A stretch of 64,000 nucleotides of DNA, taken from Klebsiella phage ZCKP1. The number at the start of each line of letters is the position of its first letter. Within the stretch, counting starts at the first letter, position 1. The stretch is from sequence record MH252123.1; one strand, 5' to 3'. Below the pieces are notes generated by a model. The model saw only the letters and a list, made by a program, of their open reading frames with translations, searched no databases and was not told the DNA's origin. Shown here piece by piece: positions 1 to 64,000 of the stretch. Both the position numbers and the translations under genes were made by a program.

Positions 1-1
1 T

Positions 2-128
2 GGTTTTGGGTTGTATGCCTTATACAAAAAACTTAATCCCCAAAATGCATTACCTGTTTTGGATTCGAGCAATATTCCTGCACTTACTGTTTTGACAATG
101 GCAAACATTAGTGTGGACGTTACCGAGT
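2..128 (+). CDS. 3' end of an upstream gene (partial), probably structural
   Basis: The frame is open from the window start to TAA at 126-128. It sits immediately upstream of the tail fibre operon. Confidence 0.3.
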
Positions 129-138
129 AAGGGGTAAA

Positions 139-2292
139 ATGAAACAAGCTATATTTACTGTCACGCGAGACAAGAGAGTAAATGCGAGTTCATTTAACTA
201 CACGACTGTTGATGGAACAGCAGTCGCTGGTAGAGATTATATTGCAAAATCGGGAACACTTGTGTTCCCTGATGATGCTGATTCTGCTACTATTGTGGTT
301 GAAGTATTTGAACGACCAAAGAACTCAATAGATCTTAACTTCTCCCTCCAAGTTTCAGGGATTAGTCAAAATAACATGATGGTTGAAACAACCATCAATT
401 GTATTATAACTACTATCCAAGAAAATACTACTCCAATAACTTGGACTACAAAAGACGTTAAAATGTTCTCTCCTATGTATTGGACAATAGATTCTCAAGC
501 AACGGAAAGTTGTTCTATTGTATCTCATGGAGACTCTTTTACTGCAAGATTTGTAAACAGAACAACAGCAGGTTTGGCAGGGGTTATCTGGAGCACAGTT
601 GACAAATATGACCATAAAGGTGTTGGGTATTTGCCTCACACAGATTTAAGTTCAGAGAAACTTTGGTTTAAAATGGAAATTAGTCAAAACATGCCAGGTT
701 TTAAAGAAGAACCTTTGGTGCCGACTTTGACTGTAACTCTCCTGGATAAAAGTGTTCATTATGTCAGTTTAGGATTCTACGCTTCAGATATTTCAGAAGA
801 TGGTAAAACAGCTACAATCAAGTTAGATTTTGGTAATATCTTTTCTGGCCCTAATAATGATATTCCTTTGGATATGAGTGCTGTAGATAATATTTTCTTC
901 TCTTTGATTACAGCAAGGTATGAAGAAATAGAAGAGGTTGTACCTATTGACAGTCAAGAGGCTTGGTTTACTTTCACTCTTCTTGAACCTACCTCTGGTT
1001 ACAGTATGATGAAAGTCAGCAACCTTGTCCAGCCTGAACATGATATTCGCATGTGCACATCTTATGATGATATGTATAACCTGACTCCAGAGAGAGTTAT
1101 TTATAATACATATGCACTAGGTTATCGTGGGATGATTAACCATTACAATGGAATGTCTCACTATTATGAGTTCTCATGGAACGGAACATCTTGGGCTTTA
1201 AATAGATCTGTCTTCCTGAATCCAGCTACAGAAGCTTGGCTTAACAGTTTCCATTCTATAGCTAATGAAAATGGCTACACAATAATGAACTCTTTGAGTT
1301 TTGAGTTGATGAGCACAGTTTGTCCTGTAGAATGGGTCCAGCATGATTGGAACGATGCTCTTGCAGCAACAGGGTATGAACCTCCTAGTTATGTGTTGTC
1401 TCCAACTATTGACGAAGGTATGGAATATTTGCAAAATGTTATTAATAAAATAGCATCTATTTCGCAAGCTAATAATATTCCAGTTGTCATTCAAATTGGT
1501 GAGCCTTGGTGGTGGTATAATACAGCAAGTAAAATGCCTTGCATATATGATTACACTACCAAACTGGCATTCAACACAGAAACAGGTTTATTTGCACAAG
1601 ATGCAGGAACAATAGATAATTATAAAACAGGAACGCCGTTTGACGAATACTATGCATTTTTGTCTCGTAAACTAGGATTAAGAGTTACAAAGTTTGCAAC
1701 AGATACTAGAGCAACTTACCCAGGAGCCAAGGTAACATTGCTTCCGTTCTTACCGTCAATTATTGGCAACGGTTTGATGGAGAAAGTTAACTTTCCGTCT
1801 GATTACTACATTCCTGAAACTTTTGATTTTTACTGTTCAGAGTGTTACGACTGGCTTCTGGAAGGTAAAATGATGAAAGCATTCGATGCAATTACCATAC
1901 CACATGAAAAATTAGGTTTTGAATATTCTAATATTCACTATCTTTCGGGTTTTGTTCCAGATGCTACTCTTGCACCTTTGTATGGCTTCAGTCCTGAATC
2001 AAACTACCGCACGTATCTTTGGAAAATGATTATAGGTAATATAGTGTTGAACGCCAATAAGTTCAATGGGCTTACACAATATATATGGGCCTATCCTCAA
2101 ATAATGCATGATTCCATCACGGTAGTTAATTCTCAATCCCAAGTTTTCTATATGGGTAATGTGCCTTTGAATTGTTATTTACAGGATATCACTCTTAAAC
2201 AGGTAAATGTTGAGATTGCCACCATAAGTGGAATTACATTAGCCACTAAATCTGGAGAAGATTTAGTAACAACACAAAAATTTTATATATAG
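139..2292 (+). CDS. tail fibre/tailspike protein with an N-terminal Calx-beta-like domain
   Basis: 717 aa with an RBS GGGG 6 nt upstream. The N-terminal segment (TVDGTAVAGRDYIAKSGTLVFPDDADSATIVVEVFER) matches the Calx-beta motif. It lies in the tail fibre gene cluster. Confidence 0.55.
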   Translation: MKQAIFTVTRDKRVNASSFNYTTVDGTAVAGRDYIAKSGTLVFPDDADSATIVVEVFERPKNSIDLNFSLQVSGISQNNMMVETTINCIITTIQENTTPITWTTKDVKMFSPMYWTIDSQATESCSIVSHGDSFTARFVNRTTAGLAGVIWSTVDKYDHKGVGYLPHTDLSSEKLWFKMEISQNMPGFKEEPLVPTLTVTLLDKSVHYVSLGFYASDISEDGKTATIKLDFGNIFSGPNNDIPLDMSAVDNIFFSLITARYEEIEEVVPIDSQEAWFTFTLLEPTSGYSMMKVSNLVQPEHDIRMCTSYDDMYNLTPERVIYNTYALGYRGMINHYNGMSHYYEFSWNGTSWALNRSVFLNPATEAWLNSFHSIANENGYTIMNSLSFELMSTVCPVEWVQHDWNDALAATGYEPPSYVLSPTIDEGMEYLQNVINKIASISQANNIPVVIQIGEPWWWYNTASKMPCIYDYTTKLAFNTETGLFAQDAGTIDNYKTGTPFDEYYAFLSRKLGLRVTKFATDTRATYPGAKVTLLPFLPSIIGNGLMEKVNFPSDYYIPETFDFYCSECYDWLLEGKMMKAFDAITIPHEKLGFEYSNIHYLSGFVPDATLAPLYGFSPESNYRTYLWKMIIGNIVLNANKFNGLTQYIWAYPQIMHDSITVVNSQSQVFYMGNVPLNCYLQDITLKQVNVEIATISGITLATKSGEDLVTTQKFYI

Positions 2293-2300
2293 GAGTAAAA

Positions 2301-4538
2301 ATGTCAACTACAATTACTAATTTACCCGAAACATCAAAAGTTAATGGTTCAGATTACCTGGTTTTAGATCAACCTGATAAAACTGTTAAAAGCACAGTTT
2401 CCAACTTTCTTACTGACACTGGGGTGGTTTTAGCCACCCAGTTGAAAGATACAGATGGAGCAGATTTAATACAATCCTCAAATGGTAATACTGTTCAGGA
2501 AGAGTTGAATAACAATCTTCTTAATGATCGTGAACAGTGGCGTCGTAGTCTTGCTGAAGCGGGGTTAACACTTGTTGATGGTAGCTTTGAGGATGGTGCT
2601 ACATTAAATAATAATACTGATGCTGTTTGGTATATTGCAGGTGGACAGTGCTATACATGGGGTGGTGCTTTCCCTAAAGCTGTTCCCGCTGACTCAACCC
2701 CTACATCAACCGGTGGTATTGGTCTGGGTGCGTGGGTTAGCGTTGGAGATGCAACGCTTAGGCGGGAGTTAGCGTCAATTACTGGTCAGTTACTCGTAGG
2801 TTCTGCACGCCATCTGGACGACCTGCGCGGTATATTTCCTGGGGTCAGCAGCAGAATAAAAACGCTGGGGGCACTGGCTGCATATGATGGCGGAGGAGAC
2901 ACTTGGGTATTTGACCCGTCAGATATGAGCAGTCTGGTATCCCTCTACCCTAAAATATTTATCGCACCAACAACAGACCCATCAGGGGCTTCTGGGGCAT
3001 GGAAACTAGCATGGAATATGAAAGGCATTAATGCCTCTGCATACGGGATAGGGTTGAGCAAATCTTACTCACATGACACTGAAGCCCTACAGCAACTTGG
3101 TGACTGGAATAAAGCGATTCAGTGGATAAACCTTCCATCAGAGATGTATATCACTGAACTTAACTATACAGAAAACCCAAAATTTTATGGAATTGCTGGC
3201 GCAAATAGCGACCTGTCAGATACGCGCGGGATGGGATCCCGTGAGCATGGTTCTATTATTTATGCCAGAGATGCTGATTCTTCTAATCCAGTTATACACA
3301 TACATGGCAACCCTGGAACTGATAGACTTGGTGGTGTAGATATTTGCTATGTTTCTGTAGTAAGTGTCGATTTGATAGAAAACAGAAATTTAACCATTAA
3401 ACCGGAATTAAACCAAAGAAGCACAAGAACAGCTGTATTCCTGGAATATATAGCCTCAAAAACAAACATACAAGGTCTTGGAATTTTCGGCTTTAAAAAG
3501 TGCCTGTATGGGAATGAGGTTTGGGATGGTTCAATCCGCGATTTGGCTATAAGCATCGGGTCTGATGAAAATGGAACCGAACCAGCCGTGTTTTTTGGTT
3601 CATATGGTTCAGACAATTCTAACAACTTGACTATAGACACATTCCGTATTGAGCACTGCCCATACTCCCTTGAGGTTGATTTTGTAGACCACGTAAGATT
3701 TGTTAATGGCAAGATTGAAACGTATAGAAAACCGGATGCTACACATCATGTTGTTAAAGTTGGCAGCAAGGCAGAGAGGTATCTATTCTCAGGTGTGATG
3801 TTTGTAACCAACCCAACTACAGAAACCCCTTATCTGTATGAGCAAGGCAAGCAGGGTACTTATTCATCTTGCTGGATGACAGTAGGGGGAATCGCTGGCA
3901 ATTATCCAGGTGTTCGTTGGATTTACAGGGACCCAACCGGAACATCAGTAGTCAAGTTTATGGGCATGACAATAAACGGCCCAATGCAAGCTGATGGTAC
4001 GGATCCTACTGCATATCCTATCTACCTTGCCAGTTATGACGAGTTTGGTGGAACCATTAACTGCTACGATTCTTTTACCGTTAATGGCTCGGTAGTTAAC
4101 CCATCATATCAGGGGTTGATTTGCATGAACACCGGGACAAAGATGGGTAAACTGCACATAAACACCAACAACATAACAAAAACAGCGGGGACTGTATTTT
4201 ATGCAAGAGGGGGTGATTATGACATTGGCAAGCCAACACTAGCCGGTGCACCACATAGTCTGCTTGCTGGCGTTAAGAATGATATCAGAAAAATGATAAC
4301 CTCTGCGTCTGATATAGAAATATACCGACGCGAGACTATTTTATTAAGTCCAGGGACAACATTGAACTCAATGACGGGATTTGAGGGGCAGGTTATCCGC
4401 GTTATGACATTTGGCACCGGATGCATAATAAAACATTCAGGTCGGATAAATAACTCATCAGGCACTGATATTTCAATGACAGCAAATACGGTTTACACAT
4501 ATATGATGCTGACCGGCACAACTGCAAAACAAATTTAA
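2301..4538 (+). CDS. tailspike protein
   Basis: 745 aa. The N-terminal anchor-like segment (TITNLPETSKVNGSDYLVLD) is typical of phage tailspikes. It shares the W-G-FPK-VPA-STP-TTGGI motif with the ORF at 12944 and has a beta-rich, Asn/Gly-rich body. Confidence 0.7.
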   Translation: MSTTITNLPETSKVNGSDYLVLDQPDKTVKSTVSNFLTDTGVVLATQLKDTDGADLIQSSNGNTVQEELNNNLLNDREQWRRSLAEAGLTLVDGSFEDGATLNNNTDAVWYIAGGQCYTWGGAFPKAVPADSTPTSTGGIGLGAWVSVGDATLRRELASITGQLLVGSARHLDDLRGIFPGVSSRIKTLGALAAYDGGGDTWVFDPSDMSSLVSLYPKIFIAPTTDPSGASGAWKLAWNMKGINASAYGIGLSKSYSHDTEALQQLGDWNKAIQWINLPSEMYITELNYTENPKFYGIAGANSDLSDTRGMGSREHGSIIYARDADSSNPVIHIHGNPGTDRLGGVDICYVSVVSVDLIENRNLTIKPELNQRSTRTAVFLEYIASKTNIQGLGIFGFKKCLYGNEVWDGSIRDLAISIGSDENGTEPAVFFGSYGSDNSNNLTIDTFRIEHCPYSLEVDFVDHVRFVNGKIETYRKPDATHHVVKVGSKAERYLFSGVMFVTNPTTETPYLYEQGKQGTYSSCWMTVGGIAGNYPGVRWIYRDPTGTSVVKFMGMTINGPMQADGTDPTAYPIYLASYDEFGGTINCYDSFTVNGSVVNPSYQGLICMNTGTKMGKLHINTNNITKTAGTVFYARGGDYDIGKPTLAGAPHSLLAGVKNDIRKMITSASDIEIYRRETILLSPGTTLNSMTGFEGQVIRVMTFGTGCIIKHSGRINNSSGTDISMTANTVYTYMMLTGTTAKQI

Positions 4539-4549
4539 TGAGGTGAACT

Positions 4550-4840
4550 ATGTCATTTAAATTAGCAAAAACATTCACGGCCAATCTGACAACAGATACG
4601 GGTATGAATCTTGGACAAGAGCAGGTTACGGTAGATGTAACCTGTACCATCGCCATGATTACCATTACCCCTGACGGTACAGCCAGGGCTACTATTACGT
4701 CATCGGTAGGTGACGGCACGCCTGTCCAGACAGATATTTTTGAGTTCAGCTACTCAATGTCATCTGGTGTCGGTATATATGAACAAGCATTGGCAGAGAT
4801 ACTGGCGAGTGAGAAGTATACAGGGGCTGTTGCTGGATAA
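4550..4840 (+). CDS. hypothetical protein (late/structural operon)
   Basis: 96 aa ORF with RBS GAGG, located in the structural operon. Confidence 0.4.
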   Translation: MSFKLAKTFTANLTTDTGMNLGQEQVTVDVTCTIAMITITPDGTARATITSSVGDGTPVQTDIFEFSYSMSSGVGIYEQALAEILASEKYTGAVAG

Positions 4841-4857
4841 AAAAGGTGAGCGAGTCT

Positions 4858-5016
4858 ATGGGCGACCTTAGTACCCGACTTAAACGGGTAGAGGAGAGCA
4901 TCACTAAGTCTGAACCTACCATCGAAGAGTTCATTACCATTAAACATAAAGTTGCTGGTGCTGGAATTTTTGGCAAGTGGGCATGGGCTGTAGCAGGTGC
5001 AAATGGGCTTCATTAA
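4858..5016 (+). CDS. small hypothetical protein (52 aa, hydrophobic C-terminus)
   Basis: ATG with RBS AAGGTGA. It is below the 60-aa cutoff of the ORF track and has a G/A-rich hydrophobic tail. Confidence 0.3.
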   Translation: MGDLSTRLKRVEESITKSEPTIEEFITIKHKVAGAGIFGKWAWAVAGANGLH

Positions 5017-5193
5017 GGTTCACACAAGCTATGTCCTGCAAGCGCATGTCATCGCCATGTGATAAAATGATGAAAACATATCGTAGCAGGGTTAATCTTG
5101 TCTTTAGTTACTATCGTACTAACTCAAAGTGTTGTCACTACCACTGCAAGCCCCTCCAAAGAGGGGCTTACTTAGAAAAACAAAGAGGTTGTT

Positions 5194-5502
5194 ATGAACG
5201 AAATGTTCTCCCAAGGTGGTAAAGGTTCAACCGGAATCTTAACCAATAAACAAGCAGTAGCCCGTCACTTTGGAGTTAAACAATCTGAGGTTGTTTACTT
5301 CTCAGTTGGTGTGGATTTGGGTGGGTATAAGGTTATCTATGACAAGGAGACGCAAAGGGCGTATTCCCTACCTGCTGATATTGCCCCAGGTACTACTGCC
5401 ATTAGTCTTAGTGCTGCTGTACTTGTGCATTCAGCGGGTTCTGTAGACCTTGGGGAATTAGCTGTATATCGTGATTTAAAAAGTAATGAGAACGCACCAT
5501 GA
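5194..5502 (+). CDS. hypothetical protein
   Basis: 102 aa with RBS AAAGAGG, preceded by a stem-loop at about 5146-5169. Confidence 0.4.
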   Translation: MNEMFSQGGKGSTGILTNKQAVARHFGVKQSEVVYFSVGVDLGGYKVIYDKETQRAYSLPADIAPGTTAISLSAAVLVHSAGSVDLGELAVYRDLKSNENAP

Positions 5503-5741
5503 GAAAGTTTTTAATCGGAATGTTTTGTACTTATCCAAACAACAAAATCAGTTCTACTAAAGTGTGGAACGCACTGGGAATGCTAACCATGACAGGCATG
5601 TTTATCTTTTTAGGAATAGAAAAAGAAATTCCTGAATGGATGGGTTGGGCTTTTGTTTTCATGATAACTCCTTCTCGCCTCATGAAAAATCTTATTGATT
5701 TACGCTGGGGCAGATCACAATCTACCAAAGAGGATGACTAA
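5499..5741 (+). CDS. small membrane protein
   Basis: 80 aa with two hydrophobic helices. Its ATGA start overlaps the previous stop. Confidence 0.4.
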   Translation: MRKFLIGMFCTYPNNKISSTKVWNALGMLTMTGMFIFLGIEKEIPEWMGWAFVFMITPSRLMKNLIDLRWGRSQSTKEDD

Positions 5742-7228
5742 TGGACGAATATGGTTTGACAGATGCGGGATTTGTAATCCCGACTTTTGATGATGTTTTA
5801 AACAACTACATGACAGCAGTAAAAAACACATTTGGTGCAGATGCAGCCACTTCGGAAGATACTGTGATCGGACAACTGTTTAGAATAATTGCATACACAG
5901 ATTACACATTGTGGGAAGGTATGCAAGGGGTTTATAATACTCAAACACTGGATGGTGCAGAAGGTATTTATCTTGATGAAATCTTTTCTAAACGTGGTTT
6001 CTATCGAGCAGGGGCGGCAGCAAGTACAGGTTATGCATATGTTAAAAGTAATAACAAAGCAGCTTGGACTTACGAGTTAGGCACAGATATTTACTTCAAC
6101 TCTGATAGCGATATGAACTACTATGTTAGCACACCAACTATGTTGAATGCTAAGATTGCAGCTTATCAAATTTCTCGTGCTAATGCAACTGCTACAGGTG
6201 TTCCAAATATTACCTTTTATGCACAAAGTGCGATAGATGGAGGACTAAACAGTAAAACACTTGCACCTGGTTCTTCTACATTTATAGCCGATCTTGAAAC
6301 TTTTATCAAGGCAAACTTAACAGAGGCTGATCGTAGTCTTGTATTTTCTGATTCTGGTAACTTGTCAATTGGTTTTACTTCTTTAACCAGTGATACTCCA
6401 GTGGGACTAGTAACTCCTATCAAATTTTATGCTAGTGTTCCAGTTGGAACCAAATGGAGTGAAATTCCGGTAGTTGCAGCAGAGAAAGGATACAATCCGG
6501 TGGGTGTGGAGTCTATTACAGGGATATCTTCTACCTTTACAGGTTATCTTGATAGTGGTAACTTCTATTCGTTTTCTCCTGGTCGAGATGTTGAGACAGA
6601 TGCAGAATTCCGCTCTCGTTTCAATGACAACGTTGATGAAGCTAACGCAGGGACACGAGCAGCTATTGTGAAAGCACTGTTGCTTACCGATGGTGTTACC
6701 AAGGTGAAGATTTATGATAACCCTACGTTACATGATCAAGAACACGCTCCAGCTATGACTTTCCAGACTATAGTTTATGGAGGGAGTGCTGAAGAAGTTG
6801 CTGAAGTTATTTACAAAACTAAACCAATCAACAGTTTGACACATGGAACAACCAACATAACTGTTACAACAGAAGACGGAGGACAAGAAATTATTCGTTT
6901 TTCTCCTGGTGCTTCTGCTACGTATTCCGTAAAACTTGTTTATCAAACTGTCAACGGAACAACTTTAAGTGGAACAGAAAAACAAAACATTGTAGAAGCT
7001 TTACAAAACCTGCAAGCTTACTTTGAATTAGGTTCTTCAGTAACGAACGATCAAATCAAAGGTGTTATTTATGCAGCACTTGCTTTTGGACGCTTGACTT
7101 CTCTTCGTGTTTATGTTAAACTTAATACTGAGGATGACAGTAAATATACAGAGAATAATATAGTTCCTGCTTATAATGTTGTCCCTTCTTTTGACCTTGA
7201 TAATATTTCTTACGAGTATGGAGTGTAA
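5741..7228 (+). CDS. baseplate protein (Baseplate J-like, putative)
   Basis: 495 aa. It is the first gene of a J-I-H-G-like order (baseplate, small baseplate, tail fibre, Tfa). Confidence 0.45.
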   Translation: MDEYGLTDAGFVIPTFDDVLNNYMTAVKNTFGADAATSEDTVIGQLFRIIAYTDYTLWEGMQGVYNTQTLDGAEGIYLDEIFSKRGFYRAGAAASTGYAYVKSNNKAAWTYELGTDIYFNSDSDMNYYVSTPTMLNAKIAAYQISRANATATGVPNITFYAQSAIDGGLNSKTLAPGSSTFIADLETFIKANLTEADRSLVFSDSGNLSIGFTSLTSDTPVGLVTPIKFYASVPVGTKWSEIPVVAAEKGYNPVGVESITGISSTFTGYLDSGNFYSFSPGRDVETDAEFRSRFNDNVDEANAGTRAAIVKALLLTDGVTKVKIYDNPTLHDQEHAPAMTFQTIVYGGSAEEVAEVIYKTKPINSLTHGTTNITVTTEDGGQEIIRFSPGASATYSVKLVYQTVNGTTLSGTEKQNIVEALQNLQAYFELGSSVTNDQIKGVIYAALAFGRLTSLRVYVKLNTEDDSKYTENNIVPAYNVVPSFDLDNISYEYGV

Positions 7229-7230
7229 AA

Positions 7231-7860
7231 ATGGCAGTGAGTGTTGACCATGTAACAACTTGGGCCAGTATCAATGAAGATGTTAAAAACCTTCTGATTG
7301 AAGATTTTAAATCTTCTCCTAACATTGTCAAGCTCCTCTACATCGTATCCAGTGAAAAGCAAAAGATAGATCAGGCAATGATCTATCTTGCTAAACACCG
7401 CTTGATCTCTACAGCCACAGGCAAATACCTAGATATTCTAGGGGAAGAAATGGGGATCGAACGTAATGGCTCTGATGATGAAGAGTATAGAACAATATTA
7501 AAAATCAGGGCTTACCGCGTAGCCTCCTCTGGGACTCGTGGTGACATAATTGATATCTTCGCCCGTTTCACAGGAACAGAGCGTGAAACGCTTAATACTT
7601 ACGTAGGTTTGAATAAAACCTTTGATGTGTTTTTCTACAACCTGTGTCTTCAATCTGATCAAGCTTTAGAGCAGTTGCTAAGTGTTTTCCCTATTATTAG
7701 TAGCTACCGTCTTGGAGCAAAAGCAGGATCAGCTTTTGGTTTTAGTTCTTATTATGCTACCAAACCGCCTCATGGTATTGGTGGTTTAGGTTCCCTGTAC
7801 ATGGAATCTACTGGGGATGAAACAGGACGCATGTGTACGCTTCTCAAGCAAATAGATTAA
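7231..7860 (+). CDS. baseplate/tail protein (gpI-like, putative)
   Basis: 209 aa. Its position between the J-like protein and the tail fibre gene supports the call. Confidence 0.4.
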   Translation: MAVSVDHVTTWASINEDVKNLLIEDFKSSPNIVKLLYIVSSEKQKIDQAMIYLAKHRLISTATGKYLDILGEEMGIERNGSDDEEYRTILKIRAYRVASSGTRGDIIDIFARFTGTERETLNTYVGLNKTFDVFFYNLCLQSDQALEQLLSVFPIISSYRLGAKAGSAFGFSSYYATKPPHGIGGLGSLYMESTGDETGRMCTLLKQID

Positions 7861-7869
7861 GGAGTTTAA

Positions 7870-8931
7870 ATGGCGAAGCCAATATATTATCCTGACTGGG
7901 CTACACAAACTGTAACGCTCCCAGGAACTTTAAACACAAACAAAATTAGACCTAAAGAAACCATCCGCACAGTTGGTATGGATTATGGTCAAATCATGAC
8001 TTGCGAAGAAATGAACTGGATTCTTAATAATATCGGTTTATGGATTCGCTATTTGGTGGATGACTTTCTTCCAACTTTACCTGATACTTACTTGCCTTTA
8101 GTTGGAACTAAGATTACAATGGCAGGTGATGCTACTGGTGAGGCTACTTGGAACGGTGATAAAGAAGTTATTTTATCTATCCAAGTTCAAGATAATAGTC
8201 ATAATCACTTGTCGGCAAACATTACAGATGCTACTAGTTCAATAGTAACACCAAATGTGTTGGTAAAACGTGATGCAGGTGGTGCTATTTATGGTGGTGA
8301 TGTTTATGTTAATGGTACTTCCACAACAGATCCTGCAACCCTGTTTTTCAAGAACTTTGCAGGACAGACTAATGGTGAGATTTCTGCCGAATACCAAAGT
8401 GGAGGTCAGCTTTATATTTATCGTAGAAATCCTAGCACAGGTAGTGTAGCCGCAGGTGTTCGTTTATATGATGCAGGTTATGTTCTAATAGACAATCCAA
8501 GATCAAACAATGGACAAGACACTTCTAACGGAAATGCCTTGGTTCGCTTAGATTATCTGAATTCTCGTTTGACTTCTCTTCAGAACACATTGCAAACGAA
8601 TATTAATACTGTTCAAAACAACCTGAATAGTGTTAACAGCAACCTCTCTTCCCGTATAAACAATGTAGAAAGTAATCATCAAAGTCAGATTACAAATAAC
8701 TACAACTATGCTAATGGAACCTTTGTAAGAGATATTCGTTACACTAGCCAAGGTGTGTATTATCCACCAGGGAACGAAGTTTCTTGGACTTATATCTGTT
8801 CTTCTGGTTATGTTCTTTCTGGTATTATTGTTCAGGAAACAGGTCGTAGTTCTGCGGATAACATTGGTGGGGTTTACTTCAAACGCCTCCAGCGCAACGT
8901 TAACGGAAACTGGTACGATATTGGAGGCTAA
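7870..8931 (+). CDS. tail fibre protein
   Basis: 353 aa with an Asn/Ser/Thr-rich coiled-coil-like segment (NSRLTSLQNTLQTNINTVQNNLNSV). It is directly followed by a Tfa chaperone gene. Confidence 0.65.
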   Translation: MAKPIYYPDWATQTVTLPGTLNTNKIRPKETIRTVGMDYGQIMTCEEMNWILNNIGLWIRYLVDDFLPTLPDTYLPLVGTKITMAGDATGEATWNGDKEVILSIQVQDNSHNHLSANITDATSSIVTPNVLVKRDAGGAIYGGDVYVNGTSTTDPATLFFKNFAGQTNGEISAEYQSGGQLYIYRRNPSTGSVAAGVRLYDAGYVLIDNPRSNNGQDTSNGNALVRLDYLNSRLTSLQNTLQTNINTVQNNLNSVNSNLSSRINNVESNHQSQITNNYNYANGTFVRDIRYTSQGVYYPPGNEVSWTYICSSGYVLSGIIVQETGRSSADNIGGVYFKRLQRNVNGNWYDIGG

Positions 8932-9477
8932 ATGATATTTACAAATTTTAAAAAGTATATTCCTGAAGACCCTGAACTAAAAGAATTGGTAGAAGTAGAG
9001 AACATTCTTTTCCTTCGTTGTGATCAAGGTTACGATTGGTATGATTTACGTAGCACAGAATTCAATAACGATAAAATGAAAGTCGTTTTTGATGATCAAA
9101 ATCGTATTGTGTTTTGGAATACTGATCCTACACTACTTTGCCCTGAAGATCTTTCTATAGCACAAGTAGACTTTAATATAGATACTTTTGAGGATATTAG
9201 GAACAAGGTTTTGGATTTAGAAACCTTAACTCTTAAGGATAAAGAGTATTCCCGTGAAGAGTTGATGACACAAGCTAGTGCAAAGATTCGCTCTTTACAA
9301 GAGACAGCGGTAGCACTTATAACACCTTTACAATATGCTAAAGATTTAGAAATGGCTACTGAAGATGAATTAGCTTATCTTAAAAATCTTCAAGTTTATG
9401 TGGTTAAACTAAACCGTGTTCCGCTTCAAAAAAACTATCCTTACACTATAGATTGGCCTACATTACCGACGGAATAA
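8932..9477 (+). CDS. tfa: tail fibre assembly protein (Tfa / Caudo_TAP family)
   Basis: The C-terminus (PLQYAKDLEMATEDELAYLKNLQVYVVKLNRVPLQKNYPYTIDWPTLP) closely parallels the lambda Tfa C-terminus. Its TAAATG start overlaps the tail fibre stop. Confidence 0.8.
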   Translation: MIFTNFKKYIPEDPELKELVEVENILFLRCDQGYDWYDLRSTEFNNDKMKVVFDDQNRIVFWNTDPTLLCPEDLSIAQVDFNIDTFEDIRNKVLDLETLTLKDKEYSREELMTQASAKIRSLQETAVALITPLQYAKDLEMATEDELAYLKNLQVYVVKLNRVPLQKNYPYTIDWPTLPTE

Positions 9478-9486
9478 GGGATCACT

Positions 9487-9822
9487 ATGGAATTTCAAGA
9501 AGCATGGGGACTTGCAAAGGATGCAATCATCCCTTTAATCGGAGTCATCTGGTTCTTTTTCAAACAAAAAATGGATAAATTCGGCTCTGATCTTGAGGAA
9601 ATGGAGGAGAAAAGTCGAGAGCTAGAGAAGAAGTTGGTCTTTGTTGAATCAACTTATGCAACTAAAGCCGAACTTACCCAGATGCTAAATCAAATTAACT
9701 CTACATTAATGGCAAATAATAACACTCTTGAGCAAAAGATTGAAAAGATTATGGACCTCAAGAATGCTACTATTCAAATGATGCTAGATGACATAGTTAA
9801 ACGTACACAGAATAAGGGGTAA
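9487..9822 (+). CDS. hypothetical membrane-anchored coiled-coil protein
   Basis: 111 aa with an N-terminal TM segment (IIPLIGVIWFFF) followed by a charged helical region. Confidence 0.4.
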   Translation: MEFQEAWGLAKDAIIPLIGVIWFFFKQKMDKFGSDLEEMEEKSRELEKKLVFVESTYATKAELTQMLNQINSTLMANNNTLEQKIEKIMDLKNATIQMMLDDIVKRTQNKG

Positions 9823-9825
9823 TTA

Positions 9826-12800
9826 ATGGCAACATTCCCAACGTATCCAGCAACGTCTCTTGAACAGGGCGTAGATCTGGTTATTTTCTCGTCCAATCAA
9901 CTTCATGATGTTATTAATGGAAGTGCGACAGAAAGTATTGAGACAGAATCAGGGTTGATACCAACCCTGAGAAAAGCCCTTGTTGATAACTTTTTCTTTA
10001 AAAGCCCATTGGATTGGGCGCAAGGCACAAATGAAACGGTTTTTAACCAACTACGTTATTTTCAGAATGGGGTATTGAGCGGTTATTATTATGCTCCTAA
10101 TGCTACATTGGTAAACCCAATCCCTATGCAAGGTACTCCAGTAGGAGATAACAACTGGGTATTGTGGGGACTGAAGACAGAACAATTGGCAACAGAAGTC
10201 ACACCTTGGGTATATTCTGGTGCAACTGGTTATGAAACAGTAATCAGTCCTCCTTACATCTTTGATAGTGCTATTGTTACAATCAATGGTGTTATTCAGG
10301 TTCTGGGAGAAGCTTTCCGCATAGAAGATAGTAAAATCATTTTATCTGAACCTTTGGGACATGATCCTGCAACAGGACTGCCAAACAAGCTTTTTGCCTA
10401 TATTGGTAAAATCGTAGCTTCCGCAGATACAGATCCTAACTTAGAAAACCGTCTTGTCAGTTTAGAAACAAAAACTGAAGAACTGACAGAAAGCATGGAT
10501 AAAGTACCTTTACAAACTATTGCTCGTAAATACGGTTTGTTGGATGATGAAGTAGCTTACGCAACAGCGGGTCAATCATTAACAGGGATTAAAGCTCTGT
10601 ATGATCCGGTAGCACAATCTTCCTACACATTGCCTCCTAACATCACAGGGACTTTAACATCTTTGTCTGTTTCTGGAGTAATGACTTATTCTGGCGGATC
10701 TGTAGACCTTTCTGCATTAGCTGTTGAACGTGGACAGTTTGTTCATTTGCCTACAAGCTTTGGTAATAACGTAACTCTGACAGCTAAAAATCAGACGATT
10801 GGGCGTGGTGCTGGTCGCTATCGTTGGGCGGGGAGTTTACCAAAAAGTATTTTAGCTTCTGATACATTGGAAACAAGTGGTGGATTAGGTCCAAATGCAT
10901 GGGTTCTAACTAATACAGAAGGACTGTTAACCCCTCGTGGTGGAACATACAACGATTTATTCGATGTTGTCTACTTGTCAGAATTTGCTAACAATACAAC
11001 TACCTATGCCACACCAGAAGCAGCTTTCCAGGCGGCACTGTTAGCAGCAAAAGCTTCGAAAAGTAAGATTCTCGACGCTTACGGTTGTGATATGACTTTC
11101 ACGACAAGCTCTTTTGATATTCAAGATATCACTTTGCGTGGGGGTGTGTTCCGTGGTCAACGCGACTATCGTGTGCAAAATGCTACAGTAGAAGGCACAA
11201 CTTTCCGTAACTCTCGTGTTATGTATTGGGGTGGTGCTGTGCGCATGTTCGATTGTTTGTGGGACGGTGCTCCTCGCGCAGGTCAAGTTGGTAGCTTGGT
11301 ATTCCAAGGCAACCCAATATCAGGTACTTTTGAAATTGATAATTGTACTTTTAAAAATGGGTTATATGGCATCCTTCAACAAGGAACAGGGGAACCAGTA
11401 ACACGCGGTGTCTTCCGTAACCTTACCTTCATGGACATGCAAGGTGATGCAATAGAACTGAACGTCATCAATAAACATTACGATGATGGTTGTGTGATTG
11501 AGAATATTTACCTGTCTAATATCGATGGGACTAACGCTCCTATTCCTCTGTCCAACTGGGGTATCGGTATCGGTGTAGCTGGTAAAGGACCGTATGGTTA
11601 CGGAATCCCTGATGATCAATATTGCAAGAATATTACAATTCGTAACGTTTTTGCAAAACGTTGTCGTCAGATTGTCCACGTAGAAGTTGGTCGTAATATT
11701 TCTATCGAAAACATTCATGGCGATCCAGATCAAACTGTATCTGTTGGGACAGGTTTGGCAACTGGCGCAGTTGTAATGTATGGAAGTAAAGATTTTACGA
11801 TTGATGGTGTTTACGGAGAGCCTAAAACAGACGGTAGCACACTTGCAAGTAATATCCGTATGATTTATTTGGAGTGGGGAACTAACGCAGTTCTGGACGA
11901 AGAGGGCAATCCGGTAGTTCCGGCACAGGGCAGACCTTCAAACCCATGCTTTAACTATTCTGTTCGTAACATTCACACCAAAACTGGGCGTGTTTTTGCA
12001 GGAGTTTCCGCTGGGCCAGGTTATGAAAACAGAGTCAGCTTTGAGAATATCCGTTGTGCTGCGTTGCAGTTGTTCGGTGTAGCTTCTTGGCTTTCAATGT
12101 CTAACATCACCTGTAATATCTTTGATTGTGTTGGTCAACCTGAATCTGGTCCAGGGACATTTTATGATGGATTCTTCCGTAGAGAAAAATCTGTTCTTGA
12201 GATGGTTAACGTAAACTGTTACCCAGATGGCAAGACTATGGTTACTGGTCGCCCACAGTGGAGCCGTTGCCGTTACTCTGATATTCATCGTGTCAACTGT
12301 AATGTTGAAGCTAATATGTATACCAATATCGCAGGTGGTATTGGAGCTATTGTAGGGACAACTGGCAAAGTTTATTACTTAGAGCCTAACCCTAGCCGAA
12401 ACATTGATGGGATGCATTTCCCAACAGGGAAGGAGTTTGACAAAGGGGATATGATAGTCAAAGCGGATAATACGTTCTTCCTTGTAACAACAAGTGGGGC
12501 ATACATTCCAGATATCCCAGCTTTCGGTATTCGAGCTACACAAGCAGGAGATACCTTCCTGACACAGAACTTGACTCCTAATGGGACAGCAACAAACGCT
12601 TCTTGGTTGTATCACTATCCTCTGTCAGCAGGAACACGTATTCGTATTCCTGGTGCTGGTGTAGGTGGAGCAGATTTGGACACAGTTATTACTCGTGCAC
12701 CTTATCAAGATAATGATACGTGGACTAACCCAGTTAAAATAGACATTGCAGATCCAATTGTAACGCCTACGAGTGCTGGAGTTAGAATCAAAACCATACC

Positions 12801-12879
12801 TAACGATTCTAGTAATGTTTCTGTAGGTAATACTGCGGTTATTCGCCCAACACCAGTGGTAGATGTGCCAACAACCTAA
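9826..12879 (+). CDS. tailspike protein (large, beta-helix-like)
   Basis: 1017 aa with repetitive, beta-rich, Asn/Gly-rich segments typical of parallel beta-helix depolymerase spikes. It lies in the fibre cluster. Confidence 0.65.
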   Translation: MATFPTYPATSLEQGVDLVIFSSNQLHDVINGSATESIETESGLIPTLRKALVDNFFFKSPLDWAQGTNETVFNQLRYFQNGVLSGYYYAPNATLVNPIPMQGTPVGDNNWVLWGLKTEQLATEVTPWVYSGATGYETVISPPYIFDSAIVTINGVIQVLGEAFRIEDSKIILSEPLGHDPATGLPNKLFAYIGKIVASADTDPNLENRLVSLETKTEELTESMDKVPLQTIARKYGLLDDEVAYATAGQSLTGIKALYDPVAQSSYTLPPNITGTLTSLSVSGVMTYSGGSVDLSALAVERGQFVHLPTSFGNNVTLTAKNQTIGRGAGRYRWAGSLPKSILASDTLETSGGLGPNAWVLTNTEGLLTPRGGTYNDLFDVVYLSEFANNTTTYATPEAAFQAALLAAKASKSKILDAYGCDMTFTTSSFDIQDITLRGGVFRGQRDYRVQNATVEGTTFRNSRVMYWGGAVRMFDCLWDGAPRAGQVGSLVFQGNPISGTFEIDNCTFKNGLYGILQQGTGEPVTRGVFRNLTFMDMQGDAIELNVINKHYDDGCVIENIYLSNIDGTNAPIPLSNWGIGIGVAGKGPYGYGIPDDQYCKNITIRNVFAKRCRQIVHVEVGRNISIENIHGDPDQTVSVGTGLATGAVVMYGSKDFTIDGVYGEPKTDGSTLASNIRMIYLEWGTNAVLDEEGNPVVPAQGRPSNPCFNYSVRNIHTKTGRVFAGVSAGPGYENRVSFENIRCAALQLFGVASWLSMSNITCNIFDCVGQPESGPGTFYDGFFRREKSVLEMVNVNCYPDGKTMVTGRPQWSRCRYSDIHRVNCNVEANMYTNIAGGIGAIVGTTGKVYYLEPNPSRNIDGMHFPTGKEFDKGDMIVKADNTFFLVTTSGAYIPDIPAFGIRATQAGDTFLTQNLTPNGTATNASWLYHYPLSAGTRIRIPGAGVGGADLDTVITRAPYQDNDTWTNPVKIDIADPIVTPTSAGVRIKTIPNDSSNVSVGNTAVIRPTPVVDVPTT

Positions 12880-12887
12880 TGGAAATA

Positions 12888-12912
12888 GAGAGGGGGAATC
12901 CCCCTCTTTTTC
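12888..12912 (+). terminator. rho-independent terminator
   Basis: Stem AGAGGGGG aat CCCCCTCT followed by TTTTCC. Confidence 0.6.
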
Positions 12913-12943
12913 CAATAGAATGGTCTAATAATAGGAGAGATAA

Positions 12944-14968
12944 ATGAATTTAACAAGACCTAATAGTGCGATAGCCGATCTAGTAGAAGCTACTTATCGA
13001 AAACGTCGCAGTTTTGAGGCAGGTTTTACATTACGTAATTCCCGTGAAGTTTTGCTGTTAGCGGCAGAAGGGAATTATTACCAATGGAAAGGAACTTTTC
13101 CTAAAGTAGTTCCAGCAAACTCTACGCCAGCCACCACAGGTGGTATTTCTTCCCTTGCATGGCAAAGTGTTGGGACCGCTGATGATATAGCAATTATCAA
13201 TGCCAAGTTTACGGCAATGCAGCAACAGATTGATGATCTGTCGGAAACAATACCTGAAGCTGGTAAATCGGCTTATCAGATCGCACTTGATAATGGTTTT
13301 GTTGGAACAGAAGCACAATGGCTTGCTTCTTTGAAAGGGGATACTGGTGCTCAACTTAATATTAAAGGATCATTAGCAAGCACTAGTGAACTACCATCCA
13401 CAGGTAACGTTGCAGGGGATGGTTATATCGTAGGTGATGTAATCTACGCTTGGGATGGTTCTGTTTGGAAACTTATTTCTTCTCTTGGACCAGAAGGGAA
13501 ATCAGCTTATGAGTTATGGTTGGCAGATGGTAATACAGGATCTGTTTATGATTTTCTTACCTCTATAAAAGGTGATAAAGGTGATGTTGGTCCTACAGGG
13601 CCACAGGGAGCACCTGGTGTTAACGCCAACGGTTTTGATTATCGTGGGGATTTGCCTTCTACAAGTAACTTACCACAACCTAACTCTGAAAACGTAAGCC
13701 AAGCTTATTCTATCAATGGTAATCTTTATGTCTCTAACGGGACAGCTTGGGTCAACATGGGTAATATTGTTGGTCCTCAAGGTCCACAAGGTGAGGCAGG
13801 TAAAGACGGTCTTGATGGAACAGATGGAGATGAAGGGAAATCTGCATATCAAAGTTGGCTGGATGCTGGTAATGAAGGGACAGAAGTAGATTTTATTGCC
13901 TCACTTAAAGGTCCAAAAGGAGACAAGGGTGATCAAGGAGAGCGAGGTCCACAAGGTGAACTAGGTCCACAAGGACCAGTGGGTGCAACAGGATCAGGCT
14001 TAGAGGTTATCGGGGTTCTGAACAGTGAAGCTGAACTTCCTCCTACTGGAGAAGTAGGCGATGCATATAAAATTAATAATGATTTGTATGTTTGGGTTCA
14101 AGATGCTACAGAATGGATGAATGTTGGCAGTCTTGGAGGAACATCAATTACAGCCAAAGGTCATGTTCCGAACAGCGAGGCTCTCCCTGTTTATAATAAC
14201 TATGGTGATGCCTACTTAACTGAGGACACTAGTAATCTTTACATCTATACCTACGATCAAGACACCAACTCCGCATCTTTTGTTGACATGGGAAGTATTA
14301 AAGGTGACAAAGGTGAAAAAGGGGATAAAGGAGATAAGGGCGATCCTGGAACAAACGGAACCAACGGTACTGATGGAACCAACGGCAAGGACGGCGCACA
14401 GTGGTTTGTAGCAACAACTAATCCAGTCACAGGGGATGGTGTTATCAATGATTACGCCTTCAATACTACCACTGGGGCAGTGTTTAAGAAAACAGATTCT
14501 TCTACGTGGACACTTATAGGAACTCTTCCTAGTATACCAGAAGCCCCTCAAGACGGCTTGACGTATGGTCGTTCTGATGGAAACTGGATCGAAATATCAG
14601 GATCAGATCCTACGGAAGCTATAACACCAACTAGAGTTACAGCAGGTTTCATGGAACTTGAAACAACCACTGCCAACTCTGGAGCATCTTGGACTCCTTC
14701 TGGAACTTCCAATATGTATGTTGTTACAGTAACTGATGCTTTGACAGTTGGAGCATGGCCTGGTGTTACTGGCTCTACAAAACCTAAAGCGTTTTCAGCA
14801 ATGATTTATTTGATTCAAGATACAACGGGACACACGGTTACACTAGATGCGTCTTATGGAGCACTAAATGATACAGAAATAGCAACTACTGCTAACGCAG
14901 TAACAATTTTGCAATTAACGTATCCTGGTGTGGGTGATATCGTGGACATGGTTGTTGTAACACGATAA
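12944..14968 (+). CDS. collagen-like tail fibre protein
   Basis: 674 aa with several Gly-X-Y triplet runs (GDKGDVGPTGPQGAPG, GPKGDKGDQGERGPQGELGPQGPVGATG, GDKGEKGDKGDKGDPGTNGTNGTDGTNGKDG). It shares the N-terminal FPKVVPANSTPATTGGI motif with the ORF at 2301. Confidence 0.75.
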   Translation: MNLTRPNSAIADLVEATYRKRRSFEAGFTLRNSREVLLLAAEGNYYQWKGTFPKVVPANSTPATTGGISSLAWQSVGTADDIAIINAKFTAMQQQIDDLSETIPEAGKSAYQIALDNGFVGTEAQWLASLKGDTGAQLNIKGSLASTSELPSTGNVAGDGYIVGDVIYAWDGSVWKLISSLGPEGKSAYELWLADGNTGSVYDFLTSIKGDKGDVGPTGPQGAPGVNANGFDYRGDLPSTSNLPQPNSENVSQAYSINGNLYVSNGTAWVNMGNIVGPQGPQGEAGKDGLDGTDGDEGKSAYQSWLDAGNEGTEVDFIASLKGPKGDKGDQGERGPQGELGPQGPVGATGSGLEVIGVLNSEAELPPTGEVGDAYKINNDLYVWVQDATEWMNVGSLGGTSITAKGHVPNSEALPVYNNYGDAYLTEDTSNLYIYTYDQDTNSASFVDMGSIKGDKGEKGDKGDKGDPGTNGTNGTDGTNGKDGAQWFVATTNPVTGDGVINDYAFNTTTGAVFKKTDSSTWTLIGTLPSIPEAPQDGLTYGRSDGNWIEISGSDPTEAITPTRVTAGFMELETTTANSGASWTPSGTSNMYVVTVTDALTVGAWPGVTGSTKPKAFSAMIYLIQDTTGHTVTLDASYGALNDTEIATTANAVTILQLTYPGVGDIVDMVVVTR

Positions 14969-14972
14969 CAGA

Positions 14973-14997
14973 AGCCCCGAAAGGGGCTTTCTTTTTA
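14973..14997 (+). terminator. rho-independent terminator
   Basis: Stem AAGCCCC gaa AGGGGCTT followed by TCTTTTTAT. Confidence 0.6.
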
Positions 14998-15009
14998 TGG
15001 AGGGTTTAA

Positions 15010-17676
15010 ATGTTTCCAATTCCAATATTTACTATTATGACCAGCACTGGTGTCGTTCCTCTGCCAGCAGGTATTGTTAAAAAAGTAATCACTTTAGATT
15101 ACCCAGATAATGCTGGTAATTCTAACAGCAGTTTAGCAATTTTGCTTAATGATGGTAGATTGTTTACTCAAGGCACAAACCTTTTTGGTGAGATTGCAGA
15201 TGGAACTCGTAGTGCACGATTCAATAATTTCTACTTAGCTTCTACTGTAGTAGCGGATGTGTTTACCGCAGATCGTTGTTTTGTTATTAAAACTAACAGT
15301 GGAGGATGGCAATATTCAGGATTGACAGCAGGGTTGGTAGGATCTATAGCAGCAGGTGGTACGGATGCATGTGTAACTACTTGGACCAGCTTTCCATCTG
15401 TAATAACGGGGACTATCTCTTTAGCTAATCTTAAAGAGGTTAAGGGAGGATATAACAACACTCTCTGGTTAATGAATAGTGGTGTTCTTTATGGATCGGG
15501 TCAAAACACAGTAGGCAGTTTAGGTGCAAGTACTACTAACGAAGTTTCTACTCCTCGTCAAATAACGAGTGCAGCAGTTGCTTTTGATGCAGGTTACAAC
15601 CAATGCTCTTATGTCAACAATGTGGGAACCTTGCGTGTTTGTGGAGCCAGCAAAGGTTTAGCAGGTAATAATAACACAACAAAAGCTTTTATAAATGCTA
15701 CGATATCCACTACTGAAACAGTGTATGTCAAAGATTACATCAATACCGTTTCCCAGACAATAGTTGTAGGGGATACCTCCGGTGGAACTGGTACAACAAA
15801 CTACCTTTATGTTAGATCTAATACAGAAACAACCTACACTAAACTGGATACCTTTGCAGCAGGTTTCTCAACATGGAAGTTTCCACCGAGCCGCCACTCT
15901 TTTTTCGTTGGGATTAATAATTCCTTGTGGGCTATTGGTAAGAACTATACGGCAAACTTAGGTCTGGGGTATGATTCTGCGAGCGGAGATCCGCTCCAAG
16001 TGGGAAAACCAGTTAAACCTGAAGGAGTGGGTTCCTGGGATATAAACAAGCTCACAAGCGTTCATACGCTGAATATGGATGTTACTAACCAATTAGGTTA
16101 TCAAGGAACATTTTTCGTTTATAATGGAAATATGTATTATTCCGGTATTTGGAAAGACGGGAAAGCGTCATATCTGTTCAATAGTGGTCTAAACTATAAT
16201 AAATTCACACCGATAGCAAGCTCCGTGATTACGGGTGATATTCTGGCAACTGGCTTAACTACAGATTCTTTAGGAATTTGTATTGTAGGCGGAACTAAAC
16301 AGTTGACACATTCTGTTAGCCCAGAAGGAGGTAAACTTTTCAATATTAAATACACTTCTTCTGCCCCTGCAAACATGACAATATCATCTGCTGGTTTAAT
16401 GACTTTCCATGCAGAAGGTGGTTTTGATGCAGGTATGACAGCCTTAAACGCTGAAGGAACAACTTTATCAGATACCTCTGGAGGATATGCTTCAACATTG
16501 AGCGTTTACACCCCTAGCTTATCTGCGATGGATGTAGGAACAACACAAACAATGGTAGCAGAAATAACGCCAACAGGAGCAGCAAGCTTACCTGGTATGG
16601 TTGTTGAGTATTTCTCTAATGACCCTACGGTAGCAACAGTTGACCCCGTTACAGGCGTTATTACAGCGATTGCTGATGGGGATTGTCGTATCGGTTGTAG
16701 AGCAACTTATCAAGGTGTGGTAACTGCCGAAGATAGTTCTTATCTCGCAGTGAATGCTGTGGTGATTGTGATGGATTATGATTTGACGCAAGAAACTCTT
16801 CCATCGGGTGTTCAGGCTAATGGTGGGAACTCTTTTGCTCGTGCTTCTGGAGATATACTTGTAGCCACTAACACCTTGGTTGCTCCGTTGGAGTATGTTG
16901 GTACTACCCCTGCAGGTAGACGTGTAACAGCTAACACAGCTTCACAAATTTTTGTCAACAATGCCTTAACAAGTGCAAGCCCGTGGGTAAAGACCAACTT
17001 AACTGTTGCAGCTTCATCTGATAACTCTCCGGCTGGAACTACTGCCAATGTATTCAAATTAACTCCGACTACAACCTCTGGTAGTCATATCTTAACTGCA
17101 ACATATACTAACGCGTACAACATATATGCCGGACGTAACTGGTCTGCCTCTGTTTTCTTGAAAGCGAACGGGATTACTAAGGCCAAACTTAGACTAACAG
17201 CAGGAACAGAAATTAATGAGGGTACTTTTGATTTAGCAGCAGGCACATTCACAGGAAGTGAAGCTAATATTATATCTATGGGCAACGGTTGGTATCGTGC
17301 TATTCTGCATAAAACAGGGATAGCCAAACAGTCCTTCATAAGTTTTGAAATAATTGCCTTGGATGCAACTGGTGCGGAGATTTTCGCTGGAGATGGTACT
17401 AGTAACCTTGCAGTTTGGTTGCCACAGCTTGAAGGTGCTCCTACAGGAGAAACATCAAAAGCTGGATCGCCTTATGTCTGCACATATCCTGGAAATTTAG
17501 GAGCAGTATCCTTCACTATACCAAGGAACGGACATACTGGTGTAGATGTTTACTATTCCAACGGGGATGTTGTTCGTGATGTATTCTCTGGCACAGCATC
17601 TACTTGGACAATAGACTACTCCAGCTTGTACGATTGGGGATCAGTCTTTATTACAGGTTTGAAATATTACGACTAA
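15010..17676 (+). CDS. tail fibre protein with a bacterial Ig-like (Big_2-like) domain
   Basis: 888 aa, Thr/Gly/Ser-rich and beta-rich. An Ig-like segment runs around residues 500-590 (DPTVATVDPVTGVITAIADGDCRIGCRATYQGVVTAEDS). Confidence 0.6.
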   Translation: MFPIPIFTIMTSTGVVPLPAGIVKKVITLDYPDNAGNSNSSLAILLNDGRLFTQGTNLFGEIADGTRSARFNNFYLASTVVADVFTADRCFVIKTNSGGWQYSGLTAGLVGSIAAGGTDACVTTWTSFPSVITGTISLANLKEVKGGYNNTLWLMNSGVLYGSGQNTVGSLGASTTNEVSTPRQITSAAVAFDAGYNQCSYVNNVGTLRVCGASKGLAGNNNTTKAFINATISTTETVYVKDYINTVSQTIVVGDTSGGTGTTNYLYVRSNTETTYTKLDTFAAGFSTWKFPPSRHSFFVGINNSLWAIGKNYTANLGLGYDSASGDPLQVGKPVKPEGVGSWDINKLTSVHTLNMDVTNQLGYQGTFFVYNGNMYYSGIWKDGKASYLFNSGLNYNKFTPIASSVITGDILATGLTTDSLGICIVGGTKQLTHSVSPEGGKLFNIKYTSSAPANMTISSAGLMTFHAEGGFDAGMTALNAEGTTLSDTSGGYASTLSVYTPSLSAMDVGTTQTMVAEITPTGAASLPGMVVEYFSNDPTVATVDPVTGVITAIADGDCRIGCRATYQGVVTAEDSSYLAVNAVVIVMDYDLTQETLPSGVQANGGNSFARASGDILVATNTLVAPLEYVGTTPAGRRVTANTASQIFVNNALTSASPWVKTNLTVAASSDNSPAGTTANVFKLTPTTTSGSHILTATYTNAYNIYAGRNWSASVFLKANGITKAKLRLTAGTEINEGTFDLAAGTFTGSEANIISMGNGWYRAILHKTGIAKQSFISFEIIALDATGAEIFAGDGTSNLAVWLPQLEGAPTGETSKAGSPYVCTYPGNLGAVSFTIPRNGHTGVDVYYSNGDVVRDVFSGTASTWTIDYSSLYDWGSVFITGLKYYD

Positions 17677-17680
17677 TAAA

Positions 17681-17712
17681 AAAGGAGCCATTAGGCTCCT
17701 TTTCTTTTATTC
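17681..17712. terminator. bidirectional rho-independent terminator at a convergence point
   Basis: Stem AAAAAGGAGCC atta GGCTCCTTTT flanked by A-runs upstream and T-runs downstream. It separates the + late operon from the - strand genes. Confidence 0.65.
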
Positions 17713-18201
17713 AGCGTTCAATCCTTCACCATGTTCTTGATGCCAAGCCTCATGGTGTAGAGGACACAGCCATAGAACATCTAACGGTTTATCATAATCA
17801 CAATGATGAGCATGAACATCAACAGACCCACACACTTGGCAAGGTTGTTTTATTAACTTTCCATCTCGTAGTGCGTTACCTACAGCTATATGAGCAGAAC
17901 GTTTTTTCGGATTCTTTTCGATGTAACGTTTCTTAGCTTCATTAGCCTTATCTTTACCTTTCCCTTTTGCGTAAGCCTCTTTCAAAGCTTTGCGCTCTGG
18001 GGTCTGATCTCTGTTTTTATCATACTCTTTGTAATATTCAGATTTATCTTTACGATTCTGTTTAACATCTTTCTTATTACATTCTTTGCATTTATTGACG
18101 TGACCGTCAGCCATAGCTTTATGTTTGTAAAATTCAGTGAGGGGCTTTAACACCCCACACTTGAAACAAACCTTAGAAGCAATGCAGGAAGTTTCGACCA
18201 T
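17707..18201 (-). CDS. HNH homing-type endonuclease
   Basis: A Zn finger (CFKCG...CKEC) is followed by the HNH motif HHCDYDKPLDVLWLCPLHHEAWH. The start was moved to the internal ATG (MVETS) at 18199-18201. The N-terminal extension in the ORF track is low-complexity. Confidence 0.6.
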   Translation of the reverse strand: MVETSCIASKVCFKCGVLKPLTEFYKHKAMADGHVNKCKECNKKDVKQNRKDKSEYYKEYDKNRDQTPERKALKEAYAKGKGKDKANEAKKRYIEKNPKKRSAHIAVGNALRDGKLIKQPCQVCGSVDVHAHHCDYDKPLDVLWLCPLHHEAWHQEHGEGLNAE

Positions 18202-19105
18202 ATTGCAGTCCAATAGGGGCAAATGGAATATCATCGTCGAAGTCCATTGGAGGTTCTTCTTGATTACTTGGGGTTGGTTCTGGTTGTGGTTCAGGTTTCT
18301 TAACTTCTTTCTTCTCTTCTTTCTTAGGTTGTTCTGCGGAACCACGAATGGCAGCAGCAACTTTATCAGACAGAGCCAGAACTTTACGAGCAGAATCAAT
18401 CAGATCTTCTACAGAGACAGTCTTAATGGTATGGTCTTTACAAGCATTGAGAATAGCGTGACCAACAGATGCCCCAAGATCATAATCATTAATATCAACA
18501 CCACGAGATTCAGCAATTTCCGATTTCAGCGTGACAGTTGCAGATTGAACAACCCCAGCGATATCGAAAGCATCGCCTTTAACACCATTACGAATCAGTT
18601 CCAGTGCACCATTTACTGCGTGACCAGTTTCCAGACCTACAGTATCACGTTTTTTATAGGACTGCTTAGGAGCAGCATCGTTGGAACCCTTATTGCCAGA
18701 AGATTTGTTAGACTTCTGAACACCATCGGTAGACAATACTGTAATACGAGATTTTTTAGTATTGTAGTAAGTTTTACCGCCTTTATTGTCAACGCGATCA
18801 ATATCAATACTTACTTCTACACCTTTTTCAATAGTGATCCAGTTATCACCTTCTTTGACTTGCAGGTTTTCATAACCTTCTTTCAGTTCAATGTCACCAA
18901 GAGAAATCCAAACACCTTTCTCCTCTGGTTTAGCACCTTTCTCTTTCAGAACAAGAGAAGCTCGGTGAGTTGAAACAATCGTTTTTCCTTCCCAATGAAA
19001 AGTTTTAGGTTCAGCGAATTTATCCAGTTTAACGTAGTCTACGATACCAGTTGCATAAGTTACGGTTTTGCCTTTACGATCAGTTTCAGTATTAATTACG
19101 GACAT
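18173..19105 (-). CDS. single-stranded DNA-binding protein (putative)
   Basis: 310 aa with an acidic SSB-type tail motif (MDFDDDIPF) near the C-terminus and a preceding Pro/Glu/Lys-rich linker. It is the first gene of the replication module. Confidence 0.5.
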   Translation of the reverse strand: MSVINTETDRKGKTVTYATGIVDYVKLDKFAEPKTFHWEGKTIVSTHRASLVLKEKGAKPEEKGVWISLGDIELKEGYENLQVKEGDNWITIEKGVEVSIDIDRVDNKGGKTYYNTKKSRITVLSTDGVQKSNKSSGNKGSNDAAPKQSYKKRDTVGLETGHAVNGALELIRNGVKGDAFDIAGVVQSATVTLKSEIAESRGVDINDYDLGASVGHAILNACKDHTIKTVSVEDLIDSARKVLALSDKVAAAIRGSAEQPKKEEKKEVKKPEPQPEPTPSNQEEPPMDFDDDIPFAPIGLQYGRNFLHCF

Positions 19106-19121
19106 TATTATCTCCTCTATA

Positions 19122-19514
19122 TTACATTAATTTTGCACAGAAAAAGCGGAGTCTTTCCATATCATCTTGCTCTAACAGGTATTTACCTTTACCTATTCCA
19201 ACTCCAATTTCACCGTTAGGGAAATGAACTATTTGCACTGGAAAACCTCCGAGTTTAATTGTGGCAGCTTTGCCTTCTTCGTCTATAACGTTTCGGATTG
19301 TATCTTGCAGTGAAATGAATTCTTTGTTTGTAACAGTGGTTTCAATTATTTCAGATGTTTCAACACGAGCAGTTAGCTTCTTGTTTCCACCTTGAATAAC
19401 CAAAATTTGAAAATAAAAAGAGTTGTCAAGACCTACAACATTTTTCTCAACTAGTGTTAAACTGGTATAATTTCCATAAACAGTTTCAACAGCTATCTTA
19501 GAACGTTCAGTCAT
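19122..19514 (-). CDS. hypothetical protein
   Basis: 130 aa ORF with an RBS. Confidence 0.4.
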   Translation of the reverse strand: MTERSKIAVETVYGNYTSLTLVEKNVVGLDNSFYFQILVIQGGNKKLTARVETSEIIETTVTNKEFISLQDTIRNVIDEEGKAATIKLGGFPVQIVHFPNGEIGVGIGKGKYLLEQDDMERLRFFCAKLM

Positions 19515-19559
19515 TGAATGCTATCCTATCATAAAATGTTTAATATTGTCAAGCTTTAA

Positions 19560-20153
19560 TTACCAAGGAATATCATCTTCTTCCAATCTGGTATCTACTT
19601 GAGGAGGACGTGGAACCTTAACCTCTTTCACAAAACGAAGATATGGGAAACGTGTAGCAATTTTAATAACATGTTTGGCATCTTCTCTAACATCTTTGTG
19701 CAAGAAGCAGATCCCTGTTTCCAAGGTTGTTTCAAAATCTTTAGAATAATAACAGTCCTTCCCATCAAATGCAGCCTGGCAGATGGACAGATCGAACTCA
19801 TTTAGAAAGGTTGTCATTACGCTTGGTTCCATAATCATAAGGTTGCAAAGCTGACCATCACGTTCAAACTCAAAAACGTGTTTAAGACCAGTAACACCCT
19901 CGTAGTTATCCGAAGCTTCTTTGTTTCCTAATTTACGAACATTAGTTCCCATCAAAGCAGATGCAATCAATTCTTGTATTTGCTCTTCTGATCGATGTGC
20001 AGGAAGAGACGTGTAAAAATCCAGATCACGTCCAGCAATATCAAGAATACGCCAATCACGAACAGCGCCGCCAGCCAAGACAGAATTAGGATCAGCAATC
20101 TTTAATACGGTAAGAATTTCTTTGGCAATATTGATTTGTTTTGATTTAGTCAT
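19560..20153 (-). CDS. nucleotidyltransferase (CCA-adding/poly(A) polymerase head-domain-like)
   Basis: 197 aa. The motif LAGGAVRDWRILDIAGRDLDFY matches the GGAVRD...DxD signature of class II tRNA nucleotidyltransferases. Confidence 0.5.
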   Translation of the reverse strand: MTKSKQINIAKEILTVLKIADPNSVLAGGAVRDWRILDIAGRDLDFYTSLPAHRSEEQIQELIASALMGTNVRKLGNKEASDNYEGVTGLKHVFEFERDGQLCNLMIMEPSVMTTFLNEFDLSICQAAFDGKDCYYSKDFETTLETGICFLHKDVREDAKHVIKIATRFPYLRFVKEVKVPRPPQVDTRLEEDDIPW

Positions 20154-20364
20154 GGATACGCTCCACAGTTACTTTTACAACATCGTCCATATTAATCTCA
20201 TCCCCCAAGACCTCAATAACACCTTCCTCATAAAGTCGAGCACATTCTTCCCACACTTCAGCTTCCGTCATTCCACCTGCAATCTTATTTGCAAGACCTT
20301 TAATAACATCTTCATTTTGTTCATCAACAAGAATTGAAACATTAAAGCTCACTAATTTACGCAT
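20146..20364 (-). CDS. hypothetical protein
   Basis: 72 aa, acidic. Confidence 0.35.
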   Translation of the reverse strand: MRKLVSFNVSILVDEQNEDVIKGLANKIAGGMTEAEVWEECARLYEEGVIEVLGDEINMDDVVKVTVERIHD

Positions 20365-20541
20365 TGTTTTCTCCTTATACTTCTAAACGGAAAGTTTCTT
20401 TAGATACAAAATCGTATCCACCTTTTTCAAGCCAGTCATTGTAAACCTCATCGGCTTGAGACTCTATCATAAAATACCGAGTGATAACTTCGTCTCAGAC
20501 AATACGCACAATTTTATAGCAAATCATGATACCATTTCCCA

Positions 20542-20733
20542 TTAATCTTCCTCCAGATCAATTTCATTATAACAATGTATGCAGAAACCATCATTGTGCA
20601 TATGTTGTTCATAGGACATATCTTTACCACAAGACCAACAACGGATATCCCCATCGTCCCATTCACGTTCTTCTTCACCTTCAAATTCATCTGGTAGGTA
20701 AGGCATACCAAGACAATCTAAATCGTAATGCAT
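20542..20733 (-). CDS. small zinc-ribbon protein
   Basis: 63 aa with two CxxC pairs (CWSCG...CIHC). RBS AGGAGG. Confidence 0.4.
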   Translation of the reverse strand: MHYDLDCLGMPYLPDEFEGEEEREWDDGDIRCWSCGKDMSYEQHMHNDGFCIHCYNEIDLEED

Positions 20734-20781
20734 ATCTCCTCCTATAAAGGGGCAGAAGCCCCTTATAAAACAATGAGTTAA

Positions 20782-23700
20782 CTAGTGACAGGACGCCCAG
20801 GAGTTACCCACATCATATCCGGCAGTAAGCTGAACATTAAGATTGTAAAATTCTCCAGCCTTAGTAACAGCTAAAGCAGCAAGTTCACCTGCCCGACTAT
20901 AGGCTGTAAACCATCCACCTTTGGGAGATTCATGAATGTTAGCCCAAATTTGCCCTGTCTCTTTTTCCTTATTATGCTTCCATTCTTCAACTTTAGCAAG
21001 GCATTCTTTATCAATTTTCTTTTGTTCTTCAGGATCGTCTACTTTCTTCCAACCTAATGATTCAGGTGAAAACCATTTAAATTCTACAAGGTTACGAGAA
21101 ACTTCAAGCTGGGCTTCATCGTGATATGCAATCATTTGTTGCACGAAGTCTTTATTCTTCCAGTCATCTTTAAAGAAGTCAACACTTAGCCCTTCTTCTT
21201 CGATCATGTCATCATAAATAACCATTGCACGTTTGGCACAGATAACCCCACCACTTTGGAACAGAGAGTTAAGAATCGCGTGAGCAGAACGAGTAGGAAC
21301 CTTACGACCGTCAATACCCAAAACATACTGTTTACCAGTCTTAACCCAGAAATCGTTTAAACGTTCTTTAAGACGCGCCAGTGGGAATGCAGCTTCCCAG
21401 AAAGCATCGAACACCAGTTGCCCTGTGTATTTATCGCTACCAATTGTTTTAGCAACCTTGTCTGCTTGTGCACCATAAGTGATCCCGTATTTAACAGATT
21501 TCGCCGGACTACGTTCAAATTTACGTCCAATAGTTTCAGTGATACGTTTTGCCATCATTGTGTGAACATCATTAGGTTTCTCTAACAACAGAGCGTTACA
21601 ATATTCGTGTGGCTCCGGCTCGTACCGCCAACAGTTTCCTGTGATGGTAATGCAGTCTTTCTGACGCATGACCCACGTACCAAGTTCTGTTTGTGGACAC
21701 CAAACATCCTCTACACCCCACTCTTCAATAGTCAAACTTTGAACAGGAATGTGAGAGCGGTTAGTCAATGTTGCCACTTTTACTTTCTGCTCTTTTGTAT
21801 TGAAAGCTACAGAGATATTGCCTCCATGCACCAGGTACGAGGCAGTTAAAGCTGCTTCAAAAAGTTCACCTGGGTTCTGCGCCCAACGCCAAACAGGTTT
21901 TTGTTTATGTTCATGCCAGTAACCATCTGCAATCAAGAAACCTTCCAAGAAAGCTACACGCTCGGCATGAGACATATTAACTACACGCTCTACCCACGGA
22001 ACATCCCATTTACCTTGTTGAACATAAGTTAAACTATTTACCTGATCTTGTTCCATGTTAAATGGAGCATTACAAATAATATTATCTCCTGTGCAAAGCT
22101 CGGCAGTTGTTCTGACTTTAGGCACATAAGTATTCCCTTTACTACGGGTATTAACATACCAACGGTGATCTGCTGTTGCACGGTAAGTGTGTGATTTCCC
22201 TTTAATCTCAAACGTCTTACTATTTTTATAGAAGACCTTACCTTTTACTTTAGTCCATTCTTTCAGACCTGTTTCAGCATTGTACCCTAAAATCTCATCC
22301 CCTTCCTTCAGGTCGTGATATCCTACCCAACCTTTACGAGTCAAAGCTTGAGCATCCATCGGCACACAGTAATGTGACTCAATCTTTGCTTCCAAAGAGT
22401 CGAAGTCATAACCAATCTGGAAGTATTTAGGAACTTCTACACCAAACAAGTTACGCATCTCCCATCCAAACAAAGATGTGACACGAGGGATATTGGCTAC
22501 AGATCTATGCTTCATACGAGAGGTGGCAGCATCACATGTAGCGGCTGGGGTAGGAATACGCCCATCCGCCCTTACTGCGGCTAAGAAACCTTTATCGTAT
22601 TCTTGATCTTCTTCATCTTCTTCCCAATCAGCACCGCCACCTAAAATAGAGTTCCTACGATGCTTATACGTTAAGTATTCTACAATCTGTGTAGCATACG
22701 GGAATTTCTCACCCAAAGCTTGCAGGTTAGGACAGATTTCTTTTTCCTGACCTTTGGTAAAGCATGGGTTAGTCAATACTTTAAGACCGCGACCTTTACC
22801 TTTTGCTATACGCTCTTGAATCTTCCTTTCCAAAGTTTCCGGTGTGCACTCCAGATGATCACAACGATCCTGACAAAAATTAGAAGATAGAGTTTGCTCA
22901 ACGTAAGCTCGAATACCTTTCTGAAGTTCTTCCTCGCTCTTTTTAATCTTGGTGCCAGATTTAAGAGTCAAATCTTTATCTTTATATTCAGATGGTACCC
23001 AACCTAATCCTACAAGCCAGTTTTTAATATGGGTAGTATCGTTCAATGTTGCAGGGATATTAGGATCACACAAAGGCTCATCTGCTGCAACTGGCAGTTT
23101 CCACTCTTTCCCCAACATCACTAACCACCAATCTCCATCCCTCTCTTCCAAATGACCATCATGTTTCTTAGCAAAATTGATCATATGGTTAGTTGGCTCT
23201 AAGTTCTTTTTAATTTGCAACTTAGGTGGAATAAAAGCCTTAAGATAACCTTTTGTTGCTGGTTTAGGTGGCAAAATAGGCTCAACGAGTAAACGAAGAC
23301 GCTCCATTTCTGCATCCAAAAAAGCAAGGTTCTCTTCTGCTTGCTTCATGTTAAAAGCAAACCCACGGTGTTCCTGGCGTGTAATAATGTCTGCTACACG
23401 TTGTTCAAGTTCAAATGGACCTTCCCATTTATCATAATCACCCCATTCTTCCATAAGGTAATTATATACACTTGTGTTGGCTTTGTTATCATAGATACAG
23501 TAATAAAGCATATCCGCAGCAAAAGTCTTAAATCGATCTTCTTCTGGAATCTCTTTACGGAAATCTATTTTTACATCACCGCCTGCTTTTCGAGAAAGTG
23601 CTGCCAAGCTATGTCCTGATTTGCCCTCAATCTTTCGATCTGGGTTTAACACTTTACTCAAAATCAAAGAGTCAATAAGTTTTACCTTATTTTTGCCCCA

Positions 23701-24114
23701 CGTGTTATATTTAACACTGTAATCTAATCCATAAAACAGTTTTGTAGCCAACCAGTCATAGTTGATACCGTTGTGTGCCACAGCCATTTCAACCAAATAT
23801 TCAGGCTTGTCTTTAAAATAACCTTCATGATTAATAAAGTCTGGGAAATCTTTTAGTTGAAAATGTGTGTAATCTTGCGCCACATATTCTTTAAGAACAT
23901 ACGTGTATTTACCATCTGATTCTTCATAAGGACGCCCGTCAAAAATATACTTAGGGCCATCGTGGAAAGCTACTATTTCTCCTGTTTCATGGTTCTCTAA
24001 GACAATACAGTGCATTTGAAATGTGTCTTTGAGACGATAAGGACTAGCTAAATAATCGATAGTGTCATTATTCAACAATCCGTTTGCTTCAATATCCCAT
24101 GTAAACTTACTCAC
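20782..24114 (-). CDS. DNA polymerase, family A, with 3'-5' exonuclease domain, interrupted by an intein
   Basis: Exo I motif DIEANGL at the N-terminus. Pol A motif A is YDFDSLEAKI and motif B is RSPAKSVKYGITYGAQ. The segment NDVHTMMAKRITETIG parallels T7 gp5. There is an insertion of about 245 aa after motif A. Confidence 0.85.
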   Translation of the reverse strand: MSKFTWDIEANGLLNNDTIDYLASPYRLKDTFQMHCIVLENHETGEIVAFHDGPKYIFDGRPYEESDGKYTYVLKEYVAQDYTHFQLKDFPDFINHEGYFKDKPEYLVEMAVAHNGINYDWLATKLFYGLDYSVKYNTWGKNKVKLIDSLILSKVLNPDRKIEGKSGHSLAALSRKAGGDVKIDFRKEIPEEDRFKTFAADMLYYCIYDNKANTSVYNYLMEEWGDYDKWEGPFELEQRVADIITRQEHRGFAFNMKQAEENLAFLDAEMERLRLLVEPILPPKPATKGYLKAFIPPKLQIKKNLEPTNHMINFAKKHDGHLEERDGDWWLVMLGKEWKLPVAADEPLCDPNIPATLNDTTHIKNWLVGLGWVPSEYKDKDLTLKSGTKIKKSEEELQKGIRAYVEQTLSSNFCQDRCDHLECTPETLERKIQERIAKGKGRGLKVLTNPCFTKGQEKEICPNLQALGEKFPYATQIVEYLTYKHRRNSILGGGADWEEDEEDQEYDKGFLAAVRADGRIPTPAATCDAATSRMKHRSVANIPRVTSLFGWEMRNLFGVEVPKYFQIGYDFDSLEAKIESHYCVPMDAQALTRKGWVGYHDLKEGDEILGYNAETGLKEWTKVKGKVFYKNSKTFEIKGKSHTYRATADHRWYVNTRSKGNTYVPKVRTTAELCTGDNIICNAPFNMEQDQVNSLTYVQQGKWDVPWVERVVNMSHAERVAFLEGFLIADGYWHEHKQKPVWRWAQNPGELFEAALTASYLVHGGNISVAFNTKEQKVKVATLTNRSHIPVQSLTIEEWGVEDVWCPQTELGTWVMRQKDCITITGNCWRYEPEPHEYCNALLLEKPNDVHTMMAKRITETIGRKFERSPAKSVKYGITYGAQADKVAKTIGSDKYTGQLVFDAFWEAAFPLARLKERLNDFWVKTGKQYVLGIDGRKVPTRSAHAILNSLFQSGGVICAKRAMVIYDDMIEEEGLSVDFFKDDWKNKDFVQQMIAYHDEAQLEVSRNLVEFKWFSPESLGWKKVDDPEEQKKIDKECLAKVEEWKHNKEKETGQIWANIHESPKGGWFTAYSRAGELAALAVTKAGEFYNLNVQLTAGYDVGNSWASCH
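21634..22368 (-). other. intein (Hint domain with single LAGLIDADG-like motif) within the DNA polymerase
   Basis: Begins with Cys (CVPMDAQALTRKGW, block A-like). It contains a TxxH block B (RATADHRWYV) and a LAGLIDADG-like motif (LEGFLIADGY). It ends ...CITITGN followed by Cys+1. The flanking extein sequences align continuously with T7 pol. Confidence 0.55.
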
Positions 24115-24908
24115 TATTCCTCCTTTCTAATGTTCTCCAGAACCCACTGAAGCTCTTTTAAACTTAAACTTCTTACTCCCGCAGTTTTACTAGCTTCGGC
24201 TTTAAGTAACGGGTAAGCCTCAATGATACGCGTTTTAAGATCAGAAGTCAAGGCTTTTAAAAAATAGGTAGATGCTTCAGATAAAGAATCTTCTTCTGAT
24301 AACACTTTACCTGCACTTGCTCCCGCTCTCCTAACGGCTATGTCGTAGTCTTTACTGTTGCCTAATACGAATAGTCGATTTTCTCCTAAAACAACGGGAG
24401 AACGCTTCTCGTTGCGTTTAATCCATACCTGGAATACACAAGGAACATCCCAAGGTTCTCCATGAAGAATAAAAGATCCTTTTGGACATTCTTCTTCGTA
24501 AAGAAGATGCATGTGGGGATTTAGTTTGTGTGCAAAAAAGATTTTTTGAAATGTGCGAGGCAAGATAAAACAAATACCACCTTCGTTATCCAGCATTTCA
24601 GCACAATGGTTAAAGAACTTAATGGCAAGACTAGCATTTTTTCCAAATGGAGGATTACCGACAAAAGCAGTTACACTACCAACAGATTCAACAGATTGAG
24701 CTAAAAAATCTGCCTCAATACAATCTTCAAACTTAGGGTCAATATCAAAAGAAGTTATGTTTTTAAAACAAGAAGAGAAAGCTCCTTCTCCCGCAGATGG
24801 TTCTACGTAGTTAGCTTCCTCTCCAAAAATTTCTTTGATCTTATCACATAAGAACCCCGCATAAGCGGGGTTAGTGTAATATTGATCAAGTGTGTTCAAC
24901 TTGCTCAA
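24114..24908 (-). CDS. DNA N6-adenine methyltransferase
   Basis: N-terminal DQYYTNP, an AdoMet motif (EPSAGEGAF) and catalytic NPPF. Confidence 0.7.
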   Translation of the reverse strand: MSKLNTLDQYYTNPAYAGFLCDKIKEIFGEEANYVEPSAGEGAFSSCFKNITSFDIDPKFEDCIEADFLAQSVESVGSVTAFVGNPPFGKNASLAIKFFNHCAEMLDNEGGICFILPRTFQKIFFAHKLNPHMHLLYEEECPKGSFILHGEPWDVPCVFQVWIKRNEKRSPVVLGENRLFVLGNSKDYDIAVRRAGASAGKVLSEEDSLSEASTYFLKALTSDLKTRIIEAYPLLKAEASKTAGVRSLSLKELQWVLENIRKEE

Positions 24909-24917
24909 TAGTCCTCC

Positions 24918-25349
24918 TTAGTTGTTAGCGAACTCAATAGTGAGGTCAACTTTACCATCATCAGAAATAACCATGTTTTTGGTATTTTTAAAGATGATAT
25001 CTACTTTACCTTCACTTACACGACAGAATGCAACACCATCTGCAACTTTATCAATATAATATTTGTAAGAAAGAATACCTACTTTACTACGACCAGCACC
25101 TTTTGTGAAAGAAGGGCTTACATCGAAACGGAAACCTTTAGAAGAAACAACACGGTAAGAACGTCCAGTTGGAAGATGTTCAATAACAGAGACATTGTTC
25201 TCAACAACTTTTACAGCAAACTCTTCAGGATGATCCTCAACAATCATGTGTGGGATGGCAAATGCCAACGCTTGTTTGTGTTTAATAACACCAGCACCCA
25301 GAGCACCAGCAGCTTTAACTTTTGCATTCAGATCGATTGTCATACGCAT
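24918..25349 (-). CDS. hypothetical protein
   Basis: 143 aa ORF. Confidence 0.4.
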   Translation of the reverse strand: MRMTIDLNAKVKAAGALGAGVIKHKQALAFAIPHMIVEDHPEEFAVKVVENNVSVIEHLPTGRSYRVVSSKGFRFDVSPSFTKGAGRSKVGILSYKYYIDKVADGVAFCRVSEGKVDIIFKNTKNMVISDDGKVDLTIEFANN

Positions 25350-25423
25350 TTTTACTTCTCCTCTTGTTTGGTTGATGAGACAAGTATAAGTCCCTTCCGC
25401 AAAGTTGTCAACAGGTATTTTTA

Positions 25424-25441
25424 ATAAAAGGGCCGAAGCCC
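25424..25441 (-). terminator. stem-loop/terminator downstream of the primase-helicase gene
   Basis: On the - strand GGGC ttcg GCCC is followed by TTTTATTAAAA. Confidence 0.45.
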
Positions 25442-27220
25442 TTAGTAGTTGCTATCCGTAGGCAAATTAGCAGGATTGTTGAAATACTGCTCTTTGTCAT
25501 GCAGAGTTGCAGTTCTAATATCATAGTAAAACTGCCCTGCCGGACCCGTTTCCGAGAACTCACGGTTTTTTAGGATAAAGCAATGAGTCGTATTGCGTTC
25601 TACAGGGTCTTCAGCGGCTTTATCTCGTTCCAAAGCCAAGGTAATACCAGCACCTTTAGCCAAGAAACTACTACCCATTGCATCGTCCTCTGTTAAGTGT
25701 TCATTGCCACCATTAGCCGACTTCTTAACGTGTGAGATGACGATAATGGTTATAGCATACTCTTTCATGATGCGCTTCAACCATGTTGCTAACTCTTCCT
25801 GGGCTTGAACATCCATACCAGAAAGCAAATCAGAATAAGGGTCGATAACAAGAATTGTTACTCCAAAATAGATGATCATCTCCAAAACTTTTTCTTTGAT
25901 AGACTCCACATCTGCTCCACGATCATCACACACATAAAAACGTGGTGATCCATCTTCTCTTTCGTAAAAATCTAGGATTTTTTCTTTATTCTCTTCCAAG
26001 ATTTGAAATTTCTCTTCCGGTGTTTTCCTGTGTAGAGGAATATGCAAGAAAGAGGACAACAGGTTACGAGAATATTTCTTATAAGTTGCTTCCAAGGACA
26101 GAATACCTAGGGTATGTTCTGGGTGTGCAACGATAATATGTTTGGTGATCTCGTTCACCATCAAAGTTTTACCGATACTGGTCTTTGCCAGGATGACTGT
26201 AATCTCTTCCTCTACTAAACCACCACCCAGCATATTTGCAGCAACACGCATAAAAGGAGGCAAGGTAATCATCTTGGATTCCAAGCATTCTAGTGCAGCT
26301 TCATACAAGACATTAGAAGCATAAACACCTGCGGGAGTGTATAGACGAGCACTCCAAAAAGCTTTTACGAAATCCTTTGCACGACCTTCTTCCAGATACT
26401 GATTGGCATCCTTGAGATCCATCTGCATACGGTAGACTTTGTTACGAGGCAGCACCTTAACAATATTTTCAAATGCCTCATTACCTGCTTTGTCGTTATC
26501 CATGCAAACAATAATCTTCTTAAATTTTTCAAAGAAAGGATATTGTGCCTGGACTTGTTTATACATACTGGTTTCACCAGTTGTGCCACTTACTACAGCT
26601 GGAAGCTCATATTTACTGTCCAAGTTTTCAGATAGCATTTGATAAGCTGCCAGAGCATCGTGTTCACCACCTGTAATCACAACAGTATGAGAACGGTCTG
26701 CAAAACGAATTTGTCCAAAAAGATCTACATCTTTACCTACTTGACCAATAGGTTTACTGAAATCTTTAGGATGAATACGACGCTTAAAACCAACCAATTC
26801 TTTACCGATGGTAGTCGGATATAAACAACTTTCTACTACCATCTGATCCCCTTCCTGACGGTATTCATAACGAACACCATAGAAAGATGAAACTTTTTCT
26901 TTAATGCCTCGATAACCACGTGGGTTGGTTGATGTTTCTTGAACAATTTTACGATGAATCTGTTTATTAAATTCCGAACCCACAATCTCCTCCTCTTCTT
27001 CTAAAACTTCACCATTTTCTCGTAACCATTCTACGCTAGGAATAGTGTATTCACACGCAAAGCACTTAGCACCTTTATGCTCTCCATTAGAATCTAATCC
27101 ATAAACCATCAGGTTATTACGAGAGCGATCCTTGCCATTTTTCATGCAGCGCGGACAACCTGTATGTCCTTCCTTGCTAAGATCAACATCAAATCCATAT
27201 TTAGTTATAATGTGCGACAC
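25442..27220 (-). CDS. DNA primase/helicase (T7 gp4-like)
   Basis: N-terminal Zn-ribbon (CPRC...CFAC). A TOPRIM-like DNDKAG motif follows. The C-terminal half is a DnaB-type helicase with Walker A (TSIGKT). Confidence 0.8.
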   Translation of the reverse strand: MSHIITKYGFDVDLSKEGHTGCPRCMKNGKDRSRNNLMVYGLDSNGEHKGAKCFACEYTIPSVEWLRENGEVLEEEEEIVGSEFNKQIHRKIVQETSTNPRGYRGIKEKVSSFYGVRYEYRQEGDQMVVESCLYPTTIGKELVGFKRRIHPKDFSKPIGQVGKDVDLFGQIRFADRSHTVVITGGEHDALAAYQMLSENLDSKYELPAVVSGTTGETSMYKQVQAQYPFFEKFKKIIVCMDNDKAGNEAFENIVKVLPRNKVYRMQMDLKDANQYLEEGRAKDFVKAFWSARLYTPAGVYASNVLYEAALECLESKMITLPPFMRVAANMLGGGLVEEEITVILAKTSIGKTLMVNEITKHIIVAHPEHTLGILSLEATYKKYSRNLLSSFLHIPLHRKTPEEKFQILEENKEKILDFYEREDGSPRFYVCDDRGADVESIKEKVLEMIIYFGVTILVIDPYSDLLSGMDVQAQEELATWLKRIMKEYAITIIVISHVKKSANGGNEHLTEDDAMGSSFLAKGAGITLALERDKAAEDPVERNTTHCFILKNREFSETGPAGQFYYDIRTATLHDKEQYFNNPANLPTDSNY

Positions 27221-27232
27221 TTTGTTCTCCTG

Positions 27233-27511
27233 TTAAAATGGTTCGTTAGTCTCCATCATATATTCTGCTTCTAGTTCTTCCATGTGCTTTCTAAATTGGA
27301 AAGCAATTTCTGCTACAGTTACATTTAAATCTTTTTCAAAAACTTCTGTAGATCCTTCATAAAAACGAATACCGTCAATTAAAAGCCCTCCGTGGTAATC
27401 CCAATCGCTTTCACGAGAAAGTGGATTAGGTTCTTCATAATAGTAATCCACCTCCACGACCAAGGCTTTCCCGTTACGAGTGGTGTATTCAAAATCAAAA
27501 GTGTTAATCAT
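27233..27511 (-). CDS. hypothetical protein
   Basis: 92 aa. Confidence 0.4.
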   Translation of the reverse strand: MINTFDFEYTTRNGKALVVEVDYYYEEPNPLSRESDWDYHGGLLIDGIRFYEGSTEVFEKDLNVTVAEIAFQFRKHMEELEAEYMMETNEPF

Positions 27512-28455
27512 TATAGCTCCTCAAATAAAAGTCTACGACGCTCATTCAACACATCAATGTGATAATGAGTCCTGACATACTTAGCTAATGCTAATCCTTT
27601 CTCCATGCAAACATCGGGAGCACTTAATAAGTATTCCGTAATATCTTTCCACTCGGAAGGTGTTTCAGCAAAGAATAACAAATCTTTAAACTCTTGTGTA
27701 TGATAATTCTCACGAGGAGAGCAGATTAAAGGTAAACCCTTAGCACCTGCCTCAAGAATTTTAAGATTGCTTTTTGCATTATTAAACACGTTATCGATCA
27801 ATGGTGCAAGACTGATTTGATGACCATCGTAAGATTCCATGTAGTTGGCATATGGTCTTACACCTTCATAAACACAAGTTGGTGCTACATTTTCTCTGAT
27901 TACAGACCATTCACGACTACTTAAAACTTCGGAATCCCTACGAAAACCACATATTGTAAGATCTTTACCAAAATCGGGCAAGATAGCCAAATCTTGTTTA
28001 TGTGTTTCACTTCCAGCCCAGACTAATGGAGTTTTGGAGTAGCGATCACGGGTCAACACAAATTGACCTTCATCGTAAGGAAGTCCATTAGGGATTATGT
28101 GCACATTATCATTGTATTGTGAAAGTTCAACTTGCAAGGCAGGTGTCGTAGTTGTAACAAGATCACTGTGCTCTAAAAACCATTTTAAATGTTCACGAAT
28201 ACCTGATTCAAAAATACCTTCTAACATGTGTCCTTTTGGAATAACTAAAGAGTCATCCAAATCCATAACCATTTTAAAGCCCAGGTTTTTAAGGGCTAAA
28301 AAGCCCTCTTTACCTTTTGTTGGCACTCCGTTAAAAACGAAAACGTTGTGTTTAGGTTGTGAAGAGAACTGCCTTGAGTAAGGCAGCACTACCCTATGGA
28401 AATCGCAGACACTATAATTGATTCCGTTACGATTGTCAAGAATTATTTGTCCCAT
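27511..28455 (-). CDS. glycosyltransferase (GT-B-like), paralog 1
   Basis: 314 aa. It is a clear paralog of the next gene, sharing DLDD and VWAG motifs and the overall layout. Confidence 0.45.
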   Translation of the reverse strand: MGQIILDNRNGINYSVCDFHRVVLPYSRQFSSQPKHNVFVFNGVPTKGKEGFLALKNLGFKMVMDLDDSLVIPKGHMLEGIFESGIREHLKWFLEHSDLVTTTTPALQVELSQYNDNVHIIPNGLPYDEGQFVLTRDRYSKTPLVWAGSETHKQDLAILPDFGKDLTICGFRRDSEVLSSREWSVIRENVAPTCVYEGVRPYANYMESYDGHQISLAPLIDNVFNNAKSNLKILEAGAKGLPLICSPRENYHTQEFKDLLFFAETPSEWKDITEYLLSAPDVCMEKGLALAKYVRTHYHIDVLNERRRLLFEEL

Positions 28456-28462
28456 ACTTCAC

Positions 28463-29410
28463 CTACAAACTTTCAATGACCTGGCGTCGCAATTCGTTTG
28501 CATCTGCCAGATTATAATGTGTTCGAACATGTTCCGCTAAGAACAAGCCGCGATCTTCCCGATAGTTCGGATTGCGAAGAAGCTTAACAATTTCGTAATG
28601 CCATTCTGCTTTATTCTCTGCATAAGCAACAGCGCGAGCATCTACAGGGTTAAAATAAGGTAATACCTTAGAACAAACAATCGGAATACCTTTTGCCCCA
28701 GCTTCAAGGATTTTGAGATTACTTTTACAATTATTAAAATCATTATCTACCAAAGGAGCTATAGCAATAGCATGACTTTCGTAAACACTCATGTAATTAT
28801 CTAAATCTTTTACAGCAGCTTTATATTTGGCATTTGGTAAATTTCTGCGAATCTTAATCCACTCTTGTCCTGTGATGCTTTGTGATGCTTCATATCCCGC
28901 AATAGTAAGAAGTTCATCATCGAAAGTATTAGAGACTAGTCGTAAGTCGGGTTCGTGACTAGCACCGCCAGCCCATACAACAGGGGTACCGGATGAACGA
29001 TCATTTGACAAAGTGAATTGTCCACTATCAAAAGGAAGTGCATTTCGGATCACAACAACATTCCTATTTAAGTGACGGATCTTATATGCCAAATATTCCG
29101 TAGTCACAATGACCACATCAGCAAGCTTAATCATAGCCACAATAGCGTGAGTGTTTGACTCATATAAACTTGCTAAATAATGTTCTGGATTAAGTTGGTA
29201 GAAATCATCTAAATCTACAACAATTTTAACACCTTGACGTTTCAGGGACAGAACATATTCTGCACCTTTAGAATGAATACGGTTAAACACGACAACATCT
29301 TTCTTAGGCTGAAAATTATTGTTGTTAAATGGTATAACAATACGATGATAATCACAACCGCTGTGAGGTTTTGCATCAATTTTCAGTTTAGTCCATTTTT
29401 TATTTGACAT
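28463..29410 (-). CDS. glycosyltransferase (GT-B-like), paralog 2
   Basis: Paralogous to 27511..28455. The start was moved to the ATG (MSNKKW) at 29408-29410, which has AGGAGG 9 nt upstream. Confidence 0.45.
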   Translation of the reverse strand: MSNKKWTKLKIDAKPHSGCDYHRIVIPFNNNNFQPKKDVVVFNRIHSKGAEYVLSLKRQGVKIVVDLDDFYQLNPEHYLASLYESNTHAIVAMIKLADVVIVTTEYLAYKIRHLNRNVVVIRNALPFDSGQFTLSNDRSSGTPVVWAGGASHEPDLRLVSNTFDDELLTIAGYEASQSITGQEWIKIRRNLPNAKYKAAVKDLDNYMSVYESHAIAIAPLVDNDFNNCKSNLKILEAGAKGIPIVCSKVLPYFNPVDARAVAYAENKAEWHYEIVKLLRNPNYREDRGLFLAEHVRTHYNLADANELRRQVIESL

Positions 29411-30083
29411 GTGCCAGTGCCTCCTCATAAGAAATTCGGATTTTCCCATTTTTAATATCTTCTAAAGACGCTTTATATTCTTCCCAGTTAATGCCAATAG
29501 CAGCTTCTTTCTCTTCTTTTGTCAGGTTAGCAAAAGGCATAGGATTGTTTCCAAAAACATCGTCTGGGTGGATATAAGCCATGATACGAAGTGGACAAGG
29601 TATTGCCTGAATACCCTGATTCAAACCAGCAGCTTTCAAACGGTGTACCCATTCAGCATCTTCAAAACCATAGCCGTGAGTGTAAGGGCGGAAATAACCC
29701 ATCTTCTCAACAACGGCACGAGAATACATTGCAAATTGACACATTGCAAGCTCCCAGAGAATAACTTCTCCTTTACTCCCAACAACTTTATCTTTGAAAT
29801 ACTCCGGCATACCAAAGAAATCCCATCCTCCAGAGACAGCTTGATCTACAAAATATGTTTCCCATCCCTCTATGATTGGGTAGCAATCGTCGTCAAAAAT
29901 AAACCAATAATCATAACCTTCTTCATAAAACTGGTGCATAAGTTCATTCCTGGCATAAGCTACACCTTTACGATCTGGATCGTTGAATACTCGAAAATCT
30001 GCACGTGGATCTGTTACAAGGTAGTCTTTAAGTGGACGGACACCGACAGTGATAACACCCACTCCGATTTTAATATTTTCCAT
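29400..30083 (-). CDS. glycosyltransferase (GT-A-like, DxD)
   Basis: 227 aa with a DDD motif (FIFDDDCYP). Confidence 0.45.
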   Translation of the reverse strand: MENIKIGVGVITVGVRPLKDYLVTDPRADFRVFNDPDRKGVAYARNELMHQFYEEGYDYWFIFDDDCYPIIEGWETYFVDQAVSGGWDFFGMPEYFKDKVVGSKGEVILWELAMCQFAMYSRAVVEKMGYFRPYTHGYGFEDAEWVHRLKAAGLNQGIQAIPCPLRIMAYIHPDDVFGNNPMPFANLTKEEKEAAIGINWEEYKASLEDIKNGKIRISYEEALAHVK

Positions 30084-30091
30084 TTTCTCTC

Positions 30092-30655
30092 CTAAATAGT
30101 TTTACTGTGATCGTGACAGTGTAATAAATGATGTATAGACCGTTGAGGATTTGTTTGACCTAACCTGTAAATGTGAAACAGATACATTCCCCGCATCAAT
30201 CCTAACCTCTTTCCTTTTTCATGTAAAGTGCGAGAGAAAATTAAGTCGAATTGGATAGATTTTTCTTCGAAAGGAATTTCATTCCACAATGATTTTCTAA
30301 AAAGCAAAAAGAAACCTGCCAGAGGTGTTCCGAAAGGAACTTCTTCAACACTCACTTTATGATATTCTCTTGCAATCTTAGCATATTCTATATGGTTTAG
30401 AATATCTGGATCATCGTTAATTTGGTTAGAGAAAAGCTGATAACCACTGCCTAACCTGTTACAAGTTGCACCTATTACATCAAAAGGCGGGTTTGACATA
30501 ACAAGCTCTTCAAGCATAGATGGTTGATCAGGTAGGAGGAACATTGTATCGGTATCTCTTAAACACACCCAACTATCATCTGGAAGAACGGCAATGGCTT
30601 CATTGATAGCCTTGCCGATATTTCCTGTCAGATAGGGAGTAATATAATAAATCAT
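30092..30655 (-). CDS. glycosyltransferase-like protein (GT-A-like)
   Basis: 187 aa with a DTD motif (CLRDTDTMF). It is the fourth of four consecutive sugar-transferase-like genes. Confidence 0.4.
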   Translation of the reverse strand: MIYYITPYLTGNIGKAINEAIAVLPDDSWVCLRDTDTMFLLPDQPSMLEELVMSNPPFDVIGATCNRLGSGYQLFSNQINDDPDILNHIEYAKIAREYHKVSVEEVPFGTPLAGFFLLFRKSLWNEIPFEEKSIQFDLIFSRTLHEKGKRLGLMRGMYLFHIYRLGQTNPQRSIHHLLHCHDHSKTI

Positions 30656-30671
30656 TCTCCCCTCCGTTATA

Positions 30672-30863
30672 TTAACTGTCGGCTACAATCCCACGTTTAA
30701 TCATTTCTTGTTGAATCTGGATGACACGATCTCGTGCTTCCATATATTCTTTAAAAGATTCTTGGAGATGGTCACGGGCTACGTCCCGTAGTTTAATAAG
30801 TTTGTCGTTTGTCACTTCTTGAAGAGAGATCTCGCCAGTTTCATTGGTCCCAAGCGTTTTCAT
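30672..30863 (-). CDS. hypothetical protein
   Basis: 63 aa. Confidence 0.3.
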   Translation of the reverse strand: MKTLGTNETGEISLQEVTNDKLIKLRDVARDHLQESFKEYMEARDRVIQIQQEMIKRGIVADS

Positions 30864-31119
30864 TTACAACCTCCTTAATAGCTACTGCACAGTTCTTACA
30901 AATACATTGACCTTTGTTTTTAGAAATTTCAATGTAAGGTTCATTTTCGTTTTCTCCGCGTCGTGAATCGTATATTACTGTATTGAAGCAGACAACGCAA
31001 ATGTTTTTAATAACGACATATTTTTGCACTTTCTGTTTAGTGCGAAAATTGACTTCAATGACTTCTCCCATCAGTGAATCTCCCCTAAAATGTTGTTTTG
31101 AGACATTACTGCGGAGCAT
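30841..31119 (-). CDS. small zinc-ribbon protein
   Basis: 92 aa with CVVCF...CKNC. Confidence 0.35.
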   Translation of the reverse strand: MLRSNVSKQHFRGDSLMGEVIEVNFRTKQKVQKYVVIKNICVVCFNTVIYDSRRGENENEPYIEISKNKGQCICKNCAVAIKEVVNENAWDQ

Positions 31120-31418
31120 TCTACAGCATCATGAGTCCTTGCAAAACGCTCCCACAACACAGCATCTACTTTAAGAACCATACAAGGATAAATACTGTCG
31201 TTGATCATGTCAATGCTATATTTATCTACATCCTTTTCATCTTCCATAAACAAAGTAGCGTATGCTTCCAAATGTTTACGGGTGTAGTATACGTCTTCTT
31301 CGGTAAGACCGACAACCAGGTAACTTGCTACAACAACAGTATTATCTTCTTGCATTTTAACTCCCCTTTGGTAGATAGAAACCATGCACTTTATCTCGAT
31401 AAACAAGACGCATATCAC
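31071..31418 (-). CDS. hypothetical protein
   Basis: 115 aa. Confidence 0.35.
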   Translation of the reverse strand: MICVLFIEIKCMVSIYQRGVKMQEDNTVVVASYLVVGLTEEDVYYTRKHLEAYATLFMEDEKDVDKYSIDMINDSIYPCMVLKVDAVLWERFARTHDAVECSAVMSQNNILGEIH

Positions 31419-31878
31419 GTTCCCAGTGTGTCCTTATATTCCGTTTCTTGAAGTATAGAGCACCTTTAGTAACATCTAAAACAGACCGCAATTCAGGAAA
31501 ATGTTTCTCTAAATAAAGTAAACGCTCCGCTATTGCTTTTGCTTCCTGCCACTTATCTTTCTCTGTTACGTTAAAAGTTTTCGCATATGAGAATTGCCCT
31601 TTCTGGAACAAGACTTCTCTGACTGTGTTAGGGAAGTAGGTATCATTTCTTCTGTTGATTACCACATTCCCAACGGCATTCATTCCTTTTTTACCCAGAC
31701 CGCGACCTTCTGCGTAAATTGCACAAGCTAATAGAATTTTATCATTATATTGCTTTGTACATTTGTGAACTACTTTAGCGGTTTTTACGTTTGCAGCTTC
31801 GGCTTTCGCCACAACAGGTGTAAATGTAAAAGCAGTTAAGGATAGTAACGCAACTGTTACAAAGTTTTTTATCAGCAA
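31357..31878 (-). CDS. secreted cell wall hydrolase (SleB/Hydrolase_2-like)
   Basis: Cleavable signal peptide (ALLSLTAFTFTPVVAKA-EA) plus the segment ACAIYAEGRGL...VGNVVINRR...QFS, typical of the SleB/CwlJ family. Confidence 0.6.
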   Translation of the reverse strand: MLIKNFVTVALLSLTAFTFTPVVAKAEAANVKTAKVVHKCTKQYNDKILLACAIYAEGRGLGKKGMNAVGNVVINRRNDTYFPNTVREVLFQKGQFSYAKTFNVTEKDKWQEAKAIAERLLYLEKHFPELRSVLDVTKGALYFKKRNIRTHWERDMRLVYRDKVHGFYLPKGS

Positions 31879-31942
31879 ATTTTGCCTCCTTTTTAAGTTA
31901 ACGAATTTCTAGTATAACACGATAGAGGCTTTATTGCAAGAG

Positions 31943-31965
31943 GGGGATTTCTCCCCCTCAAAATC
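31943..31965 (-). terminator. stem-loop downstream of terD-like gene
   Basis: Stem AGAGGGGGA ttt CTCCCCCTC. The flanking U-tract is weak. Confidence 0.35.
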
Positions 31966-31977
31966 ATTTGTTAATTA

Positions 31978-32580
31978 TTATGGACATTCATACCATTCTT
32001 TTTTACCACCGAAGGCCATCACCACATCACAAATATCCAGACCCGCTTTGCCTACACCATATGCTTTCAGCTTCCATTCCCCATCTTCACGAACCAAGGA
32101 AGCCACGTGGCAGATTGTGTTGCCAGCTACTTCAGGAGCCAGGAAGTCAAAATCCAGAATTTCCACATTGCGCTCGGAGTCGAAGATTTTAAGCATACCT
32201 TCAGAAGCATGACCAAAACGTTTCAGACCTGTATCATCATCAATGGTCAGAACAAAGGCAATCTCTTGTGCATCAGGGGAGATTTTAGCCAGAGTAATAT
32301 CAATCTGCTCCATGCTGCCAGTTCCATCACGAACATCGTCACCAGCGAAGGTAGAACGTTCAGGATCAAACTTGTTAGCATAGCAAACCAGATGACGTGC
32401 AGACAGCATTTCAGGATTGCCAGCGGCATTGTGACGACAAACCAGTGCACTTACATCCAGATCCAGTTTAGAATCAGATTTCCAAGAGAATTCCAGGCGC
32501 AGTTCTTTCAGAGCCGGAGCAACTTTCTTCAGGGAAATTTTTTCGCTAGAGCCTTTTTTCAGGGAAATTTTATCAGTCAT
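31978..32580 (-). CDS. terD: TerD-domain protein
   Basis: 200 aa. It has the N-terminal KISLKKG..KISLKK repeat. The body (DLDVSALV..., GDDVRDG, SLVREDGEWKLKAYG) matches TerD/TerZ family architecture. Confidence 0.7.
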   Translation of the reverse strand: MTDKISLKKGSSEKISLKKVAPALKELRLEFSWKSDSKLDLDVSALVCRHNAAGNPEMLSARHLVCYANKFDPERSTFAGDDVRDGTGSMEQIDITLAKISPDAQEIAFVLTIDDDTGLKRFGHASEGMLKIFDSERNVEILDFDFLAPEVAGNTICHVASLVREDGEWKLKAYGVGKAGLDICDVVMAFGGKKEWYECP

Positions 32581-32595
32581 CTTTTGTCTCCTCTA

Positions 32596-32865
32596 TTATT
32601 TAAGTGTAATACCAGTTACAGTCAATTCTACTTCCAAAAGCTTAGATGTGTTTTGGATTGATACTAATTGTGCATGATGGTTTAGTTCTACAGCAGAATA
32701 ATCATTTTCCCCATCGTCTACTTTTAAATAAACAATGATTTCACTAAGGTCTAAACCATTTTCGTCAAATGCATTTTCATAGACGAAAGTATCTCCTACA
32801 TCCAAATCTTTAATGGTAAGGCATCGTTTATTTACTTTTTGCTCATCAATTTCGAAGTTTAACAC
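32596..32865 (-). CDS. small beta-rich protein, paralog A
   Basis: 89 aa, paralogous to 33887..34231. Shared motifs are DLDVGxTFxY...AxExxGLD and ExxLxVTxITLK. Confidence 0.4.
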   Translation of the reverse strand: MLNFEIDEQKVNKRCLTIKDLDVGDTFVYENAFDENGLDLSEIIVYLKVDDGENDYSAVELNHHAQLVSIQNTSKLLEVELTVTGITLK

Positions 32866-33094
32866 TTCTTCCTCCTAATGTTATCTCCGGTTTGTATATA
32901 CGAAGAATTATAGCATTTTCATTTTCTTTGTCAACCCATTCTTCATAATCAGGCCATACATGAATCTCTACTCTACTTACAATATCTTCCATTCGCACAG
33001 TCCCAATGAAATACTCTTTGAGACTGCGCATAATGAAAGCTTCTCTCTCACGCCAATAATTTTCTATGACTTGAGAGGCAAGCTCGTCGATCAT
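32846..33094 (-). CDS. hypothetical protein
   Basis: 82 aa. Confidence 0.35.
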   Translation of the reverse strand: MIDELASQVIENYWREREAFIMRSLKEYFIGTVRMEDIVSRVEIHVWPDYEEWVDKENENAIILRIYKPEITLGGRSVKLRN

Positions 33095-33885
33095 TTTTTA
33101 GCACCTACTTTAACAACCCACTCTCCGAACTCTTCAGATAAGAGTTTGTCATAAAGTTCTGAATCTGTCAAGTCTAAATCTTTAATGCCAATAAAACCAA
33201 CATTATCATAAGCATTTGCCAGTTCTTTCAGGAAGCCAAACTTCTCATTACCAACGCCAACCATGAACCAATAAATAGGTTTATTCTTATTCTCTTCGAT
33301 AAGATGACGAACAGCACTAGGATCACCATTCTCACCATCAGTCTGGAAGAATACAACACCAGGGGTAACGTCAGCACCTGGTTCAGATACAGCTACAACT
33401 TTTTCACGCTCTACAGACACTGTTTCAGTTTTACCAAGCAGACGATTAAAGAAGCCTTTCTTTGGAGCCTCCTCTTGCACCACTTGTTTAGTGGTAATAT
33501 ATTTAGTAACAGTACCAAAATACTCATCGTAGATATCCGCCATTACAGGGGCGTAATTTGTTCCACCTCCGATACGAACATTACGCATACATTTACCAAC
33601 ATAGTCATCGTAAACATCTGCTGTTGCTGGAGTAAGCTCTTGGGAACTCGTATTGAAGGCCCACATATCAATTTGTTGATTATCGTCGAACAGCATACCA
33701 AAAGGAAGCAGTTTACCTACAAAATCACTCACTACCCCACTAGAATATAGACCATGCATACTACCAGAAATATCTAGAGCACATGCTACACGAAGAACAA
33801 TCTTACCTTCATTCAGGTTCTTATTCTTTTTCAGAGAGAAAGCAAGGTTTTCTTGACGTTTTTTCAGGCTGATTTTCTCGGACAT
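33091..33885 (-). CDS. vWA-domain protein (TerY-like) with TerD-like N-terminal ISLKK peptide
   Basis: The N-terminus is MSEKISLKK...FSLKK. A MIDAS motif (DISGSM) and downstream T/D ligands make up the von Willebrand A fold. Confidence 0.65.
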   Translation of the reverse strand: MSEKISLKKRQENLAFSLKKNKNLNEGKIVLRVACALDISGSMHGLYSSGVVSDFVGKLLPFGMLFDDNQQIDMWAFNTSSQELTPATADVYDDYVGKCMRNVRIGGGTNYAPVMADIYDEYFGTVTKYITTKQVVQEEAPKKGFFNRLLGKTETVSVEREKVVAVSEPGADVTPGVVFFQTDGENGDPSAVRHLIEENKNKPIYWFMVGVGNEKFGFLKELANAYDNVGFIGIKDLDLTDSELYDKLLSEEFGEWVVKVGAKK

Positions 33886-33886
33886 A

Positions 33887-34231
33887 TTATTTCTCCTTCT
33901 TAAGTGTAATATTGGTAACTTCTAAATCTACTTCCACCATATTTGTATCTGGTGGGATGCAATGAGTATAGCCTCGTTGTGCTAGTGATCCATTAATACA
34001 GATCGCACTGTTTGTGGAATTTTTAATGAACACCAAGTTACGGTAGGTATCCAACCCTGCGTCTTCATAGGCATCATAATACATGAATGTGGCCCCTACG
34101 TCAAGATCTTCGAAAGCAATAGGTAAATCCTGACTTTTTTCTTCTTGAATATTGAATCTAAACACGCATACCTCCTCTACCAATTTTGAAGCCCAAATCG
34201 TAAGCTTCCTTAGTGATCTTTTGTAACTCAC
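33887..34231 (-). CDS. small beta-rich protein, paralog B
   Basis: 114 aa, paralog of 32596..32865. Confidence 0.4.
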   Translation of the reverse strand: MSYKRSLRKLTIWASKLVEEVCVFRFNIQEEKSQDLPIAFEDLDVGATFMYYDAYEDAGLDTYRNLVFIKNSTNSAICINGSLAQRGYTHCIPPDTNMVEVDLEVTNITLKKEK

Positions 34232-34721
34232 TTATAGGAAGTGTTACAAGAGGATCATCTTCTTCAATTTCCATCTTGTCATCTTCTGTTTCAATGAGAG
34301 TATTATGCACTTTGTGATAAGGGTTGTCAACACGTTTAAACTTATTCTTTTCTGTGCTGAAAAAACAATCTGGATCTTCTTCACCATCCCCCCAACCTTG
34401 GTTAGGATCTCCGTCAGATTGTTCTGTAGGGATTTCACCTGTAAAGTACTCTTCCAGCACCATAGCAATACCGTCTCTTGGATTTGAGGAATGCATTAAA
34501 TCACAAACCTTACCCCAATCCGTAGCCCATTCGAACCGTTCACGAACGCCATTTTCACCCTCTTTTCCAGAGAAAACACAACCATAACTATCATAGTTGC
34601 CATACATCTCTTCAATAACAACACCGTCCTTCAAAAGAAAGAGGTAGCAAGGTGATCCGTCGAAAGAAGTAGAAAGGGCAGCTTTGCCCGATTCTTTGCA
34701 CAAAAAGCTAAAACAACCCAT
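34158..34721 (-). CDS. hypothetical protein
   Basis: 187 aa, acidic. Confidence 0.4.
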   Translation of the reverse strand: MGCFSFLCKESGKAALSTSFDGSPCYLFLLKDGVVIEEMYGNYDSYGCVFSGKEGENGVRERFEWATDWGKVCDLMHSSNPRDGIAMVLEEYFTGEIPTEQSDGDPNQGWGDGEEDPDCFFSTEKNKFKRVDNPYHKVHNTLIETEDDKMEIEEDDPLVTLPISELQKITKEAYDLGFKIGRGGMRV

Positions 34722-34924
34722 TACAAACCCTCCTTCAGATTATCAAGAGCTACAGTGGTTTCACAAGAGTCTCCATAAGTTTTATGATGTTCCAGAAAAG
34801 CTTCGGGTCCACCCCAGTCATTATCTTGTGTATTCCAGCCATCAATAAAAGCATCTTCAATGATTGTGATCAGTTCTTGTCGGGTTAACTGGATAATATT
34901 AGGATCGTTATCGTAGTTAAACAT
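34721..34924 (-). CDS. hypothetical protein
   Basis: 67 aa. Confidence 0.3.
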   Translation of the reverse strand: MFNYDNDPNIIQLTRQELITIIEDAFIDGWNTQDNDWGGPEAFLEHHKTYGDSCETTVALDNLKEGL

Positions 34925-35089
34925 CTTCTTCCTCCTCTAAAATATGGAACCCGTAATTACAATAATCCTGAAAGGTTTCGTGCGCAAGATCTTCTATATC
35001 CTCTTGAGACATATCATCTTCAATTTCGATATCCACAACCTCATTGCATCCACACCAAGCAGTTTCAATATTCACTCGTAATATTTTCA

Positions 35090-35284
35090 TTACTCCTCCT
35101 CATTGAAGTCAATATCTGCAAGGAGTTCGAATTTACGGAAGTTACGACAACCTTCATAAATATAACAATCACGACAAACTGCTAGAACACTTGGGGGATA
35201 TATACCTCCCATCGGTGCGAATCGTTTTTCGTCATCATAACGGACACCAATGTCTTCATCAATTATATAGATACGGATTCTCAT
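35090..35284 (-). CDS. hypothetical protein
   Basis: 64 aa. Confidence 0.3.
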   Translation of the reverse strand: MRIRIYIIDEDIGVRYDDEKRFAPMGGIYPPSVLAVCRDCYIYEGCRNFRKFELLADIDFNEEE

Positions 35285-36393
35285 TTACCAAGCCCTCGTT
35301 TCACAGCAGCTACCATCCCGTCTTCCAGAGATTGAACTTCATTAATATAATCAACACGAGCAGCACGGGCTTCCGTATTGATGCGGTTAGTTTCTTCCAA
35401 CATCTTAACCAAGTTTTCCTGATCGTGACGCAGAGTTTCAATATCCAACACTTGACGGTTAGCCAGTGCTGCTGCTTCGATCTGATTCTGTGTGGCAAGA
35501 TCGCTACCCAGTTTAATTGCCAGGTTAAATTCATCAAGAACGTTATTCTGCGTCTCTGCTGCTTTCATTTGACGTAAGCTCTCGATATACATTGAGAAGT
35601 TAGCAGAGTAAGCAGGAATAACATTATTTACTATGTTACGCGCAGATCGCATTAAGCTTGCAGAAACTTTTTGCATACCTTGTACACGCGGTCCCATTTG
35701 GACACACAGTAGGCGCAATGCTTTTAAATCTGCAATACGAATCTCCAGAAGATCCAAAGTATCTCGGATCACTTGTCGCTGTTCTACTGCATCTTCTGGA
35801 AGAGCAGCCAAAGCTTGTTCTTCTTTTTCATAGGTTGCTGTTAGAAGCTGCATATCTCGGTTCAAACTTGCAGCATATTGTCCAATAGCTTGATGTAGCT
35901 TTTCAAGATATACCAAGGAATCTTCTTCTTTGCGAATATCCATTTGAAGGTTCTTTACCAACTCTTCAATACGGTTATTAACATTATCAAACTCCCCAAA
36001 CAGGTCTTCTTTCATACCCATAACTTTTTTAATGAGTTTAGTAATACCCTTGCTTTGTTTAATAGAGTTTGGATCAAGTTGTTTTGCCTGTTTAATCAAA
36101 GCTGTGAGTCGTTCACTCATCTGATCGCCTTGATTACTACGTTGATGTTTTAATACCTCGGCATTCAAGGAACGCAAGGTTGTTCCTGCCTCTGCCCCAA
36201 TCTCTTCGATCTCTTGTCGGGTCATAGAAGGCAAAACTGGAACTTCTTGCGGTGCTGCTGGTGCATAAACAGGACTGGCATCTAACACACTTGGAGCGAA
36301 TACAGATTTACTTGCATCTGTTGTTGCAGCGAATACACTCATTTCAGACTTCTTCTGACCACCAGTAGCTGCTTTTAAAAATGGACTTGTCAT
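35281..36393 (-). CDS. TelA-like (toxic anion resistance/KlaA family) protein
   Basis: 370 aa and all-helical. It has long coiled-coil heptads and conserved blocks resembling TelA. It sits in a cluster with TerD, TerC and a vWA protein. Confidence 0.55.
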   Translation of the reverse strand: MTSPFLKAATGGQKKSEMSVFAATTDASKSVFAPSVLDASPVYAPAAPQEVPVLPSMTRQEIEEIGAEAGTTLRSLNAEVLKHQRSNQGDQMSERLTALIKQAKQLDPNSIKQSKGITKLIKKVMGMKEDLFGEFDNVNNRIEELVKNLQMDIRKEEDSLVYLEKLHQAIGQYAASLNRDMQLLTATYEKEEQALAALPEDAVEQRQVIRDTLDLLEIRIADLKALRLLCVQMGPRVQGMQKVSASLMRSARNIVNNVIPAYSANFSMYIESLRQMKAAETQNNVLDEFNLAIKLGSDLATQNQIEAAALANRQVLDIETLRHDQENLVKMLEETNRINTEARAARVDYINEVQSLEDGMVAAVKRGLGK

Positions 36394-36980
36394 TCTTCAT
36401 TCTCCTCTTCTGCATCTCTTATATATGGTGAAACACCGTACTCTTTAGCTACTTTAACCCAATCATCCCATTTATACAACCATAATTTTCCTTCAGTTCC
36501 TTCTTTATCTGATTTCAACCACATGTTAGGTTGCTTACCTGGGTACATGCGATTAGGTTTACGATTATAACCTCTAACACATCTTGTCGCAAACCTATCT
36601 ACCAGAACAAGAACATATTTATATTCGTGGTTCAACGGCTCTTTGGAAGTGGCTTTAGGATTAGCCCCTAATTCTGCTGCCAGTTTTTGCCAATGAGCAC
36701 CATGCCTACTAAACTTACCCATACAACCATCAATAGCGTGAGCAATTTCGTGCTTCATTGTATCCACGATCATATCTCTTGTGGAGTTCTTATGCAAGTG
36801 CCAATTTACAACAACAATCTTATCTCGGTAGTTGCACCAACCAAAAGAGTTATTCACTTTGTTTCTAACGCAAGCTTTATATCCTGCTTCACGTAACATG
36901 TTGTAGTAAACAGGAAAATCTTCTTTTATTTCCTGCATCACTTCCCACCACAAAAGTTGCAAGTCTCTCTCGGTATGCAT
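36390..36980 (-). CDS. SprT-like zinc metalloprotease domain protein
   Basis: HExxH motif (MKHEIAHAIDG) with a downstream His, and a Trp-rich N-terminus. Confidence 0.5.
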   Translation of the reverse strand: MHTERDLQLLWWEVMQEIKEDFPVYYNMLREAGYKACVRNKVNNSFGWCNYRDKIVVVNWHLHKNSTRDMIVDTMKHEIAHAIDGCMGKFSRHGAHWQKLAAELGANPKATSKEPLNHEYKYVLVLVDRFATRCVRGYNRKPNRMYPGKQPNMWLKSDKEGTEGKLWLYKWDDWVKVAKEYGVSPYIRDAEEENEE

Positions 36981-36983
36981 AAC

Positions 36984-37577
36984 TTACACCTTAAAAGTGA
37001 AATGCGTGGTCGTGGCTTCAAAATCAGGGCCAGATAAACGTGCACTGAAATCTGAAATATTTGTAATTAAAAAGCTTTTATGCATACCTAACACAGCCAC
37101 GCTTTCAATATCTTCTACTAACATTTCAATCATGTTAGAAACATGGCTGAACGTAGGGTTTTGTTTTTTGATGGTGTAGAAAGAAAGATTCTCACCTGCT
37201 GTATAAGATACCTCTTCAAAATCTTTAATCGTATATTGTGTGCCATCAGTAAAGAAAATGGTAGCTTTATTAGTAGCACGTTTCTTGTTTTTTGGTCCTT
37301 TTTTACGTTTACTGCGAGTAGGCAAACCGTTTGGGAACACCATAGCTACAAATTCTTCAGGAGAAACCTCCTTACCGAAATCATAACCATAAGAAACAGC
37401 ATCTATAAACTCGTCGTCTTCATTTTTAAAATAATGAAAATAAGGCCAATTTGAGAGATTATCAAGCATCTTATGCTCATCCACAGCAGAGAACGTATCC
37501 CTCAAAGCGCGTGTAATTTGCAAAGCATTAGGCAAACTTTTAACACCTGTAATGGAAGTACGAATAGAAATTGTCAT
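36984..37577 (-). CDS. hypothetical protein
   Basis: 197 aa. Confidence 0.4.
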   Translation of the reverse strand: MTISIRTSITGVKSLPNALQITRALRDTFSAVDEHKMLDNLSNWPYFHYFKNEDDEFIDAVSYGYDFGKEVSPEEFVAMVFPNGLPTRSKRKKGPKNKKRATNKATIFFTDGTQYTIKDFEEVSYTAGENLSFYTIKKQNPTFSHVSNMIEMLVEDIESVAVLGMHKSFLITNISDFSARLSGPDFEATTTHFTFKV

Positions 37578-37591
37578 TGTTTTTCTCCTTA

Positions 37592-38029
37592 TTAACGTCG
37601 CTTGCTACGAGATGAACTCTTTTTACTTAAAGGGCTATTGTAAGATTTACGAGTTGTATAGCTACTATTTGTTTTAAAAGTTTGTCTCGGCTTTTCATAA
37701 GTTTTTATCTCTTGTTTAGGCTTACCATAAAAATTAGTTTTCGGTTTAGGTGTATTATAATGCTTATTAATAATCGTTCTGTTATCGTTATAATCCCCAC
37801 TGTTACGATTACTACCACCACTCATCATATGCCCTAACAACATACCTGTAGCAAACTCACCAACACCGCTACTACTAGAACCGCCACCATTGTTGATAAT
37901 AGTTGTATCTCCGTCAGATCCTTGTTGAGCGTATTGTTGAGGAGGTTGTTGGTATTGTGCAGGATTTGTTTCATCCTCGCAAGCTGTTAAAAAGATACAA
38001 CCAATTAAAATCAGGGCTAGTTTTTTCAT
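37592..38029 (-). CDS. lipoprotein (Gly/Ser/Gln-rich)
   Basis: Start set at the ATG (MKKLALILIGCIFLTAC) at 38027-38029 with RBS AGGAAA. Lipobox is LTAC. The mature part is Q/P-rich then G/S-rich. Confidence 0.55.
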   Translation of the reverse strand: MKKLALILIGCIFLTACEDETNPAQYQQPPQQYAQQGSDGDTTIINNGGGSSSSGVGEFATGMLLGHMMSGGSNRNSGDYNDNRTIINKHYNTPKPKTNFYGKPKQEIKTYEKPRQTFKTNSSYTTRKSYNSPLSKKSSSRSKRR

Positions 38030-38216
38030 ATTTGCTTTCCTCATTTTGACTATTAATACATCTGTGTTTGAAATCTCCAGAGAAGCAATAAAGTTGCTCT
38101 CCATCTCGGTATAAACTTACTTTACTGCCGTTGATTACGCTTGTCAATACAAAAATTACAACAAACAACCCTATTGCAAAACAAATATTTTCAAACACAA
38201 TCAACAAGTATTTCAT
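37971..38216 (-). CDS. small membrane protein (N-terminal TM)
   Basis: 81 aa. Its TM helix (LLIVFENICFAIGLFVVIFVLTSV) overlaps the lipoprotein gene start in another frame. Confidence 0.3.
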   Translation of the reverse strand: MKYLLIVFENICFAIGLFVVIFVLTSVINGSKVSLYRDGEQLYCFSGDFKHRCINSQNEESKYEKTSPDFNWLYLFNSLRG

Positions 38217-38563
38217 TTTAAAAATACCTCATCATCAGTTTCATTATCCCAGAAGAACAAATCCCAACCATTCGGATCATTCCATTTGGCTGCTGGAGAA
38301 GTCCATATTTGTTCGATATCAATATTCAAAACTTCACCGTTTCGTTTTGAAACAGCTTTAGTTAATTCCCAATGAGATACAGGCTCTACTTCCCCTGAAC
38401 CACTCCCACAACAAGCTACCACGTTAGGAGGCAACTTAATTGGATCTTTGGTCACGATCATAACGCTTACCCCAGGGTAAACTTTTGAAAGATAATCTAA
38501 AACGTAATCCACATCACCAGATAAATCCCAAACAAGTTCTTGAATTTCATCAAAATTATTCAT
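38213..38563 (-). CDS. hypothetical protein
   Basis: 116 aa. Confidence 0.4.
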   Translation of the reverse strand: MNNFDEIQELVWDLSGDVDYVLDYLSKVYPGVSVMIVTKDPIKLPPNVVACCGSGSGEVEPVSHWELTKAVSKRNGEVLNIDIEQIWTSPAAKWNDPNGWDLFFWDNETDDEVFLK

Positions 38564-38579
38564 AAGTCTCTCCTATAAA

Positions 38580-38598
38580 ATAGCCTCCCGAAGGAGGC
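38580..38598 (-). terminator. rho-independent terminator downstream of terC
   Basis: On the - strand AGCCTCC ttcg GGAGGCT is followed by ATTTTATAGG. Confidence 0.5.
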
Positions 38599-38605
38599 TC
38601 ATCTA

Positions 38606-39580
38606 TTAAACAGCAGCTTCTTCTTTTTCAGGGAAGATAAAGCTTGCAATAACACCAAGAGCTAATGTGCCTAGAACAATCATCAGACTTACGTTAGGGG
38701 AAATATCATGCGGGAGGAATGACCACTTGGCATGAAGTGTTTCACCGAACGGGTGATACATAAGTTTAGCACCGACAAATACCAGAACCACAGCAACAGC
38801 CTTCTCTAAGTGAACCAGATATTTCACAGCCACACTTAACACAAAGAAAAGTGCACGTAAACCAAGAACAGCCATCAGCATTGCAGAATAAACTAGCAGA
38901 GGTTCTTGTGTCACACCGATCACAGCCGGAACTGAATCAAAAGAGAAGACAATATCTGTAAGCTCAATAACAAACACACAAAGAAGAGCAGGAGTTGCAT
39001 ATTTAATACCATTCTTAATGGTGATGAACTTTTCACCATCCAGTGCATTGTGCACAGGCAGAACTTTACCTACTAAACGAACAGCCCAATGTTTAGAGTA
39101 ATCAATATCCTCTTCTTCGTCACCACCTTTGATGATAGCCACGGCAGACCAAGCTACAATCAAACCGAACAACACTTGGACCGACCAATGAAGGTTAAAC
39201 AAAGCGGTCCCTGCTGCAACAAAAATACCTCGGAAGACAATGGCTCCTGCAATCCCCCAAAGTAAAATCTTATGTTGGAGATGTGTGCTCTTAATTCCAA
39301 AGCTTGCAAAAATTGCCATGAACACCATCAGGTTATCTACAGAAAGACTTTTTTCCAACACATAGCCACTTAGGAAAAGCGCGGCAAACTCTTTACCATG
39401 TTCTACCCAAATGAATGCGTAATATCCTAAAGCTAAAGCAATCCAAAAAACAGACCAAAGCAAAGCAGATTTAATTCCAATTTCTTTATTCTCTTTATGA
39501 CCAAAGAAATCGATACCAATAGACAATGCCAAAATACCAACTAAAACAACTACATCAATAATTGGGAAACCGAGTTGCAT
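38606..39580 (-). CDS. terC: TerC-family integral membrane protein
   Basis: 324 aa with about 9 TM helices and the TerC motif (DIVFSFDSVPAVIGVT). Confidence 0.7.
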   Translation of the reverse strand: MQLGFPIIDVVVLVGILALSIGIDFFGHKENKEIGIKSALLWSVFWIALALGYYAFIWVEHGKEFAALFLSGYVLEKSLSVDNLMVFMAIFASFGIKSTHLQHKILLWGIAGAIVFRGIFVAAGTALFNLHWSVQVLFGLIVAWSAVAIIKGGDEEEDIDYSKHWAVRLVGKVLPVHNALDGEKFITIKNGIKYATPALLCVFVIELTDIVFSFDSVPAVIGVTQEPLLVYSAMLMAVLGLRALFFVLSVAVKYLVHLEKAVAVVLVFVGAKLMYHPFGETLHAKWSFLPHDISPNVSLMIVLGTLALGVIASFIFPEKEEAAV

Positions 39581-39597
39581 TCTTTTCTCCTCTCTTT

Positions 39598-39659
39598 GCG
39601 GGGGAACTATTCCCCCCGCTTCATGTGATATATCTTACTCTTTTTAAGAACTATGTCAA
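39598..39659 (-). promoter_or_regulatory. early-type promoter (TTGACA-16-TAAGAT) plus 5' stem-loop module driving terC
   Basis: The - strand reads TTGACAtagttcttaaaaagagTAAGATatatcacatgaaGCGGGGGGaatagttCCCCCGCaaagagAGGAGaaaagaATG. This is the same module found before the early genes at 61.7-63.7 kb. Confidence 0.55.
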
Positions 39660-39662
39660 CAC

Positions 39663-39884
39663 TTATTTTGTTGAATGAGAGGAAAAGATTCCTCGTAATA
39701 CCGCCAAAATAAACGAAACACAAACCACGGTCCAGAAGGTTACTGGGACAGTGATATCTGCATGACCCATAACTTCAGCAACATAGTTGTAAGCCAGCAA
39801 CAGTAACCAAGCTGGAATCAAACTAAGCATAAAAGCAATAACAAAAAAGCTTACCACTGCAACAATACCTGCAAAAACACCCAT
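39663..39884 (-). CDS. small membrane protein (2-3 TM)
   Basis: 73 aa and very hydrophobic. Confidence 0.45.
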   Translation of the reverse strand: MGVFAGIVAVVSFFVIAFMLSLIPAWLLLLAYNYVAEVMGHADITVPVTFWTVVCVSFILAVLRGIFSSHSTK

Positions 39885-39896
39885 ACTAATCTCCTC

Positions 39897-40370
39897 TTAA
39901 AGTTTATAAATAGTCACATCGTGACCTGTTTTTACTAAAGTTTCTTCAATCATCACTTGGATGATAGCCCAATTACCTCCAGCATGTCCCGCTCCAATCA
40001 TAGGTAAACCGATCTTACATTTTTGGTCACGGAGAAGCAAATCATTAGCCATAGCTATTAGTGCATCGTACAAGGCATCATAGTCCAACTGACGACCTTT
40101 AGCATTATATCCGTAACGGTATTGCCCGTAGAGATTATATACCAAAGGGTCTGATTGTTCGTCTGGCACCCCTAAACTAAAAGAACCTAACTTACTTTGA
40201 TCACCAGCCATTGTGTCTAAATCTGCCGCATATGCATAAGGGAATGCTCGTTTAATTTGCGGAGCAATTCCTGCCCCCATATTACACATACAATTGCAAC
40301 AATGAGCAATAACAGTTACTTCACCTGCTTTAGCGGCATCAATAAGATTACCTGTTTTCATTTTAAGCAT
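39897..40370 (-). CDS. Macro domain protein (ADP-ribose binding/hydrolase)
   Basis: The GNLIDA...VIAHCCNCMCNMGAGIA and IGLPMIGAGHAGGNW blocks match macro domain motifs. The start was chosen at the ATG (MLKMK) that has RBS TAAGGAG. Confidence 0.6.
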   Translation of the reverse strand: MLKMKTGNLIDAAKAGEVTVIAHCCNCMCNMGAGIAPQIKRAFPYAYAADLDTMAGDQSKLGSFSLGVPDEQSDPLVYNLYGQYRYGYNAKGRQLDYDALYDALIAMANDLLLRDQKCKIGLPMIGAGHAGGNWAIIQVMIEETLVKTGHDVTIYKL

Positions 40371-40383
40371 TTTTAGCTCCTTA

Positions 40384-41211
40384 TTACAGAATGTGTTGTT
40401 TTGTGTAACGATCCAAGAATTCAAAGTTTTCAGCATACTTTGAAATTCGGTTGTAACCTTCTCCCAAACATCCGAAGAAAAGTTGCTCTACATAGTAGTG
40501 TGGCAATTGGCTAAGAATGATTTTGAAGTCTTCGTGATTTTGGCCCATAAGATACTTAATAGGACGAACAAGACACTGTGCATCACGTTCTTCATTAATC
40601 ATTTTAACAAACGCTTCTGGTGTATTAATATAATTAAAATTCAGTTTAGCTTCGGTATCTGCTTGATTACCTTCATATTTTGCAAAATACAAGAAGTAAA
40701 CATCATTTTTAACTTGATTTTCATCAAGGATCTCAATCAGTTTGTCTTCATGAGTTCCAGTGATATTTACATCATCAATAAACACAAGCTTCTTATCACC
40801 CCAGAATTCTTTGTTGCAGTAGAATGTATCCCCATCAATAAGTTTCTTACGACTAGCTTTATCCAAGAAACCATAATCGTTGATATAGCTAACTTTACGA
40901 TGAATAATATCTAGTTCTGCTGAACGACCTTGATCATATTGTGATTGCAACATATTAAAGTAATTAATAAAATGATCTGTCATCATTGTTGCAGCATTAT
41001 GCACATGGTTGTAAGGAGAAGGAATGATAACAAATTGTTCCCCAATATGTTTCATTGCCACTTGAGCAAAAAACTGAAGTGCCAATTCTTTACCCATACG
41101 ACGCGCAGCCTGGTTACTACCAAATTTCAATTTTGAATAATCTTTAATATCAAAAGTAGCAGTTTCCAGGTCATCAAATTTATTTGCAAAAATTTGAGTT
41201 TGATTACGCAT
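40384..41211 (-). CDS. phosphoribosyltransferase (PRTase type I-like)
   Basis: PRPP-binding motif KLVFIDDVNITGTH. Confidence 0.55.
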   Translation of the reverse strand: MRNQTQIFANKFDDLETATFDIKDYSKLKFGSNQAARRMGKELALQFFAQVAMKHIGEQFVIIPSPYNHVHNAATMMTDHFINYFNMLQSQYDQGRSAELDIIHRKVSYINDYGFLDKASRKKLIDGDTFYCNKEFWGDKKLVFIDDVNITGTHEDKLIEILDENQVKNDVYFLYFAKYEGNQADTEAKLNFNYINTPEAFVKMINEERDAQCLVRPIKYLMGQNHEDFKIILSQLPHYYVEQLFFGCLGEGYNRISKYAENFEFLDRYTKQHIL

Positions 41212-41881
41212 TTACAATTTCTCCTCTTTTAAGTTTCTCTAGTAAGTCGTTAGGGTTCTTAATATGACAGAAGTTAATACCTATGTCAACACATTTACCA
41301 TCAAATTCTTCGCTGTCCCCAACATGTAAAATCTCTTCAGCCTTCAAAGGAATGCTTGAATATGTGGCGGTCCTAACAAAGAATCTAGGATCTGGTTTAC
41401 ACAACAGATGTTCGTCTGAAAAATGCATAAATTCAAAACAATTCCAACTGTCGAACATGCAAGCACGACGCAAAATATCCCCAGATATAAAATTAGTATT
41501 GCTTTTAATACTAAGATCATATTTACCAGACAAGTATAGCAAACAAACTGGCAAATCTAAAGCAATATGTGGAGGAAATTTAAGAAACCATTGCTCACAC
41601 TCAAAACGCATTTGTGCAGATTCTACAGGGGTTAAACCTATCTTTCTTCCCAACATATTCCATGCATATGCTACACCTTCTGCACACCCATTTAGTGCAG
41701 CATTATCCATAATTTCTTTGGCATCTTTATATGCTTCTTTTGCCGCACGTTCAGACATTCTACCATATGTAGCAATAGTGTGCGTACGTGCATCTGCATA
41801 GTTTTGATTGGCAGAAATAAGAGTATTCCATACATCAAAAGAAATATGTTTTATTGTCATACTAGGCCCACCACGCATCAA
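41204..41881 (-). CDS. HAD-superfamily hydrolase
   Basis: Motif I-like FDVWNTL, motif III K-PDP and motif IV VGDSEEFD. Confidence 0.5.
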   Translation of the reverse strand: MMRGGPSMTIKHISFDVWNTLISANQNYADARTHTIATYGRMSERAAKEAYKDAKEIMDNAALNGCAEGVAYAWNMLGRKIGLTPVESAQMRFECEQWFLKFPPHIALDLPVCLLYLSGKYDLSIKSNTNFISGDILRRACMFDSWNCFEFMHFSDEHLLCKPDPRFFVRTATYSSIPLKAEEILHVGDSEEFDGKCVDIGINFCHIKNPNDLLEKLKRGEIVNA

Positions 41882-42467
41882 GATTTAAGTTACTGTCTAC
41901 CACAACTTGTTCTATGTGGTAGCCTTTTATCTGTATCCCACTGTTCAAGAGCATATCATACGCTTCATTGAAACGCAACTTATCTTCTGCGGAATATAAG
42001 CGAGCATTATAAAATCGGTAATCAATTTCTTCTGCATTAGAAGAAATACGGAAGAAGTTTGTTTCTACTTCGGGATCACTTGCTGAAGTCTTAATGTGAA
42101 CTTCTCCATAATTTTCTTTACTTAGATCCATGAAAAGAACACAGGCAACATGTTTAAACATTCGTTCCAGTTTGTAACGAACAACATTGAAACCTGCATT
42201 CTCAAGTTTTTCTACACACTGCAACATTAAAGTAGTGTCGAGATCGCTTTGATACTTTGTTAACATACGATCACGTTGAGACTTTGTATCCCGATGTAAA
42301 TCAATTGTTGTGCATTTGGCACCAATAATCTTAGCTGCTTTCATCAACTCTTCAGAACTAACGTTAGATAAAGTAAGATGAAAATGGGCTTTCCACACTT
42401 TTTTAGCAGGGACACCAAAAGATTTATCCCCACTATTCGGCATGTTGACTACTACACTATGTTGCAT
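41862..42467 (-). CDS. hypothetical protein
   Basis: 201 aa. Confidence 0.4.
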   Translation of the reverse strand: MQHSVVVNMPNSGDKSFGVPAKKVWKAHFHLTLSNVSSEELMKAAKIIGAKCTTIDLHRDTKSQRDRMLTKYQSDLDTTLMLQCVEKLENAGFNVVRYKLERMFKHVACVLFMDLSKENYGEVHIKTSASDPEVETNFFRISSNAEEIDYRFYNARLYSAEDKLRFNEAYDMLLNSGIQIKGYHIEQVVVDSNLNLDAWWA

Positions 42468-42482
42468 TACTTATCTCCTCAC

Positions 42483-42707
42483 TTAAAATGGAAGTCTTTG
42501 AAGTTCATCTCCTCCGATATCAAGTAATTTAGCAACATCTCGATCAGAAAGCAACTCTTTTCTTTGTAAAATATCCACAAGGGTTGCAAGAATGTCCTTA
42601 ACGTCCCGATCACTGTTCTTCAAAAGTTCTCCTGCCGTCCCTACTCTATCTCCTACAGCAAAATATGTAACCATGAAACCTCCTAAGTTAATCTGATTGC
42701 CAACCAC
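42483..42707 (-). CDS. hypothetical protein
   Basis: 74 aa. Confidence 0.3.
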   Translation of the reverse strand: MVGNQINLGGFMVTYFAVGDRVGTAGELLKNSDRDVKDILATLVDILQRKELLSDRDVAKLLDIGGDELQRLPF

Positions 42708-43158
42708 TTGCCGTTTTGGTCCATAATCTTTGATTATCTGACCCTCTGAAAGGTTTTGTAGTTGGATTGTTTATTTCATACTTTCCGTCTACAATAATGT
42801 CAACAAGATTTTTAATATACAAAGGCACTTCCTCAAAAGTATATCCTGTATACACCATTATATCTTTGCTTGACCCATAAACGTCTCTAACCTTTTCTAT
42901 AAGGCTTTTAACATTGTAAATATTCTGCGGATCTAATGGTTCTCCTCCTAAAATTGTTAAACCTTTTACAAACGGTCTTGACAAATCTTTTAAAACTTGC
43001 TCTACATTTTCGTGAGTAAACGGTTTCCCGTAAGAATAAGACCAGGCTTTCTGGTTAAAACAGCCACGACAACCGTGGCTACAACCACTAACCCAGAGGG
43101 AGCACCTAACTCCCTCACCATTAATAAGATCTACAGGTTCATATCCTGCAAAATTCAA
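42688..43158 (-). CDS. nrdG: anaerobic ribonucleotide reductase activating protein
   Basis: Radical SAM CxxxCxxC (CSHGCRGC). It is 156 aa and sits directly downstream of nrdD. Confidence 0.8.
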   Translation of the reverse strand: MNFAGYEPVDLINGEGVRCSLWVSGCSHGCRGCFNQKAWSYSYGKPFTHENVEQVLKDLSRPFVKGLTILGGEPLDPQNIYNVKSLIEKVRDVYGSSKDIMVYTGYTFEEVPLYIKNLVDIIVDGKYEINNPTTKPFRGSDNQRLWTKTASGWQSD

Positions 43159-44969
43159 AGATGTTTCTCCCTTTGCAAAACTTCCTGCATTTTACCTTTG
43201 TTATAAGGCCGTGAATTAGGGGCAGAAAGATACCCTGATACACGTCTAACTACAGAAATAGTTTCTTCTTCATGGTTGCCACAATCAGGGCACTCAAACC
43301 CTTTAGCCGTTGCCTTAAATTCTCCATGAAAACCACACTTAAAGCATTGATCCACGGGCTGATTAATACCAAAATAGTGAATATGTTCATAAGCGTAGTC
43401 TACTAAAGTCTCCAAAGCTTCTAAGTTATTCTTTAAGTTTGGTGTTTCGACATAACTTATGTTACCACCATTGCTAATCTGCGCAAAACCTGCTTCATAA
43501 TCCCATTTTTCAAAAGGATTTGTTACCAACCATACAGGTTGATGAAAAGAGTTGGTAAGATAGTCTCTTTCTACCAAACCTGGGTATTTTTCATTTAAAG
43601 CTGTTGCAAACTTATAGCACAAGGATTCTGCTGGAGTTCCATAGAGACTAAACGCCAGTTTAGATCGTTCTTTAAACACAGCACACACATCTTTCATATG
43701 TTGCAGAATGTTTTTACCAAGTTCCTTTTTATCTTTTTCTTCTGGATAAAGGATTTCCAAAGCTTCAGCAAGACCTACATAACCAATACTAATAGAAGCA
43801 TAACCATCTTCAAACAAAACACCAATTTCATCGTTGGCATTTAAACGCGCTAAAGCCCCTTCCATGAAAAGAATAGGGTTTTCAGATGCTTTGGTATGTC
43901 TAATACGGTTTACACGTAGCATGTGAGCATCATAGGCTATCTCCATATGCTTATTAAGAAGATCGGTGAAAGATTCTCCTTTGCTTCTCGCTTCCGCAGC
44001 AATCAGAGGCAAGTTGATAGAAACTACTCCAAGGTTGAATCGTCCATCATATTTTTCTCCTTGTTCTGTGGCATAGTACGACAAAAAGGAACGACAGCCC
44101 ATACTCGTAACGGTACCATCTGCTGATCCCGTAACTTCTTTGTTCAAAGGAACAGAAATAAAATCTGGATAAATACGATCAGCACAACATGCCAAAGCTT
44201 GTTGCTTAAGGTCATAGTTAGGATCACTAGGTTTCATGTTAACACCTTCTTGTAAAAAGAAAATAACTTTAGGGAATACAGGCGTTACATGATCTTTGCC
44301 TAGACCATTACTATGCACTTTAAGATAGTTAGCTGTGATCATTCTGCCAAAAACAGAGGTATCCAGACCCATACTGATCGTAATAAAAGGAGATTGTCCA
44401 TTTACACTCATTAAAGTATTAACCTGATACAAGAGAGTTTGCATAGCATCATATACATCTTGTTCAGTCATTTCTAGGGCTTCTTTCCTTGCATAACAAC
44501 CGTAGCGACGTTTGGTTATCTCCATGTTTTTAAGGAAACTAGCTTCAACATAAGGACTAAGACCTTTATCAATGTGCGCACACGTCTGACCGCCATACTG
44601 ACTGGAGGCAACAGCTTGGATGATTTGAGTTAGCACTGTAGTAGCTACTCCAATAGATTTTGGTTTTTCTATCTGTGCAGCACCGATCTTAAAACCATTC
44701 TCTAACATATCTTGATAATTAACAAGACAACAGTTTGTAAGAGGAGAGAGTAGATAATCCAAGTCGTGAATATGTCCAAAACCTTCTGTATGCCATTCTG
44801 ACAAGTTTTTTGGCAGTATCTGTGTCATTGCCATATGTTTGCTTAAAATCCCCGCCAAGAGATCCCTGTGCGTGTTAACGAGGTGGGAAGGTTTGTTTGC
44901 ATTCTCTCTAGTGTATGTTTCTGAAGTGCGATCTAAAAAAGAAAAAACATCTTGGTACAAATCTTTCAT
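43155..44969 (-). CDS. nrdD: anaerobic ribonucleoside-triphosphate reductase
   Basis: C-terminal Zn-ribbon (CFKCG...CPDCG) and glycyl radical motif RRVSGYL. 604 aa. Confidence 0.85.
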   Translation of the reverse strand: MKDLYQDVFSFLDRTSETYTRENANKPSHLVNTHRDLLAGILSKHMAMTQILPKNLSEWHTEGFGHIHDLDYLLSPLTNCCLVNYQDMLENGFKIGAAQIEKPKSIGVATTVLTQIIQAVASSQYGGQTCAHIDKGLSPYVEASFLKNMEITKRRYGCYARKEALEMTEQDVYDAMQTLLYQVNTLMSVNGQSPFITISMGLDTSVFGRMITANYLKVHSNGLGKDHVTPVFPKVIFFLQEGVNMKPSDPNYDLKQQALACCADRIYPDFISVPLNKEVTGSADGTVTSMGCRSFLSYYATEQGEKYDGRFNLGVVSINLPLIAAEARSKGESFTDLLNKHMEIAYDAHMLRVNRIRHTKASENPILFMEGALARLNANDEIGVLFEDGYASISIGYVGLAEALEILYPEEKDKKELGKNILQHMKDVCAVFKERSKLAFSLYGTPAESLCYKFATALNEKYPGLVERDYLTNSFHQPVWLVTNPFEKWDYEAGFAQISNGGNISYVETPNLKNNLEALETLVDYAYEHIHYFGINQPVDQCFKCGFHGEFKATAKGFECPDCGNHEEETISVVRRVSGYLSAPNSRPYNKGKMQEVLQREKHL

Positions 44970-45069
44970 TATTAATCCTTATTTTGTGAGTAGAACTATT
45001 ATTCTACCTCTTTCAACCGAAAAAAGCTTTGAGGGAAATCAAAAAAGGCGCAAAGTGCGCCTTTAAGTT

Positions 45070-46419
45070 TTATCGTTTGGAGAGGAATTGTCTTCCCATG
45101 ATCTTACCATTCTTTACAGCGGTCCCATCATGTCCATTATAATCCCAAGTTCCGTCGATATTACGCAAGAAACTATCACGAACAGTGTAGGCTTTACCGT
45201 TCTCTACTTTACTTTCTTCCACAATGATCGCCATAACAAGCTTATTTTCAATTTCGGTAGTAACCGATTCTTTGATACCCTCTGTAACTTCACGATCATA
45301 TTGGATATAAACTCGCTCCTCGGTCACTTGCACGTCTACCACATTTTTAAATGTGTAGGTCTGTTGTGTAGTGTAGAGGACACGAACGACACTCTTCTTA
45401 CCTACTGGCGGCTTCTGACGACGTTTGCGGTAACGTGGAGACGGGTTAAGTTTAATATAGCCTACAATGTCTGATCCATCTCCAGAGTGGCTCCAATAAA
45501 GTGTCTCTGCCAACAAACCTTTTCCTTGGTCCCCATTTCGAAAAAGAACATCAACAGGACCATCACAAGGGCGTTTACCTCCGATGTGGGCTTGGTATTT
45601 TGCTGTTCTTGGGAGAACAAAATATTCTTCAATCTGCCATTCACTATCGTATTTCTCCCACTCAAAGTGGTTGGCTTTGCATACTTCTAAAACACCATTT
45701 TTGTAACGGACTTGAACAAAATCCTCACAAGGTTGAATACCTGTATTAGGAATATAGGTAGGCTCTGTGTCTTCTGGTTCAAAAGTCTCTTTTTGTTGTT
45801 CCACATCTTCCACTTTTCTTACATGCTTAGTATAAAACATATCTTTAAACTCCTGTGCTTCAACCTCAACTGCAAATTCATGTTCTCTGACAGCCGGAGG
45901 CACAAGGCTTCCACACTCAAGATGTAGAGCATCCAGACCTGCCATTTTATCGTAAAAGATAACTTTTCGATACTTCTTACCGTCTTCTGGAATAGCAGGG
46001 TCTACTCGTTTAAGACGGGAAGCATCGCTTTTAGTCCAAAAACTCTTCCCTGTTGTATTATTGAAAGTAGTAATCATTTCTCCAATTTCTTCTTCAGAAA
46101 GGTTACTAGTGTCTGTGTAAACATCTTCAATTTTTAGCATTTTAGTTTTCTTAAAAATTAAATCTAGCATTGCATCTCCTGTAAAACGTAGTTCATTATC
46201 TCCTACTGTCGGCTCTCCAGTAAATTCATCGGTCCCGACTGTGTGACAGATGTATGGAAAATTTGTGCAACCGTGTAAAAGAGCATATTGTCCTGTAAGT
46301 TTAGGATCTGTCTCTTTAGTCCAACCATATGCAATCTCAATAGCTTTGCAAAGCCTATCGAACAAGCCCCGATTGTTTGCCGCTGTTACCAAATCTTGCT
46401 TATGTGCATATACATTCAT
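45070..46419 (-). CDS. hypothetical protein (449 aa)
   Basis: Long ORF next to nrdD with no family-level motif recognised. Confidence 0.45.
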   Translation of the reverse strand: MNVYAHKQDLVTAANNRGLFDRLCKAIEIAYGWTKETDPKLTGQYALLHGCTNFPYICHTVGTDEFTGEPTVGDNELRFTGDAMLDLIFKKTKMLKIEDVYTDTSNLSEEEIGEMITTFNNTTGKSFWTKSDASRLKRVDPAIPEDGKKYRKVIFYDKMAGLDALHLECGSLVPPAVREHEFAVEVEAQEFKDMFYTKHVRKVEDVEQQKETFEPEDTEPTYIPNTGIQPCEDFVQVRYKNGVLEVCKANHFEWEKYDSEWQIEEYFVLPRTAKYQAHIGGKRPCDGPVDVLFRNGDQGKGLLAETLYWSHSGDGSDIVGYIKLNPSPRYRKRRQKPPVGKKSVVRVLYTTQQTYTFKNVVDVQVTEERVYIQYDREVTEGIKESVTTEIENKLVMAIIVEESKVENGKAYTVRDSFLRNIDGTWDYNGHDGTAVKNGKIMGRQFLSKR

Positions 46420-46970
46420 AATAACCCTCCTCGTTTTATTGCAATAGATGCCCTAGGCTCTGCGATACCAGTGGCGTATAAATATGGATGACCTTGTGGA
46501 GAAGTTCTCATCCCAAACGAACCTAATTCTAACCCATACATATCTTCCACGTCAAGACCAATATCTGTCTCTATGATTTGAGTTTGAACTTTGTAATACG
46601 TCCAAAAGAAATAGCGCATAGTTTCGGCATATTCTTTGACGGACGCTCCTGGATAAAACTCAATAATTTCCAACTTTAAGAAAATGTTAAAATGAGCATC
46701 ATCCAACTCTTCTTCTGTTCGGTAGCAAGGTGTTAGAGCCATATAAGGATGATCTGTTGAAAATTCAAACCCATCTTTCTCCATCTGGAGGAAAGACTGC
46801 TCTGCACTGGCTACGTAGAACTTACCATTAGGATGCCCCAAGGGGCGATCCTCTTTACCTTCTGGTAATGTATATGCAAGGATATCCGCATCTACAAGAT
46901 AAGGGGCTTCCAACATCTCCGCAAATCGCCCGTAGTAATCAATAGCTTGAGCAATAACAGCTACGTTCAT
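46416..46970 (-). CDS. hypothetical protein
   Basis: 184 aa. Confidence 0.4.
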   Translation of the reverse strand: MNVAVIAQAIDYYGRFAEMLEAPYLVDADILAYTLPEGKEDRPLGHPNGKFYVASAEQSFLQMEKDGFEFSTDHPYMALTPCYRTEEELDDAHFNIFLKLEIIEFYPGASVKEYAETMRYFFWTYYKVQTQIIETDIGLDVEDMYGLELGSFGMRTSPQGHPYLYATGIAEPRASIAIKRGGLL

Positions 46971-47218
46971 GATCTTCCTCCTGTGCGGAAAGCGCGTTTA
47001 GTAATGTTGGACATAATGATTAAGTCTTGTAAAGTCATATCTGGGAACTGTTGTTCTAAAACTCCCTCGACAGCACCTATAATATCTGATAATTCAACAA
47101 GTTGCATTATTTTGCAATCCTGCTCAACAGCATCAAAAAGTTCTTCTACTTCCTCTTTAATCTTTTCTATGCTGCCATAAGGTTGTTTCTTAATGTCTCT
47201 TATGTGATACCCTGCCAT
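46967..47218 (-). CDS. MazG-like nucleotide pyrophosphohydrolase (putative)
   Basis: 83 aa with EExxE...E/D helix pattern (IEKIKEEVEELFDAVEQDC...LVELSDIIGA). Confidence 0.35.
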   Translation of the reverse strand: MAGYHIRDIKKQPYGSIEKIKEEVEELFDAVEQDCKIMQLVELSDIIGAVEGVLEQQFPDMTLQDLIIMSNITKRAFRTGGRS

Positions 47219-48811
47219 TTAACGATCCTCTCTGATTTGATTAATCTTACGAGCAAGGGCAGCTATAAGCTTATCTTCTTCAGATACAGGAGCCGTGCTC
47301 TTACCTAAACGATGCATGTCTAGAATCTCTTGAACAGTCCGGTTCCATTGTAGACATTTAATACAACGTGTATGTGCAACATACAGAAGATTTCGTTCTG
47401 ATTCTTCAAGACCTACCCACTCACCCTTCTTATCATAATTAGAAGGAAAGTCATTTGCAACAATAACCTGATCCCATTCCAAACCTTTTGATTTGTGGGC
47501 TGTAGTTAAAGTAACTTTAGCCGTTGGAGAGTTACGGTGCATACGTAAAGTGTATGCAATATTATTAGCTTTACCAGAAACAACAATGTTTAAAAGTCGT
47601 TTTGCATCAGGATCTGATTCTGCACACTCTACAAATTCTTCCCAAGAAGTGTAAGGGAGAACTGTCTCATGCTTAACTTTGTCCAAATCACCTCTACGTA
47701 AAGCATTAACACTATCAACCATAGAAATGAAATCTTTGGTATCTACGTTAATAATAATCTCTTCTCCGTTAGCGATTCGGTCCATAGCTTCGAGCAACAG
47801 AGTCAAATTCTTACGGAAAATAATGGTGTAAGGTTTACTATAATCTACCACATCAGAATGAAAACTTCCAGTGACAGTATCATAACCTTTGCCTACCAGC
47901 GGATGCTTCAGAGGTGAACGATCAGAAAGGATCGCATTAGCAATGTCCGCAACTTTAGGACCAAAGCGAAAACAAGCTGTCAGAGGCAACTCAACCCCAT
48001 ATGTAGCCGTTTGCTTCATCATGTTCTGGCTTCCACGGAACTGATAAATACTCTGAAATTCATCACCCACAACAACAATACGTTTAGCCGATTTAGCATT
48101 GCGAAGGATAGACAGGAATGCAGGGTTAACATCCTGGAATTCATCTCCAAAAATAATATCGTATCCTAGATCTTCTTTGCTCAATTCAAAGAGTTTCACA
48201 TAGGTGTCATGAGTCATAATGGTTTCTGATTTAGGATCAATACGCTCACGCCAAAGTTGCTTCGCATATTTAACAACTTCGTTAATAAGTTTTTGTTCGT
48301 TGATGTTCTTACGTTTAAGATCTGACATATGCACTTTAGGAAAATGTTTATGTCCAATATGTTCATCGTCAGAAAACTCATATTTAGCTAAAGTTTGTTT
48401 TACCATTAACCCGATCATTGCACGAGTCAGTAGCACTTTACCATTCTTATCGATCAAGTTTTGAATCTTGAATTTTTTGGCAATCTCGCTACCAGTTCCA
48501 GCTACGTTAACATATTGACCTTCTGGACGAGACAATTTGTGTCGAAGGTTTTGTGGAAGACGCTGGTAACAGATTGAATGTAGCGTTCGGCACATAACAT
48601 TAGGCGGCATTTTACGTCGAGCTTCCTCTGCCATACTTTTGTTAAATGCCAAATATAGAATACTATCATTTGTGCCATTAGCCAACATATACAGTGTTGA
48701 CGTTTTACCTGATCCAGATTTAGCTTGAATTGTAACGAAACGATTTTCTTTATACCCGCTTTCAATAGCATATTGTTCATCAGTAGGTGTAAAACTCAAT
48801 TGTGTAGACAC
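47219..48811 (-). CDS. SF1 DNA helicase (Dda/RecD-like)
   Basis: Walker A (AKSGSGKTST), a DExx box (VVVGDEFQ) and a C-terminal motif (TTAHKSKGLEWDQVIV). Confidence 0.8.
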   Translation of the reverse strand: MSTQLSFTPTDEQYAIESGYKENRFVTIQAKSGSGKTSTLYMLANGTNDSILYLAFNKSMAEEARRKMPPNVMCRTLHSICYQRLPQNLRHKLSRPEGQYVNVAGTGSEIAKKFKIQNLIDKNGKVLLTRAMIGLMVKQTLAKYEFSDDEHIGHKHFPKVHMSDLKRKNINEQKLINEVVKYAKQLWRERIDPKSETIMTHDTYVKLFELSKEDLGYDIIFGDEFQDVNPAFLSILRNAKSAKRIVVVGDEFQSIYQFRGSQNMMKQTATYGVELPLTACFRFGPKVADIANAILSDRSPLKHPLVGKGYDTVTGSFHSDVVDYSKPYTIIFRKNLTLLLEAMDRIANGEEIIINVDTKDFISMVDSVNALRRGDLDKVKHETVLPYTSWEEFVECAESDPDAKRLLNIVVSGKANNIAYTLRMHRNSPTAKVTLTTAHKSKGLEWDQVIVANDFPSNYDKKGEWVGLEESERNLLYVAHTRCIKCLQWNRTVQEILDMHRLGKSTAPVSEEDKLIAALARKINQIREDR

Positions 48812-48825
48812 GTATTTCTCCTCTC

Positions 48826-49335
48826 TTAATAAAAACTCTTGACAATCCTCATCATTTCCTTAGCTCTGCTGGCATAAGGTTCTTTTAGATTAGGTGGCAA
48901 ATGTGCATTAATGTACCCCATTTGTTTTTCCCATGTCCACTTATCTTTAAATCTTGGCATGGTATCTCCTGCTAAACTGTTTTCTTTTCGTGTTTGAATG
49001 ATCCAATTACATGGAAAATGCACACCACCTTTACGGAAGGGAATATAATGCCCCAATGTGAATGCCTTATTGTTCTTTAAACGTCCAGCTAAATTAAGAT
49101 TAACAATAAGACTACGAAACACGTAGTATTGATAAAGATTGTCAACAGTATATACAGAGTAGTATGCTCTAAGTGCATTATCTCTACTAAGATTACCAAC
49201 ATCCAAACTGCACCAGTTTAAATTACTTGGATCGTAGTTGTGATTATCAATCCATTCTTCTCTTTCCTCAAATTCTGCATTAACAGCAGATTGCCCTGCT
49301 GTAGATACAAAAAGAGAATTTGCATCAAAGAACAT
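48826..49335 (-). CDS. hypothetical protein (weak HNH-like segment)
   Basis: GHYIPFRKGG...NWII resembles a degenerate HNH core. Confidence 0.35.
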   Translation of the reverse strand: MFFDANSLFVSTAGQSAVNAEFEEREEWIDNHNYDPSNLNWCSLDVGNLSRDNALRAYYSVYTVDNLYQYYVFRSLIVNLNLAGRLKNNKAFTLGHYIPFRKGGVHFPCNWIIQTRKENSLAGDTMPRFKDKWTWEKQMGYINAHLPPNLKEPYASRAKEMMRIVKSFY

Positions 49336-49345
49336 ACTCCCTCCT

Positions 49346-49756
49346 TTAGTTTACATCGTTTAGAGCATTACCAATCTTTAAGATAATAACATCGTTAAGA
49401 GCTTCTTCTCCATTAAGACCAGAGAAAGCAGGAGTAACGAAAGTTACCATATAATAATGGTCTTCTTGTAGGATTGCGATAACGCCGTCTAGTTTAACAT
49501 CTCCTGTGAAACGAAAAACTTTCAACTTTTGTTCTAAAGGAAGATCTCCTTCAACATTTAAAACCATATCTCCGACACCAAACTTTTCTGCCCCGATGTA
49601 GATGTAAGCTTGGTCCTCTTTTTTATGGTAATACAATGTTGCTTGTTTGTCTTGTAGTGTTGTGATACCAAACACATCTACATCAATAATATTTTTCAAA
49701 AATTCTCCTCCCAAATCCAATAATTGTCTACATAAGTAGGATGCTTTTTGTCCCAC
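49346..49756 (-). CDS. hypothetical protein
   Basis: 136 aa. Confidence 0.35.
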   Translation of the reverse strand: MGQKASYLCRQLLDLGGEFLKNIIDVDVFGITTLQDKQATLYYHKKEDQAYIYIGAEKFGVGDMVLNVEGDLPLEQKLKVFRFTGDVKLDGVIAILQEDHYYMVTFVTPAFSGLNGEEALNDVIILKIGNALNDVN

Positions 49757-50064
49757 TCTTTTCTAGCCCAGGCCACGGCTGCTACCAATACATCTCCATG
49801 ACAAGGTTGAGGGGAGCAGAAGCAAACTAAATCTTTCCCTTCTAACTCTAATAAATCTTCAAGAGTGATCTTACCACAACGAATTTGCTCCCACAACCAC
49901 TCTTTATACCTTTGTATAGTTGATCCTCGTGGTTCATCATCTTTTAACTTAAAAGGGTTTGCAAACTTAGAGGCTTTTAGTCCCATATGTGGCATTGCTC
50001 TACCAATATAAACAGCACCATCTGGGATTGTTTTGCCTAAATGGTAAAAGTTTAATACCTTCAT
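49696..50064 (-). CDS. hypothetical protein with conserved Cys/His motif
   Basis: 122 aa with LVCFCSPQPCHGDVL. Confidence 0.4.
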   Translation of the reverse strand: MKVLNFYHLGKTIPDGAVYIGRAMPHMGLKASKFANPFKLKDDEPRGSTIQRYKEWLWEQIRCGKITLEDLLELEGKDLVCFCSPQPCHGDVLVAAVAWARKEWDKKHPTYVDNYWIWEENF

Positions 50065-50065
50065 A

Positions 50066-50428
50066 TTAACCTAAACACATACGTGCGATCAGACCTTGGA
50101 TGAGTTTATCTGCTTCTTCACGATCATAGTCGGTATCTTCTATACCACCATCTTCGTCACGATAAACTTTACCTTCTAGGTAGCCAGCATCGATCAAACC
50201 AATAATCAAATCGAACTGCCAGCAAGAGTTACCGAAAGGGCGTTTTCCACTGAAACTATCTTCTTCTTCCCAAAGCGTAGAGAGCAGTCGTCTGAAATAT
50301 TCACGCACAGTAACAGTGCCAAGATCATCGTCTTCAAAAACAACATCTAAAGCATCTGGTTCAGCTTTCTCTACAACAGGCACATAACGTTGACCATTAA
50401 TAACAACATCTACGATTGTTTCTCTCAT
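50066..50428 (-). CDS. hypothetical protein
   Basis: 120 aa. Confidence 0.4.
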   Translation of the reverse strand: MRETIVDVVINGQRYVPVVEKAEPDALDVVFEDDDLGTVTVREYFRRLLSTLWEEEDSFSGKRPFGNSCWQFDLIIGLIDAGYLEGKVYRDEDGGIEDTDYDREEADKLIQGLIARMCLG

Positions 50429-50787
50429 TTTTCCTCCTTTTTGTATTCAATGAACATATCTGCATAGTAAGCTTTACGTTCTTCAAATTTAGCAGGGTTT
50501 ACCACAATGAACAACACCTTTCGGTTGTCTTGTGGTTCTTTGACTGTAATATATAAATCTTTTGTGCAATAGAAACCTGTGGCTTTGTAAGCGTCACCCC
50601 AATTATCCACTCCACGATCTATACGATCAAACTTGCAGTTATACTTTTTATCATCCACCTGGTAGACAGCTTCACCACCATACCAAGTGAAGAATTGGCT
50701 ACCTTCCACCCCAATCTTGAAACCATCACGGGCGGCTGTAGCATTGGTGGCAATCATCAACATCAGGACACAAAGTAGCCTTTTCAT
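50425..50787 (-). CDS. secreted hypothetical protein
   Basis: Signal peptide MKRLLCVLMLMIATNATA. Confidence 0.45.
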   Translation of the reverse strand: MKRLLCVLMLMIATNATAARDGFKIGVEGSQFFTWYGGEAVYQVDDKKYNCKFDRIDRGVDNWGDAYKATGFYCTKDLYITVKEPQDNRKVLFIVVNPAKFEERKAYYADMFIEYKKEEK

Positions 50788-51093
50788 TTAGAATTCCTCT
50801 TCAGTCTTCTGTCGGTTTTTGAAGAATACTACGTCATATACCTCTCCGTAACCATCATTCACACAAAACATAATAAAACGATCATCTTCTGCTGTTGGTG
50901 CACGATGTTCAAGTTCAAAACTTTCAATAAAACCGCGTGAATTTACGTAGTAGATTTCATCCTCACCAGAGAACATCCAATCCCTGTCTATCAGATAGAA
51001 AGCTAAACTCACAGGCGACAACTCATCCTTCACAGAATCATTGTACAGCATGTGGGCTGCAACTGCCAAGCTTAAAGTCGGATTATACAACAT
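50788..51093 (-). CDS. hypothetical protein, paralog pair member 1
   Basis: Its C-terminus (FIMFCVNDGYGEVYDVVFFK) is paralogous to the next gene. Confidence 0.4.
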   Translation of the reverse strand: MLYNPTLSLAVAAHMLYNDSVKDELSPVSLAFYLIDRDWMFSGEDEIYYVNSRGFIESFELEHRAPTAEDDRFIMFCVNDGYGEVYDVVFFKNRQKTEEEF

Positions 51094-51440
51094 TACACCT
51101 CCTCGTCAGACTCATCTGCTTTAGAGAATACAACATTAAACGTTTCACCGCAACCATTATTTACGAAATACATGATAAAGTTTTCATCTTCGTCTACAGG
51201 GCCACGGTATTCCAGTTCGTAGCTATACAGAGAACTATCGCTTGTGGCTCCCTGCGGATACCAGAAATAGATCTCATCGAAAGATTTAACCCACTTCAAA
51301 CCTGTACGATCCTCAAACACTAATGAGGAAGGATTGTCAGCATCTTTGACAGCTTCTTCATAATCCTGGTGGAACTTGACTGCTGTTGATAATGTGCTCA
51401 TTATGCCTCCTCGTAATGTTTGCAAACAACGTGTCTCCAC
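51093..51440 (-). CDS. hypothetical protein, paralog pair member 2
   Basis: FIMYFVNNGCGETFNVVFSK. Confidence 0.4.
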   Translation of the reverse strand: METRCLQTLRGGIMSTLSTAVKFHQDYEEAVKDADNPSSLVFEDRTGLKWVKSFDEIYFWYPQGATSDSSLYSYELEYRGPVDEDENFIMYFVNNGCGETFNVVFSKADESDEEV

Positions 51441-51593
51441 GTCTTCTTATAATGTTCTCGCTTCGTCATAGCTTCTTGATAAGAGGGAATACGCTGTAAC
51501 AGAAGTCTCCATTCGCAGTCTACGCCCATACGTCCGTACAAAGCATAACGAACATTGTTTTTCTTGTCTTGCATACTCCCTCCGATCAGTTAA

Positions 51594-51791
51594 TTAAACT
51601 TTTTCCCAAGTACCAAAAGCACAGGAAGGGTAGATTCCAACTTGAGGGTTTCCGTTATCATCTTTGAAAGTAAAACTGTTGTTGTCTTTATCAAGAACTG
51701 TAGAATAAATCTTACCAACAGTAACGCAGTTGGAAGCTTGACCCAGTTCAGTGAGAGTAAGACATTTCATTTTCTGTTTCTTTGTAGCCAT
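51594..51791 (-). CDS. hypothetical protein
   Basis: 65 aa. Confidence 0.35.
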   Translation of the reverse strand: MATKKQKMKCLTLTELGQASNCVTVGKIYSTVLDKDNNSFTFKDDNGNPQVGIYPSCAFGTWEKV

Positions 51792-51874
51792 TTATAAAAA
51801 TCTCCTTAGTAAGTGAATCTTTATTCTACACAAAGAGCTTTACACATGTCAAGTAACTCTTTGTCAGATTAGTC

Positions 51875-52144
51875 TTAATGATTGGTGATGTTGATGACAA
51901 TCTTAGTTTCAACCTTAGCCCAACAGGAGTCTGCTTCATTAAAACGACTATTCACAATGTATTCTCCTGCACGAGAACCTGTTAAACACACTGCACCTGT
52001 ATCTGTAGCCAAATAGTATTCTCGTTCTTGTTCATCTACTTCTGCAATGTAATAGTAGAAAACAGACATAGGTTCAATTTCAGATAAACGGTATAACTTT
52101 GGAACAGGGGATTTCTCGATAAACTCAACAGAAGTTTTACTCAT
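51875..52144 (-). CDS. hypothetical protein
   Basis: 89 aa. Confidence 0.35.
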   Translation of the reverse strand: MSKTSVEFIEKSPVPKLYRLSEIEPMSVFYYYIAEVDEQEREYYLATDTGAVCLTGSRAGEYIVNSRFNEADSCWAKVETKIVINITNH

Positions 52145-52377
52145 TTGTTTTCTCCTAGATCTAAACTAATTAAAAAGTCACGAAGGATGATCATTTGTTC
52201 TGTAGATAATGATAATACACCTTCTCCATAAATATCACCAGACCATTCAGCAGTTAGATCTAGTGTACCAGTACCAGGAAACCAATCAATAGTGATCTGA
52301 TTACCATTAGAGTCAGGTAGTATTTCACTAACTAACATAACACACTCTCCTATTATTGTTCTTGATCTTACGATCAT
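52141..52377 (-). CDS. hypothetical protein
   Basis: 78 aa. Confidence 0.35.
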   Translation of the reverse strand: MIVRSRTIIGECVMLVSEILPDSNGNQITIDWFPGTGTLDLTAEWSGDIYGEGVLSLSTEQMIILRDFLISLDLGENK

Positions 52378-52514
52378 CTACCGATAAGAACAAGTACTTA
52401 AATCTCTGTTCTTCGAACATCTAACGATAGAGATTAATCTATTACATAATCTATACTCGCTATCGCTCGACCCTTCGGGGTTAGGGTAGCATATTTTTTG
52501 AAAAAAGTCAACAC

Positions 52515-52832
52515 TTATTTTTTGGTAAGTAGATAAATCAATTGTTCACCTGCTTCTGGTGCATATAGTGCTTTAGTATCGAAGTCAAAGAAGTGAGTGA
52601 CTCCTGTTACTTTGGATGCATGAATAGATAATCGTGCAAGCTTAAGCAGATTATCCATTTCCGCAATCTTTGCACGAAATACTGCACGTGTAGCGTCAAA
52701 AGCTGCATGTGGCATGTATTTACGATTTAGACTACTACGTTTAAATTTACGATAATCTGCAATGATCCTGTTACGTTCTTTGTTCAAGTGCTTTACCAGT
52801 GCAGTATATACATGTGGTTCTTTGTTAGCCAT
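52515..52832 (-). CDS. hypothetical basic protein
   Basis: Start set at the ATG (MANKEPH) that has RBS AAGAGGAG. Confidence 0.4.
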   Translation of the reverse strand: MANKEPHVYTALVKHLNKERNRIIADYRKFKRSSLNRKYMPHAAFDATRAVFRAKIAEMDNLLKLARLSIHASKVTGVTHFFDFDTKALYAPEAGEQLIYLLTKK

Positions 52833-53037
52833 TGTTAATCTCCTCTTCATATGTTGGTAGTGCATGGTATGCGATCACAGGTGCCAAGTCAAAATAAAAA
52901 TGACCATTGATAACAGCTATCGTGCCATTGCGTGTTTTGTTAACTTCACAGAATCCTTTCTTGCCGTCTGCCATGATTACAAGCCACTCTCCGATAGGAA
53001 CATCCTTGGTGCCAGATACTTTAATCCACCCACTCAT
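52825..53037 (-). CDS. hypothetical protein
   Basis: 70 aa. Confidence 0.35.
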   Translation of the reverse strand: MSGWIKVSGTKDVPIGEWLVIMADGKKGFCEVNKTRNGTIAVINGHFYFDLAPVIAYHALPTYEEEINNG

Positions 53038-53291
53038 TTTACTTCCCCTTTGTAATCGGACACTATACCAGGTCTTACTTTTGCCTTAAGATGTTTCAAC
53101 TCTGCCATAGGAGTTGCCACTTGTATAGGGTTAACTTCAACCTCGTAGATAGTATACTCATAACCCGCATACTTCCCGATGGAATGCAGATATTTGATAG
53201 CATGTTCAGGTGAATCTGCTTCAACATACCCCAAATCTTTTGTAGTGCGGCCTTCACAGTCGCCTTCTGTAGTTACGTGATAAAGTGTCAT
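53034..53291 (-). CDS. hypothetical protein
   Basis: 85 aa. Confidence 0.35.
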   Translation of the reverse strand: MTLYHVTTEGDCEGRTTKDLGYVEADSPEHAIKYLHSIGKYAGYEYTIYEVEVNPIQVATPMAELKHLKAKVRPGIVSDYKGEVK

Positions 53292-53433
53292 AAAACCTCC
53301 TCATAGTAAGGCAGAGCCTTGATTAATTGTTCTGAAGTGCCATTCTGCACCCACGTAATGCCGTTGTCAAGAGAAACATAGCCTTTCTTATCAACAAACT
53401 TACGAAGACAACCAGTGAACATGTTTTTGTAGA

Positions 53434-53877
53434 TCATTTCTTCTTTCCTTTCTTTAATTTGTTGTGACCTTTACCCTTATAAAGCTTGTGATTACGAGCA
53501 GACGGGTTATTTTGGTTCTCCAGTCGGCTAACAGGTGTATTCCAAAGGTTTCCTGCTACAAAAGATGCTGCCACAAGTTCTTCCAGGTATACAAAATCCA
53601 AAGCAGGTATCTTTGTTTCCCTCATCTCGCGTTCTACATTAGACAACACTCCTTCTTCCTTACTGTCTTCTTTTTCAAGTACAGACCAACCCTCTTCCTG
53701 CCAAGCTTCCCCTCTGAACCAAGTTTCCATGTTATAACCTTGTTCGTCGAGAATAACACCATCTCGCATCTCAAACCATTCGCCACCACAAAAATGGCGG
53801 TGCTCAACACGTCTACCTTCCTTCATTGCTTCTTTAGCTTCGGGCCAAGTCAGTTTGATGTTTTGGATGTTTTGCAT
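53434..53877 (-). CDS. hypothetical protein with Lys-rich C-terminus
   Basis: 147 aa. It is the first gene of the leftward transcription unit, with RBS AAGGAG. Confidence 0.4.
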   Translation of the reverse strand: MQNIQNIKLTWPEAKEAMKEGRRVEHRHFCGGEWFEMRDGVILDEQGYNMETWFRGEAWQEEGWSVLEKEDSKEEGVLSNVEREMRETKIPALDFVYLEELVAASFVAGNLWNTPVSRLENQNNPSARNHKLYKGKGHNKLKKGKKK

Positions 53878-53894
53878 TTGTTTTCTCCTTTTGT

Positions 53895-53970
53895 TTGGTA
53901 GGAGTTGATCTTAACAAGATTAAAAAGTATGTCAATACTTGATCTGAAATTATTTTCAGGTATCATGTAT
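53895..53970. promoter_or_regulatory. divergent promoter region
   Basis: On the - strand TTGACAtactttttaatcttgtTAAGAT precedes the 53877 gene. On the + strand TTGATC-16-TATCAT precedes the 53992 gene. Confidence 0.45.
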
Positions 53971-53991
53971 GAACATTAACAAGAGAGGTAG

Positions 53992-54285
53992 ATGATGAAC
54001 ATTACTTTAGCAACTAAGAATATTTCTGAGACAATTAACGGTTTTGGTGTCATTGTAGCCTTACACGGTAACAACGAGAAATGGTTGGCTTCTTTTGAAG
54101 AGGATCGTCAGCACAACATTATTTTAGATGCTCCTATAAAAGTTATGCATATCGTTGGTGAAAGCAAAGTGCTCACTTCCTCCCGTTCAAAAGAACAAAT
54201 TACAAATGAATTAGTAAAACTGCTTGACAATGTTCTTAACATGTTTGATAATGCACCCATCGATACAAAACGTGTCTTAATGTGA
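53992..54285 (+). CDS. hypothetical protein
   Basis: 97 aa. Confidence 0.4.
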   Translation: MMNITLATKNISETINGFGVIVALHGNNEKWLASFEEDRQHNIILDAPIKVMHIVGESKVLTSSRSKEQITNELVKLLDNVLNMFDNAPIDTKRVLM

Positions 54286-54297
54286 GAGGAGAACAAA

Positions 54298-54585
54298 ATG
54301 TACTATTCACAAGACGAAGTAGCAAACATTAAACTGGCAGTGGGAGATCTTATTGTGTCACCTAACTACTATTGGGATAACACAGATTTGGTTGAAGTAG
54401 TAACCCATGTTGGAGTTGAAGGTATTGTGCTCTACACACTAGGTGGAGGTGTTGTTGGGGAAATGGAACGTTATACGACAACGAAGAAACTGGTAAGCTC
54501 TTATCACATGTTTTTACACCAAGGTTCGGAAGAGTATACAGCTTTCTTGTTGAAATTAGATGCAGATCGGGAGAAGGCACGATGA
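54298..54585 (+). CDS. hypothetical protein
   Basis: 95 aa, RBS GAGGAGAA. Confidence 0.4.
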   Translation: MYYSQDEVANIKLAVGDLIVSPNYYWDNTDLVEVVTHVGVEGIVLYTLGGGVVGEMERYTTTKKLVSSYHMFLHQGSEEYTAFLLKLDADREKAR

Positions 54586-54938
54586 AAATTGTACACGATG
54601 AAATTCAAATAGAAGAAAGTGACCTGATGGATTTGGATGCAGCTTTGGGGAAGGTAATCTATGCAGGAATTAAAGCCTTCCGTGAGAAGGCAAACAATAG
54701 CACGTTTGTCATGATCCCCACTAAACTGATGCGTGTTTTGTATCCAAATAGAAGTGCGCCGTATACAAATGAAGAAGAGGAGACAGGTAGAAGAGAGTGG
54801 TTAAATATTTTAGAAAAGATGGAGAATGCTTTTATTGATAGTGGTAATCCAGAAATCGTGTATGCTGAAGATCAAAGGAAGGCACGGTTAGAGGGCCGTC
54901 TTTTATTCGCTAGTTATTTTGATAATCTTTGGAGCTAA
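54582..54938 (+). CDS. hypothetical protein
   Basis: 118 aa. Confidence 0.4.
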   Translation: MKIVHDEIQIEESDLMDLDAALGKVIYAGIKAFREKANNSTFVMIPTKLMRVLYPNRSAPYTNEEEETGRREWLNILEKMENAFIDSGNPEIVYAEDQRKARLEGRLLFASYFDNLWS

Positions 54939-55117
54939 ATATGTCTGAATTCTTCACAATGGCTTTCTTAGGGATCTATCTGATTATTAGTGCTGTTGGC
55001 TTAATCATGTCTCTAATAGAGGAAATGGGAATTAAGTGGAATTGTGCATTCGGTATAGCTCTTATGCTCACTCCAGTTTGGATCTACATTTGCAAATCGG
55101 TTGAACTAATTGGTTAA
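54929..55117 (+). CDS. small membrane protein
   Basis: 62 aa with two TM segments. Confidence 0.4.
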   Translation: MELNMSEFFTMAFLGIYLIISAVGLIMSLIEEMGIKWNCAFGIALMLTPVWIYICKSVELIG

Positions 55118-55466
55118 TGGAGGTAATATGTTTAGTAAAGAAATGAGAGAGGTGATCGCTACTCTGGTAGTTGATCATGGTGTTGAAGTTGAGCGTCACG
55201 TTTGGAAAGACGAGCCTCCTTTCTTTGATTTGGCATCACGGGCTAAAAGTCACATGTATCTCCTTGAAGATGATAAGGATTTTATTCTGCGTATGCGTTA
55301 TGATCGAGAGTTTAGAATTCCTCTTGACACAGATCCTGATGATGTAGTATTGTGGTTGGCAGAGCATTTCGCATTTAACGCTCTACATGGAAGAAGTTTT
55401 GGTAATGAACGTTGGGATACCATTTGTCGTAAACATAATATTGAACCAGAATACGGGAGTATGTAA
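55110..55466 (+). CDS. hypothetical protein
   Basis: 118 aa. Confidence 0.4.
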   Translation: MVNGGNMFSKEMREVIATLVVDHGVEVERHVWKDEPPFFDLASRAKSHMYLLEDDKDFILRMRYDREFRIPLDTDPDDVVLWLAEHFAFNALHGRSFGNERWDTICRKHNIEPEYGSM

Positions 55467-55717
55467 TGTTAAGCGTTAAGCCTAAGATGATCAGTGAAGA
55501 CCAGAAAGATTTCATTTACAAGTGTGGACGAATCTGGAGAGAGTATACCAAGGGTAACGAGGTCGTGGTGGTTACTGAACACCAGATTGAAATCTCTGAT
55601 CTTTTCGGTGATTATTTGCAAGTGATCAAATTAGGCATTGACAGAGGTTTGGTGCAGGTGTTAACATTATCCCAAGTTGAAGCAGAACACTTAGACAAAA
55701 TCATTGTCGAGTTCTAA
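55466..55717 (+). CDS. hypothetical protein
   Basis: 83 aa. Confidence 0.4.
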   Translation: MLSVKPKMISEDQKDFIYKCGRIWREYTKGNEVVVVTEHQIEISDLFGDYLQVIKLGIDRGLVQVLTLSQVEAEHLDKIIVEF

Positions 55718-55895
55718 GAGGAGAAAGAATATGATCTCTTTAGAATCAATAGCTTTTAAGAAAGGGTATACCGCAGGGTTCAAGTTTGGTATGTTTAATA
55801 AAGTAAATCCATACTGTCCAATGACACACAAAAAGGAATTCGAAGAATGGGAAGATGGATTTTCTAAAGGCTACCAGGCAAAGGGTTGGTTGTAA
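55704..55895 (+). CDS. hypothetical protein
   Basis: 63 aa, RBS GAGGAG. Confidence 0.4.
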   Translation: MSSSKRRKNMISLESIAFKKGYTAGFKFGMFNKVNPYCPMTHKKEFEEWEDGFSKGYQAKGWL

Positions 55896-55904
55896 GGAGA
55901 GAAT

Positions 55905-56069
55905 ATGATTTTAAACTTCATCATCAACTTGTGTTTGACATTGGGACTACTCTGTGCAATAGTATCCCCTCTGGTTGGTGAATATTGTTCTGAATTGGCG
56001 ATGTTTATAGTTCTTGGTGCGGCTATTGCTAATATGTTTGTCGCTGCGATTTGTATGTTGTGGGAATAG
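55905..56069 (+). CDS. small membrane protein (54 aa)
   Basis: ATG with RBS AGGAGAG. It has two hydrophobic helices and is below the ORF-track cutoff. Confidence 0.35.
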   Translation: MILNFIINLCLTLGLLCAIVSPLVGEYCSELAMFIVLGAAIANMFVAAICMLWE

Positions 56070-56080
56070 GAGGGAAGTTT

Positions 56081-56437
56081 ATGAAAAAATTAATCTTAGC
56101 CACATTGCTGGCTACCGTAAGCTTCACCACTTACGCTCAAAAATTTGTAGCAGTTAAAACGGATATTGGTAAAGATGTTGTGATCACAGGCAACAAGTTT
56201 TACTATACACCTGGGAATGGTGTTCTAGAAGAGTGCAAAGATGTTGAGGCATATACAGGAAAAGAAGATAACACGGAACGTCCTTTTTATTCGATTATAG
56301 CTACTTGCAAAAATGAAATAGTAGCTATTAAACAATACAAAGATGCACCTGGAGGAGAGTACTTATTAGTCAAGAATATTAAGAGTGAAAAAACTGCAAA
56401 GTTTACAGTAATTATTTTAAAAGGAGAAACGTTCTAA
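56081..56437 (+). CDS. secreted hypothetical protein
   Basis: Start set at MKKLILATLLATVSFTTYAQ (signal peptide) with RBS AGGAGGGAAG. Confidence 0.5.
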   Translation: MKKLILATLLATVSFTTYAQKFVAVKTDIGKDVVITGNKFYYTPGNGVLEECKDVEAYTGKEDNTERPFYSIIATCKNEIVAIKQYKDAPGGEYLLVKNIKSEKTAKFTVIILKGETF

Positions 56438-57576
56438 TGAAATACACTATTTTTGGAGATGTAGCTGTTGTAAATAAGGAATATGGCGTTGAAGCTAATA
56501 AACTTCCTGCTGGAGTTTGGGTTGTCAACTGCGATCCGCACGGTAACTACTCTTTAGTGCGTGGCGAAAGTTTCTCTCTTCCGAACACTCTTTATGGGGA
56601 AACTAAAGATCGCGCCGCACATGTTATTAAAACATTTGCTCGTCGTAGTAAAGAAGGTAAAAATACTGGGGTGTTACTGACAGGGACAAAAGGCAGTGGT
56701 AAGACGATGTTAGCTAAACTGATTAGCATGTCTCTAATGTCCACAGAAGGTTTAGGTATTCCAACCATTTTGGTTACACAGCCTTACACAGATGCTGGCT
56801 TCTTAGAATTTATGAGTAAAATTACAGATCGTGCTGTTGTTTTATTTGACGAATTTGATAAAGTGTACGCTAAGAAAGAAGATCAGGAAGCACTGTTGAC
56901 CTTGTTGGATGGAACAGGAAGTGGGAATAAACTTTACATCCTCACTAAAAATAGTGGTTATATCTCGGAATATTTTGTAAACCGTCCTAGTCGTATCTAC
57001 TACAGTTTCAATTACGATAAACTGTCTAGTGAAACTATGTTAGATTACTTGGATAAGAACTTGGTAAATAAAAAGCACGTAGATAACTTCCAACGTTTAT
57101 GGGATGTTAGCACAGAGTTGTCTTTCGATGTTATTCAAGGCATTGTAGAAGAATTGAATTTCTATCCAAAAATGACTTTTAAAGAATGTCTTGAAATGAT
57201 GGGTATTTCTTTAGGGAACGATGCTAAATGGAATGTGGCTTCTATCGTAGCTAATGGCAAAACCTTGAAGGTGAATTGGATCAATAACTGGCACGACTTC
57301 ACCCCTACTAAGTTTTTGTCGGGTGCTTGTTCCCTGAACATCTATCTACAAAGTTTGAAAGATGATGAAGTGGAAGCAATGGAAACCAACAGTTATGTTA
57401 TCCTGGATGAAGATGGTGATCCACATATTGATCTATGTGCAACGGCTGATGGTCTAACTTGTGATCTGATTGAAGGTGGTAAGATTCTGGTTATGAGCAC
57501 TACACCAGGAAACACTTTGCGAGTGGTGCTGGAGCCTGTAACACAACGTTCCACTACACTTGGTAGCGTGTTCTAA
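56437..57576 (+). CDS. AAA+ ATPase
   Basis: Walker A (LLTGTKGSGKTMLAKLI) and Walker B (VVLFDEFDKV). Confidence 0.6.
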   Translation: MKYTIFGDVAVVNKEYGVEANKLPAGVWVVNCDPHGNYSLVRGESFSLPNTLYGETKDRAAHVIKTFARRSKEGKNTGVLLTGTKGSGKTMLAKLISMSLMSTEGLGIPTILVTQPYTDAGFLEFMSKITDRAVVLFDEFDKVYAKKEDQEALLTLLDGTGSGNKLYILTKNSGYISEYFVNRPSRIYYSFNYDKLSSETMLDYLDKNLVNKKHVDNFQRLWDVSTELSFDVIQGIVEELNFYPKMTFKECLEMMGISLGNDAKWNVASIVANGKTLKVNWINNWHDFTPTKFLSGACSLNIYLQSLKDDEVEAMETNSYVILDEDGDPHIDLCATADGLTCDLIEGGKILVMSTTPGNTLRVVLEPVTQRSTTLGSVF

Positions 57577-57579
57577 TAA

Positions 57580-57603
57580 AGATGCCCCGCAAGGGGCATT
57601 TGT
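57580..57603 (+). terminator. rho-independent terminator
   Basis: Stem GATGCCCC gcaa GGGGCAT followed by TTGTTAT. Confidence 0.55.
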
Positions 57604-57664
57604 TATGGAGGGATTTTAGTTATTCTTTTGTTGTAGGCTCGCACTAATAGCTAAAGGGGGAGGT

Positions 57665-59125
57665 GTGCCAAAAATAGTCACTTGGGAACAATATAAAACA
57701 GATATAAAACAAGCTTATCAAGGTAAGTCTTGGACTGTTGTAGATTATATTGAGCCGTGGAACGGCAATAAAACTAAACTTAGATGCATCTGTGCTCTGC
57801 ATGGAGAATGGAAAACAACAAGCATAAATACCGCTAAACTAGGGAGGGGTTGTCCAGAATGCGGTAGGGAGATTATAAGTAAAGCAGTATCTATAAACAA
57901 ATCAAAAACCTGGGAGCAATATAAAGAAGAAGTGCAAACCACTTACAATCAGGCAGGTAAGTTTTGGACTGTTACAGGATGGCACGGAGAATGGAAAGGA
58001 TGGAATACTAAACTGGTTTGTTGTTGTGCTTTACATGGGGAGTGGAGGTCTACTTCTATATCTTCTGCGAAAAACGGGAGTGGATGCAGGAAGTGTATGG
58101 GAGAAGCAAACAGAGAAAGAACATCGATTGCATGGGAGAAACATAAAGAAGAAGTAGAAGAAGCTTATAAAGAAAAACCCTGGATTGTTAGAGGCTATGT
58201 GGAACCGTGGAACGGTTCCCGCACTAAGTTGATTTGTGAGTGTAAGGTTCATGGTCAATGGTGCACTACCACTGTAAACAGTGCTAAACAAGGGACTGGA
58301 TGCTACAGTTGTCAAAGAGAAATGACGAAACAAAGGAATACAATGGAGGATAAACAACATGTTGAAGATTTTATAAAAGCTTGTCCTGATAATGTAGAGC
58401 GTAAATATTATCGTAGCGATAGAGTAGATAGATTAGGTCGTCAGGTTTACTGGATTGTAGAATGTCCTATATGTGCAGAGGATGATTATTGTAAAGAAGG
58501 CTTATGCGATAATAAATTTGAGATGAAGATGAGTCATTTGAAAAGGGGTGGCCTTCCTTGCCGTTGTTCTAAATATTATCATTACACTCCTGAACAATGG
58601 GCCTACCGTATGACCAAAGCTTGCCAGGAACGAGGGGATCAATTTATAGGATTCATTGATAAGGTAAGCAATAACAGCAAGTTTAAATATCTATGTAGGG
58701 AGCATGGAGAGCAAACGATCACACCTACCGATTATCTCAATGGGAAAGGTTGTCCAGGCTGTAAGAACAGAAATATGCAAGAATTTTACATCAATATTAT
58801 TCTTGATGAGTACGGAGAAGACACGGGAGCTTACAAGTTGGGGATTGCAAAGGACAGTGATATCAGGATCAAAGGGCAGAATGCAAACAACAATTACTCT
58901 ATGCGCCGTATAGCATTGTTCGATCTGCCGTCCTACCAAGCTTGCAGGGCGTTAGAGAGTAAGCTAAAGTCTAAGACTGATCAGATTCTACCGTCTATTG
59001 GCTGTGTAGAACGCTTGCACATGAAAGATGGTCATAGTGAAACCTTCCTGCGCGAGGATTTGGCTATCGTCTTAAGTGCTATCAACCAAGCAGGTGGAAT
59101 AATGAGAGAGGAGGAAACATGTTAG
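57665..59125 (+). CDS. tandem Cys-rich (zinc-ribbon-like) repeat protein with C-terminal T5orf172/GIY-YIG-like domain
   Basis: Three and a half repeats of about 73 aa follow the pattern W..YK..(9)W.V..Y.EPWNG..TKL.C.C..HGEW.TT......G.GC..C. The C-terminus (YKLGIAKDSDIRIKGQNANNNYSMRRIALFDLP...ALESKLKS) resembles T5orf172. It has a GTG start with RBS AAGGGGGAGG. Confidence 0.5.
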   Translation: MPKIVTWEQYKTDIKQAYQGKSWTVVDYIEPWNGNKTKLRCICALHGEWKTTSINTAKLGRGCPECGREIISKAVSINKSKTWEQYKEEVQTTYNQAGKFWTVTGWHGEWKGWNTKLVCCCALHGEWRSTSISSAKNGSGCRKCMGEANRERTSIAWEKHKEEVEEAYKEKPWIVRGYVEPWNGSRTKLICECKVHGQWCTTTVNSAKQGTGCYSCQREMTKQRNTMEDKQHVEDFIKACPDNVERKYYRSDRVDRLGRQVYWIVECPICAEDDYCKEGLCDNKFEMKMSHLKRGGLPCRCSKYYHYTPEQWAYRMTKACQERGDQFIGFIDKVSNNSKFKYLCREHGEQTITPTDYLNGKGCPGCKNRNMQEFYINIILDEYGEDTGAYKLGIAKDSDIRIKGQNANNNYSMRRIALFDLPSYQACRALESKLKSKTDQILPSIGCVERLHMKDGHSETFLREDLAIVLSAINQAGGIMREEETC

Positions 59126-59484
59126 TTGACGTTCAAATTATGCGCAACGAAAGAATGGACTTCTTTGAAGCAGTAGAGAAACATCTGATCAGATGGGACT
59201 ATGAATTTGTTCCTGCTGGATGTGGACCAGTAGAGCATTTAGCGGAAGACGACGATGTATACATGATCATTCGTCAAGTGTACCAGACAGACCAGTGTGA
59301 AGAAACTCCCGAACTGATTTTGTTTGAGTGTAAAGATCTTGCAAAATATTTTGACTATGGCGGAAAAGAGGGTCATAATCTCTCCAGATACAATAAACGT
59401 CTACTTATCTTAGACTACATGCGGAACAACAAACACAAACTCATCGACGCAGACGCAGTTTATGGCTACTGGTGGATGGATTAA
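59119..59484 (+). CDS. hypothetical protein
   Basis: 121 aa. Confidence 0.4.
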   Translation: MLVDVQIMRNERMDFFEAVEKHLIRWDYEFVPAGCGPVEHLAEDDDVYMIIRQVYQTDQCEETPELILFECKDLAKYFDYGGKEGHNLSRYNKRLLILDYMRNNKHKLIDADAVYGYWWMD

Positions 59485-59497
59485 CAAAGGAGAAACT

Positions 59498-59686
59498 ATG
59501 GCACGTTTAGCAGACCATGAAATCTTTAAACCTATTCTGAACCACTATGATGAACTTAAAGCAGTGTTGGATTGTTATAGAGAGGATGAAGAACGTTTGG
59601 AAATCAATCTTAAGATAGTTCTGATGAAAGCTTTTCAAGACGGGCAAGCTAAAGTCTTAGAAGGCATGAAAAATGAGAATAACTGA
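59498..59686 (+). CDS. hypothetical protein
   Basis: Start set at the ATG (MARLADHEIF) that has RBS AAAGGAG. Confidence 0.4.
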   Translation: MARLADHEIFKPILNHYDELKAVLDCYREDEERLEINLKIVLMKAFQDGQAKVLEGMKNENN

Positions 59687-60215
59687 CGAATATGTATTCT
59701 TCTTTTCACATAAAGATGTGTTTAGTAATTGGTATATTGCACCCTTTACAGAAACCGAACCAGGTTACAATCAGACATTTAATTGTGTCGAACAATACAT
59801 GATGTGGCGTAAAGCTTTGCTTTTTAATGATCACAACACTGCACAGGCTATTCTGACTCATAGTTTGATACGGAAAGATGAGAAGATCCAAGCTTATTAC
59901 AAACGTATGGGTAGGGCAGTGTCGGATTTTGATAACAACGTATGGGAAGAGAACCGTGAGCGTATTGTTATGCGAGGTTTATGCTTGAAATATGTACAGA
60001 ATCCAGATTTGTATGCAGACTTACACCTTTACCAATACAAAACGTTTGTTGAAGCAAGTCCTTACGATAAGGTTTACGGTATTGGAATGGGAATGTATGA
60101 ACCAGGGGTGCTAAATCCGGTCAACTGGAAAGGGCAGAATCTTTTAGGCAAATATCATAACAAACTGATCGAAATACTTTTCCCAGACAAAATACCGCAA
60201 AGACGATATTTGTGA
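59673..60215 (+). CDS. NADAR (YbiA/DUF1768) domain protein
   Basis: FFSHKDVFSNWYIAPFTETE...FNCVEQYMMWRKALLFND matches the NADAR signature (F-FSNF...F...EQ..M..KA..F.D). Confidence 0.65.
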   Translation: MRITDEYVFFFSHKDVFSNWYIAPFTETEPGYNQTFNCVEQYMMWRKALLFNDHNTAQAILTHSLIRKDEKIQAYYKRMGRAVSDFDNNVWEENRERIVMRGLCLKYVQNPDLYADLHLYQYKTFVEASPYDKVYGIGMGMYEPGVLNPVNWKGQNLLGKYHNKLIEILFPDKIPQRRYL

Positions 60216-60270
60216 TATTTTAACTTTTTTCATTTTTAGAACAAAGGCGTCACTTTGTAGCACAGAAATA

Positions 60271-60306
60271 AGGCTCCTACAGCACCGTAGAGAGCCTATT
60301 ATTTTG
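60271..60306 (+). terminator. terminator after the NADAR gene
   Basis: Stem AGGCTC...GAGCCT followed by ATTATTTTG. Confidence 0.4.
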
Positions 60307-60457
60307 TCCTATACAAACCCTTGTCTTTTTCAGTTTGCATCACTAGGATTCGATCTGAGTGGGTTCCTGAAGGTCTGCCAATAAGATTAAAGGTTATCTC
60401 AAATTCCCATTACCTATTATCTCAAAAATCCCTCAAATTATTTAAACTTTTTAAGAA

Positions 60458-60644
60458 TTTACAAAAGTGAAAGTTGAAAACCAAAATTTAAAGTTTAGGA
60501 AAATTATCTTAAAATGTCAGATACAAAACAAAACTCAAAAGTCAAGGAAAATTTTAAAAATTTTGCGCGCCCACAGTATTTAAAGTTTTTTTGCTTTTAC
60601 AAAAATGAAAGTACAAAAGCAAAATTTAAAGTTTACAAAAATTT
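60458..60644. repeat. two about 48-bp AT-rich direct repeats (60458-60505 and 60597-60644) plus short TATCTCAAA repeats upstream
   Basis: tttacaaaagtgaaagttgaaaaccaaaatttaaagtttaggaaaatt versus tttacaaaaatgaaagtacaaaagcaaaatttaaagtttacaaaaatt, about 40/48 identical. Confidence 0.6.
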
Positions 60645-60655
60645 ATGCAGATGGG

Positions 60656-60762
60656 AATGAGAAGAGTTCTCATATGGAAATGCAAATGATAATGATTCGC
60701 ATTTAGGTTTATAAATGAGATTGATTCTTATTTGATAAGGTAAATGATAATCATTCTCATTT
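60656..60762. promoter_or_regulatory. array of four about 20-bp palindromic operator-like sites, Fur-box-like
   Basis: The sites are AATGAGAAGAGTTCTCATAT (60656), AATGATAATGATTCGCATTT (60685), AATGAGATTGATTCTTATTT (60713) and AATGATAATCATTCTCATTT (60743). They are spaced 28-30 bp apart. The last is a near-consensus Fur box (GATAATGATAATCATTATC). Confidence 0.5.
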
Positions 60763-60994
60763 AGAAAATGACGCGCAGGGGCGGTGTTTGTCTCGCGCTC
60801 CCGTGTCCCCTCGCCATGTAATAAGAATAACAGATCCAGCCAGGAAAGCAAGCGATTATTTTATCTTTACATTTCTTTACAAATATATAGCGCCCAGCCT
60901 ACCGGCGATCAACCTTCCAACCAGTGCCCCTGGTATGTTAGCCCCGCCTTTACGCCGTGGGGTGGCGCTTCCTCTTCTGTATGTAAAACAGTAT

Positions 60995-61034
60995 AAGCCC
61001 GATCCCTGGGCTTGTCAAGATTATTTTTTGTTTT
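60995..61034. terminator. stem-loop plus T-tract (candidate bidirectional terminator)
   Basis: AAGCCC gatccct GGGCTT followed by gtcaagaTTATTTTTTGTTTT. Confidence 0.4.
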
Positions 61035-61287
61035 CTTGCCAGGATAGGACACCTAACCAAAAATACATATCGCCCCGCGCCCCTGGTGGGATCTTGCTTT
61101 CCCCGCCGCCACTGCAAGCCCATAGATAACCATTTGCGAACGTATCAAAATGATCTATCTCTTCCACCTTATGATCGCCCAGGTTGAGAACGGTTTCAAC
61201 CTTTAAGCCCGTTGCGCTTGCTACCTGGTGCACCGTGCCGCCTTGCCAGCCCAATGAGTGCATAAGGTGTAATGTAGTATTTGTCAT
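61021..61287 (-). CDS. hypothetical protein (88 aa) in GC-rich island
   Basis: ORF with RBS AAAGGGCG. Candidate promoter on the - strand is TTGCTA-17-TATCAT at about 61335-61365. Its GC content is much higher than the phage average. Confidence 0.35.
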   Translation of the reverse strand: MTNTTLHLMHSLGWQGGTVHQVASATGLKVETVLNLGDHKVEEIDHFDTFANGYLWACSGGGESKIPPGARGDMYFWLGVLSWQENKK

Positions 61288-61396
61288 GGTATCGCCCTTT
61301 CTTTGATGTGCGCCCTGGTTGGCGCGGTAGAAAGATGATAGCCCTTTCTTTTATATATAGCAAGCAAAAAGAAAATAAAAAAGATTGAAAAAGTGG

Positions 61397-61425
61397 TTGA
61401 CGTTCCTCACCTGGTAGCGTAGTAT
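61397..61425 (+). promoter_or_regulatory. sigma70 promoter (TTGACG-17-TAGTAT) with A/T-rich UP-like element upstream
   Basis: It is followed by a leader of about 130 nt before the ATG at 61561. Confidence 0.5.
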
Positions 61426-61560
61426 TCATCTTGTCGAGGGGGGCGCGGCACAACGACAATAAACAACAGGAGGGCGCAATGTAGGACGGGCAAAGGTGAG
61501 GATCTCCATAATCCACCGTCCACCAACAAAAAACATCATTCATCACCTGGAGTTAAAATC

Positions 61561-61758
61561 ATGGCAACATTGCACATAGTAGCGAAAGCAGGACAAATCA
61601 GCGTCGTGGTAAACGGTTTTACTGAGTTCAGTCATCCCCAGGATGATCATGAAACGGTTTTATCTTTTATTGATTCCTTGTTAGAAATGGGAGTCATTAC
61701 AGAAGACCAGCACGCTACAAAATGCAAGCGCGTTAATCAAATTGCAGGGATAGAATAA
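61561..61758 (+). CDS. early small protein
   Basis: 65 aa, RBS GGAG. Confidence 0.45.
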   Translation: MATLHIVAKAGQISVVVNGFTEFSHPQDDHETVLSFIDSLLEMGVITEDQHATKCKRVNQIAGIE

Positions 61759-61764
61759 AAAGTA

Positions 61765-61823
61765 TTGACAACAAACAACAACCTGATAAGATGTATCACA
61801 TAGGGCGGGAAGTGGTTTCCCGC
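61765..61823 (+). promoter_or_regulatory. early promoter module P1 (TTGACA-16-TGaTAAGAT, then conserved TATCACATAGGGCGG and a stem-loop)
   Basis: -35 at 61765-70 and extended -10 at 61784-92. The hairpin GGGCGGGAAgtggTTTCCCGC lies at 61803-61823. Confidence 0.6.
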
Positions 61824-61848
61824 TCGTAACAGAAGAGAGATTATCATC

Positions 61849-62121
61849 ATGGCATCATATAGCGCAACAATGATCGTAGCTGGCACAACTGGTAAACCTA
61901 TGAGCGGTGGCGGATCTTTCGCTAATATCAATATTGACGGGCGTTTATCCCTGGACGCAGCGATCGCCATTGCACGGGAAACATTTAAGAAAGAATGTAA
62001 TTTCAACAAGCAAGATTATCTCGGTTTCGCTATTGAAAAAACCGCGCGCTTTGTTGATTATAAAAGCCCGAAAATGGTTGACACTACATTAAAAGCGCAA
62101 GATGTAGCGTTTTTGCTTTAA
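61849..62121 (+). CDS. early small protein
   Basis: 90 aa, RBS AGAAGAGAG. Confidence 0.45.
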   Translation: MASYSATMIVAGTTGKPMSGGGSFANINIDGRLSLDAAIAIARETFKKECNFNKQDYLGFAIEKTARFVDYKSPKMVDTTLKAQDVAFLL

Positions 62122-62124
62122 GGC

Positions 62125-62180
62125 TTGACATTAACGAATAATTTGTTAATATGTTACATAAAGCGGGAATAGTTCCCGCT
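62125..62180 (+). promoter_or_regulatory. early promoter module P2 (TTGACA-16-TAATAT plus stem-loop AGCGGGAAtagTTCCCGCT)
   Basis: -35 at 62125-30 and -10 at 62147-52. The hairpin lies at 62162-62180. Confidence 0.55.
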
Positions 62181-62197
62181 GTTTGTAAGGTGGTAGA

Positions 62198-62455
62198 ATG
62201 TTTTACATCAAATTAAAAGGTCACGTGATCGCGTTCAAAGATAACGCTTTTTACAGATTAGCAAAATATGCGTTAATACATCCCCACTATGTTTATATAA
62301 GGGGGCGTGATGAAATAAATATCTTTGATCAAACAACATGCGAAAACATCGAGATCCGCAAGGTTGGCGTACGTGATTATCGTACATCTTTCTACCCTTG
62401 CAAGGATTCAGCAAGTCTTTTTAAAGTATGCCAATTGTTGAAAAAAGGTGGTTAA
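62198..62455 (+). CDS. early small protein
   Basis: 85 aa, RBS AAGGTGG. Confidence 0.45.
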   Translation: MFYIKLKGHVIAFKDNAFYRLAKYALIHPHYVYIRGRDEINIFDQTTCENIEIRKVGVRDYRTSFYPCKDSASLFKVCQLLKKGG

Positions 62456-62456
62456 T

Positions 62457-63014
62457 ATGGGCCGCGAATATGTGATCCAGTCTTGGGTAAAACACGAAGC
62501 AGATGATCCGCGCATCATTCCCGATCATCTTATCGATGAATCCACGGGATATAGCGGTGAGCAAATAGGTAACAGATCAGCACGTAGTAACGGCAACGTA
62601 AAAGCGCGCTATGTGCGCCCTGGTTGGCTGGCAAATGGTAACGCTGATTTATCCAGCGCGGGAGATCCTAGCGACGGCGCGAAAGATAATCCCTTGTACA
62701 AAGTTGATCCGGCTTTTCGTGTCCTGGATGAATACCCCAGCAAGATAGCGGCGCTTGATGAAGCTCTGGAAAGTAAGCGCATCACCTGGACCGCTTACAA
62801 CATGGCAAAAAACGTACTTGATGGTAAGCTGATCCAGGCTGAAAGAAAATTAGCCAAAATTGCAGCCATAGCCCAGGAGGAAGACGAGGAGACAACGGAA
62901 GAGGAAGAGTACGAAGAGATCCCGCCGTTGTTGTGTGTTGATGCTTTTCCTGATTATCAGCCGACAGAGGAAGAAAAAAGGATCGCGCTAGAAAACTTTG
63001 AAAATAGTCTTTGA
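62457..63014 (+). CDS. early protein with strongly acidic C-terminal region
   Basis: Start at ATG 62457 with RBS AAGGTGG. It ends in a poly-Glu/Asp tail (EEDEETTEEEEYEE). Confidence 0.45.
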   Translation: MGREYVIQSWVKHEADDPRIIPDHLIDESTGYSGEQIGNRSARSNGNVKARYVRPGWLANGNADLSSAGDPSDGAKDNPLYKVDPAFRVLDEYPSKIAALDEALESKRITWTAYNMAKNVLDGKLIQAERKLAKIAAIAQEEDEETTEEEEYEEIPPLLCVDAFPDYQPTEEEKRIALENFENSL

Positions 63015-63069
63015 CATATCGCCGCCACTGGCATAATATTTACCACGTAGGGCGGCAATGGTGCCGCTC
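63011..63069 (+). promoter_or_regulatory. early promoter module P3 (TTGACA-17-TAATAT plus TTACCACGTAGGGCGG and a stem-loop)
   Basis: -35 at 63011-16 and -10 at 63034-39. The hairpin GGGCGGCAatggtGCCGCTC lies at 63050-63069. Confidence 0.55.
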
Positions 63070-63097
63070 ATAGTGAAATTATGCAAGAGGTTTACAA

Positions 63098-63193
63098 TGA
63101 TTAATAAAGAAAATAGCTTGACGGTTGGAACGATTAACGCTATCATTTTCGCCGTTCCATTTTGGGTTGTAGTAGCGGCTATTATTTTCTAAA
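63098..63193 (+). CDS. small membrane peptide (31 aa)
   Basis: ATG with RBS AGAGG. It has a hydrophobic segment (AIIFAVPFWVVVAAIIF). Confidence 0.3.
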
Positions 63194-63201
63194 AAATATT
63201 C

Positions 63202-63262
63202 TTGACAACGTTTTTTAATCTGATAAGATGTATCACATAGGGCGGCGGAATACTTCCCCGCC
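63202..63262 (+). promoter_or_regulatory. early promoter module P4 (TTGACA-16-TGaTAAGAT plus TATCACATAGGGCGG and a stem-loop)
   Basis: Nearly identical to P1. The hairpin GGCGGCGGAAtacTTCCCCGCC lies at 63241-63262. Confidence 0.6.
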
Positions 63263-63283
63263 AAAACAAAAAAGGGTAACACA

Positions 63284-63646
63284 ATGAGCAAGCAAATCAA
63301 TACTATCATGTTTAATCTGGTATCTTTCCGCGATGATATGAAAAATTTACCACGTGAAACGGTTGATATTCATGTTTCAGCTTATCGCGCCCTTATTGAT
63401 ATGTTACCGCTAAAACGTGATCAACATGCCGCTAATATGATGCTTAATGCTATGCTTAAAAAGATGATTCAAACGGATCTTACCCTGGCATATGAGTATC
63501 AAGGGCGCTTATATGCAACTTACAACAGAGCGGTACCTGGTCTGGGAAGTACTGAAGAGTTGCACGGCTTAAACCTGGATCAAAACACTTGGGATAGTAT
63601 GCGCCGCGTTATGGTATGGGCCGAAAGCGGTAAAATTTACGAATAA
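63284..63646 (+). CDS. early small protein
   Basis: 120 aa, RBS AAGGG. Confidence 0.45.
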   Translation: MSKQINTIMFNLVSFRDDMKNLPRETVDIHVSAYRALIDMLPLKRDQHAANMMLNAMLKKMIQTDLTLAYEYQGRLYATYNRAVPGLGSTEELHGLNLDQNTWDSMRRVMVWAESGKIYE

Positions 63647-63652
63647 AAACGG

Positions 63653-63712
63653 TTGACACTGTTTAAAATTCTAGTATAGTTTACCACATAGGGCGGGAAA
63701 TGGTTTCCCGCC
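63653..63712 (+). promoter_or_regulatory. early promoter module P5 (TTGACA-16-TATAGT plus TTACCACATAGGGCGG and a stem-loop)
   Basis: The hairpin GGGCGGGAAatggTTTCCCGCC lies at 63691-63712. Confidence 0.6.
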
Positions 63713-63734
63713 AACAATGAAAAAGGTTATCATC

Positions 63735-64000
63735 ATGGCTATTAATATTAATGTTTCCTCTTATGCTACCCTGGCTAACACGGCTAAAATTGAATTATCC
63801 AGCATTGAGGCGGTGCATATTAGCGCCCGTCGCTGGTTCCAACAGTCCTACGGTAATACATATTTTTCTTTAATGGTTGACGTTGAGATCGGCGGTAAAC
63901 TGATCGAGGTGGTTAACGTTCCGTTTCAATATGGCTATGGTGATCATTTTGATACCGTCGCCCTGGAAGAGTTTAGCAAGGTTATCAACCTGGAGGGCAA
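63735..64000 (+). CDS. early small protein (3' end truncated by the window)
   Basis: ATG with RBS AAAAAGG. The frame is open to the window end. Confidence 0.4.
   Translation, partial: MAININVSSYATLANTAKIELSSIEAVHISARRWFQQSYGNTYFSLMVDVEIGGKLIEVVNVPFQYGYGDHFDTVALEEFSKVINLEG

Follow-up and report, generated by a model that had tools for sequence, protein, structure and literature searches.

The family A DNA polymerase gene of a Phapecoctavirus-like coliphage is interrupted by an in-frame intein of 245 amino acids. The gene lies in the window, the whole stretch of 64,000 nucleotides analysed here. The insertion, its boundaries, its fold, the conservation of its residues and its pattern in the phage population are established. 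The segment is very probably a bona fide, splicing-competent intein in an essential polymerase. It is a member of a very large clade of inteins found almost exclusively in phages, in which Cys1 occurs together with the Trp/Cys/Thr triad that otherwise marks class 3 inteins. The features discussed below are as follows.

20782–24114, minus strand: family A DNA polymerase precursor containing the intein, 1110 amino acids (open reading frame list, GTG start)
22369–24114, minus strand: N-extein, residues 1–582, with the exonuclease domain and the polymerase domain through motif A
22384–22407, minus strand: polymerase motif A, DFDSLEAK, aligned with T7 DASGLELR
21634–22368, minus strand: intein, 245 amino acids, Cys1 to Asn245, precursor residues 583–827 (clean insertion, HINT fold, clade profile E 2e-102)
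22366–22368, minus strand: Cys1, predicted N-terminal nucleophile, block A (Cys in all 164 clade copies)
22159–22176, minus strand: block B, TADHRW, with Thr65 (B:7), His68 (B:10) and Trp70 (B:12)
21766–21969, minus strand: single LAGLIDADG half-domain, intein residues ~134–201 (DSSP of both models, Foldseek)
21922–21951, minus strand: LAGLIDADG motif FLEGFLIADG, with Asp148-Gly149
21634–21708, minus strand: blocks F and G, DVWCPQTELGTWVMRQKDCITITGN, with Cys224 (F:4), Thr243 (G:5), Gly244 (G:6) and Asn245 (G:7)
[quoted passage not shown]
20782–21633, minus strand: C-extein, residues 828–1110 and stop codon, with polymerase motifs B and C
21469–21501, minus strand: polymerase motif B, KSVKYGITYGA, unoccupied in the window

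The open reading frame matches Pfam DNA_pol_A (E 1e-11) and the DNA polymerase family PHROG 17 (E 4e-106). Motifs A, B and C of family A polymerases are present in order (DFDSLEAK, KSVKYGITYGA and YHDEAQ), and the frame runs unbroken through the insertion with no stop codon. The original prediction, made from the DNA sequence alone, had placed an intein at 21634–22368 and described similarity to T7 gp5 on both sides of it. The coordinates are exact. The spliced exteins align with T7 DNA polymerase (gp5) without a gap across the junction (phmmer, E 1e-19), HYCWRY pairing with HFMARF and KYGITYGA with FIYGFLYGA. The intein is located 7 residues past the motif A glutamate, and the polymerase is therefore expected to be inactive until the intein is removed. 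The site thus lies beside motif A as predicted. In this clade it recurs but is a minor one, used by 3 of the 164 copies, and motif B, the main polymerase site, is used by 45.

Comparison with related phages revealed a clean insertion of 735 bp. The segment is exactly absent in phage Schickermooser, whose exteins are 97.8% identical and read HY/CWRY, and the same 735 bp are missing in ESCO13, phAPEC8 and others with exteins 96–98% identical. About half of the close relatives lack it in this precise manner, which shows that it is not a conserved polymerase domain. The empty target site reads ...AATCACACTAC/TGTTGGCGATAC..., and the empty allele of phAPEC8 and Schickermooser reads ...GAATCACACTAC/TGTTGGCGATACGAG.... 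The GC content of the intein (0.42) does not differ from that of the exteins, and composition therefore offers no signal of foreign origin.

The predicted Hint similarity is missed by standard domain libraries and is recovered by a family profile and a structural model. Scans of the 245-residue segment against Pfam, NCBIfam and PHROGs gave nothing significant, and a single-sequence search of the PDB returned only sub-threshold matches, all of them inteins. The family profile matched the solved inteins NrdJ-1 (1e-4), Spl DnaX (2e-4) and AceL NrdHF (3e-4), and one clade member scored above the Pfam Intein_splicing cut-off (38.4 versus 35.8 bits). The AlphaFold model of the intein has a pLDDT of 84.2 and a pTM of 0.82. 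All 47 Foldseek matches of this model to the PDB at E<=0.001 are HINT domains of inteins, Hedgehog proteins or BILs. The best is the TliVMA intein (E 1e-8, TM 0.70 over the query), followed by PI-SceI and then by mini-inteins, Hedgehog and BIL domains; the best mini-intein match is AceL NrdHF.

A lineage-specific polymerase domain, a group I or II intron or a free-standing homing endonuclease gene could in principle be mistaken for an intein. The silence of the standard domain libraries on a Hint domain in the window copy fits such a reading, as does the homologous insertion in Pseudomonas phage KIL1, which is annotated as a joined, intron-like CDS. However, the insertion is exactly missing from alleles with 97–98% identical exteins, its frame is continuous, its fold is HINT, and thousands of relatives retain all the catalytic intein positions. 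The insertion in KIL1, too, keeps the reading frame and falls within the clade, starting at Cys1 and ending in TITGN/C. That the segment is anything other than an intein is thus extremely improbable. A search for an intron in 21300–22700 gave no Rfam match at E<=1. Copies at least 90% identical to this intein occur in 33 or more phage records, and the precursor therefore evidently yields a working polymerase. Our view that it splices rests on these viable isolates with the intein in an essential gene, together with a relative that splices, the Bethlehem RDF intein described below.

The intein segment reads CVPMDAQ...ITITGN, preceded by ...DFDSLEAKIESHY and followed by CWRYEPEP.... Intein codon 1 and the +1 codon are both TGT, and the boundary is therefore ambiguous by 3 nt at the DNA level. 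In phage PaulScherrer the GenBank intein feature is drawn one codon further downstream. [quoted passage not shown] Cys+1 is native to the polymerase, because the empty alleles also read HY-C-WRY. The other elements listed in the original prediction, Cys1, the TxxH of block B (Thr65 and His68), a LAGLIDADG-like motif, a Gly-Asn end and Cys+1, are all present.

Several assisting residues are non-canonical. Cys224 occupies F:4 in place of the block F Asp, there is no block F His, and Gly244 takes the place of the penultimate His. The assignment of Cys224 to F:4 comes from its alignment with the block F Asp of the Spl DnaX mini-intein, together with the Cys-to-Asn spacing. The block F Asp, block F His and penultimate His are common in inteins and are not obligatory. 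Deviations in block F and at the penultimate His have been documented in functional inteins (including PMC5050341).

The same residues recur throughout the clade. A word-indexed homologue search returned only 9 proteins; an exhaustive HMM search exposed the clade, with 7206 cluster representatives at E<=1e-3 and 532 at E<=1e-30. Cys1 is found in 164 of 164 clade copies and the Gly-Asn end in 163, and the +1 residue is always Ser, Thr or Cys. Among 124 compact copies, Thr65, His68, Cys224, Thr243 and Asn245 are invariant, and Trp70 and Gly244 are each present in 123. The Gly-Asn end had been singled out as an oddity of this copy. It is present as described, but it is an invariant signature of a large phage intein clade. 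The chemistry of Cys F:4, Trp B:12 and Thr G:5, on which the original prediction did not remark, is more notable. Unrelated host proteins also contain the compact form of 240–260 residues, with identical boundaries and ~30% identity, and mini-intein relatives with the LAGLIDADG domain deleted are also found (P0006, P0008, P0009 and Mithridates). A search with the clade profile found no second copy in the window.

The probable splicing route is the standard class 1 pathway. Cys1 would form a thioester at the N-terminal junction, aided by Thr65 and His68, and the N-extein would then be transferred to Cys+1. Cyclisation of Asn245 would free the intein, and the exteins would be joined as ...ESHY-CWRY.... 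The invariance of Cys1 argues for its use, unlike position 1 of class 3 inteins, which is non-nucleophilic and co-varies with the WCT residues (PMC2807308). However, the full class 3 triad, whose signature was defined as Trp B:12, Cys F:4 and Thr G:5 (PMC2807308; PMC5222942), is also present, and the class 1 route is therefore not certain. The absence of the block F Asp, block F His and penultimate His, which are usual in class 1 catalysis, also speaks against it. In a class 3-like or relay mechanism, Cys224 would attack first, or would take the N-extein from Cys1 and hand it to the +1 residue. Consistent with this, the triad is near-invariant in the compact copies (Trp B:12 in 123 of 124, Cys F:4 and Thr G:5 in all 124), and in a class 1 mini-intein the position of Cys224 is held by the block F Asp. 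His68, Trp70 and the Cys-to-Asn spacing of 21 match Msm DnaB-1 (65, 67, 118–139) and likewise Mle DnaB (65, 67, 124–145) (PMC5222942). As in class 3, Ser or Thr stands at +1 in most clade copies (82%), and both histidines are also lacking in the solved class 3 split intein AceL NrdHF, the best mini-intein match to the model. Tori et al. left the mechanism of three WCT inteins with Ser1 or Cys1 open (PMC2807308). Nevertheless, we consider a class 3-like or relay mechanism unlikely. Every one of the 164 copies has Cys1, whereas position 1 is non-nucleophilic in class 3, and Thr B:7, which the class 3 prototype can do without (PMC2807308), is invariant in this clade. Class 1 inteins with Cys F:4 exist, and they are polyphyletic and fall outside the monophyletic class 3 clade (PMC3196547). 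In sequence profiles, MchDnaB1 and MsmDnaB1 come no nearer to the present clade than class 1 inteins do, and the structural matches show no preferential affinity for class 3. If either a class 3-like or a relay mechanism operated, the clade would combine class 1 and class 3 chemistry in one hybrid. The behaviour of WCT inteins that start with Ser1 or Cys1 was reportedly taken up by Tori and Perler in 2011.

The LAGLIDADG-like motif noted in the original prediction is real, and it belongs to one half-domain only. DSSP of both models gives this half-domain the order helix, two strands, helix, two strands, and its AlphaFold model has a pLDDT of 84.8. Its top Foldseek matches are PI-SceI, I-DmoI, I-CeuI and WhiA, with probabilities of 0.96–1.0 over ~75 aligned columns, rmsd values of 2.3–3.7 Å and E-values of only 0.03–0.2. 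Asp148-Gly149 and Gln164 are kept in at least 90% of the 124 compact copies, and these residues fall on the region of the catalytic Asp and Gln of I-DmoI in a profile match that is not significant (E 0.11). The match to Pfam LAGLIDADG_3 is below threshold (E 0.14; 12.9 bits, cut-off 22.5). The segment contains one LAGLIDADG motif, and the first motif of the relatives in nieznany and KIL1 is absent. Characterised intein endonucleases such as PI-SceI have two. No pseudo-palindrome was found in the empty target site, where the best arrangement has 5 of 11 matches and is equalled by 86% of shuffled sequences. This gives no support for symmetric recognition, nor does it exclude it.

The function of the half-domain can be read in two ways. 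We lean slightly towards a half-domain that, nested in the HINT fold, may still be an active homing endonuclease, in which two intein copies probably pair in the manner of single-motif LAGLIDADG enzymes. An active endonuclease of this kind would explain recent spread among Phapecoctavirus and Justusliebigvirus phages, and the sporadic distribution of the intein and its low divergence relative to the exteins lend homing indirect support. Endonuclease activity is nevertheless doubtful. There is a substantial, somewhat smaller than even, chance that the half-domain is a catalytically dead remnant, tolerated or needed by the HINT fold; the intein would then persist by vertical descent, by homologous recombination between co-infecting phages and with occasional precise loss. 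The single motif, the sub-threshold Pfam match and the lack of a palindromic target agree with such a remnant, and so does the coexistence at similar frequency of empty and occupied alleles with identical target sequences. Nuclease-dead LAGLIDADG folds are known, with WhiA and the bI3 maturase among the structural matches, and domain-deleted mini-inteins exist within the clade. Conservation of Asp148-Gly149 and Gln164 in otherwise highly divergent copies is at odds with a dead domain. The occurrence of the compact form with the same internal boundaries at many unrelated proteins and sites is hard to account for without mobility of its own, and the intein is far less diverged than the exteins across two genera. 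A broader proposal takes the clade as the phage ancestor-like state long postulated for class 3, with a relay from Cys1 to Cys224 to the +1 residue and an endonuclease that works only as a two-intein dimer. We regard it as distinctly improbable, and our literature search found no description of an endonuclease that works only as a dimer of two inteins.

The distribution of the intein was analyzed in a set of 13 alleles. In the extein tree, built by neighbor joining without support values and open to blurring by recombination, intein-plus and intein-minus alleles are interleaved. Mean differences are 6.2 nt per 735 nt for the inteins and 24.8 for the exteins, about four times as many. The interleaving and the lower divergence of the intein therefore indicate recent horizontal spread. 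Between the window and the Justusliebigvirus PaulScherrer, the intein is 91.6% identical at the nucleotide level and the flanking exteins are 73% and 79% identical. Alongside the occupied alleles there are empty ones whose target sequence is unchanged.

The original prediction had also pointed to two HNH-like genes. A motif regular expression gave one implausible match, no HNH gene is found in an annotated close relative over the collinear 44 kb, and the window lacks a homologue of the HNH gene located after the polymerase in phage EF1-1.

Inteins are common in phage replication proteins, and the finding itself is unsurprising. Most of the ~30 public records with this intein label the gene "DNA polymerase I" or "hypothetical protein". 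The clade as a whole escapes standard profile libraries, and according to a 2024 paper inteins have not been reported in coliphages. With the intein called correctly, the predicted mature polymerase has 865 residues instead of 1110, and a 735-bp presence/absence polymorphism among phages under development for therapy is accounted for. Inteins of this clade lend themselves to a natural test of two questions: whether a class 1 nucleophile and the class 3 triad can coexist or cooperate, and whether half a LAGLIDADG domain can drive homing. Both are easy to address in an E. coli phage system, where intein-plus and intein-minus phages occur naturally and another site of the gene offers a second intein allele.

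The intein itself is already known from the annotation of sister phages, and the finding is correct and largely ordinary. The orthologous intein is annotated as "intein" in GenBank in PaulScherrer (MZ501100.1, BASEL collection) and SD2 (PQ821640.1), and it is present without annotation in phi92. It occupies the same site (ESHY/CWRY) with the same 245 residues and 97% amino acid identity; the host gene differs, being that of a Justusliebigvirus. No experimental or mechanistic description of the PaulScherrer or SD2 intein was found in the literature.

Among inteins of known behaviour, that of the mycobacteriophage Bethlehem RDF, a phosphoesterase, aligns end to end with the clade profile as a distant relative (~21–25 bits per terminal block). 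It shares Cys1, the F:4 Cys (VWC), the Thr-Gly-Asn end and a phage host. It splices fully with its penultimate Gly and more slowly once this Gly is replaced by His (Kelley et al., 2016, PMC5050341). Unlike the window intein, it has 317 residues, two LAGLIDADG motifs, Val at B:12 and Ser+1 (TGN/S), and it resides in another host protein. The class 3 inteins MP-Be DnaB, Msm DnaB-1, Mch DnaB-1 and AceL NrdHF have the same triad at the same spacing, and a phage origin has been proposed for class 3. AceL NrdHF also resembles the window intein in lacking the block F His and penultimate His. However, class 3 inteins have no N-terminal nucleophile, whereas Cys1 is invariant in the window clade, and most of them keep the penultimate His and sit in helicase or ATPase P-loops.

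The class 1 inteins PI-SceI and Tli/Pho VMA are the best overall structural matches, with a LAGLIDADG domain nested in the HINT domain. A weak sequence match of the window intein to this type covers the second LAGLIDADG motif. These inteins differ in having a two-motif, pseudo-dimeric domain and 360–450 residues, and PI-SceI adds a DNA-recognition region. Single-motif homodimers of the I-CreI/I-CeuI type share one LAGLIDADG helix, a core of helix and strands and a conserved Asp and Gln with the half-domain. In contrast to it, they are free-standing, intron-encoded proteins of ~160–220 residues with near-palindromic sites; the half-domain has ~70–100 residues, is embedded in a HINT domain and has a target without a palindrome.

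A related intein of 324 residues occupies motif B of this polymerase in nieznany, ukendt, nepoznato, AV126 and phiWec187, which belong to the same phage subfamily. It is a member of the same clade with 32% identity, starts with CVPVD..., contains TNDHMW and VFC, and ends in TLTGN/C. Unlike the window intein, it has two LAGLIDADG motifs and is inserted 50 residues downstream, at KYG/C-TYGAQ, where the +1 Ile is changed to Cys. In the phages that carry it, the motif A site reads HY-T-WRYDNP.

In the window, the family A DNA polymerase precursor and the inserted segment are arranged as follows.

20782..24114, minus strand: polymerase precursor ORF, 1110 aa
21634-22368, minus strand: intein segment CVPMDAQ...CITITGN, mapping exactly to residues 583-827

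The precursor matches family A DNA polymerase profiles before and after the segment (Pfam DNA_pol_A, 1e-11; PHROG 17, 4e-106), the PHROG 17 match falling in two stretches. The flanks read ...GYDFDSLEAKIESHY before the segment and CWRYEPEPHEY... after it. Without the segment, the polymerase domain aligns with T7 DNA polymerase free of gaps (E 1e-19), pairing HYCWRY with HFMARF, motif A DFDSLEAK with DASGLELR and motif B KYGITYGA with FIYGFLYGA. The sequence statements of the original prediction were all correct. The gene is 96-98% identical to those of Phapecoctavirus coliphages (Stephanstirmvirinae). The full query is covered in 32 of 125 matching phage records; many others cover 78% of it in two pieces. 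To the latter belongs Schickermooser, whose 865-aa polymerase reads ...IESHY-CWRYEPE... Its exteins are 97.8% identical to those of the window in DNA, and the difference is one clean 735-bp insertion in the window. Schickermooser serves as a natural deletion control. The GTG start chosen by the ORF tool (24114) shares one base with the stop codon of the DNA methyltransferase gene that lies upstream (24114-24908). In RefSeq, the polymerase of a relative (NC_052654.1, 20041) begins 33 codons later. The start codon used here, and with it the residue numbering, is provisional.

Curated libraries are silent on the segment itself. A Pfam scan gave just LAGLIDADG_3 (E 0.14), NCBIfam and PHROGs gave no match, and a single-sequence PDB search returned sub-threshold matches only, all except one to inteins. 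A profile of nine relatives matches solved inteins by sequence, including NrdJ-1 (1e-4 to 2e-4), the Spl DnaX mini-intein (2e-4) and AceL NrdHF (3e-4 to 2e-3). The AlphaFold model obtained from the same alignment is confident (pLDDT 84.2, pTM 0.82). Of its PDB matches, 47 have E<=0.001, and every one is an intein, a Hedgehog autoprocessing domain or a bacterial intein-like domain; at the top are two inteins, the endonuclease-bearing TliVMA (E 1e-8, TM 0.70) and PI-SceI. In addition, one member of the clade recovered by profile search from this intein clears Pfam's Intein_splicing threshold. The predicted Hint-domain similarity was therefore found by profile and by fold. Together with the Pfam match of the relative, these results settle the identity, and the segment is supported as an intein. 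Structured RNA families gave no match in the region of the intein.

The codon TGT opens the intein and also stands at +1, which leaves a one-codon ambiguity in the DNA boundary. Splicing chemistry requires Cys1...Asn245/Cys+1 (slashes mark junctions), in agreement with the boundaries proposed originally. The sole detailed public annotation is that of phage PaulScherrer in the BASEL collection, an 'intein-containing DNA polymerase precursor' with a mat_peptide 'intein'. Because of the repeated TGT, this feature (MZ501100.1, 3004-3738) is drawn one codon downstream, so that its first residue would be Val and its last Cys. The orthologue bears an intein annotation in both MZ501100.1 and PQ821640.1, so the intein finding is correct, yet already in the public record. 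Our literature search found no publication describing the orthologous intein. The BASEL paper merely mentions that inteins were annotated, and coliphage inteins are unreported according to one 2024 paper. The DNA polymerase CDS of Pseudomonas phage KIL1 (KU130126.1) is annotated as an intron-like two-piece join. This join is probably wrong, since the intervening 993 nt (1501-2493) are an in-frame clade intein in motif B, with a CLPVD... start and a TITGN/C end.

The exhaustive HMM search covered 1.84 billion cluster representatives and found 7206 proteins at E<=1e-3, of which 532 reach E<=1e-30. From the best 150, 164 intein copies were delimited, with a median length of 252 aa. Position 1 is Cys in all 164, and the +1 residue is Ser in 90, Thr in 44 and Cys in 30. 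The Gly-Asn end, which had been singled out in the window's copy, is present but not peculiar to it: 163 copies share it, and Thr precedes it in 162. Among the 124 compact copies (235-275 aa), Thr65, His68, Cys224, Thr243 and Asn245 are invariant, and Trp70 and Gly244 each occur in 123. The Gly-Asn end is not new among phage inteins either. Mycobacteriophage inteins often have the penultimate His replaced (Kelley et al., PMC5050341). [quoted passage not shown] The Bethlehem RDF intein aligns to the clade profile end to end; its first residue is Cys, its block F contains VWC, and its end is HLTGN/S.

More unusual than the Gly-Asn end, and overlooked in the original prediction, is that the window's intein contains the Trp/Cys/Thr triad that defines class 3 inteins (PMC2807308, PMC5222942). 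The Trp follows the block B His at a distance of two residues (B:12), the Cys lies in DVWCP (F:4) and the Thr precedes Gly-Asn (G:5). Cys224 was assigned to F:4 because the HMM alignment sets the clade Cys on the Asp of VYDIEV in the Spl DnaX mini-intein, and because the numbering agrees with Msm DnaB-1. His68, Trp70, Cys224 and Asn245 correspond to His65, Trp67, Cys118 and Asn139 there (PMC5222942), and both inteins have a Cys-to-Asn spacing of 21. That the whole triad is invariant argues most strongly for an essential role of Cys224. However, class 3 inteins by definition lack an N-terminal nucleophile, whereas Cys1 is invariant in this clade. Tori et al. (PMC2807308) list three WCT inteins whose first residue is Ser or Cys and leave open how they splice. 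Mainly because of the invariant Cys1, we regard the element as probably of class 1 type, its assisting residues being non-canonical; a class 3-like or relay splicing mechanism is a less likely but serious rival.

In the AlphaFold model, a unit of one helix, two strands, a helix and two strands is nested between the halves of the HINT fold, with FLEGFLIADG in its helix. Modelled alone from 28 diverse relatives (pLDDT 84.8), this half-domain has LAGLIDADG proteins as its best structural matches: PI-SceI, I-DmoI, I-HjeMI, I-CeuI and WhiA. Over about 75 columns, Foldseek gives them probabilities of 0.96-1.0, with E-values of merely 0.03-0.2, and the best PDB match of its sequence profile, I-DmoI, is not significant. 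Longer relatives, namely the 324-aa nieznany, 331-aa KIL1, Pinkcreek and Bethlehem RDF inteins, have a second, upstream LAGLIDADG motif, which is absent in the window's intein. A single event of decay does not account for the compact form: it recurs in unrelated host proteins (about 30% identity, internal boundaries alike), and no fewer than 90% of the 124 compact copies retain Asp148-Gly149 and Gln164. Single-motif LAGLIDADG enzymes work as homodimers, so pairing of two inteins would be the simplest way for the half-domain to cut DNA. We looked for a pseudo-palindrome in the empty target site and found none, which counts against dimer recognition. On balance, the predicted endonuclease activity is slightly favored. 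The residual interest is in the clade's hybrid catalytic signature and this predicted half-size endonuclease. Among the metagenomic proteins, P0006 is a mini-intein form of P0002 with the half-domain cleanly deleted. Several others (P0015, P0020, P0035, P0038, P0058 and P0075) carry at least two clade inteins at different sites in the same host protein.

The window's insertion site is seven residues past the motif A Glu. Among the best 150 proteins, three unrelated family A polymerases also hold an intein at this site (...DASxLExRxxxHY/T[WY][KR]YDNG). Of the polymerase sites, motif B (K..xYA/[TC]xYGAG) is used most by far, by 45 of the 164 copies, and a small uncharacterised phage protein (...DVYP/SAYANGW...) hosts 46. 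The latter is the commonest host among the best matches (P0003-P0005, P0010-P0014 and about 40 others), split at ...KFDVYP/SAYANGWAAK..., and Pfam found no domain in the two such proteins scanned (P0011, P0022). A second clade intein of 324 aa, with 32% identity to the window's, lies in motif B of the window's polymerase in several sister phages, among them nieznany, ukendt, nepoznato, AV126 and phiWec187.

MN850598.1, 3001-3972: motif B intein of nieznany, two LAGLIDADG motifs
Window, 21469-21501: motif B site, unoccupied

In its carriers, the +1 residue changes from Ile to Cys, and the 50 extein residues between both sites are unusually diverged (HY-TWRYDNPDHA...). This patch looks like a co-conversion tract from a distant donor. 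Four records labelled Campylobacter jejuni phages (MG065639, MG065645, MG065689 and MG065650; A150, A145, A110a and B15) have polymerase genes 79-96% identical to those of these coliphages, motif B intein included. Their host label looks doubtful.

Intein-plus and intein-minus alleles alternate in the Phapecoctavirus similarity ranking. They are also interleaved in a neighbor-joining tree of 13 extein sequences, which groups EF1-1(+) with ECO340P1(-) and 118_SA_NWU(+) with ESCO13(-). Plus alleles differ on average by 6.2 nt per 735 nt in the intein and 24.8 in the exteins. Between PaulScherrer, a Justusliebigvirus, and the window, the intein is 91.6% identical, the N-extein 73% and the C-extein 79%. 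In both genera, HY-C-WRY is the native sequence of empty alleles, and the DNA around the site is almost the same. These observations are consistent with horizontal spread in recent times, through homing or recombination; precise loss of the intein on repeated occasions could also give the plus/minus pattern.

Directly downstream of the polymerase, some relatives have an additional ORF (about 580-600 nt), which in EF1-1 carries the annotation HNH endonuclease.

EF1-1, 3114-3704: extra ORF, HNH endonuclease annotation
Relative L014, 2382-2960: ORF similar in size to that of EF1-1
nieznany, 4704-5282: ORF similar in size
PaulScherrer, 4617-5204: ORF similar in size

The window has a corresponding empty gap at 20734-20781 and no homologue of the EF1-1 ORF anywhere; ESCO13, phAPEC8 and others likewise lack the extra ORF. 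Window positions 1-44058 are collinear with the close relative vB_EcoM-Ro121c4YLVW, at 95-98% identity, except at 2753-5020 and 17400-18221, the former falling in the relative's tail spike / tail protein region.

Follow-up and report, generated by a model that had tools for sequence, protein, structure and literature searches.

We report that four consecutive glycosyltransferase (GT) genes of a Phapecoctavirus make up a horizontally mobile cassette of GT4 (GT-A), GT3 (GT-A) and a GT-B gene, the last of which is duplicated in this lineage, and that homologous cassettes sit in a late or structural-module context in other phages. The best explanation that we can offer, with a probability of roughly 0.4, is that the enzymes act late and attach a rhamnose-containing glycan to virion proteins. 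Phage DNA as the substrate of the cluster is not supported.

The four genes and their neighbours

The window, i.e., the whole 64-kb stretch of DNA that was analysed, belongs to Phapecoctavirus and is 98.7% identical to Escherichia phage ESCO5. Four consecutive ORFs were confirmed at 27511-30655, every one on the minus strand and every one matching a glycosyltransferase PHROG with E-values of 1e-78 to 6e-149 (Table 1). All four are real genes, and both the coordinates and the PHROG matches agree with the row of four glycosyltransferases in the first-pass annotation; the glycosyltransferase label was already present in RefSeq and in the deposited phi92 record. The end of GT2 was set at 29410 as in RefSeq; a longer ORF runs to 29449, but the PHROG alignment begins at residue 19. 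The overlap between GT3 and GT2 is 11 nt.

Table 1. Genes of the glycosyltransferase cassette and the small ORF next to it.
Gene	Description	Length (aa)	Coordinates	Strand	PHROG match (E-value)
orf92	small conserved ORF		27233..27511	-	phrog_4240 (6e-33)
GT1	GT-B-type glycosyltransferase (predicted)	314	27511..28455	-	phrog_7162 (1.9e-145)
GT2	GT-B-type glycosyltransferase (predicted)	315	28463..29410	-	phrog_7162 (6e-149)
GT3	minimal GT-A glycosyltransferase (predicted)	227	29400..30083	-	phrog_2456 (1e-78)
GT4	small GT-A glycosyltransferase (predicted)	187	30092..30655	-	phrog_14179 (8.5e-113)

GT1 and GT2 are paralogous (41% identity, E 1e-77). Pfam Glyco_trans_1_2 (PF13524) matches GT1 marginally (25.2 bits, cutoff 25) and GT2 below the cutoff (20.6 bits), PF13692 reaches 22.7 bits in the GT-B genes for a cutoff of 27, and most GT-B homologues carry a precomputed PF13524 match. 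The family profile weakly matches the C-terminal NDP-sugar domain of TreT, PglA and BshA (E about 1e-3), and a GT-B/TreT fold is annotated in the phi92 record. Judged by these sequence matches, GT1 and GT2 are predicted GT-B-type glycosyltransferases. GT2 shares 51% identity with the one GT-B gene product of a Serratia prophage and 48% with that of siphophage contig L027, and the most divergent cassettes have no GT1 and keep one GT2-like gene; GT2 is the ancestral-type GT-B of the cassette and GT1 a derived duplicate.

GT3 and GT4 have no sequence similarity to each other. The motif F-I-F-D-D-D (D64-D65-D66) is invariant across the GT3 family, as is D34-x-D36-T37 across the GT4 family, where R33 is nearly invariant. 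AlphaFold2 models of both proteins (pLDDT 81 for GT3 and 91 for GT4) have predicted GT-A folds and match many GT-A enzymes with a Foldseek probability of 1.0, so that on these models both would be GT-A fold glycosyltransferases with the conserved DxD motif after the central beta-strand. The best PDB match of the GT3 model is STIV A197 (8.9e-6), followed by LH3, B4GALNT1 and ColGalT1, and the GT4 model matches LH3, ColGalT1, K4CP, GalNAc-T2, TarP and RmlT. In BFVD, Megavirus glycosyltransferases are among the best viral matches of GT3, and TAGT proteins rank 30 or lower. The predicted fold neighbours are thus protein- or glycan-directed GT-A enzymes together with the viral STIV A197, and no DNA glycosyltransferase was among the neighbours counted for either model. 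GT4 has no Pfam or NCBIfam match and GT3 has sub-threshold matches only. Both families are narrow and apparently restricted to phages (14 and 32 clusters at 90% identity), and beyond its own phage group GT3 is related only to some 350 mycobacteriophage glycosyltransferases (E about 1e-8), those of cluster F being 27% identical (E 4e-8). The 41% identity, the Pfam and PHROG matches, the GT-A models and the acidic motifs together bear out the earlier division into two paralogous GT-B genes and two GT-A/DxD genes. In none of the four proteins did Kyte-Doolittle hydropathy (maximum over 19 residues 0.76-1.66) indicate a TM segment or a signal-like N-terminus, and no membrane-protein family was matched among the genes flanking the cluster.

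The cluster had been placed between the primase-helicase and the replication module. The first of these flanks stands; on the far side come a SleB-like cell-wall hydrolase and, beyond it, a Ter module (TerD, vWA-TerF, TelA) which also contains PRTase_3, HAD-like and Macro-domain genes and always adjoins the GT cluster in the large-myophage lineage. In that lineage orf92 always lies between the cassette and the primase-helicase, a synteny seen in all 4-GT contigs; no orf92 was detected in L025 and L026, which are the most divergent of the 3-GT contigs, nor was it found alongside the cassette in other phage types. The methyltransferase at 24114-24908, previously described as Dam-like and adjacent, is neither: it lies 2.6 kb from the cluster, with orf92, the primase-helicase and orf143 in between, and its NPPF motif and weak Eco57I-like match put it outside the Dam family. 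It is present in the closest relatives only and missing from more distant ones, i.e., it is not conserved with the cluster.

Cassettes in other phages and the rhamnose pathway

In the prophage of Serratia sp. M24T3 the gene order of the cassette is preserved, with GT4-like (41% identity), GT3-like (37%) and GT-B (51%) genes lying between the lysis cassette and the HNH, TerS, TerL, capsid and portal genes. In L027 the cassette begins 25 nt after a Gp13-like major capsid gene and is followed, after 12 nt, by a connector-like gene and then by tail tube and tape measure genes; gaps of 12-25 nt leave no room for a promoter of its own. The order in contig L098 is MCP fragment, GT3, GT-B, GT4, tail tube and tape measure. 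L102 has a GT-B/GT3 pair flanked by a tail-repeat protein on one side and by TerL, portal, protease and MCP on the other; in L095, L106 and L107 a pair is found upstream of lysis and/or terminase genes, across three different terminase families. In L026 an NDP-sugar epimerase/dehydratase is inserted within the cassette. The three cassette proteins are the only ones common to the ESCO5 genome and the Serratia prophage contig or L027, and in these comparisons no shared acceptor protein accompanies the cassette. Ter genes are not found with it in the Serratia prophage, L027, L098 or L102.

GT4-like domains fall into nine clusters at 50% identity, and in six of the eight clusters other than the cassette group head-module genes are found beside the GT; one case is a protein made of two fused GTs, with portal on one side and protease/MCP on the other. 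The head-module GT4-like gene of Cellulophaga phi12:1 is paired with a Methyltransf_24 gene, a pairing that recurs at Che8 gp108, and Che8 gp108-like genes co-occur with GT4-like genes in five contigs. The phage lineage studied here has the cassette beside the primase-helicase and the SleB-like hydrolase, with no structural genes as neighbours, and this location beside replication genes counts against glycosylation of the virion. Late-region "moron" genes of temperate phages are able to serve lysogenic conversion. The Serratia prophage and probably L027, which has a NACHT-type gene, may be temperate phages; these are two of the clearest contexts, and the possibility of moron genes there also counts against that reading.

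The rmlABCD genes for dTDP-L-rhamnose are located elsewhere in the genome, and RmlA, RmlB, RmlC and RmlD all score above the NCBIfam equivalog cutoffs. Homologues of RmlC and of GT4 with at least 60% identity each occur in 130 phage records. The GT cassette is co-distributed with phage-encoded rmlABCD, and rhamnose would be among the sugars transferred.

Candidate acceptors of the glycan

In the proposed scheme four soluble cytoplasmic enzymes would work as a self-contained cassette, drawing on nucleotide sugars which would include dTDP-L-rhamnose from the phage's own rmlABCD, and would extend a short oligosaccharide sugar by sugar on an acceptor other than DNA, most likely one or more virion structural proteins; we infer both this acceptor and the order of the enzymatic steps. 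The di- or oligosaccharide predicted earlier from the number of enzymes is plausible as a product; the DNA hypermodification suggested as its purpose is contradicted. The position of homologous cassettes among head and tail genes of other phages makes virion proteins the most likely target, and the mobility of the cassette, its structural-operon context, the head-module neighbours of GT4-like genes, the donor pathway, the fold neighbours, the case against DNA and the lack of TM segments or signals in the four GTs all argue for the same reading. A 2026 cryo-EM paper on phi92 (capsid at 3.0-3.9 Å, baseplate at 3.2 Å) makes no mention of glycans or extra density, and dense glycosylation of capsid, sheath and baseplate is therefore unlikely in this same-cluster phage. 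The sites left for a glycan may be poorly resolved fibres (e.g., the lateral fibres), flexible termini or positions of low occupancy; tail fibres and other surface-exposed parts would be likelier acceptors than the ordered capsid shell. More tentatively, the mobile three-family cassette may in general be a widespread virion-glycosylation module of phages of Gram-negative hosts, usually found in head or late operons, teamed with rml in Phapecoctavirus and phi92-like phages and placing a rhamnose-containing glycan on exposed parts.

Glycosylation of DNA, with rhamnose or another sugar on modified phage bases evading restriction, is a published speculation for these phages (Olsen et al., 2020; PMC7552041), and glycosylated hydroxymethylated bases had also been suggested for this locus. 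The location of the cluster among replication genes in this lineage would fit, as would the MazG/PRA-PH-type nucleotide pyrophosphohydrolase and NT5C-like nucleotidase of the genome and two short sub-threshold matches of GT3, one to TAGT (19.4 bits, cutoff 27.5) covering only the 37 residues 32-68, the other to the beta-glucosyl-HMC alpha-glucosyltransferase PHROG (phrog_842) over 39 residues. We nevertheless regard this explanation as very improbable. A search of all 2070 stop-to-stop frames of ESCO5 and the window (phmmer --max with T4 gp42 and td exon 1) found no ThyA-fold hydroxymethylase in the 149-kb ESCO5 genome or the window (best E 0.15), a result which, by the reasoning of the first-pass annotation itself, points to a non-DNA substrate. 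The annotated thymidylate synthase, gp097, is of the Thy1/ThyX type (Pfam 35 bits, cutoff 24.8; 31.6 bits, below cutoff, for TIGR02170). Within the same frames the GT genes show no similarity to T4 alpha-gt or beta-gt (best E 0.07, located elsewhere) and no homologue of T4 gp56 (dCTPase) was found, and Pfam detected no TET/JBP, 2OG-oxygenase or C5-MTase domain among about 30 of the 273 ESCO5 proteins, including all annotated "DNA methyltransferases" and most unknowns of at least 200 aa. HincII failed on three phages only, ESCO10, ESCO47 and ESCO58, of which the latter two are T-even relatives and none is a Phapecoctavirus or Justusliebigvirus isolate; DNA of Phapecoctavirus (the ESCO5 group) and Justusliebigvirus is cut and T-even-type DNA resists (PMC10269720). 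Moreover, phi92-like phages with the cluster, which is present in PaulScherrer, are "exceptionally susceptible" to RM systems (PMC8594841), homologous cassettes lie within structural operons of small siphophages, and GT3 resembles TAGT structures no more closely than it does generic GT-A folds. T4-type glycosylation of hydroxymethyl-pyrimidines in particular was rejected, as neither a hydroxymethylase nor homology to DNA glycosyltransferases nor resistance to restriction was found.

Host surface polysaccharide, the fallback of the earlier interpretation, is a live rival which we favour less and consider unlikely. Rhamnose-containing side chains would here be added at the inner membrane face to undecaprenyl-linked intermediates, LPS core or ECA, masking the glycan receptors of the phage and leading to superinfection exclusion or keeping progeny from sticking to cell debris. 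ECA and LPS core are indeed the receptors of these phages (PMC8594841), rmlABCD are classic O-antigen genes, PglA, among the closest solved sequence relatives of the GT-B family, acts on an undecaprenyl-PP-linked sugar, and one homologue was named diacylglycerol glucosyltransferase by JGI. Transfer of the cassette occurs between phages whose structural proteins are unrelated, as expected for a host-derived acceptor, which the lack of a shared accompanying acceptor protein fits equally well, and in the prophage the cassette occupies a place typical of morons, behind the lysis genes. However, the cluster has no flippase, polymerase or integral-membrane partner and TM segments are absent from its four GTs, L027 and L098 have the cassette tightly fitted into a structural operon, and many phages have GT4-like domains located between their portal and capsid genes; enzymes expressed late would come too late for surface remodelling, and complete modification of the surface glycan in a lytic infection has been argued to be likely futile (Maffei et al., 2025; PMC11990801). 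Rather improbable, in our view, is some other acceptor, i.e., a cytoplasmic host or phage protein (with EarP-type arginine rhamnosylation or toxin-like glycosylation of a host factor as precedents), or a small molecule or nucleoside-like metabolite tied to the Ter, PRTase, HAD and Macro module. The solubility of all four enzymes, the constant association with the Ter module in the large-myophage lineage and, again, the lack of a conserved acceptor would be in keeping with it, but the Ter genes are missing beside the cassette in the four contexts listed above, the folds do not suggest a small-molecule acceptor, and a host-takeover function is hard to square with the head-module context.

Relation to known systems and implications

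Glycosylation of virion proteins would make the cassette a coliphage counterpart of virion glycosylation in mycobacteriophages and giant viruses. In mycobacteriophages it is reportedly carried out by Che8 gp108-110 and their relatives (Freeman et al., 2023). Common to both systems are phage-encoded clusters of two to four soluble GTs, mostly GT-A, found in unrelated phages, as well as the mycobacteriophage relatives of GT3, the co-occurrence elsewhere of GT4-like genes with Che8 gp108-like GT and Methyltransf_24 genes, and an association with morphogenesis genes, which is seen in homologous cassettes of other phages and not in this lineage. The systems differ in that Che8 has nothing corresponding to the GT-B and GT4 families, that the phage studied here has its own dTDP-rhamnose pathway and that no glycan was seen on phi92 virions. 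GT3 matches the N-terminal GT2 domain of Che8 gp108 marginally (21% identity over 138 aa, E 0.003) and GT1, GT2 and GT4 have no similarity to the Che8 enzymes; this weak homology counts against the virion reading.

Capsids or fibrils of giant and archaeal viruses are glycosylated by enzymes such as STIV A197 and the GTs of chloroviruses and mimivirus, in combination with NDP-sugar pathways that the virus itself encodes. A nucleotide-sugar pathway of viral origin, several soluble GT-A enzymes and STIV A197 as the best PDB match of GT3 are points of likeness; the similarity is at the level of the fold only (TM about 0.4-0.7, 10-19% identity), and the viruses and hosts are unrelated. The GtrABC/GtrABS systems are likewise phage-borne GTs altering a glycan relevant to adsorption (PMC11990801), but they consist of membrane proteins (flippase, bactoprenol GT and serotype-specific integral-membrane GT) of temperate phages, whereas here a virulent phage encodes four soluble enzymes with no membrane partner. 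With the T-even system (gp42, gp56, alpha-gt, beta-gt) the cluster shares its place among the replication genes of a large lytic coliphage, and with TET-associated GTs the short TAGT match in GT3. Unlike T-even phages, the phage studied here has no hydroxymethylase, dCTPase homologue or similarity to alpha-gt/beta-gt, its DNA type is cut by HincII (PMC10269720), its relatives are RM-sensitive (PMC8594841), and homologous cassettes lie in structural operons of phages whose available sequence shows no comparable genes for nucleotide metabolism.

The negative result on DNA matters in its own right: the published rhamnose-DNA speculation fits neither genome content nor restriction data, and neither annotation nor modelling should therefore treat the cluster as an anti-restriction DNA modification. 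Coliphages of the Phapecoctavirus and phi92-like groups have a broad host range and have repeatedly been isolated for therapy and biocontrol. If the virion reading is true, a phage-made glycan on their particles would influence recognition by antibodies and clearance as well as adsorption and binding to mucus, and such effects of virion glycans have been shown in mycobacteriophages that are glycosylated. The range of virion glycosylation would thereby also come to include phages with Gram-negative hosts.

The glycosyltransferase cluster and its neighbourhood

Nucleotides 24000-31200 of the window match Escherichia phage ESCO5 (NC_047776.2; Stephanstirmvirinae, Phapecoctavirus) over the full length at 98.7% identity, and about 60 similar genomes match the same region; the entire window corresponds to approximately 79.9-143.9 kb of ESCO5. 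The four glycosyltransferase (GT) ORFs proposed in the first-pass annotation were confirmed, all on the minus strand, and are the RefSeq CDSs gp214-gp211, each of which already carries the label "glycosyltransferase". Their matches to PHROG glycosyltransferase families (E 1e-78 to 6e-149) indicate genuine genes and not chance ORFs. The cluster is tightly packed, with an 11 nt overlap between GT2 and GT3, a Shine-Dalgarno sequence for each gene, and no minus-strand terminator found within it. In a promoter/terminator scan, promoter-like sites numbered 60 (expectation 44.6 +/- 6.1) and terminators stayed at background level; the scan is uninformative on the timing of expression. Upstream of TerD, the SleB-like gene and the GT cluster, a perfect extended sigma-70 consensus (TTGACA, 16 nt, TG, TATAAT) is embedded in the minus-strand run of genes, for which it may serve as an early promoter used by host RNAP.

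The division into two GT-B-type and two GT-A/DxD enzymes was right. GT1 and GT2 are paralogs (41% identity, E 1e-77), with marginal Pfam GT-B-type matches (PF13524, 25.2 bits vs a 25-bit cutoff). No sequence kinship was found between GT3 and GT4; each belongs to a narrow family, of 14 clusters for GT3 and 32 for GT4 (clustering at 90% identity), and in the alignments F-I-F-D-D-D is invariant across the GT3 family, D34-x-D36-T37 is invariant and R33 nearly so across the GT4 family, and the AlphaFold models of both enzymes are GT-A folds (pLDDT 81 and 91). None of the four enzymes has transmembrane or signal segments, i.e., they are soluble. Single-sequence searches of the PDB with GT1, GT3 and GT4 returned nothing meaningful, PDB searches with GT-family profiles returned chance matches (A1 and A2) or only weak GT4-class C-terminal matches (A3, the GT-B profile), and NCBIfam gave zero matches for the four GTs and the nearby methyltransferase (MTase).

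Phage phi92 carries the same four genes (gp163-166), for which the deposited record gives fold predictions of TreT-like GT-B, GT-B, ppGalNAc-T2-like and generic GT fold. Olsen et al. (2020; PMC7552041) pointed out that phapecoctaviruses and phi92-like phages encode the dTDP-rhamnose pathway in full, and speculated that rhamnose might glycosylate hydroxymethylated nucleotides. The observation of the GT cluster is correct, yet the cluster is already annotated and discussed in the literature.

Features of the window, with strand and supporting matches
Feature	Coordinates	Strand	Remarks
Tail-fibre/tail-spike protein	12944-14965	+	674 aa; Tail_spike_N domain; four collagen-like G-X-Y runs, rich in lysine and threonine (Pfam Collagen, E 3e-12)
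Family-A DNA polymerase	20782-24114	-	1110 aa; Pfam pol A match confined to residues 845-1009
N6-adenine methyltransferase, predicted	24114-24908	-	motif FVGNPPFGKN; phrog_5172; weak Eco57I-like match
orf92	27233-27511		small ORF
GT1	27511-28455	-	GT-B-type
GT2	28463-29410	-	GT-B-type
GT3	29400-30083	-	GT-A/DxD-type
GT4	30092-30655	-	GT-A/DxD-type
Ter-type module	31978-41860	-	
TerD	31978-32580	-	Ter-type module
Sigma-70 consensus	32907-32934	-	
vWA-TerF-like	33091-33885	-	Ter-type module
TelA	35281-36393	-	Ter-type module
TerC	38609-39580	-	Ter-type module
Macro-domain protein	39897-40370	-	Ter-type module; annotated "phosphatase"
PRTase_3/ComF-like protein	40384-41211	-	Ter-type module
HAD-like hydrolase	41207-41860	-	Ter-type module
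NADAR-domain protein	59673-60215	+	PF08719 E 1.8e-35; TIGR02464; RefSeq "GTP cyclohydrolase II"

The first-pass annotation described a Dam-like MTase adjacent to the cluster. It is separated from the GT genes by orf92, the primase-helicase and orf143, and its NPPF motif together with a weak Eco57I-like match places it outside the Dam family. Only the near-identical contigs L010 and L011 carry the gene. The relative L012, at 80% identity, lacks it, as do all more distant contigs and phi92; this distribution led us to reject it as a functional partner of the cluster. It is a variable insert limited to the closest Phapecoctavirus relatives, and one GenBank record apparently labels it "DarB-like anti-restriction". 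In ESCO5, beyond the limits of the window, the gene that RefSeq calls "DNA methyltransferase" and that separates portal from scaffold (NC_047776.2 63543-64022; 13543-14022 of contig L003) encodes an XkdF-type prohead protease (Peptidase_S78_2, E 1.4e-11), and Pfam gave no support for the other two annotated DNA methyltransferases, gp058 and gp075.

Of the two flanks proposed for the cluster, the primase-helicase stands, while the far side is occupied not by a replication module but by a SleB-like hydrolase followed by the Ter module (TerD, vWA-TerF-like, TelA), here present in a virulent phage. The TerD, vWA and TelA genes remain beside the cluster across the large-myophage contigs reaching them. 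The NADAR gene and the Macro-domain gene hint at ADP-ribose-related chemistry. In the family-A DNA polymerase, the confined Pfam match and the splitting of alignments with homologs from other contigs into two separate segments suggest a large insertion, possibly an intein; Pfam (E <= 0.001) gave no identification of this putative insertion.

A mobile three-family cassette

In the large-myophage lineage the cluster invariably lies between SleB-like/orf76/orf63 and orf92/primase-helicase, and its gene content varies. Most contigs carry four GT genes, L013-L015 have GT4-GT2-GT1, L016 has GT4-GT2, and the most divergent contigs, L025 and L026, have GT4-GT3 with one GT2-like gene. A GT-B homolog labelled Serratia sp. 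M24T3 proved to be located in a prophage. It is 51% identical to GT2 vs 39% to GT1 and is directly preceded by homologs of GT4 (41%, E 3e-53) and GT3 (37%, E 7e-44), with the gene order of the window retained. Lysis genes flank this cassette on one side and HNH, TerS, TerL, protease-capsid and portal genes on the other. Apart from the three GTs, neither the Serratia prophage contig nor the siphophage contig L027 shares any protein with the entire ESCO5 genome. The variation in gene content between contigs and prophage shows that the cassette originally consisted of GT4, GT3 and a single GT-B, GT1 being a lineage-specific duplicate, and therefore the four enzymes, from which a di- or oligosaccharide had been deduced, need not necessarily form four distinct linkages. 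Scanning bacterial genomes with the GT4 profile yielded one MAG contig only, identical to the phage, and no chromosomal (non-phage) context. Records named "Campylobacter phage" B15, A110a and A145 and "Acinetobacter phage vB_AbaM_ABPW7" belong to the coliphage lineage (B15 and ABPW7 share 98-100% identity with the window, whereas A110a and A145 are phi92-like), and their host labels are probably wrong or due to contamination.

L027 encodes, in this order, TerL, portal, Mu-F-like, Gp13-like major capsid protein (E 1e-106), GT4-like, GT3-like, GT-B, connector-like, tail tube and tape measure; all of these genes share one strand and the gaps around the cassette are 25 and 12 nt. Just upstream of TerL this contig encodes a 747-aa NACHT/STAND-type NTPase (738-2981, minus strand), which looks like a defence-type moron and suggests a temperate lifestyle. 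In L098 a capsid fragment is followed by GT3, GT-B and GT4 and then by tail tube and tape measure. A GT-B/GT3 pair is found in L102 between a tail-repeat protein and HNH, TerL, Mu-type portal, S49 protease and E-type capsid genes, and in L095, L106 and L107 upstream of lysis and/or terminase genes. Searching with GT4 alone recovered 72 viral loci, and GT4-like domains form nine clusters at 50% identity; head genes lie beside the GT in six of the eight clusters other than the cassette group. Such neighbourhoods are seen in L037, in L068, and in L078 and L080 of the L076-L082 cluster. In one large lineage the portal and protease/capsid genes are separated by a gene for a fused TOD1/MUCI70-like and GT4-like protein, Cellulophaga phi12:1 has its GT4-like gene in the same position beside a Methyltransf_24 gene, and in a further group the GT lies beside the portal gene with a Che8 gp108-like gene nearby, Che8 gp108 itself being a GT2 domain fused to a Methyltransf_24/TylF domain.

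The cassette is linked to nucleotide-sugar metabolism, as indicated by three observations: the scores of ESCO5 gp083-086 exceed the curated NCBIfam equivalog cutoffs for RmlD, RmlC, RmlA and RmlB; phage records with an RmlC homolog at >=60% identity number 130, equal to the count for GT4 at that threshold; and in L026 an NDP-sugar epimerase/dehydratase is inserted within the cassette. Rhamnose is a likely, although unproven, component of the glycan product.

The acceptor of the glycan

The four soluble GTs would build a short glycan on an acceptor other than DNA. The first-pass annotation had instead favoured glycosylation of hydroxymethylated DNA bases. Reading the whole ESCO5 annotation for hydroxymethylase candidates gave none; the sole "thymidylate synthase", gp097, is of the ThyX/Thy1 type and not of the ThyA fold, to which, to our knowledge, every characterised pyrimidine hydroxymethylase belongs. 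A phmmer --max search of the 2070 stop-to-stop frames in ESCO5 plus the window, with T4 gp42, td, alpha-gt, beta-gt and gp56 as queries, gave no significant match. The best, a borderline hit of gp42 to gp060 (E 0.15), was dismissed as a hidden hydroxymethylase, gp060 being a DUF7275/DUF7277 protein. No TET/JBP, 2OG-oxygenase or C5-methyltransferase domain was present among the candidate proteins scanned, roughly 30 of the 273 encoded by ESCO5. The match of GT3 to TAGT is sub-threshold and spans 37 residues, and among predicted viral structures TAGT proteins appear from rank 30 down, no nearer to GT3 than generic GT-A folds. In the source collection of ESCO5 HincII resistance was confined to ESCO10, ESCO47 (Dhakavirus) and ESCO58 (Tequatrovirus), the latter two being T-even relatives; the Phapecoctavirus isolates ESCO5, 13, 25 and 37 and the Justusliebigvirus isolates ESCO8, 9 and 32 are outside these three and were therefore typed by HincII fragments (PMC10269720). 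The GT cluster and rml genes are also present in the phi92-like BASEL phages PaulScherrer, EmilieFrey and JohannJBalmer. Lacking a hydroxymethylase and with ESCO5-group DNA cut by HincII, the DNA reading is unsupported: genome content, TAGT and HincII results make pervasive hypermodification very unlikely. The HincII and genome data may leave room for sparse, site-specific modification, and DNA as the acceptor of these sugars is altogether highly improbable.

Virion structural proteins would be the leading candidate acceptor, with a probability of about 0.42. What favours them is the repeated occurrence of the homologous cassette within tightly packed structural operons, the fold neighbours of the GT-A models, which are GT-A enzymes acting on proteins and glycans and the viral GT STIV A197, and a remote kinship between GT3 and mycobacteriophage glycosyltransferases. 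A direct tie to Che8 gp108-110 was discarded, since GT3 alone matches the gp108 N-terminus at E 0.003, too weak for family membership. The main counter-evidence to virion glycosylation is the 2026 phi92 structure (capsid at 3.0-3.9 A, baseplate at 3.2 A, fibres at 7 A or unmodelled), in which glycans go unmentioned; glycosylation, if present in this lineage, probably affects flexible termini or parts unresolved in phi92 (fibres), or has low occupancy. Remodelling of host LPS or ECA would fit the finding that no acceptor protein travels with the cassette, but membrane components are missing and the contexts of the cassette are late operons, so that we consider it unlikely; another cytoplasmic acceptor or a Ter-linked metabolite is somewhat less probable again.

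Collagen glycosyltransferases are among the best fold matches of the GT3 and GT4 models, and a collagen-repeat fibre is encoded both in the window and in Cellulophaga phi12:1. A collagen-fibre target was nevertheless set aside as an argument: in 74 other loci, the 10 kb around the GT show no recurring collagen-like ORF, and the fold likeness is generic. The fibre encoded in the window is itself a conceivable glycosylation target.

The new elements are the mobile three-family cassette, recognised here as such, and its recurrent late/structural-module context. Together these shift the functional hypothesis for the cluster to virion glycosylation, which is cheaply testable.

Follow-up and report, generated by a model that had tools for sequence, protein, structure and literature searches.

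The window, a stretch of 64,000 nt from Klebsiella phage ZCKP1 (MH252123.1), shares 98.6% identity with deposited Phapecoctavirus genomes, in which several Ter genes are already annotated, and is itself a Phapecoctavirus. Between positions 31978 and 42467, Pfam searches recover on the minus strand a TerD-domain protein, a TerF-type vWA protein, TelA, a TerC/Alx protein, a PRTase_3 phosphoribosyltransferase together with a HAD hydrolase, and a macro domain (Table 1). The six family calls of the initial annotation hold at their coordinates in the Pfam and NCBIfam searches, HAD and macro more weakly; the E-values exclude chance matches, and the motifs DISGSM, DIVFSFDSV and KLVFIDDVNITGTH are present in the block translations. 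The core consists of six genes, TerC, TerD, the vWA protein, TelA, HAD and PRTase_3, interspersed with small membrane proteins and unrelated add-ons; judged by translation, the block encodes one predicted lipoprotein and two small membrane proteins. Three of its genes, those for the macro domain, the SprT-like protease and the 201-aa protein, are add-ons of particular lineages rather than Ter parts. As had been proposed, the core proteins are components of bacterial Ter systems, according to the summary in PMC7824862. The claim that the whole set is present is not supported, since a Pfam scan of the 20 block ORFs found no TerB, no ATP-grasp and no additional TerD paralogues.

Table 1. Features of the Ter block, in order of window position.
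Feature	Position	Strand	Part	Basis
TerD-domain protein, 200 aa	31978..32580	-	core	PF02342, E 3e-28, 98.9 bits (cut-off 25.3)
Small protein, 89 aa, GTG start, paralogue B	32596..32865	-		phrog_11278, E 7e-45
Predicted sigma-70-like promoter, upstream of paralogue B-TerD pair	32907..32934	-		TTGACA-16-TATAAT with TG
TerF-type vWA protein, 264 aa	33091..33885	-	core	PF10138 vWA-TerF-like, E 3e-37
Small protein, paralogue A	33887..34165	-		phrog_11278, E 5e-50, residues 24-114 of long ORF
TelA-family helical protein, 370 aa	35281..36393	-	core	PF05816, E 3e-33
SprT-like HExxH zinc metalloprotease	36390..36980	-	add-on	PF10263, E 4e-9; HEIAH in translation
Predicted lipoprotein, Ser/Gly-rich, 145 aa from internal Met	37592..38029	-		MKKLALILIGCIFLTAC lipobox in translation
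Terminator-like GC hairpin, then T-run, directly past TerC stop	38582..38599	-		
TerC/Alx-family membrane protein, 324 aa	38606..39580	-	core	PF03741, E 3e-40
Promoter and hairpin module of TerC	39598..39659	-		TTGACA-16-TAAGAT, TATCACAT, hairpin, RBS, TerC ATG in order
Small hydrophobic membrane protein, 73 aa, upstream of TerC	39663..39884	-		phrog_16065
Macro domain, 157 aa, TARG1/DarG/SCO6735 clade	39897..40370	-	add-on	PF01661, 22.8 bits, marginal (cut-off 22)
PRTase_3 type I phosphoribosyltransferase, 275 aa, C-terminal helical domain	40384..41211	-	core	PF15610, E 2e-41
HAD-fold hydrolase, 218 aa from ATG	41204..41860	-	core	NCBIfam HAD-IA models, E 1e-8
201-aa protein, predicted tandem ferredoxin-like fold	41862..42467	-	add-on	phrog_22504

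TerD aligns along its full length with Klebsiella TerD (2kxt, E 1.5e-15) and retains the DLD and GDD motifs of the Ca2+ site, whereas part of the acidic GDGDDE stretch has been replaced. TerD shares 81% identity with phi92 gp172 (dN/dS ~0.11). Directly upstream lies paralogue B, whose start region reads AGGAGG-GTG, and the promoter predicted ahead of this pair, a pattern match only, agrees at 12/12 hexamer positions. Paralogue B shares 33% identity (E 3e-13) with paralogue A, which directly precedes the vWA gene, as its orthologue does in phi92; the open frame of paralogue A reaches 34231, and its probable start is the GTG at 34165, with GGAGG 6 nt ahead. In the vWA protein the MIDAS is intact (D38-x-S40-x-S42, T109 and D183, invariant in 5 homologues). 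Its N-terminal SLxK..E..SLxK hairpin recurs throughout the family and was therefore rejected as a TerD remnant. TelA matches phrog_5890 'tellurite resistance' (E 2e-139) and is 79% identical to phi92 gp178 (dN/dS ~0.10). Its start is overlapped by the stop of the SprT-like gene; beyond near-identical relatives such as EF1-1, the only detections of this protease were in two IMG/VR loci (L032 and L033), with none in phi92 or FBKp34. The predicted lipobox MKKLALILIGCIFLTAC belongs to a 145-aa CDS also annotated in EF1-1, and in phi92 its orthologue, gp180, is annotated with a signal peptide.

TerC scores 319 bits against the NCBIfam TerC/Alx model TIGR03718 (cut-off 246) and shares 33% identity with E. 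coli Alx, in which five acidic residues are required for Mn2+ export; all five are kept in the phage protein as E76, D82, E206, D209 and D215 (PMC10197570). The promoter and hairpin reported ahead of TerC are real, and five more copies of the module stand ahead of small ORFs at 61765-63680. The hairpin itself is a 9-bp GC stem (39619-39598, dG -16.5); the same module precedes TerC in phi92, where the stem bases differ yet still pair, and an equivalent of the downstream hairpin follows phi92 TerC as well. The 73-aa membrane protein upstream also has an orthologue there. Flanked by a consensus promoter and 5′ hairpin on one side and a terminator on the other, TerC is a predicted single-gene transcription unit, and its expression may be early, a timing read from promoter resemblance only. 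Whereas host alx is under riboswitch control, a search for a riboswitch at phage TerC found none.

Could the block serve nothing but metal housekeeping? TerC would then lower or redistribute cytoplasmic Mn2+ (or Zn2+/Ca2+), with TerD and the vWA protein as buffers, so that adjacent phage enzymes such as ribonucleotide reductases and replication proteins work optimally, and the block would have no role in exclusion or defence. The conserved export residues point this way, as do the NrdD/NrdG genes and another RNR gene that adjoin the block, the missing riboswitch control, which fits forced export, and the contribution of K. pneumoniae TerC to zinc resistance (PMC12054061). Nevertheless, we consider this reading rather unlikely: it leaves unexplained why TelA, the vWA protein and the PRTase-HAD pair are conserved together with TerC, and in three loci (L035, L039 and L040) TerD, TelA and vWA genes are close to the pair but TerC is not found within 10 kb.

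In the HAD-PRTase_3 pair, the PRPP loop of the PRTase, DDVxITGTHE, is invariant in 20 homologues. The type I PRTase core seen in its AlphaFold model (pLDDT 92) is matched by Foldseek with probability 1.0 to HGXPRT (6-oxopurine PRTases), ComF and PyrR, at TM values of only 0.37-0.45. The HAD call is weaker (Pfam 19.5 bits against a cut-off of 26.4, and NCBIfam HAD-IA scores far under their own cut-offs), and the gene likely starts at the ATG at 41860 rather than at the TTG at 41881. Motifs I-IV are nonetheless present and invariant in 8 homologues. Motif I reads D-V-W-N-T, with an invariant Trp at the Asp+2 position that holds the catalytic Asp in phosphatases; because this general acid is missing, simple nucleotide dephosphorylation is uncertain. 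HAD stands directly upstream of the PRTase in 20/21 bacterial and 18/20 viral loci and is its obligate partner. In half of the 20 IMG/VR loci, TelA, vWA and/or TerD genes lie within 10 kb of the pair, and TerD paralogues stand next to it in genomes of Bacteroidales, Pedococcus and candidate phyla (Peribacteria). Rhizobium phages, and contigs and plasmids of Rhizobiaceae, carry it with no Ter genes nearby, and no Rhizobium phage was among the matches of the TerD search; the product of the pair thus need not be a Ter ligand.

Counted as a member of the set by the initial annotation, the macro domain adjoins the pair only in the window and phi92; in L039 it lies within ~7 kb of the pair, and it was not found in FBKp34 or in the compact cassettes described below (L005 and L006). 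Its best solved match is SCO6735 (5e3b, E 1e-12), and it matches DarG models at E 1e-10. In place of the T-K of DarG and TARG1, which we take to be the site of the catalytic Lys, it has G-Q. The 201-aa protein matches PADLOC models named 'AbiEi' (E 5e-13) and is a candidate anti-defence protein; its AlphaFold model (pLDDT 82) gave no specific structural neighbour, and its distant homologues stand apart from any PRTase, one of them directly upstream of Acb1.

These neighbours bring up a second alternative, in which the HAD-PRTase_3 pair, here with the macro domain, would make, recycle or destroy a nucleotide, NAD+/ADP-ribose-related or signalling, and thereby weaken host immunity; on this view, what the Ter proteins of the membrane do would be a separate matter. 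The pair is self-contained, and NAD-related genes stand beside it in Rhizobium phage L004 (NMNAT/Nudix) and in L006 (PnuC and an AAA_28 protein); a macro domain stands next to it in the window and phi92, and the 'AbiEi' and Acb1 associations of the 201-aa protein suggest an accessory counter-defence neighbourhood. We regard this as improbable, however, since each of these associations is based on few loci, no homology was found to known NAD-reconstitution or sponge proteins, and the macro domain is without the putative catalytic Lys and missing from most cassettes. Moreover, TerD, vWA or TelA genes adjoin the pair in numerous phages and bacteria that are not related to one another, which speaks for a role linked to Ter.

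Why would a virulent phage keep such genes? Their presence had been called unexpected, but the close relatives already annotate parts of the set, and Ter clusters have been published for the virulent phages phi92 (as cited in PMC11162368), FBKp34 (PMC8386662), ZCKP1 itself (PMC6141743) and phiPsa374 (PMC9796965), and for jumbo phages, where superinfection exclusion was proposed (PMC7824862). Ter genes have been known in this phage group and others since 2012, and the finding as such is not new. What we add is the conserved core, with its add-ons set apart, the compact cassettes, the export residues and transcription unit of TerC, and the Trp of HAD. The core is conserved in ~130/132 Stephanstirmvirinae records: ~130 phage records encode each of PRTase, TerD and TelA at subfamily-level identity, compared with 132 for the core primase/helicase. 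Relative to phi92, dN/dS is 0.10-0.17 across TerD, TelA, TerC and vWA, against 0.08 for the housekeeping gene NrdG and 0.15 for endolysin, values that are rough because synonymous sites are close to saturation; the core genes appear to be under purifying selection. Two phage-like metagenome contigs carry a compact cassette, TerC-X-TerD-Y-vWA-HAD-PRTase, in neither of which TelA was detectable, and identity between the window and FBKp34 falls from 88% for TerC to 28% for TerD and 19% for TelA; the Ter parts have been exchanged independently while the set was retained. That the block is a classical tellurite or xenobiotic (oxidant) resistance determinant for the infected or carrier host, or non-functional passenger DNA, is highly improbable: the GenBank labels 'tellurite resistance' and 'tellurium resistance protein' and the placing of the TelA family among moron/auxiliary genes in PHROGs speak for it, but TerB and most of terZABCDE are missing, the phage group is described as virulent, which would confine the phenotype to one latent period, tellurium resistance was judged unlikely for the equally partial phiPsa374 set (PMC9796965), a view the initial annotation had rightly taken here, and both the retention and the low dN/dS argue against junk.

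We tentatively favour, at somewhat less than even chance, the reading that the block represents, in its Stephanstirmvirinae form, a phage Ter module, a conserved accessory system that would manage the envelope and divalent cations of the infected cell. TerC would be transcribed alone, right after infection, from its consensus host-type promoter, and would insert into the inner membrane, there to export Mn2+ or other divalent cations in Alx-like fashion, free of regulation. Below the membrane, TerD with its Ca2+-binding fold, the MIDAS vWA protein and the helical TelA might assemble into a metal-dependent sensor and scaffold, for which HAD-PRTase_3 could draw on PRPP to produce a small ligand resembling a nucleotide or nucleoside. 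The net effect would be to stabilise membrane integrity and ion balance following the phage's own DNA injection, and to shield the infected cell from later insults of a similar nature, whether from superinfecting phages, from pore-forming colicins or from abortive-infection effectors that attack membranes; tellurite resistance would not be expected of the module. Consistent with this are the family assignments with intact TerC export residues, vWA MIDAS and PRPP loop, the retention, low dN/dS, compact cassettes, independent exchange of parts and linkage of HAD-PRTase to Ter genes, and the promoter, hairpin and terminator of TerC, their conservation in phi92, the five further module copies in the window, the missing riboswitch and the membrane proteins in the block, as well as the superinfection exclusion already proposed for phage Ter systems (PMC7824862). 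Counting against it are the only partly conserved acidic stretch of the TerD Ca2+ site, the occurrence of the pair elsewhere without Ter genes and the HAD protein without its Asp+2 general acid. In gut jumbo phages, terD operons are highly transcribed, one of them adjoining a pspA-like gene, and these phages also encode a Ca2+ ATPase (PMC12880540). For plasmid ter operons, in turn, a link with phage inhibition and with resistance to colicins has been described (as cited in PMC6141743 and PMC8386662), phenotypes that the effect proposed for the phage Ter module would mirror.

The 10.5-kb stretch that carries the Ter-type genes aligns over its full length, at 98.6% identity, with Escherichia phages nieznany, ESCO13 and phAPEC8_ev052 and about 60 further records, and the window is therefore placed in the genus Phapecoctavirus of the subfamily Stephanstirmvirinae. 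Several of these near-identical records already bear the labels 'tellurite resistance', 'TelA-like', 'TerD family' and 'Integral membrane protein TerC', as well as 'VWA domain-containing', 'macro domain-containing' and 'phosphoribosyltransferase'. Related gene sets have also been published: terC, the terF vWA domain, terD and telA in FBKp34, another member of the Stephanstirmvirinae (PMC8386662), 'alx-like ter cluster genes' in phi92 and one relative (PMC11162368), and terC, terD, terF and telA in phiPsa374, in a study that calls ter genes widespread among phages (PMC9796965). The initial annotation had considered such a set unexpected in a lytic phage, a view that these records and publications overturn. 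The Ter block is an already annotated and published feature, and the observation itself was correct and careful.

About 21 ORFs follow one another in an uninterrupted minus-strand run, from 42467 down to 31978, flanked by NrdG/NrdD on one side and by a SleB-type endolysin and four glycosyltransferases on the other (see table). Pfam searches recovered TerD (PF02342, 98.9 bits against a cut-off of 25.3, E 3e-28), which also aligns with the TerD structures 2kxt and 3ibz, the vWA protein (PF10138 vWA-TerF-like, 129 bits, E 3e-37), whose MIDAS metal site is intact, TelA (PF05816, 116 bits, E 3e-33), TerC (PF03741, 138 bits, E 3e-40; 319 bits against the NCBIfam TerC/Alx model TIGR03718, cut-off 246) and the phosphoribosyltransferase (PF15610 PRTase_3, 142.8 bits, E 2e-41). 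The HAD protein gave a sub-threshold Pfam match, with weak backing of the fold from NCBIfam, and the marginal Pfam match of the macro domain was confirmed against solved macrodomains. All sequence motifs quoted in the initial annotation are found in the translations, and its six family calls, which are far beyond chance, are confirmed. Its description of the set as whole went too far: TerD, TerC, a TerF/TerY-type vWA protein and TelA are present, and among the 20 block ORFs scanned with Pfam there is a single TerD match, with no TerB, no extra TerD paralogue (TerZ/A/E) and no ATP-grasp or other biosynthetic enzyme besides the PRTase and the HAD protein.

Features of the Ter block and its surroundings in the window
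Feature	Coordinates	Strand	Remarks
Four glycosyltransferase genes in a row	28000-30655	-	annotated in the near-identical phage EF1-1; downstream of the endolysin, beside the Ter block
TerD	31978-32580	-	
phrog_11278 protein	32596-32865	-	apparent GTG start, strong RBS
TerF-type vWA protein	33091-33885	-	
phrog_11278 protein	33887-34165	-	apparent GTG start (most likely the GTG at 34165), strong RBS; the only copy in phi92 (vWA-linked)
TelA	35281-36393	-	
SprT-like HExxH metalloprotease	36390-36980	-	stop overlaps TelA start (ATGA)
Predicted lipoprotein	37592-38029	-	lipobox LTAC, Ser/Gly-rich tail; between Ter genes
Small hydrophobic membrane protein	37971-38216	-	embedded among Ter genes
TerC	38606-39580	-	
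Promoter-hairpin module of TerC	39598-39659	-	
Small hydrophobic membrane protein	39663-39884	-	embedded among Ter genes
Macro domain	39897-40370	-	
PRTase_3	40384-41211	-	
HAD protein	41204-41860	-	start most likely the ATG at 41860
201-aa protein	41862-42467	-	
Five further promoter-hairpin modules	61765-63680	+	each ahead of a small ORF

The vWA gene and TerD are each immediately preceded by the gene of a small phrog_11278 protein. These two small proteins are paralogues with 33% identity, and a promoter matching the consensus at 12 of 12 positions lies ahead of the second gene pair, the one that contains TerD. The N-terminal 'ISLKK' peptide of the vWA protein was considered as a remnant of a TerD domain. 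This was rejected: the peptide is conserved throughout the vWA-TerF-like family, which TerD resembles only marginally here (E 0.012). The Ter genes are also interspersed with a predicted lipoprotein and two small hydrophobic membrane proteins; superinfection-exclusion factors of other phages are typically lipoproteins and small membrane proteins.

The alignment of the phage TerC with E. coli Alx covers the whole of both proteins (33% identity). Both acidic membrane motifs are common to the two proteins, and phage residues E76, D82, E206, D209 and D215 align with Alx E86, D92, E213, D216 and D222, the five acidic membrane residues whose mutation abolishes Mn2+ export in Alx (PMC10197570). No DNA-level match to the gene was found in 5,426 E. 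coli genomes; on this ground and on that of the low protein identity, recent capture of a host alx was rejected. The two genes differ in their control regions: Alx has a riboswitch, whereas the phage gene has a short hairpin in its 5′ leader, behind a promoter of consensus type. A Mn2+/pH-responsive leader of the alx type (yybP-ykoY) was likewise rejected for TerC, since nowhere in the window did an Rfam family attain its gathering score. Instead, the 82-nt leader consists, in order, of TTGACA-16-TAAGAT, TATCACAT, a 9-bp GC hairpin (22 nt), an RBS and the ATG, and a terminator-like hairpin lies 3′ of the stop codon. The promoter and hairpin module that the initial annotation had assigned to TerC is thus correct as a fact of sequence. 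In phi92 the same module precedes TerC, with stem bases changed yet pairing kept, and a terminator again follows the gene. By this architecture TerC is an autonomous transcription unit with its export residues intact, and it is probably expressed early. The module itself occurs six times in the window, as TTGACA-16/17-TA(A/T)nAT, about 10 nt (often TATCACAT) and a GC-rich hairpin of the type GGCGGGAA..TTCCCGCC, and looks like a class of early promoters with a 5′ stabilising stem-loop.

The second part of the block with a clear logic of its own is the pair of enzyme genes, HAD and PRTase_3. Their reading frames overlap, and HAD is the upstream partner in 20 of 21 bacterial loci and in 18 of 20 viral loci from IMG/VR. 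In many loci the two are linked to Ter genes, as in Bacteroidales, a Peribacteria MAG and Pedococcus, where they lie beside TerD paralogues; in Rhizobiaceae contigs and plasmids the pair stands alone, and a TerD search detected none in Rhizobium phages. By this distribution the two enzymes form a mobile unit, which is coupled to Ter proteins in many cases but not in all. An origin from enterobacterial ter plasmids of the IncHI2 type was rejected, because the plasmid matches of PRTase_3 are confined to rhizobial plasmids and one Hymenobacter plasmid, with none on enterobacterial ter plasmids. In two loci the pair has neighbours of the NAD-salvage type, namely NMNAT/Nudix in a Rhizobium phage (L004, 5857-6420) and PnuC with an AAA_28 protein on a phage contig of metagenomic origin (L006, 13029-14612); these may be coincidence or a hint at the substrate.

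The AlphaFold model of PRTase_3 (pLDDT 92) combines a type I core with a private C-terminal helical domain. The core is nearest to 6-oxopurine PRTases (HGXPRT), ComF and PyrR (Foldseek, probability 1.0), and the PRPP-binding loop, which in this enzyme class is an acidic pair ahead of a turn of the T-G-T type, reads DDVxITGTHE and is intact and invariant in homologues, so the protein has both the fold and the loop of a type I phosphoribosyltransferase. The GenBank label 'orotate PRTase' is without specific support, as no OPRT match was obtained. In phosphatases of the HAD superfamily the residue two positions after the nucleophilic aspartate (Asp+2) is the general acid/base. The phage HAD protein keeps the nucleophile, and Asp+2 is replaced by an invariant tryptophan (FD-V-W-N-T-L) in all eight homologues compared (L002-L008 and the window), so that the phosphatase DxD of motif I is lacking. 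Since the motif II serine, the motif III lysine and the motif IV GDxxxxD are invariant in the same eight proteins, membership of the HAD fold holds; the tryptophan suggests that the chemistry may not be plain nucleotide dephosphorylation, and an ordinary phosphatase reaction is doubtful.

How constant is the set as a whole? Beside the bacterial and IMG/VR loci, the window was compared with phi92, FBKp34, the Rhizobium phage and two contigs of phage-like character that come from NCBI metagenome assemblies (L005 and L006). TerC, TerD, vWA, HAD and PRTase_3 are common to the window, phi92, FBKp34 and both contigs, and TelA to the three isolates. The contigs carry a tight cassette, TerC-X-TerD-Y-vWA-HAD-PRTase, in which X and Y are uncharacterized proteins of 311-402 aa; that these might be divergent TelA proteins found no Pfam or PHROG support. 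In four further viral contigs (L035, L039, L040 and L042) a distance of a few kb separates TelA and vWA from HAD-PRTase, and TerD either follows at once or lies no more than about 3 kb away on one side or the other. The core primase/helicase is found at 60% identity or higher in 132 phage records; PRTase, TerD and TelA, counted at subfamily-level identity, each occur in about 130. Between the window and phi92, dN/dS is 0.10-0.17 for TerD, TelA, TerC and vWA, with 0.08 for NrdG and 0.15 for the endolysin, values that are approximate, the synonymous sites being near saturation. Identity between the window and FBKp34 is 88% for TerC, 50% for PRTase, 44% for vWA, 28% for TerD and 19% for TelA, a contrast that points to a recent exchange of TerC or to a swap of the other parts. 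Because the parts are replaced independently while the set is kept, a selected, joint function is indicated.

Three further proteins are confined to particular lineages. The macro domain is seen only in the window and phi92, among these two, FBKp34 and the two metagenomic contigs. Its closest relatives are SCO6735 (5e3b, E 1e-12) and BT1257, followed by DarG and TARG1; DarG models match at E 1e-10, and with the DarG equivalog, whose cut-off is 250 bits, the score is 36. The loops GAGIA and IGAG..GG are read as ADP-ribose-binding loops. Where DarG and TARG1 have their catalytic lysine (K80 and K84), the phage protein has G-Q when aligned with 5m31 and 4j5r. SCO6735 and BT1257 also have G-Q there. 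The missing lysine weakens the case for a DarG orthologue or an anti-DarT factor; no DarT partner was found. The protein is better described as a putative ADP-ribose-type module than as a DarG equivalent. The SprT-like protease, beyond the near-identical EF1-1 and L009, was detected only in the IMG/VR loci L032 and L033, and is missing from phi92 and FBKp34. The 201-aa protein is also encoded in these two loci and in L031. It matches PADLOC models named AbiEi over its full length (E 5e-13), and has no match to the Pfam AbiEi family and no AbiEii gene nearby. AbiEi antitoxins combine an N-terminal winged helix-turn-helix with a C-terminal antitoxin domain and have AbiEii as partner; the AlphaFold model of the phage protein shows a ferredoxin-like fold in tandem, with no wHTH neighbour and no close solved structure, and so does not back the PADLOC match. 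The protein has invariant His/Thr/Lys residues. Its distant homologues are not located near any PRTase: one immediately precedes the anti-CBASS gene Acb1 in another phage contig (L051), and another lies near SIR2 (L050). The 201-aa protein is possibly a counter-defence gene independent of Ter.

What could such a set do for a lytic phage? Phage-inhibition and colicin-resistance phenotypes of plasmid ter operons are cited in passages of PMC6141743 and PMC8386662, superinfection exclusion has been proposed for phage Ter systems (PMC7824862), and high transcription of terD operons is reported for gut jumbo phages, which also carry a Ca2+ ATPase and in which one such operon adjoins a pspA-like gene (PMC12880540). 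On these grounds, our best explanation, which we offer tentatively, is protection of the envelope and ion balance combined with exclusion of further insults. TerC would provide early, unregulated export of divalent cations, TerD, vWA and TelA would form a metal-dependent assembly beneath the membrane, and the HAD-PRTase_3 pair would supply a small PRPP-derived ligand. The net effect would be to stabilise the membrane and ion balance of the infected cell and to exclude further membrane insults. A literature search found no published phenotype test of phage Ter copies, be it for tellurite, phage inhibition or pore-forming colicin.

The rival explanations are less probable. Pure metal housekeeping is rather unlikely, and anti-defence nucleotide chemistry by the HAD-PRTase_3 pair is less likely still. 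A more elaborate reading, which we regard as equally improbable, has the pair make a non-canonical nucleoside or nucleotide that acts as a phage second messenger; TerD, vWA and TelA would read it and, via TerC and the small membrane proteins, gate the inner membrane against incoming DNA or pore-forming immune effectors. It is suggested by the invariant tryptophan of HAD, the private helical domain of PRTase and the overlapping frames. If it were true, a lytic phage would possess a small-molecule signalling circuit of its own, and its cassette would offer a minimal, tractable system in which Ter function could be solved. Tellurite resistance, the label on several records, or junk is very improbable. 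Should envelope protection or exclusion be the true function, these genes would bear on the competition between therapeutic phAPEC8-like phages and other phages, colicins and abortive-infection defences.

The window adds no new kind of system; what it provides is a more precise and testable description of Ter in phages: a core of six genes that is nearly universal within a single phage subfamily, a TerC unit that is autonomous and probably early, and an obligate pair of enzymes whose HAD chemistry appears unusual. Full Ter systems also carry ATP-grasp and other enzymes, and Anantharaman, Iyer and Aravind reportedly described them in 2012 as terZABCDEF with terWXY and a biosynthetic module. The component families TerD, TerC, TerF-type vWA, TelA, PRTase and HAD are shared with bacterial and plasmid Ter systems, as listed in a passage of PMC7824862. 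In contrast to these systems, the phage block has no TerB, one TerD domain protein and no ATP-grasp among its 20 ORFs (Pfam), and its genes are spread over 10 kb amid small phage ORFs, with several promoter-like sites. The pairs of Rhizobiaceae and Rhizobium phages resemble that of the window in being two overlapping genes (36-45% identity), and share its invariant motifs, the tryptophan at HAD Asp+2 among them, although those of Rhizobiaceae have no Ter proteins within 10 kb. FBKp34 (gp124-gp142) has all six core families, but differs in its two TerD genes, its lack of a macro domain, its gene order and its very divergent TerD and TelA. In phi92 (gp172-gp187) there is neither a SprT-like gene nor a 201-aa protein, and the macro domain lies inside a longer, 238-aa protein; phi92 has the TerC promoter, hairpin and terminator unit and the gene order HAD, PRTase, macro, TerC, TelA, vWA, TerD and endolysin, with identities of 48% to 81% to the genes of the window.
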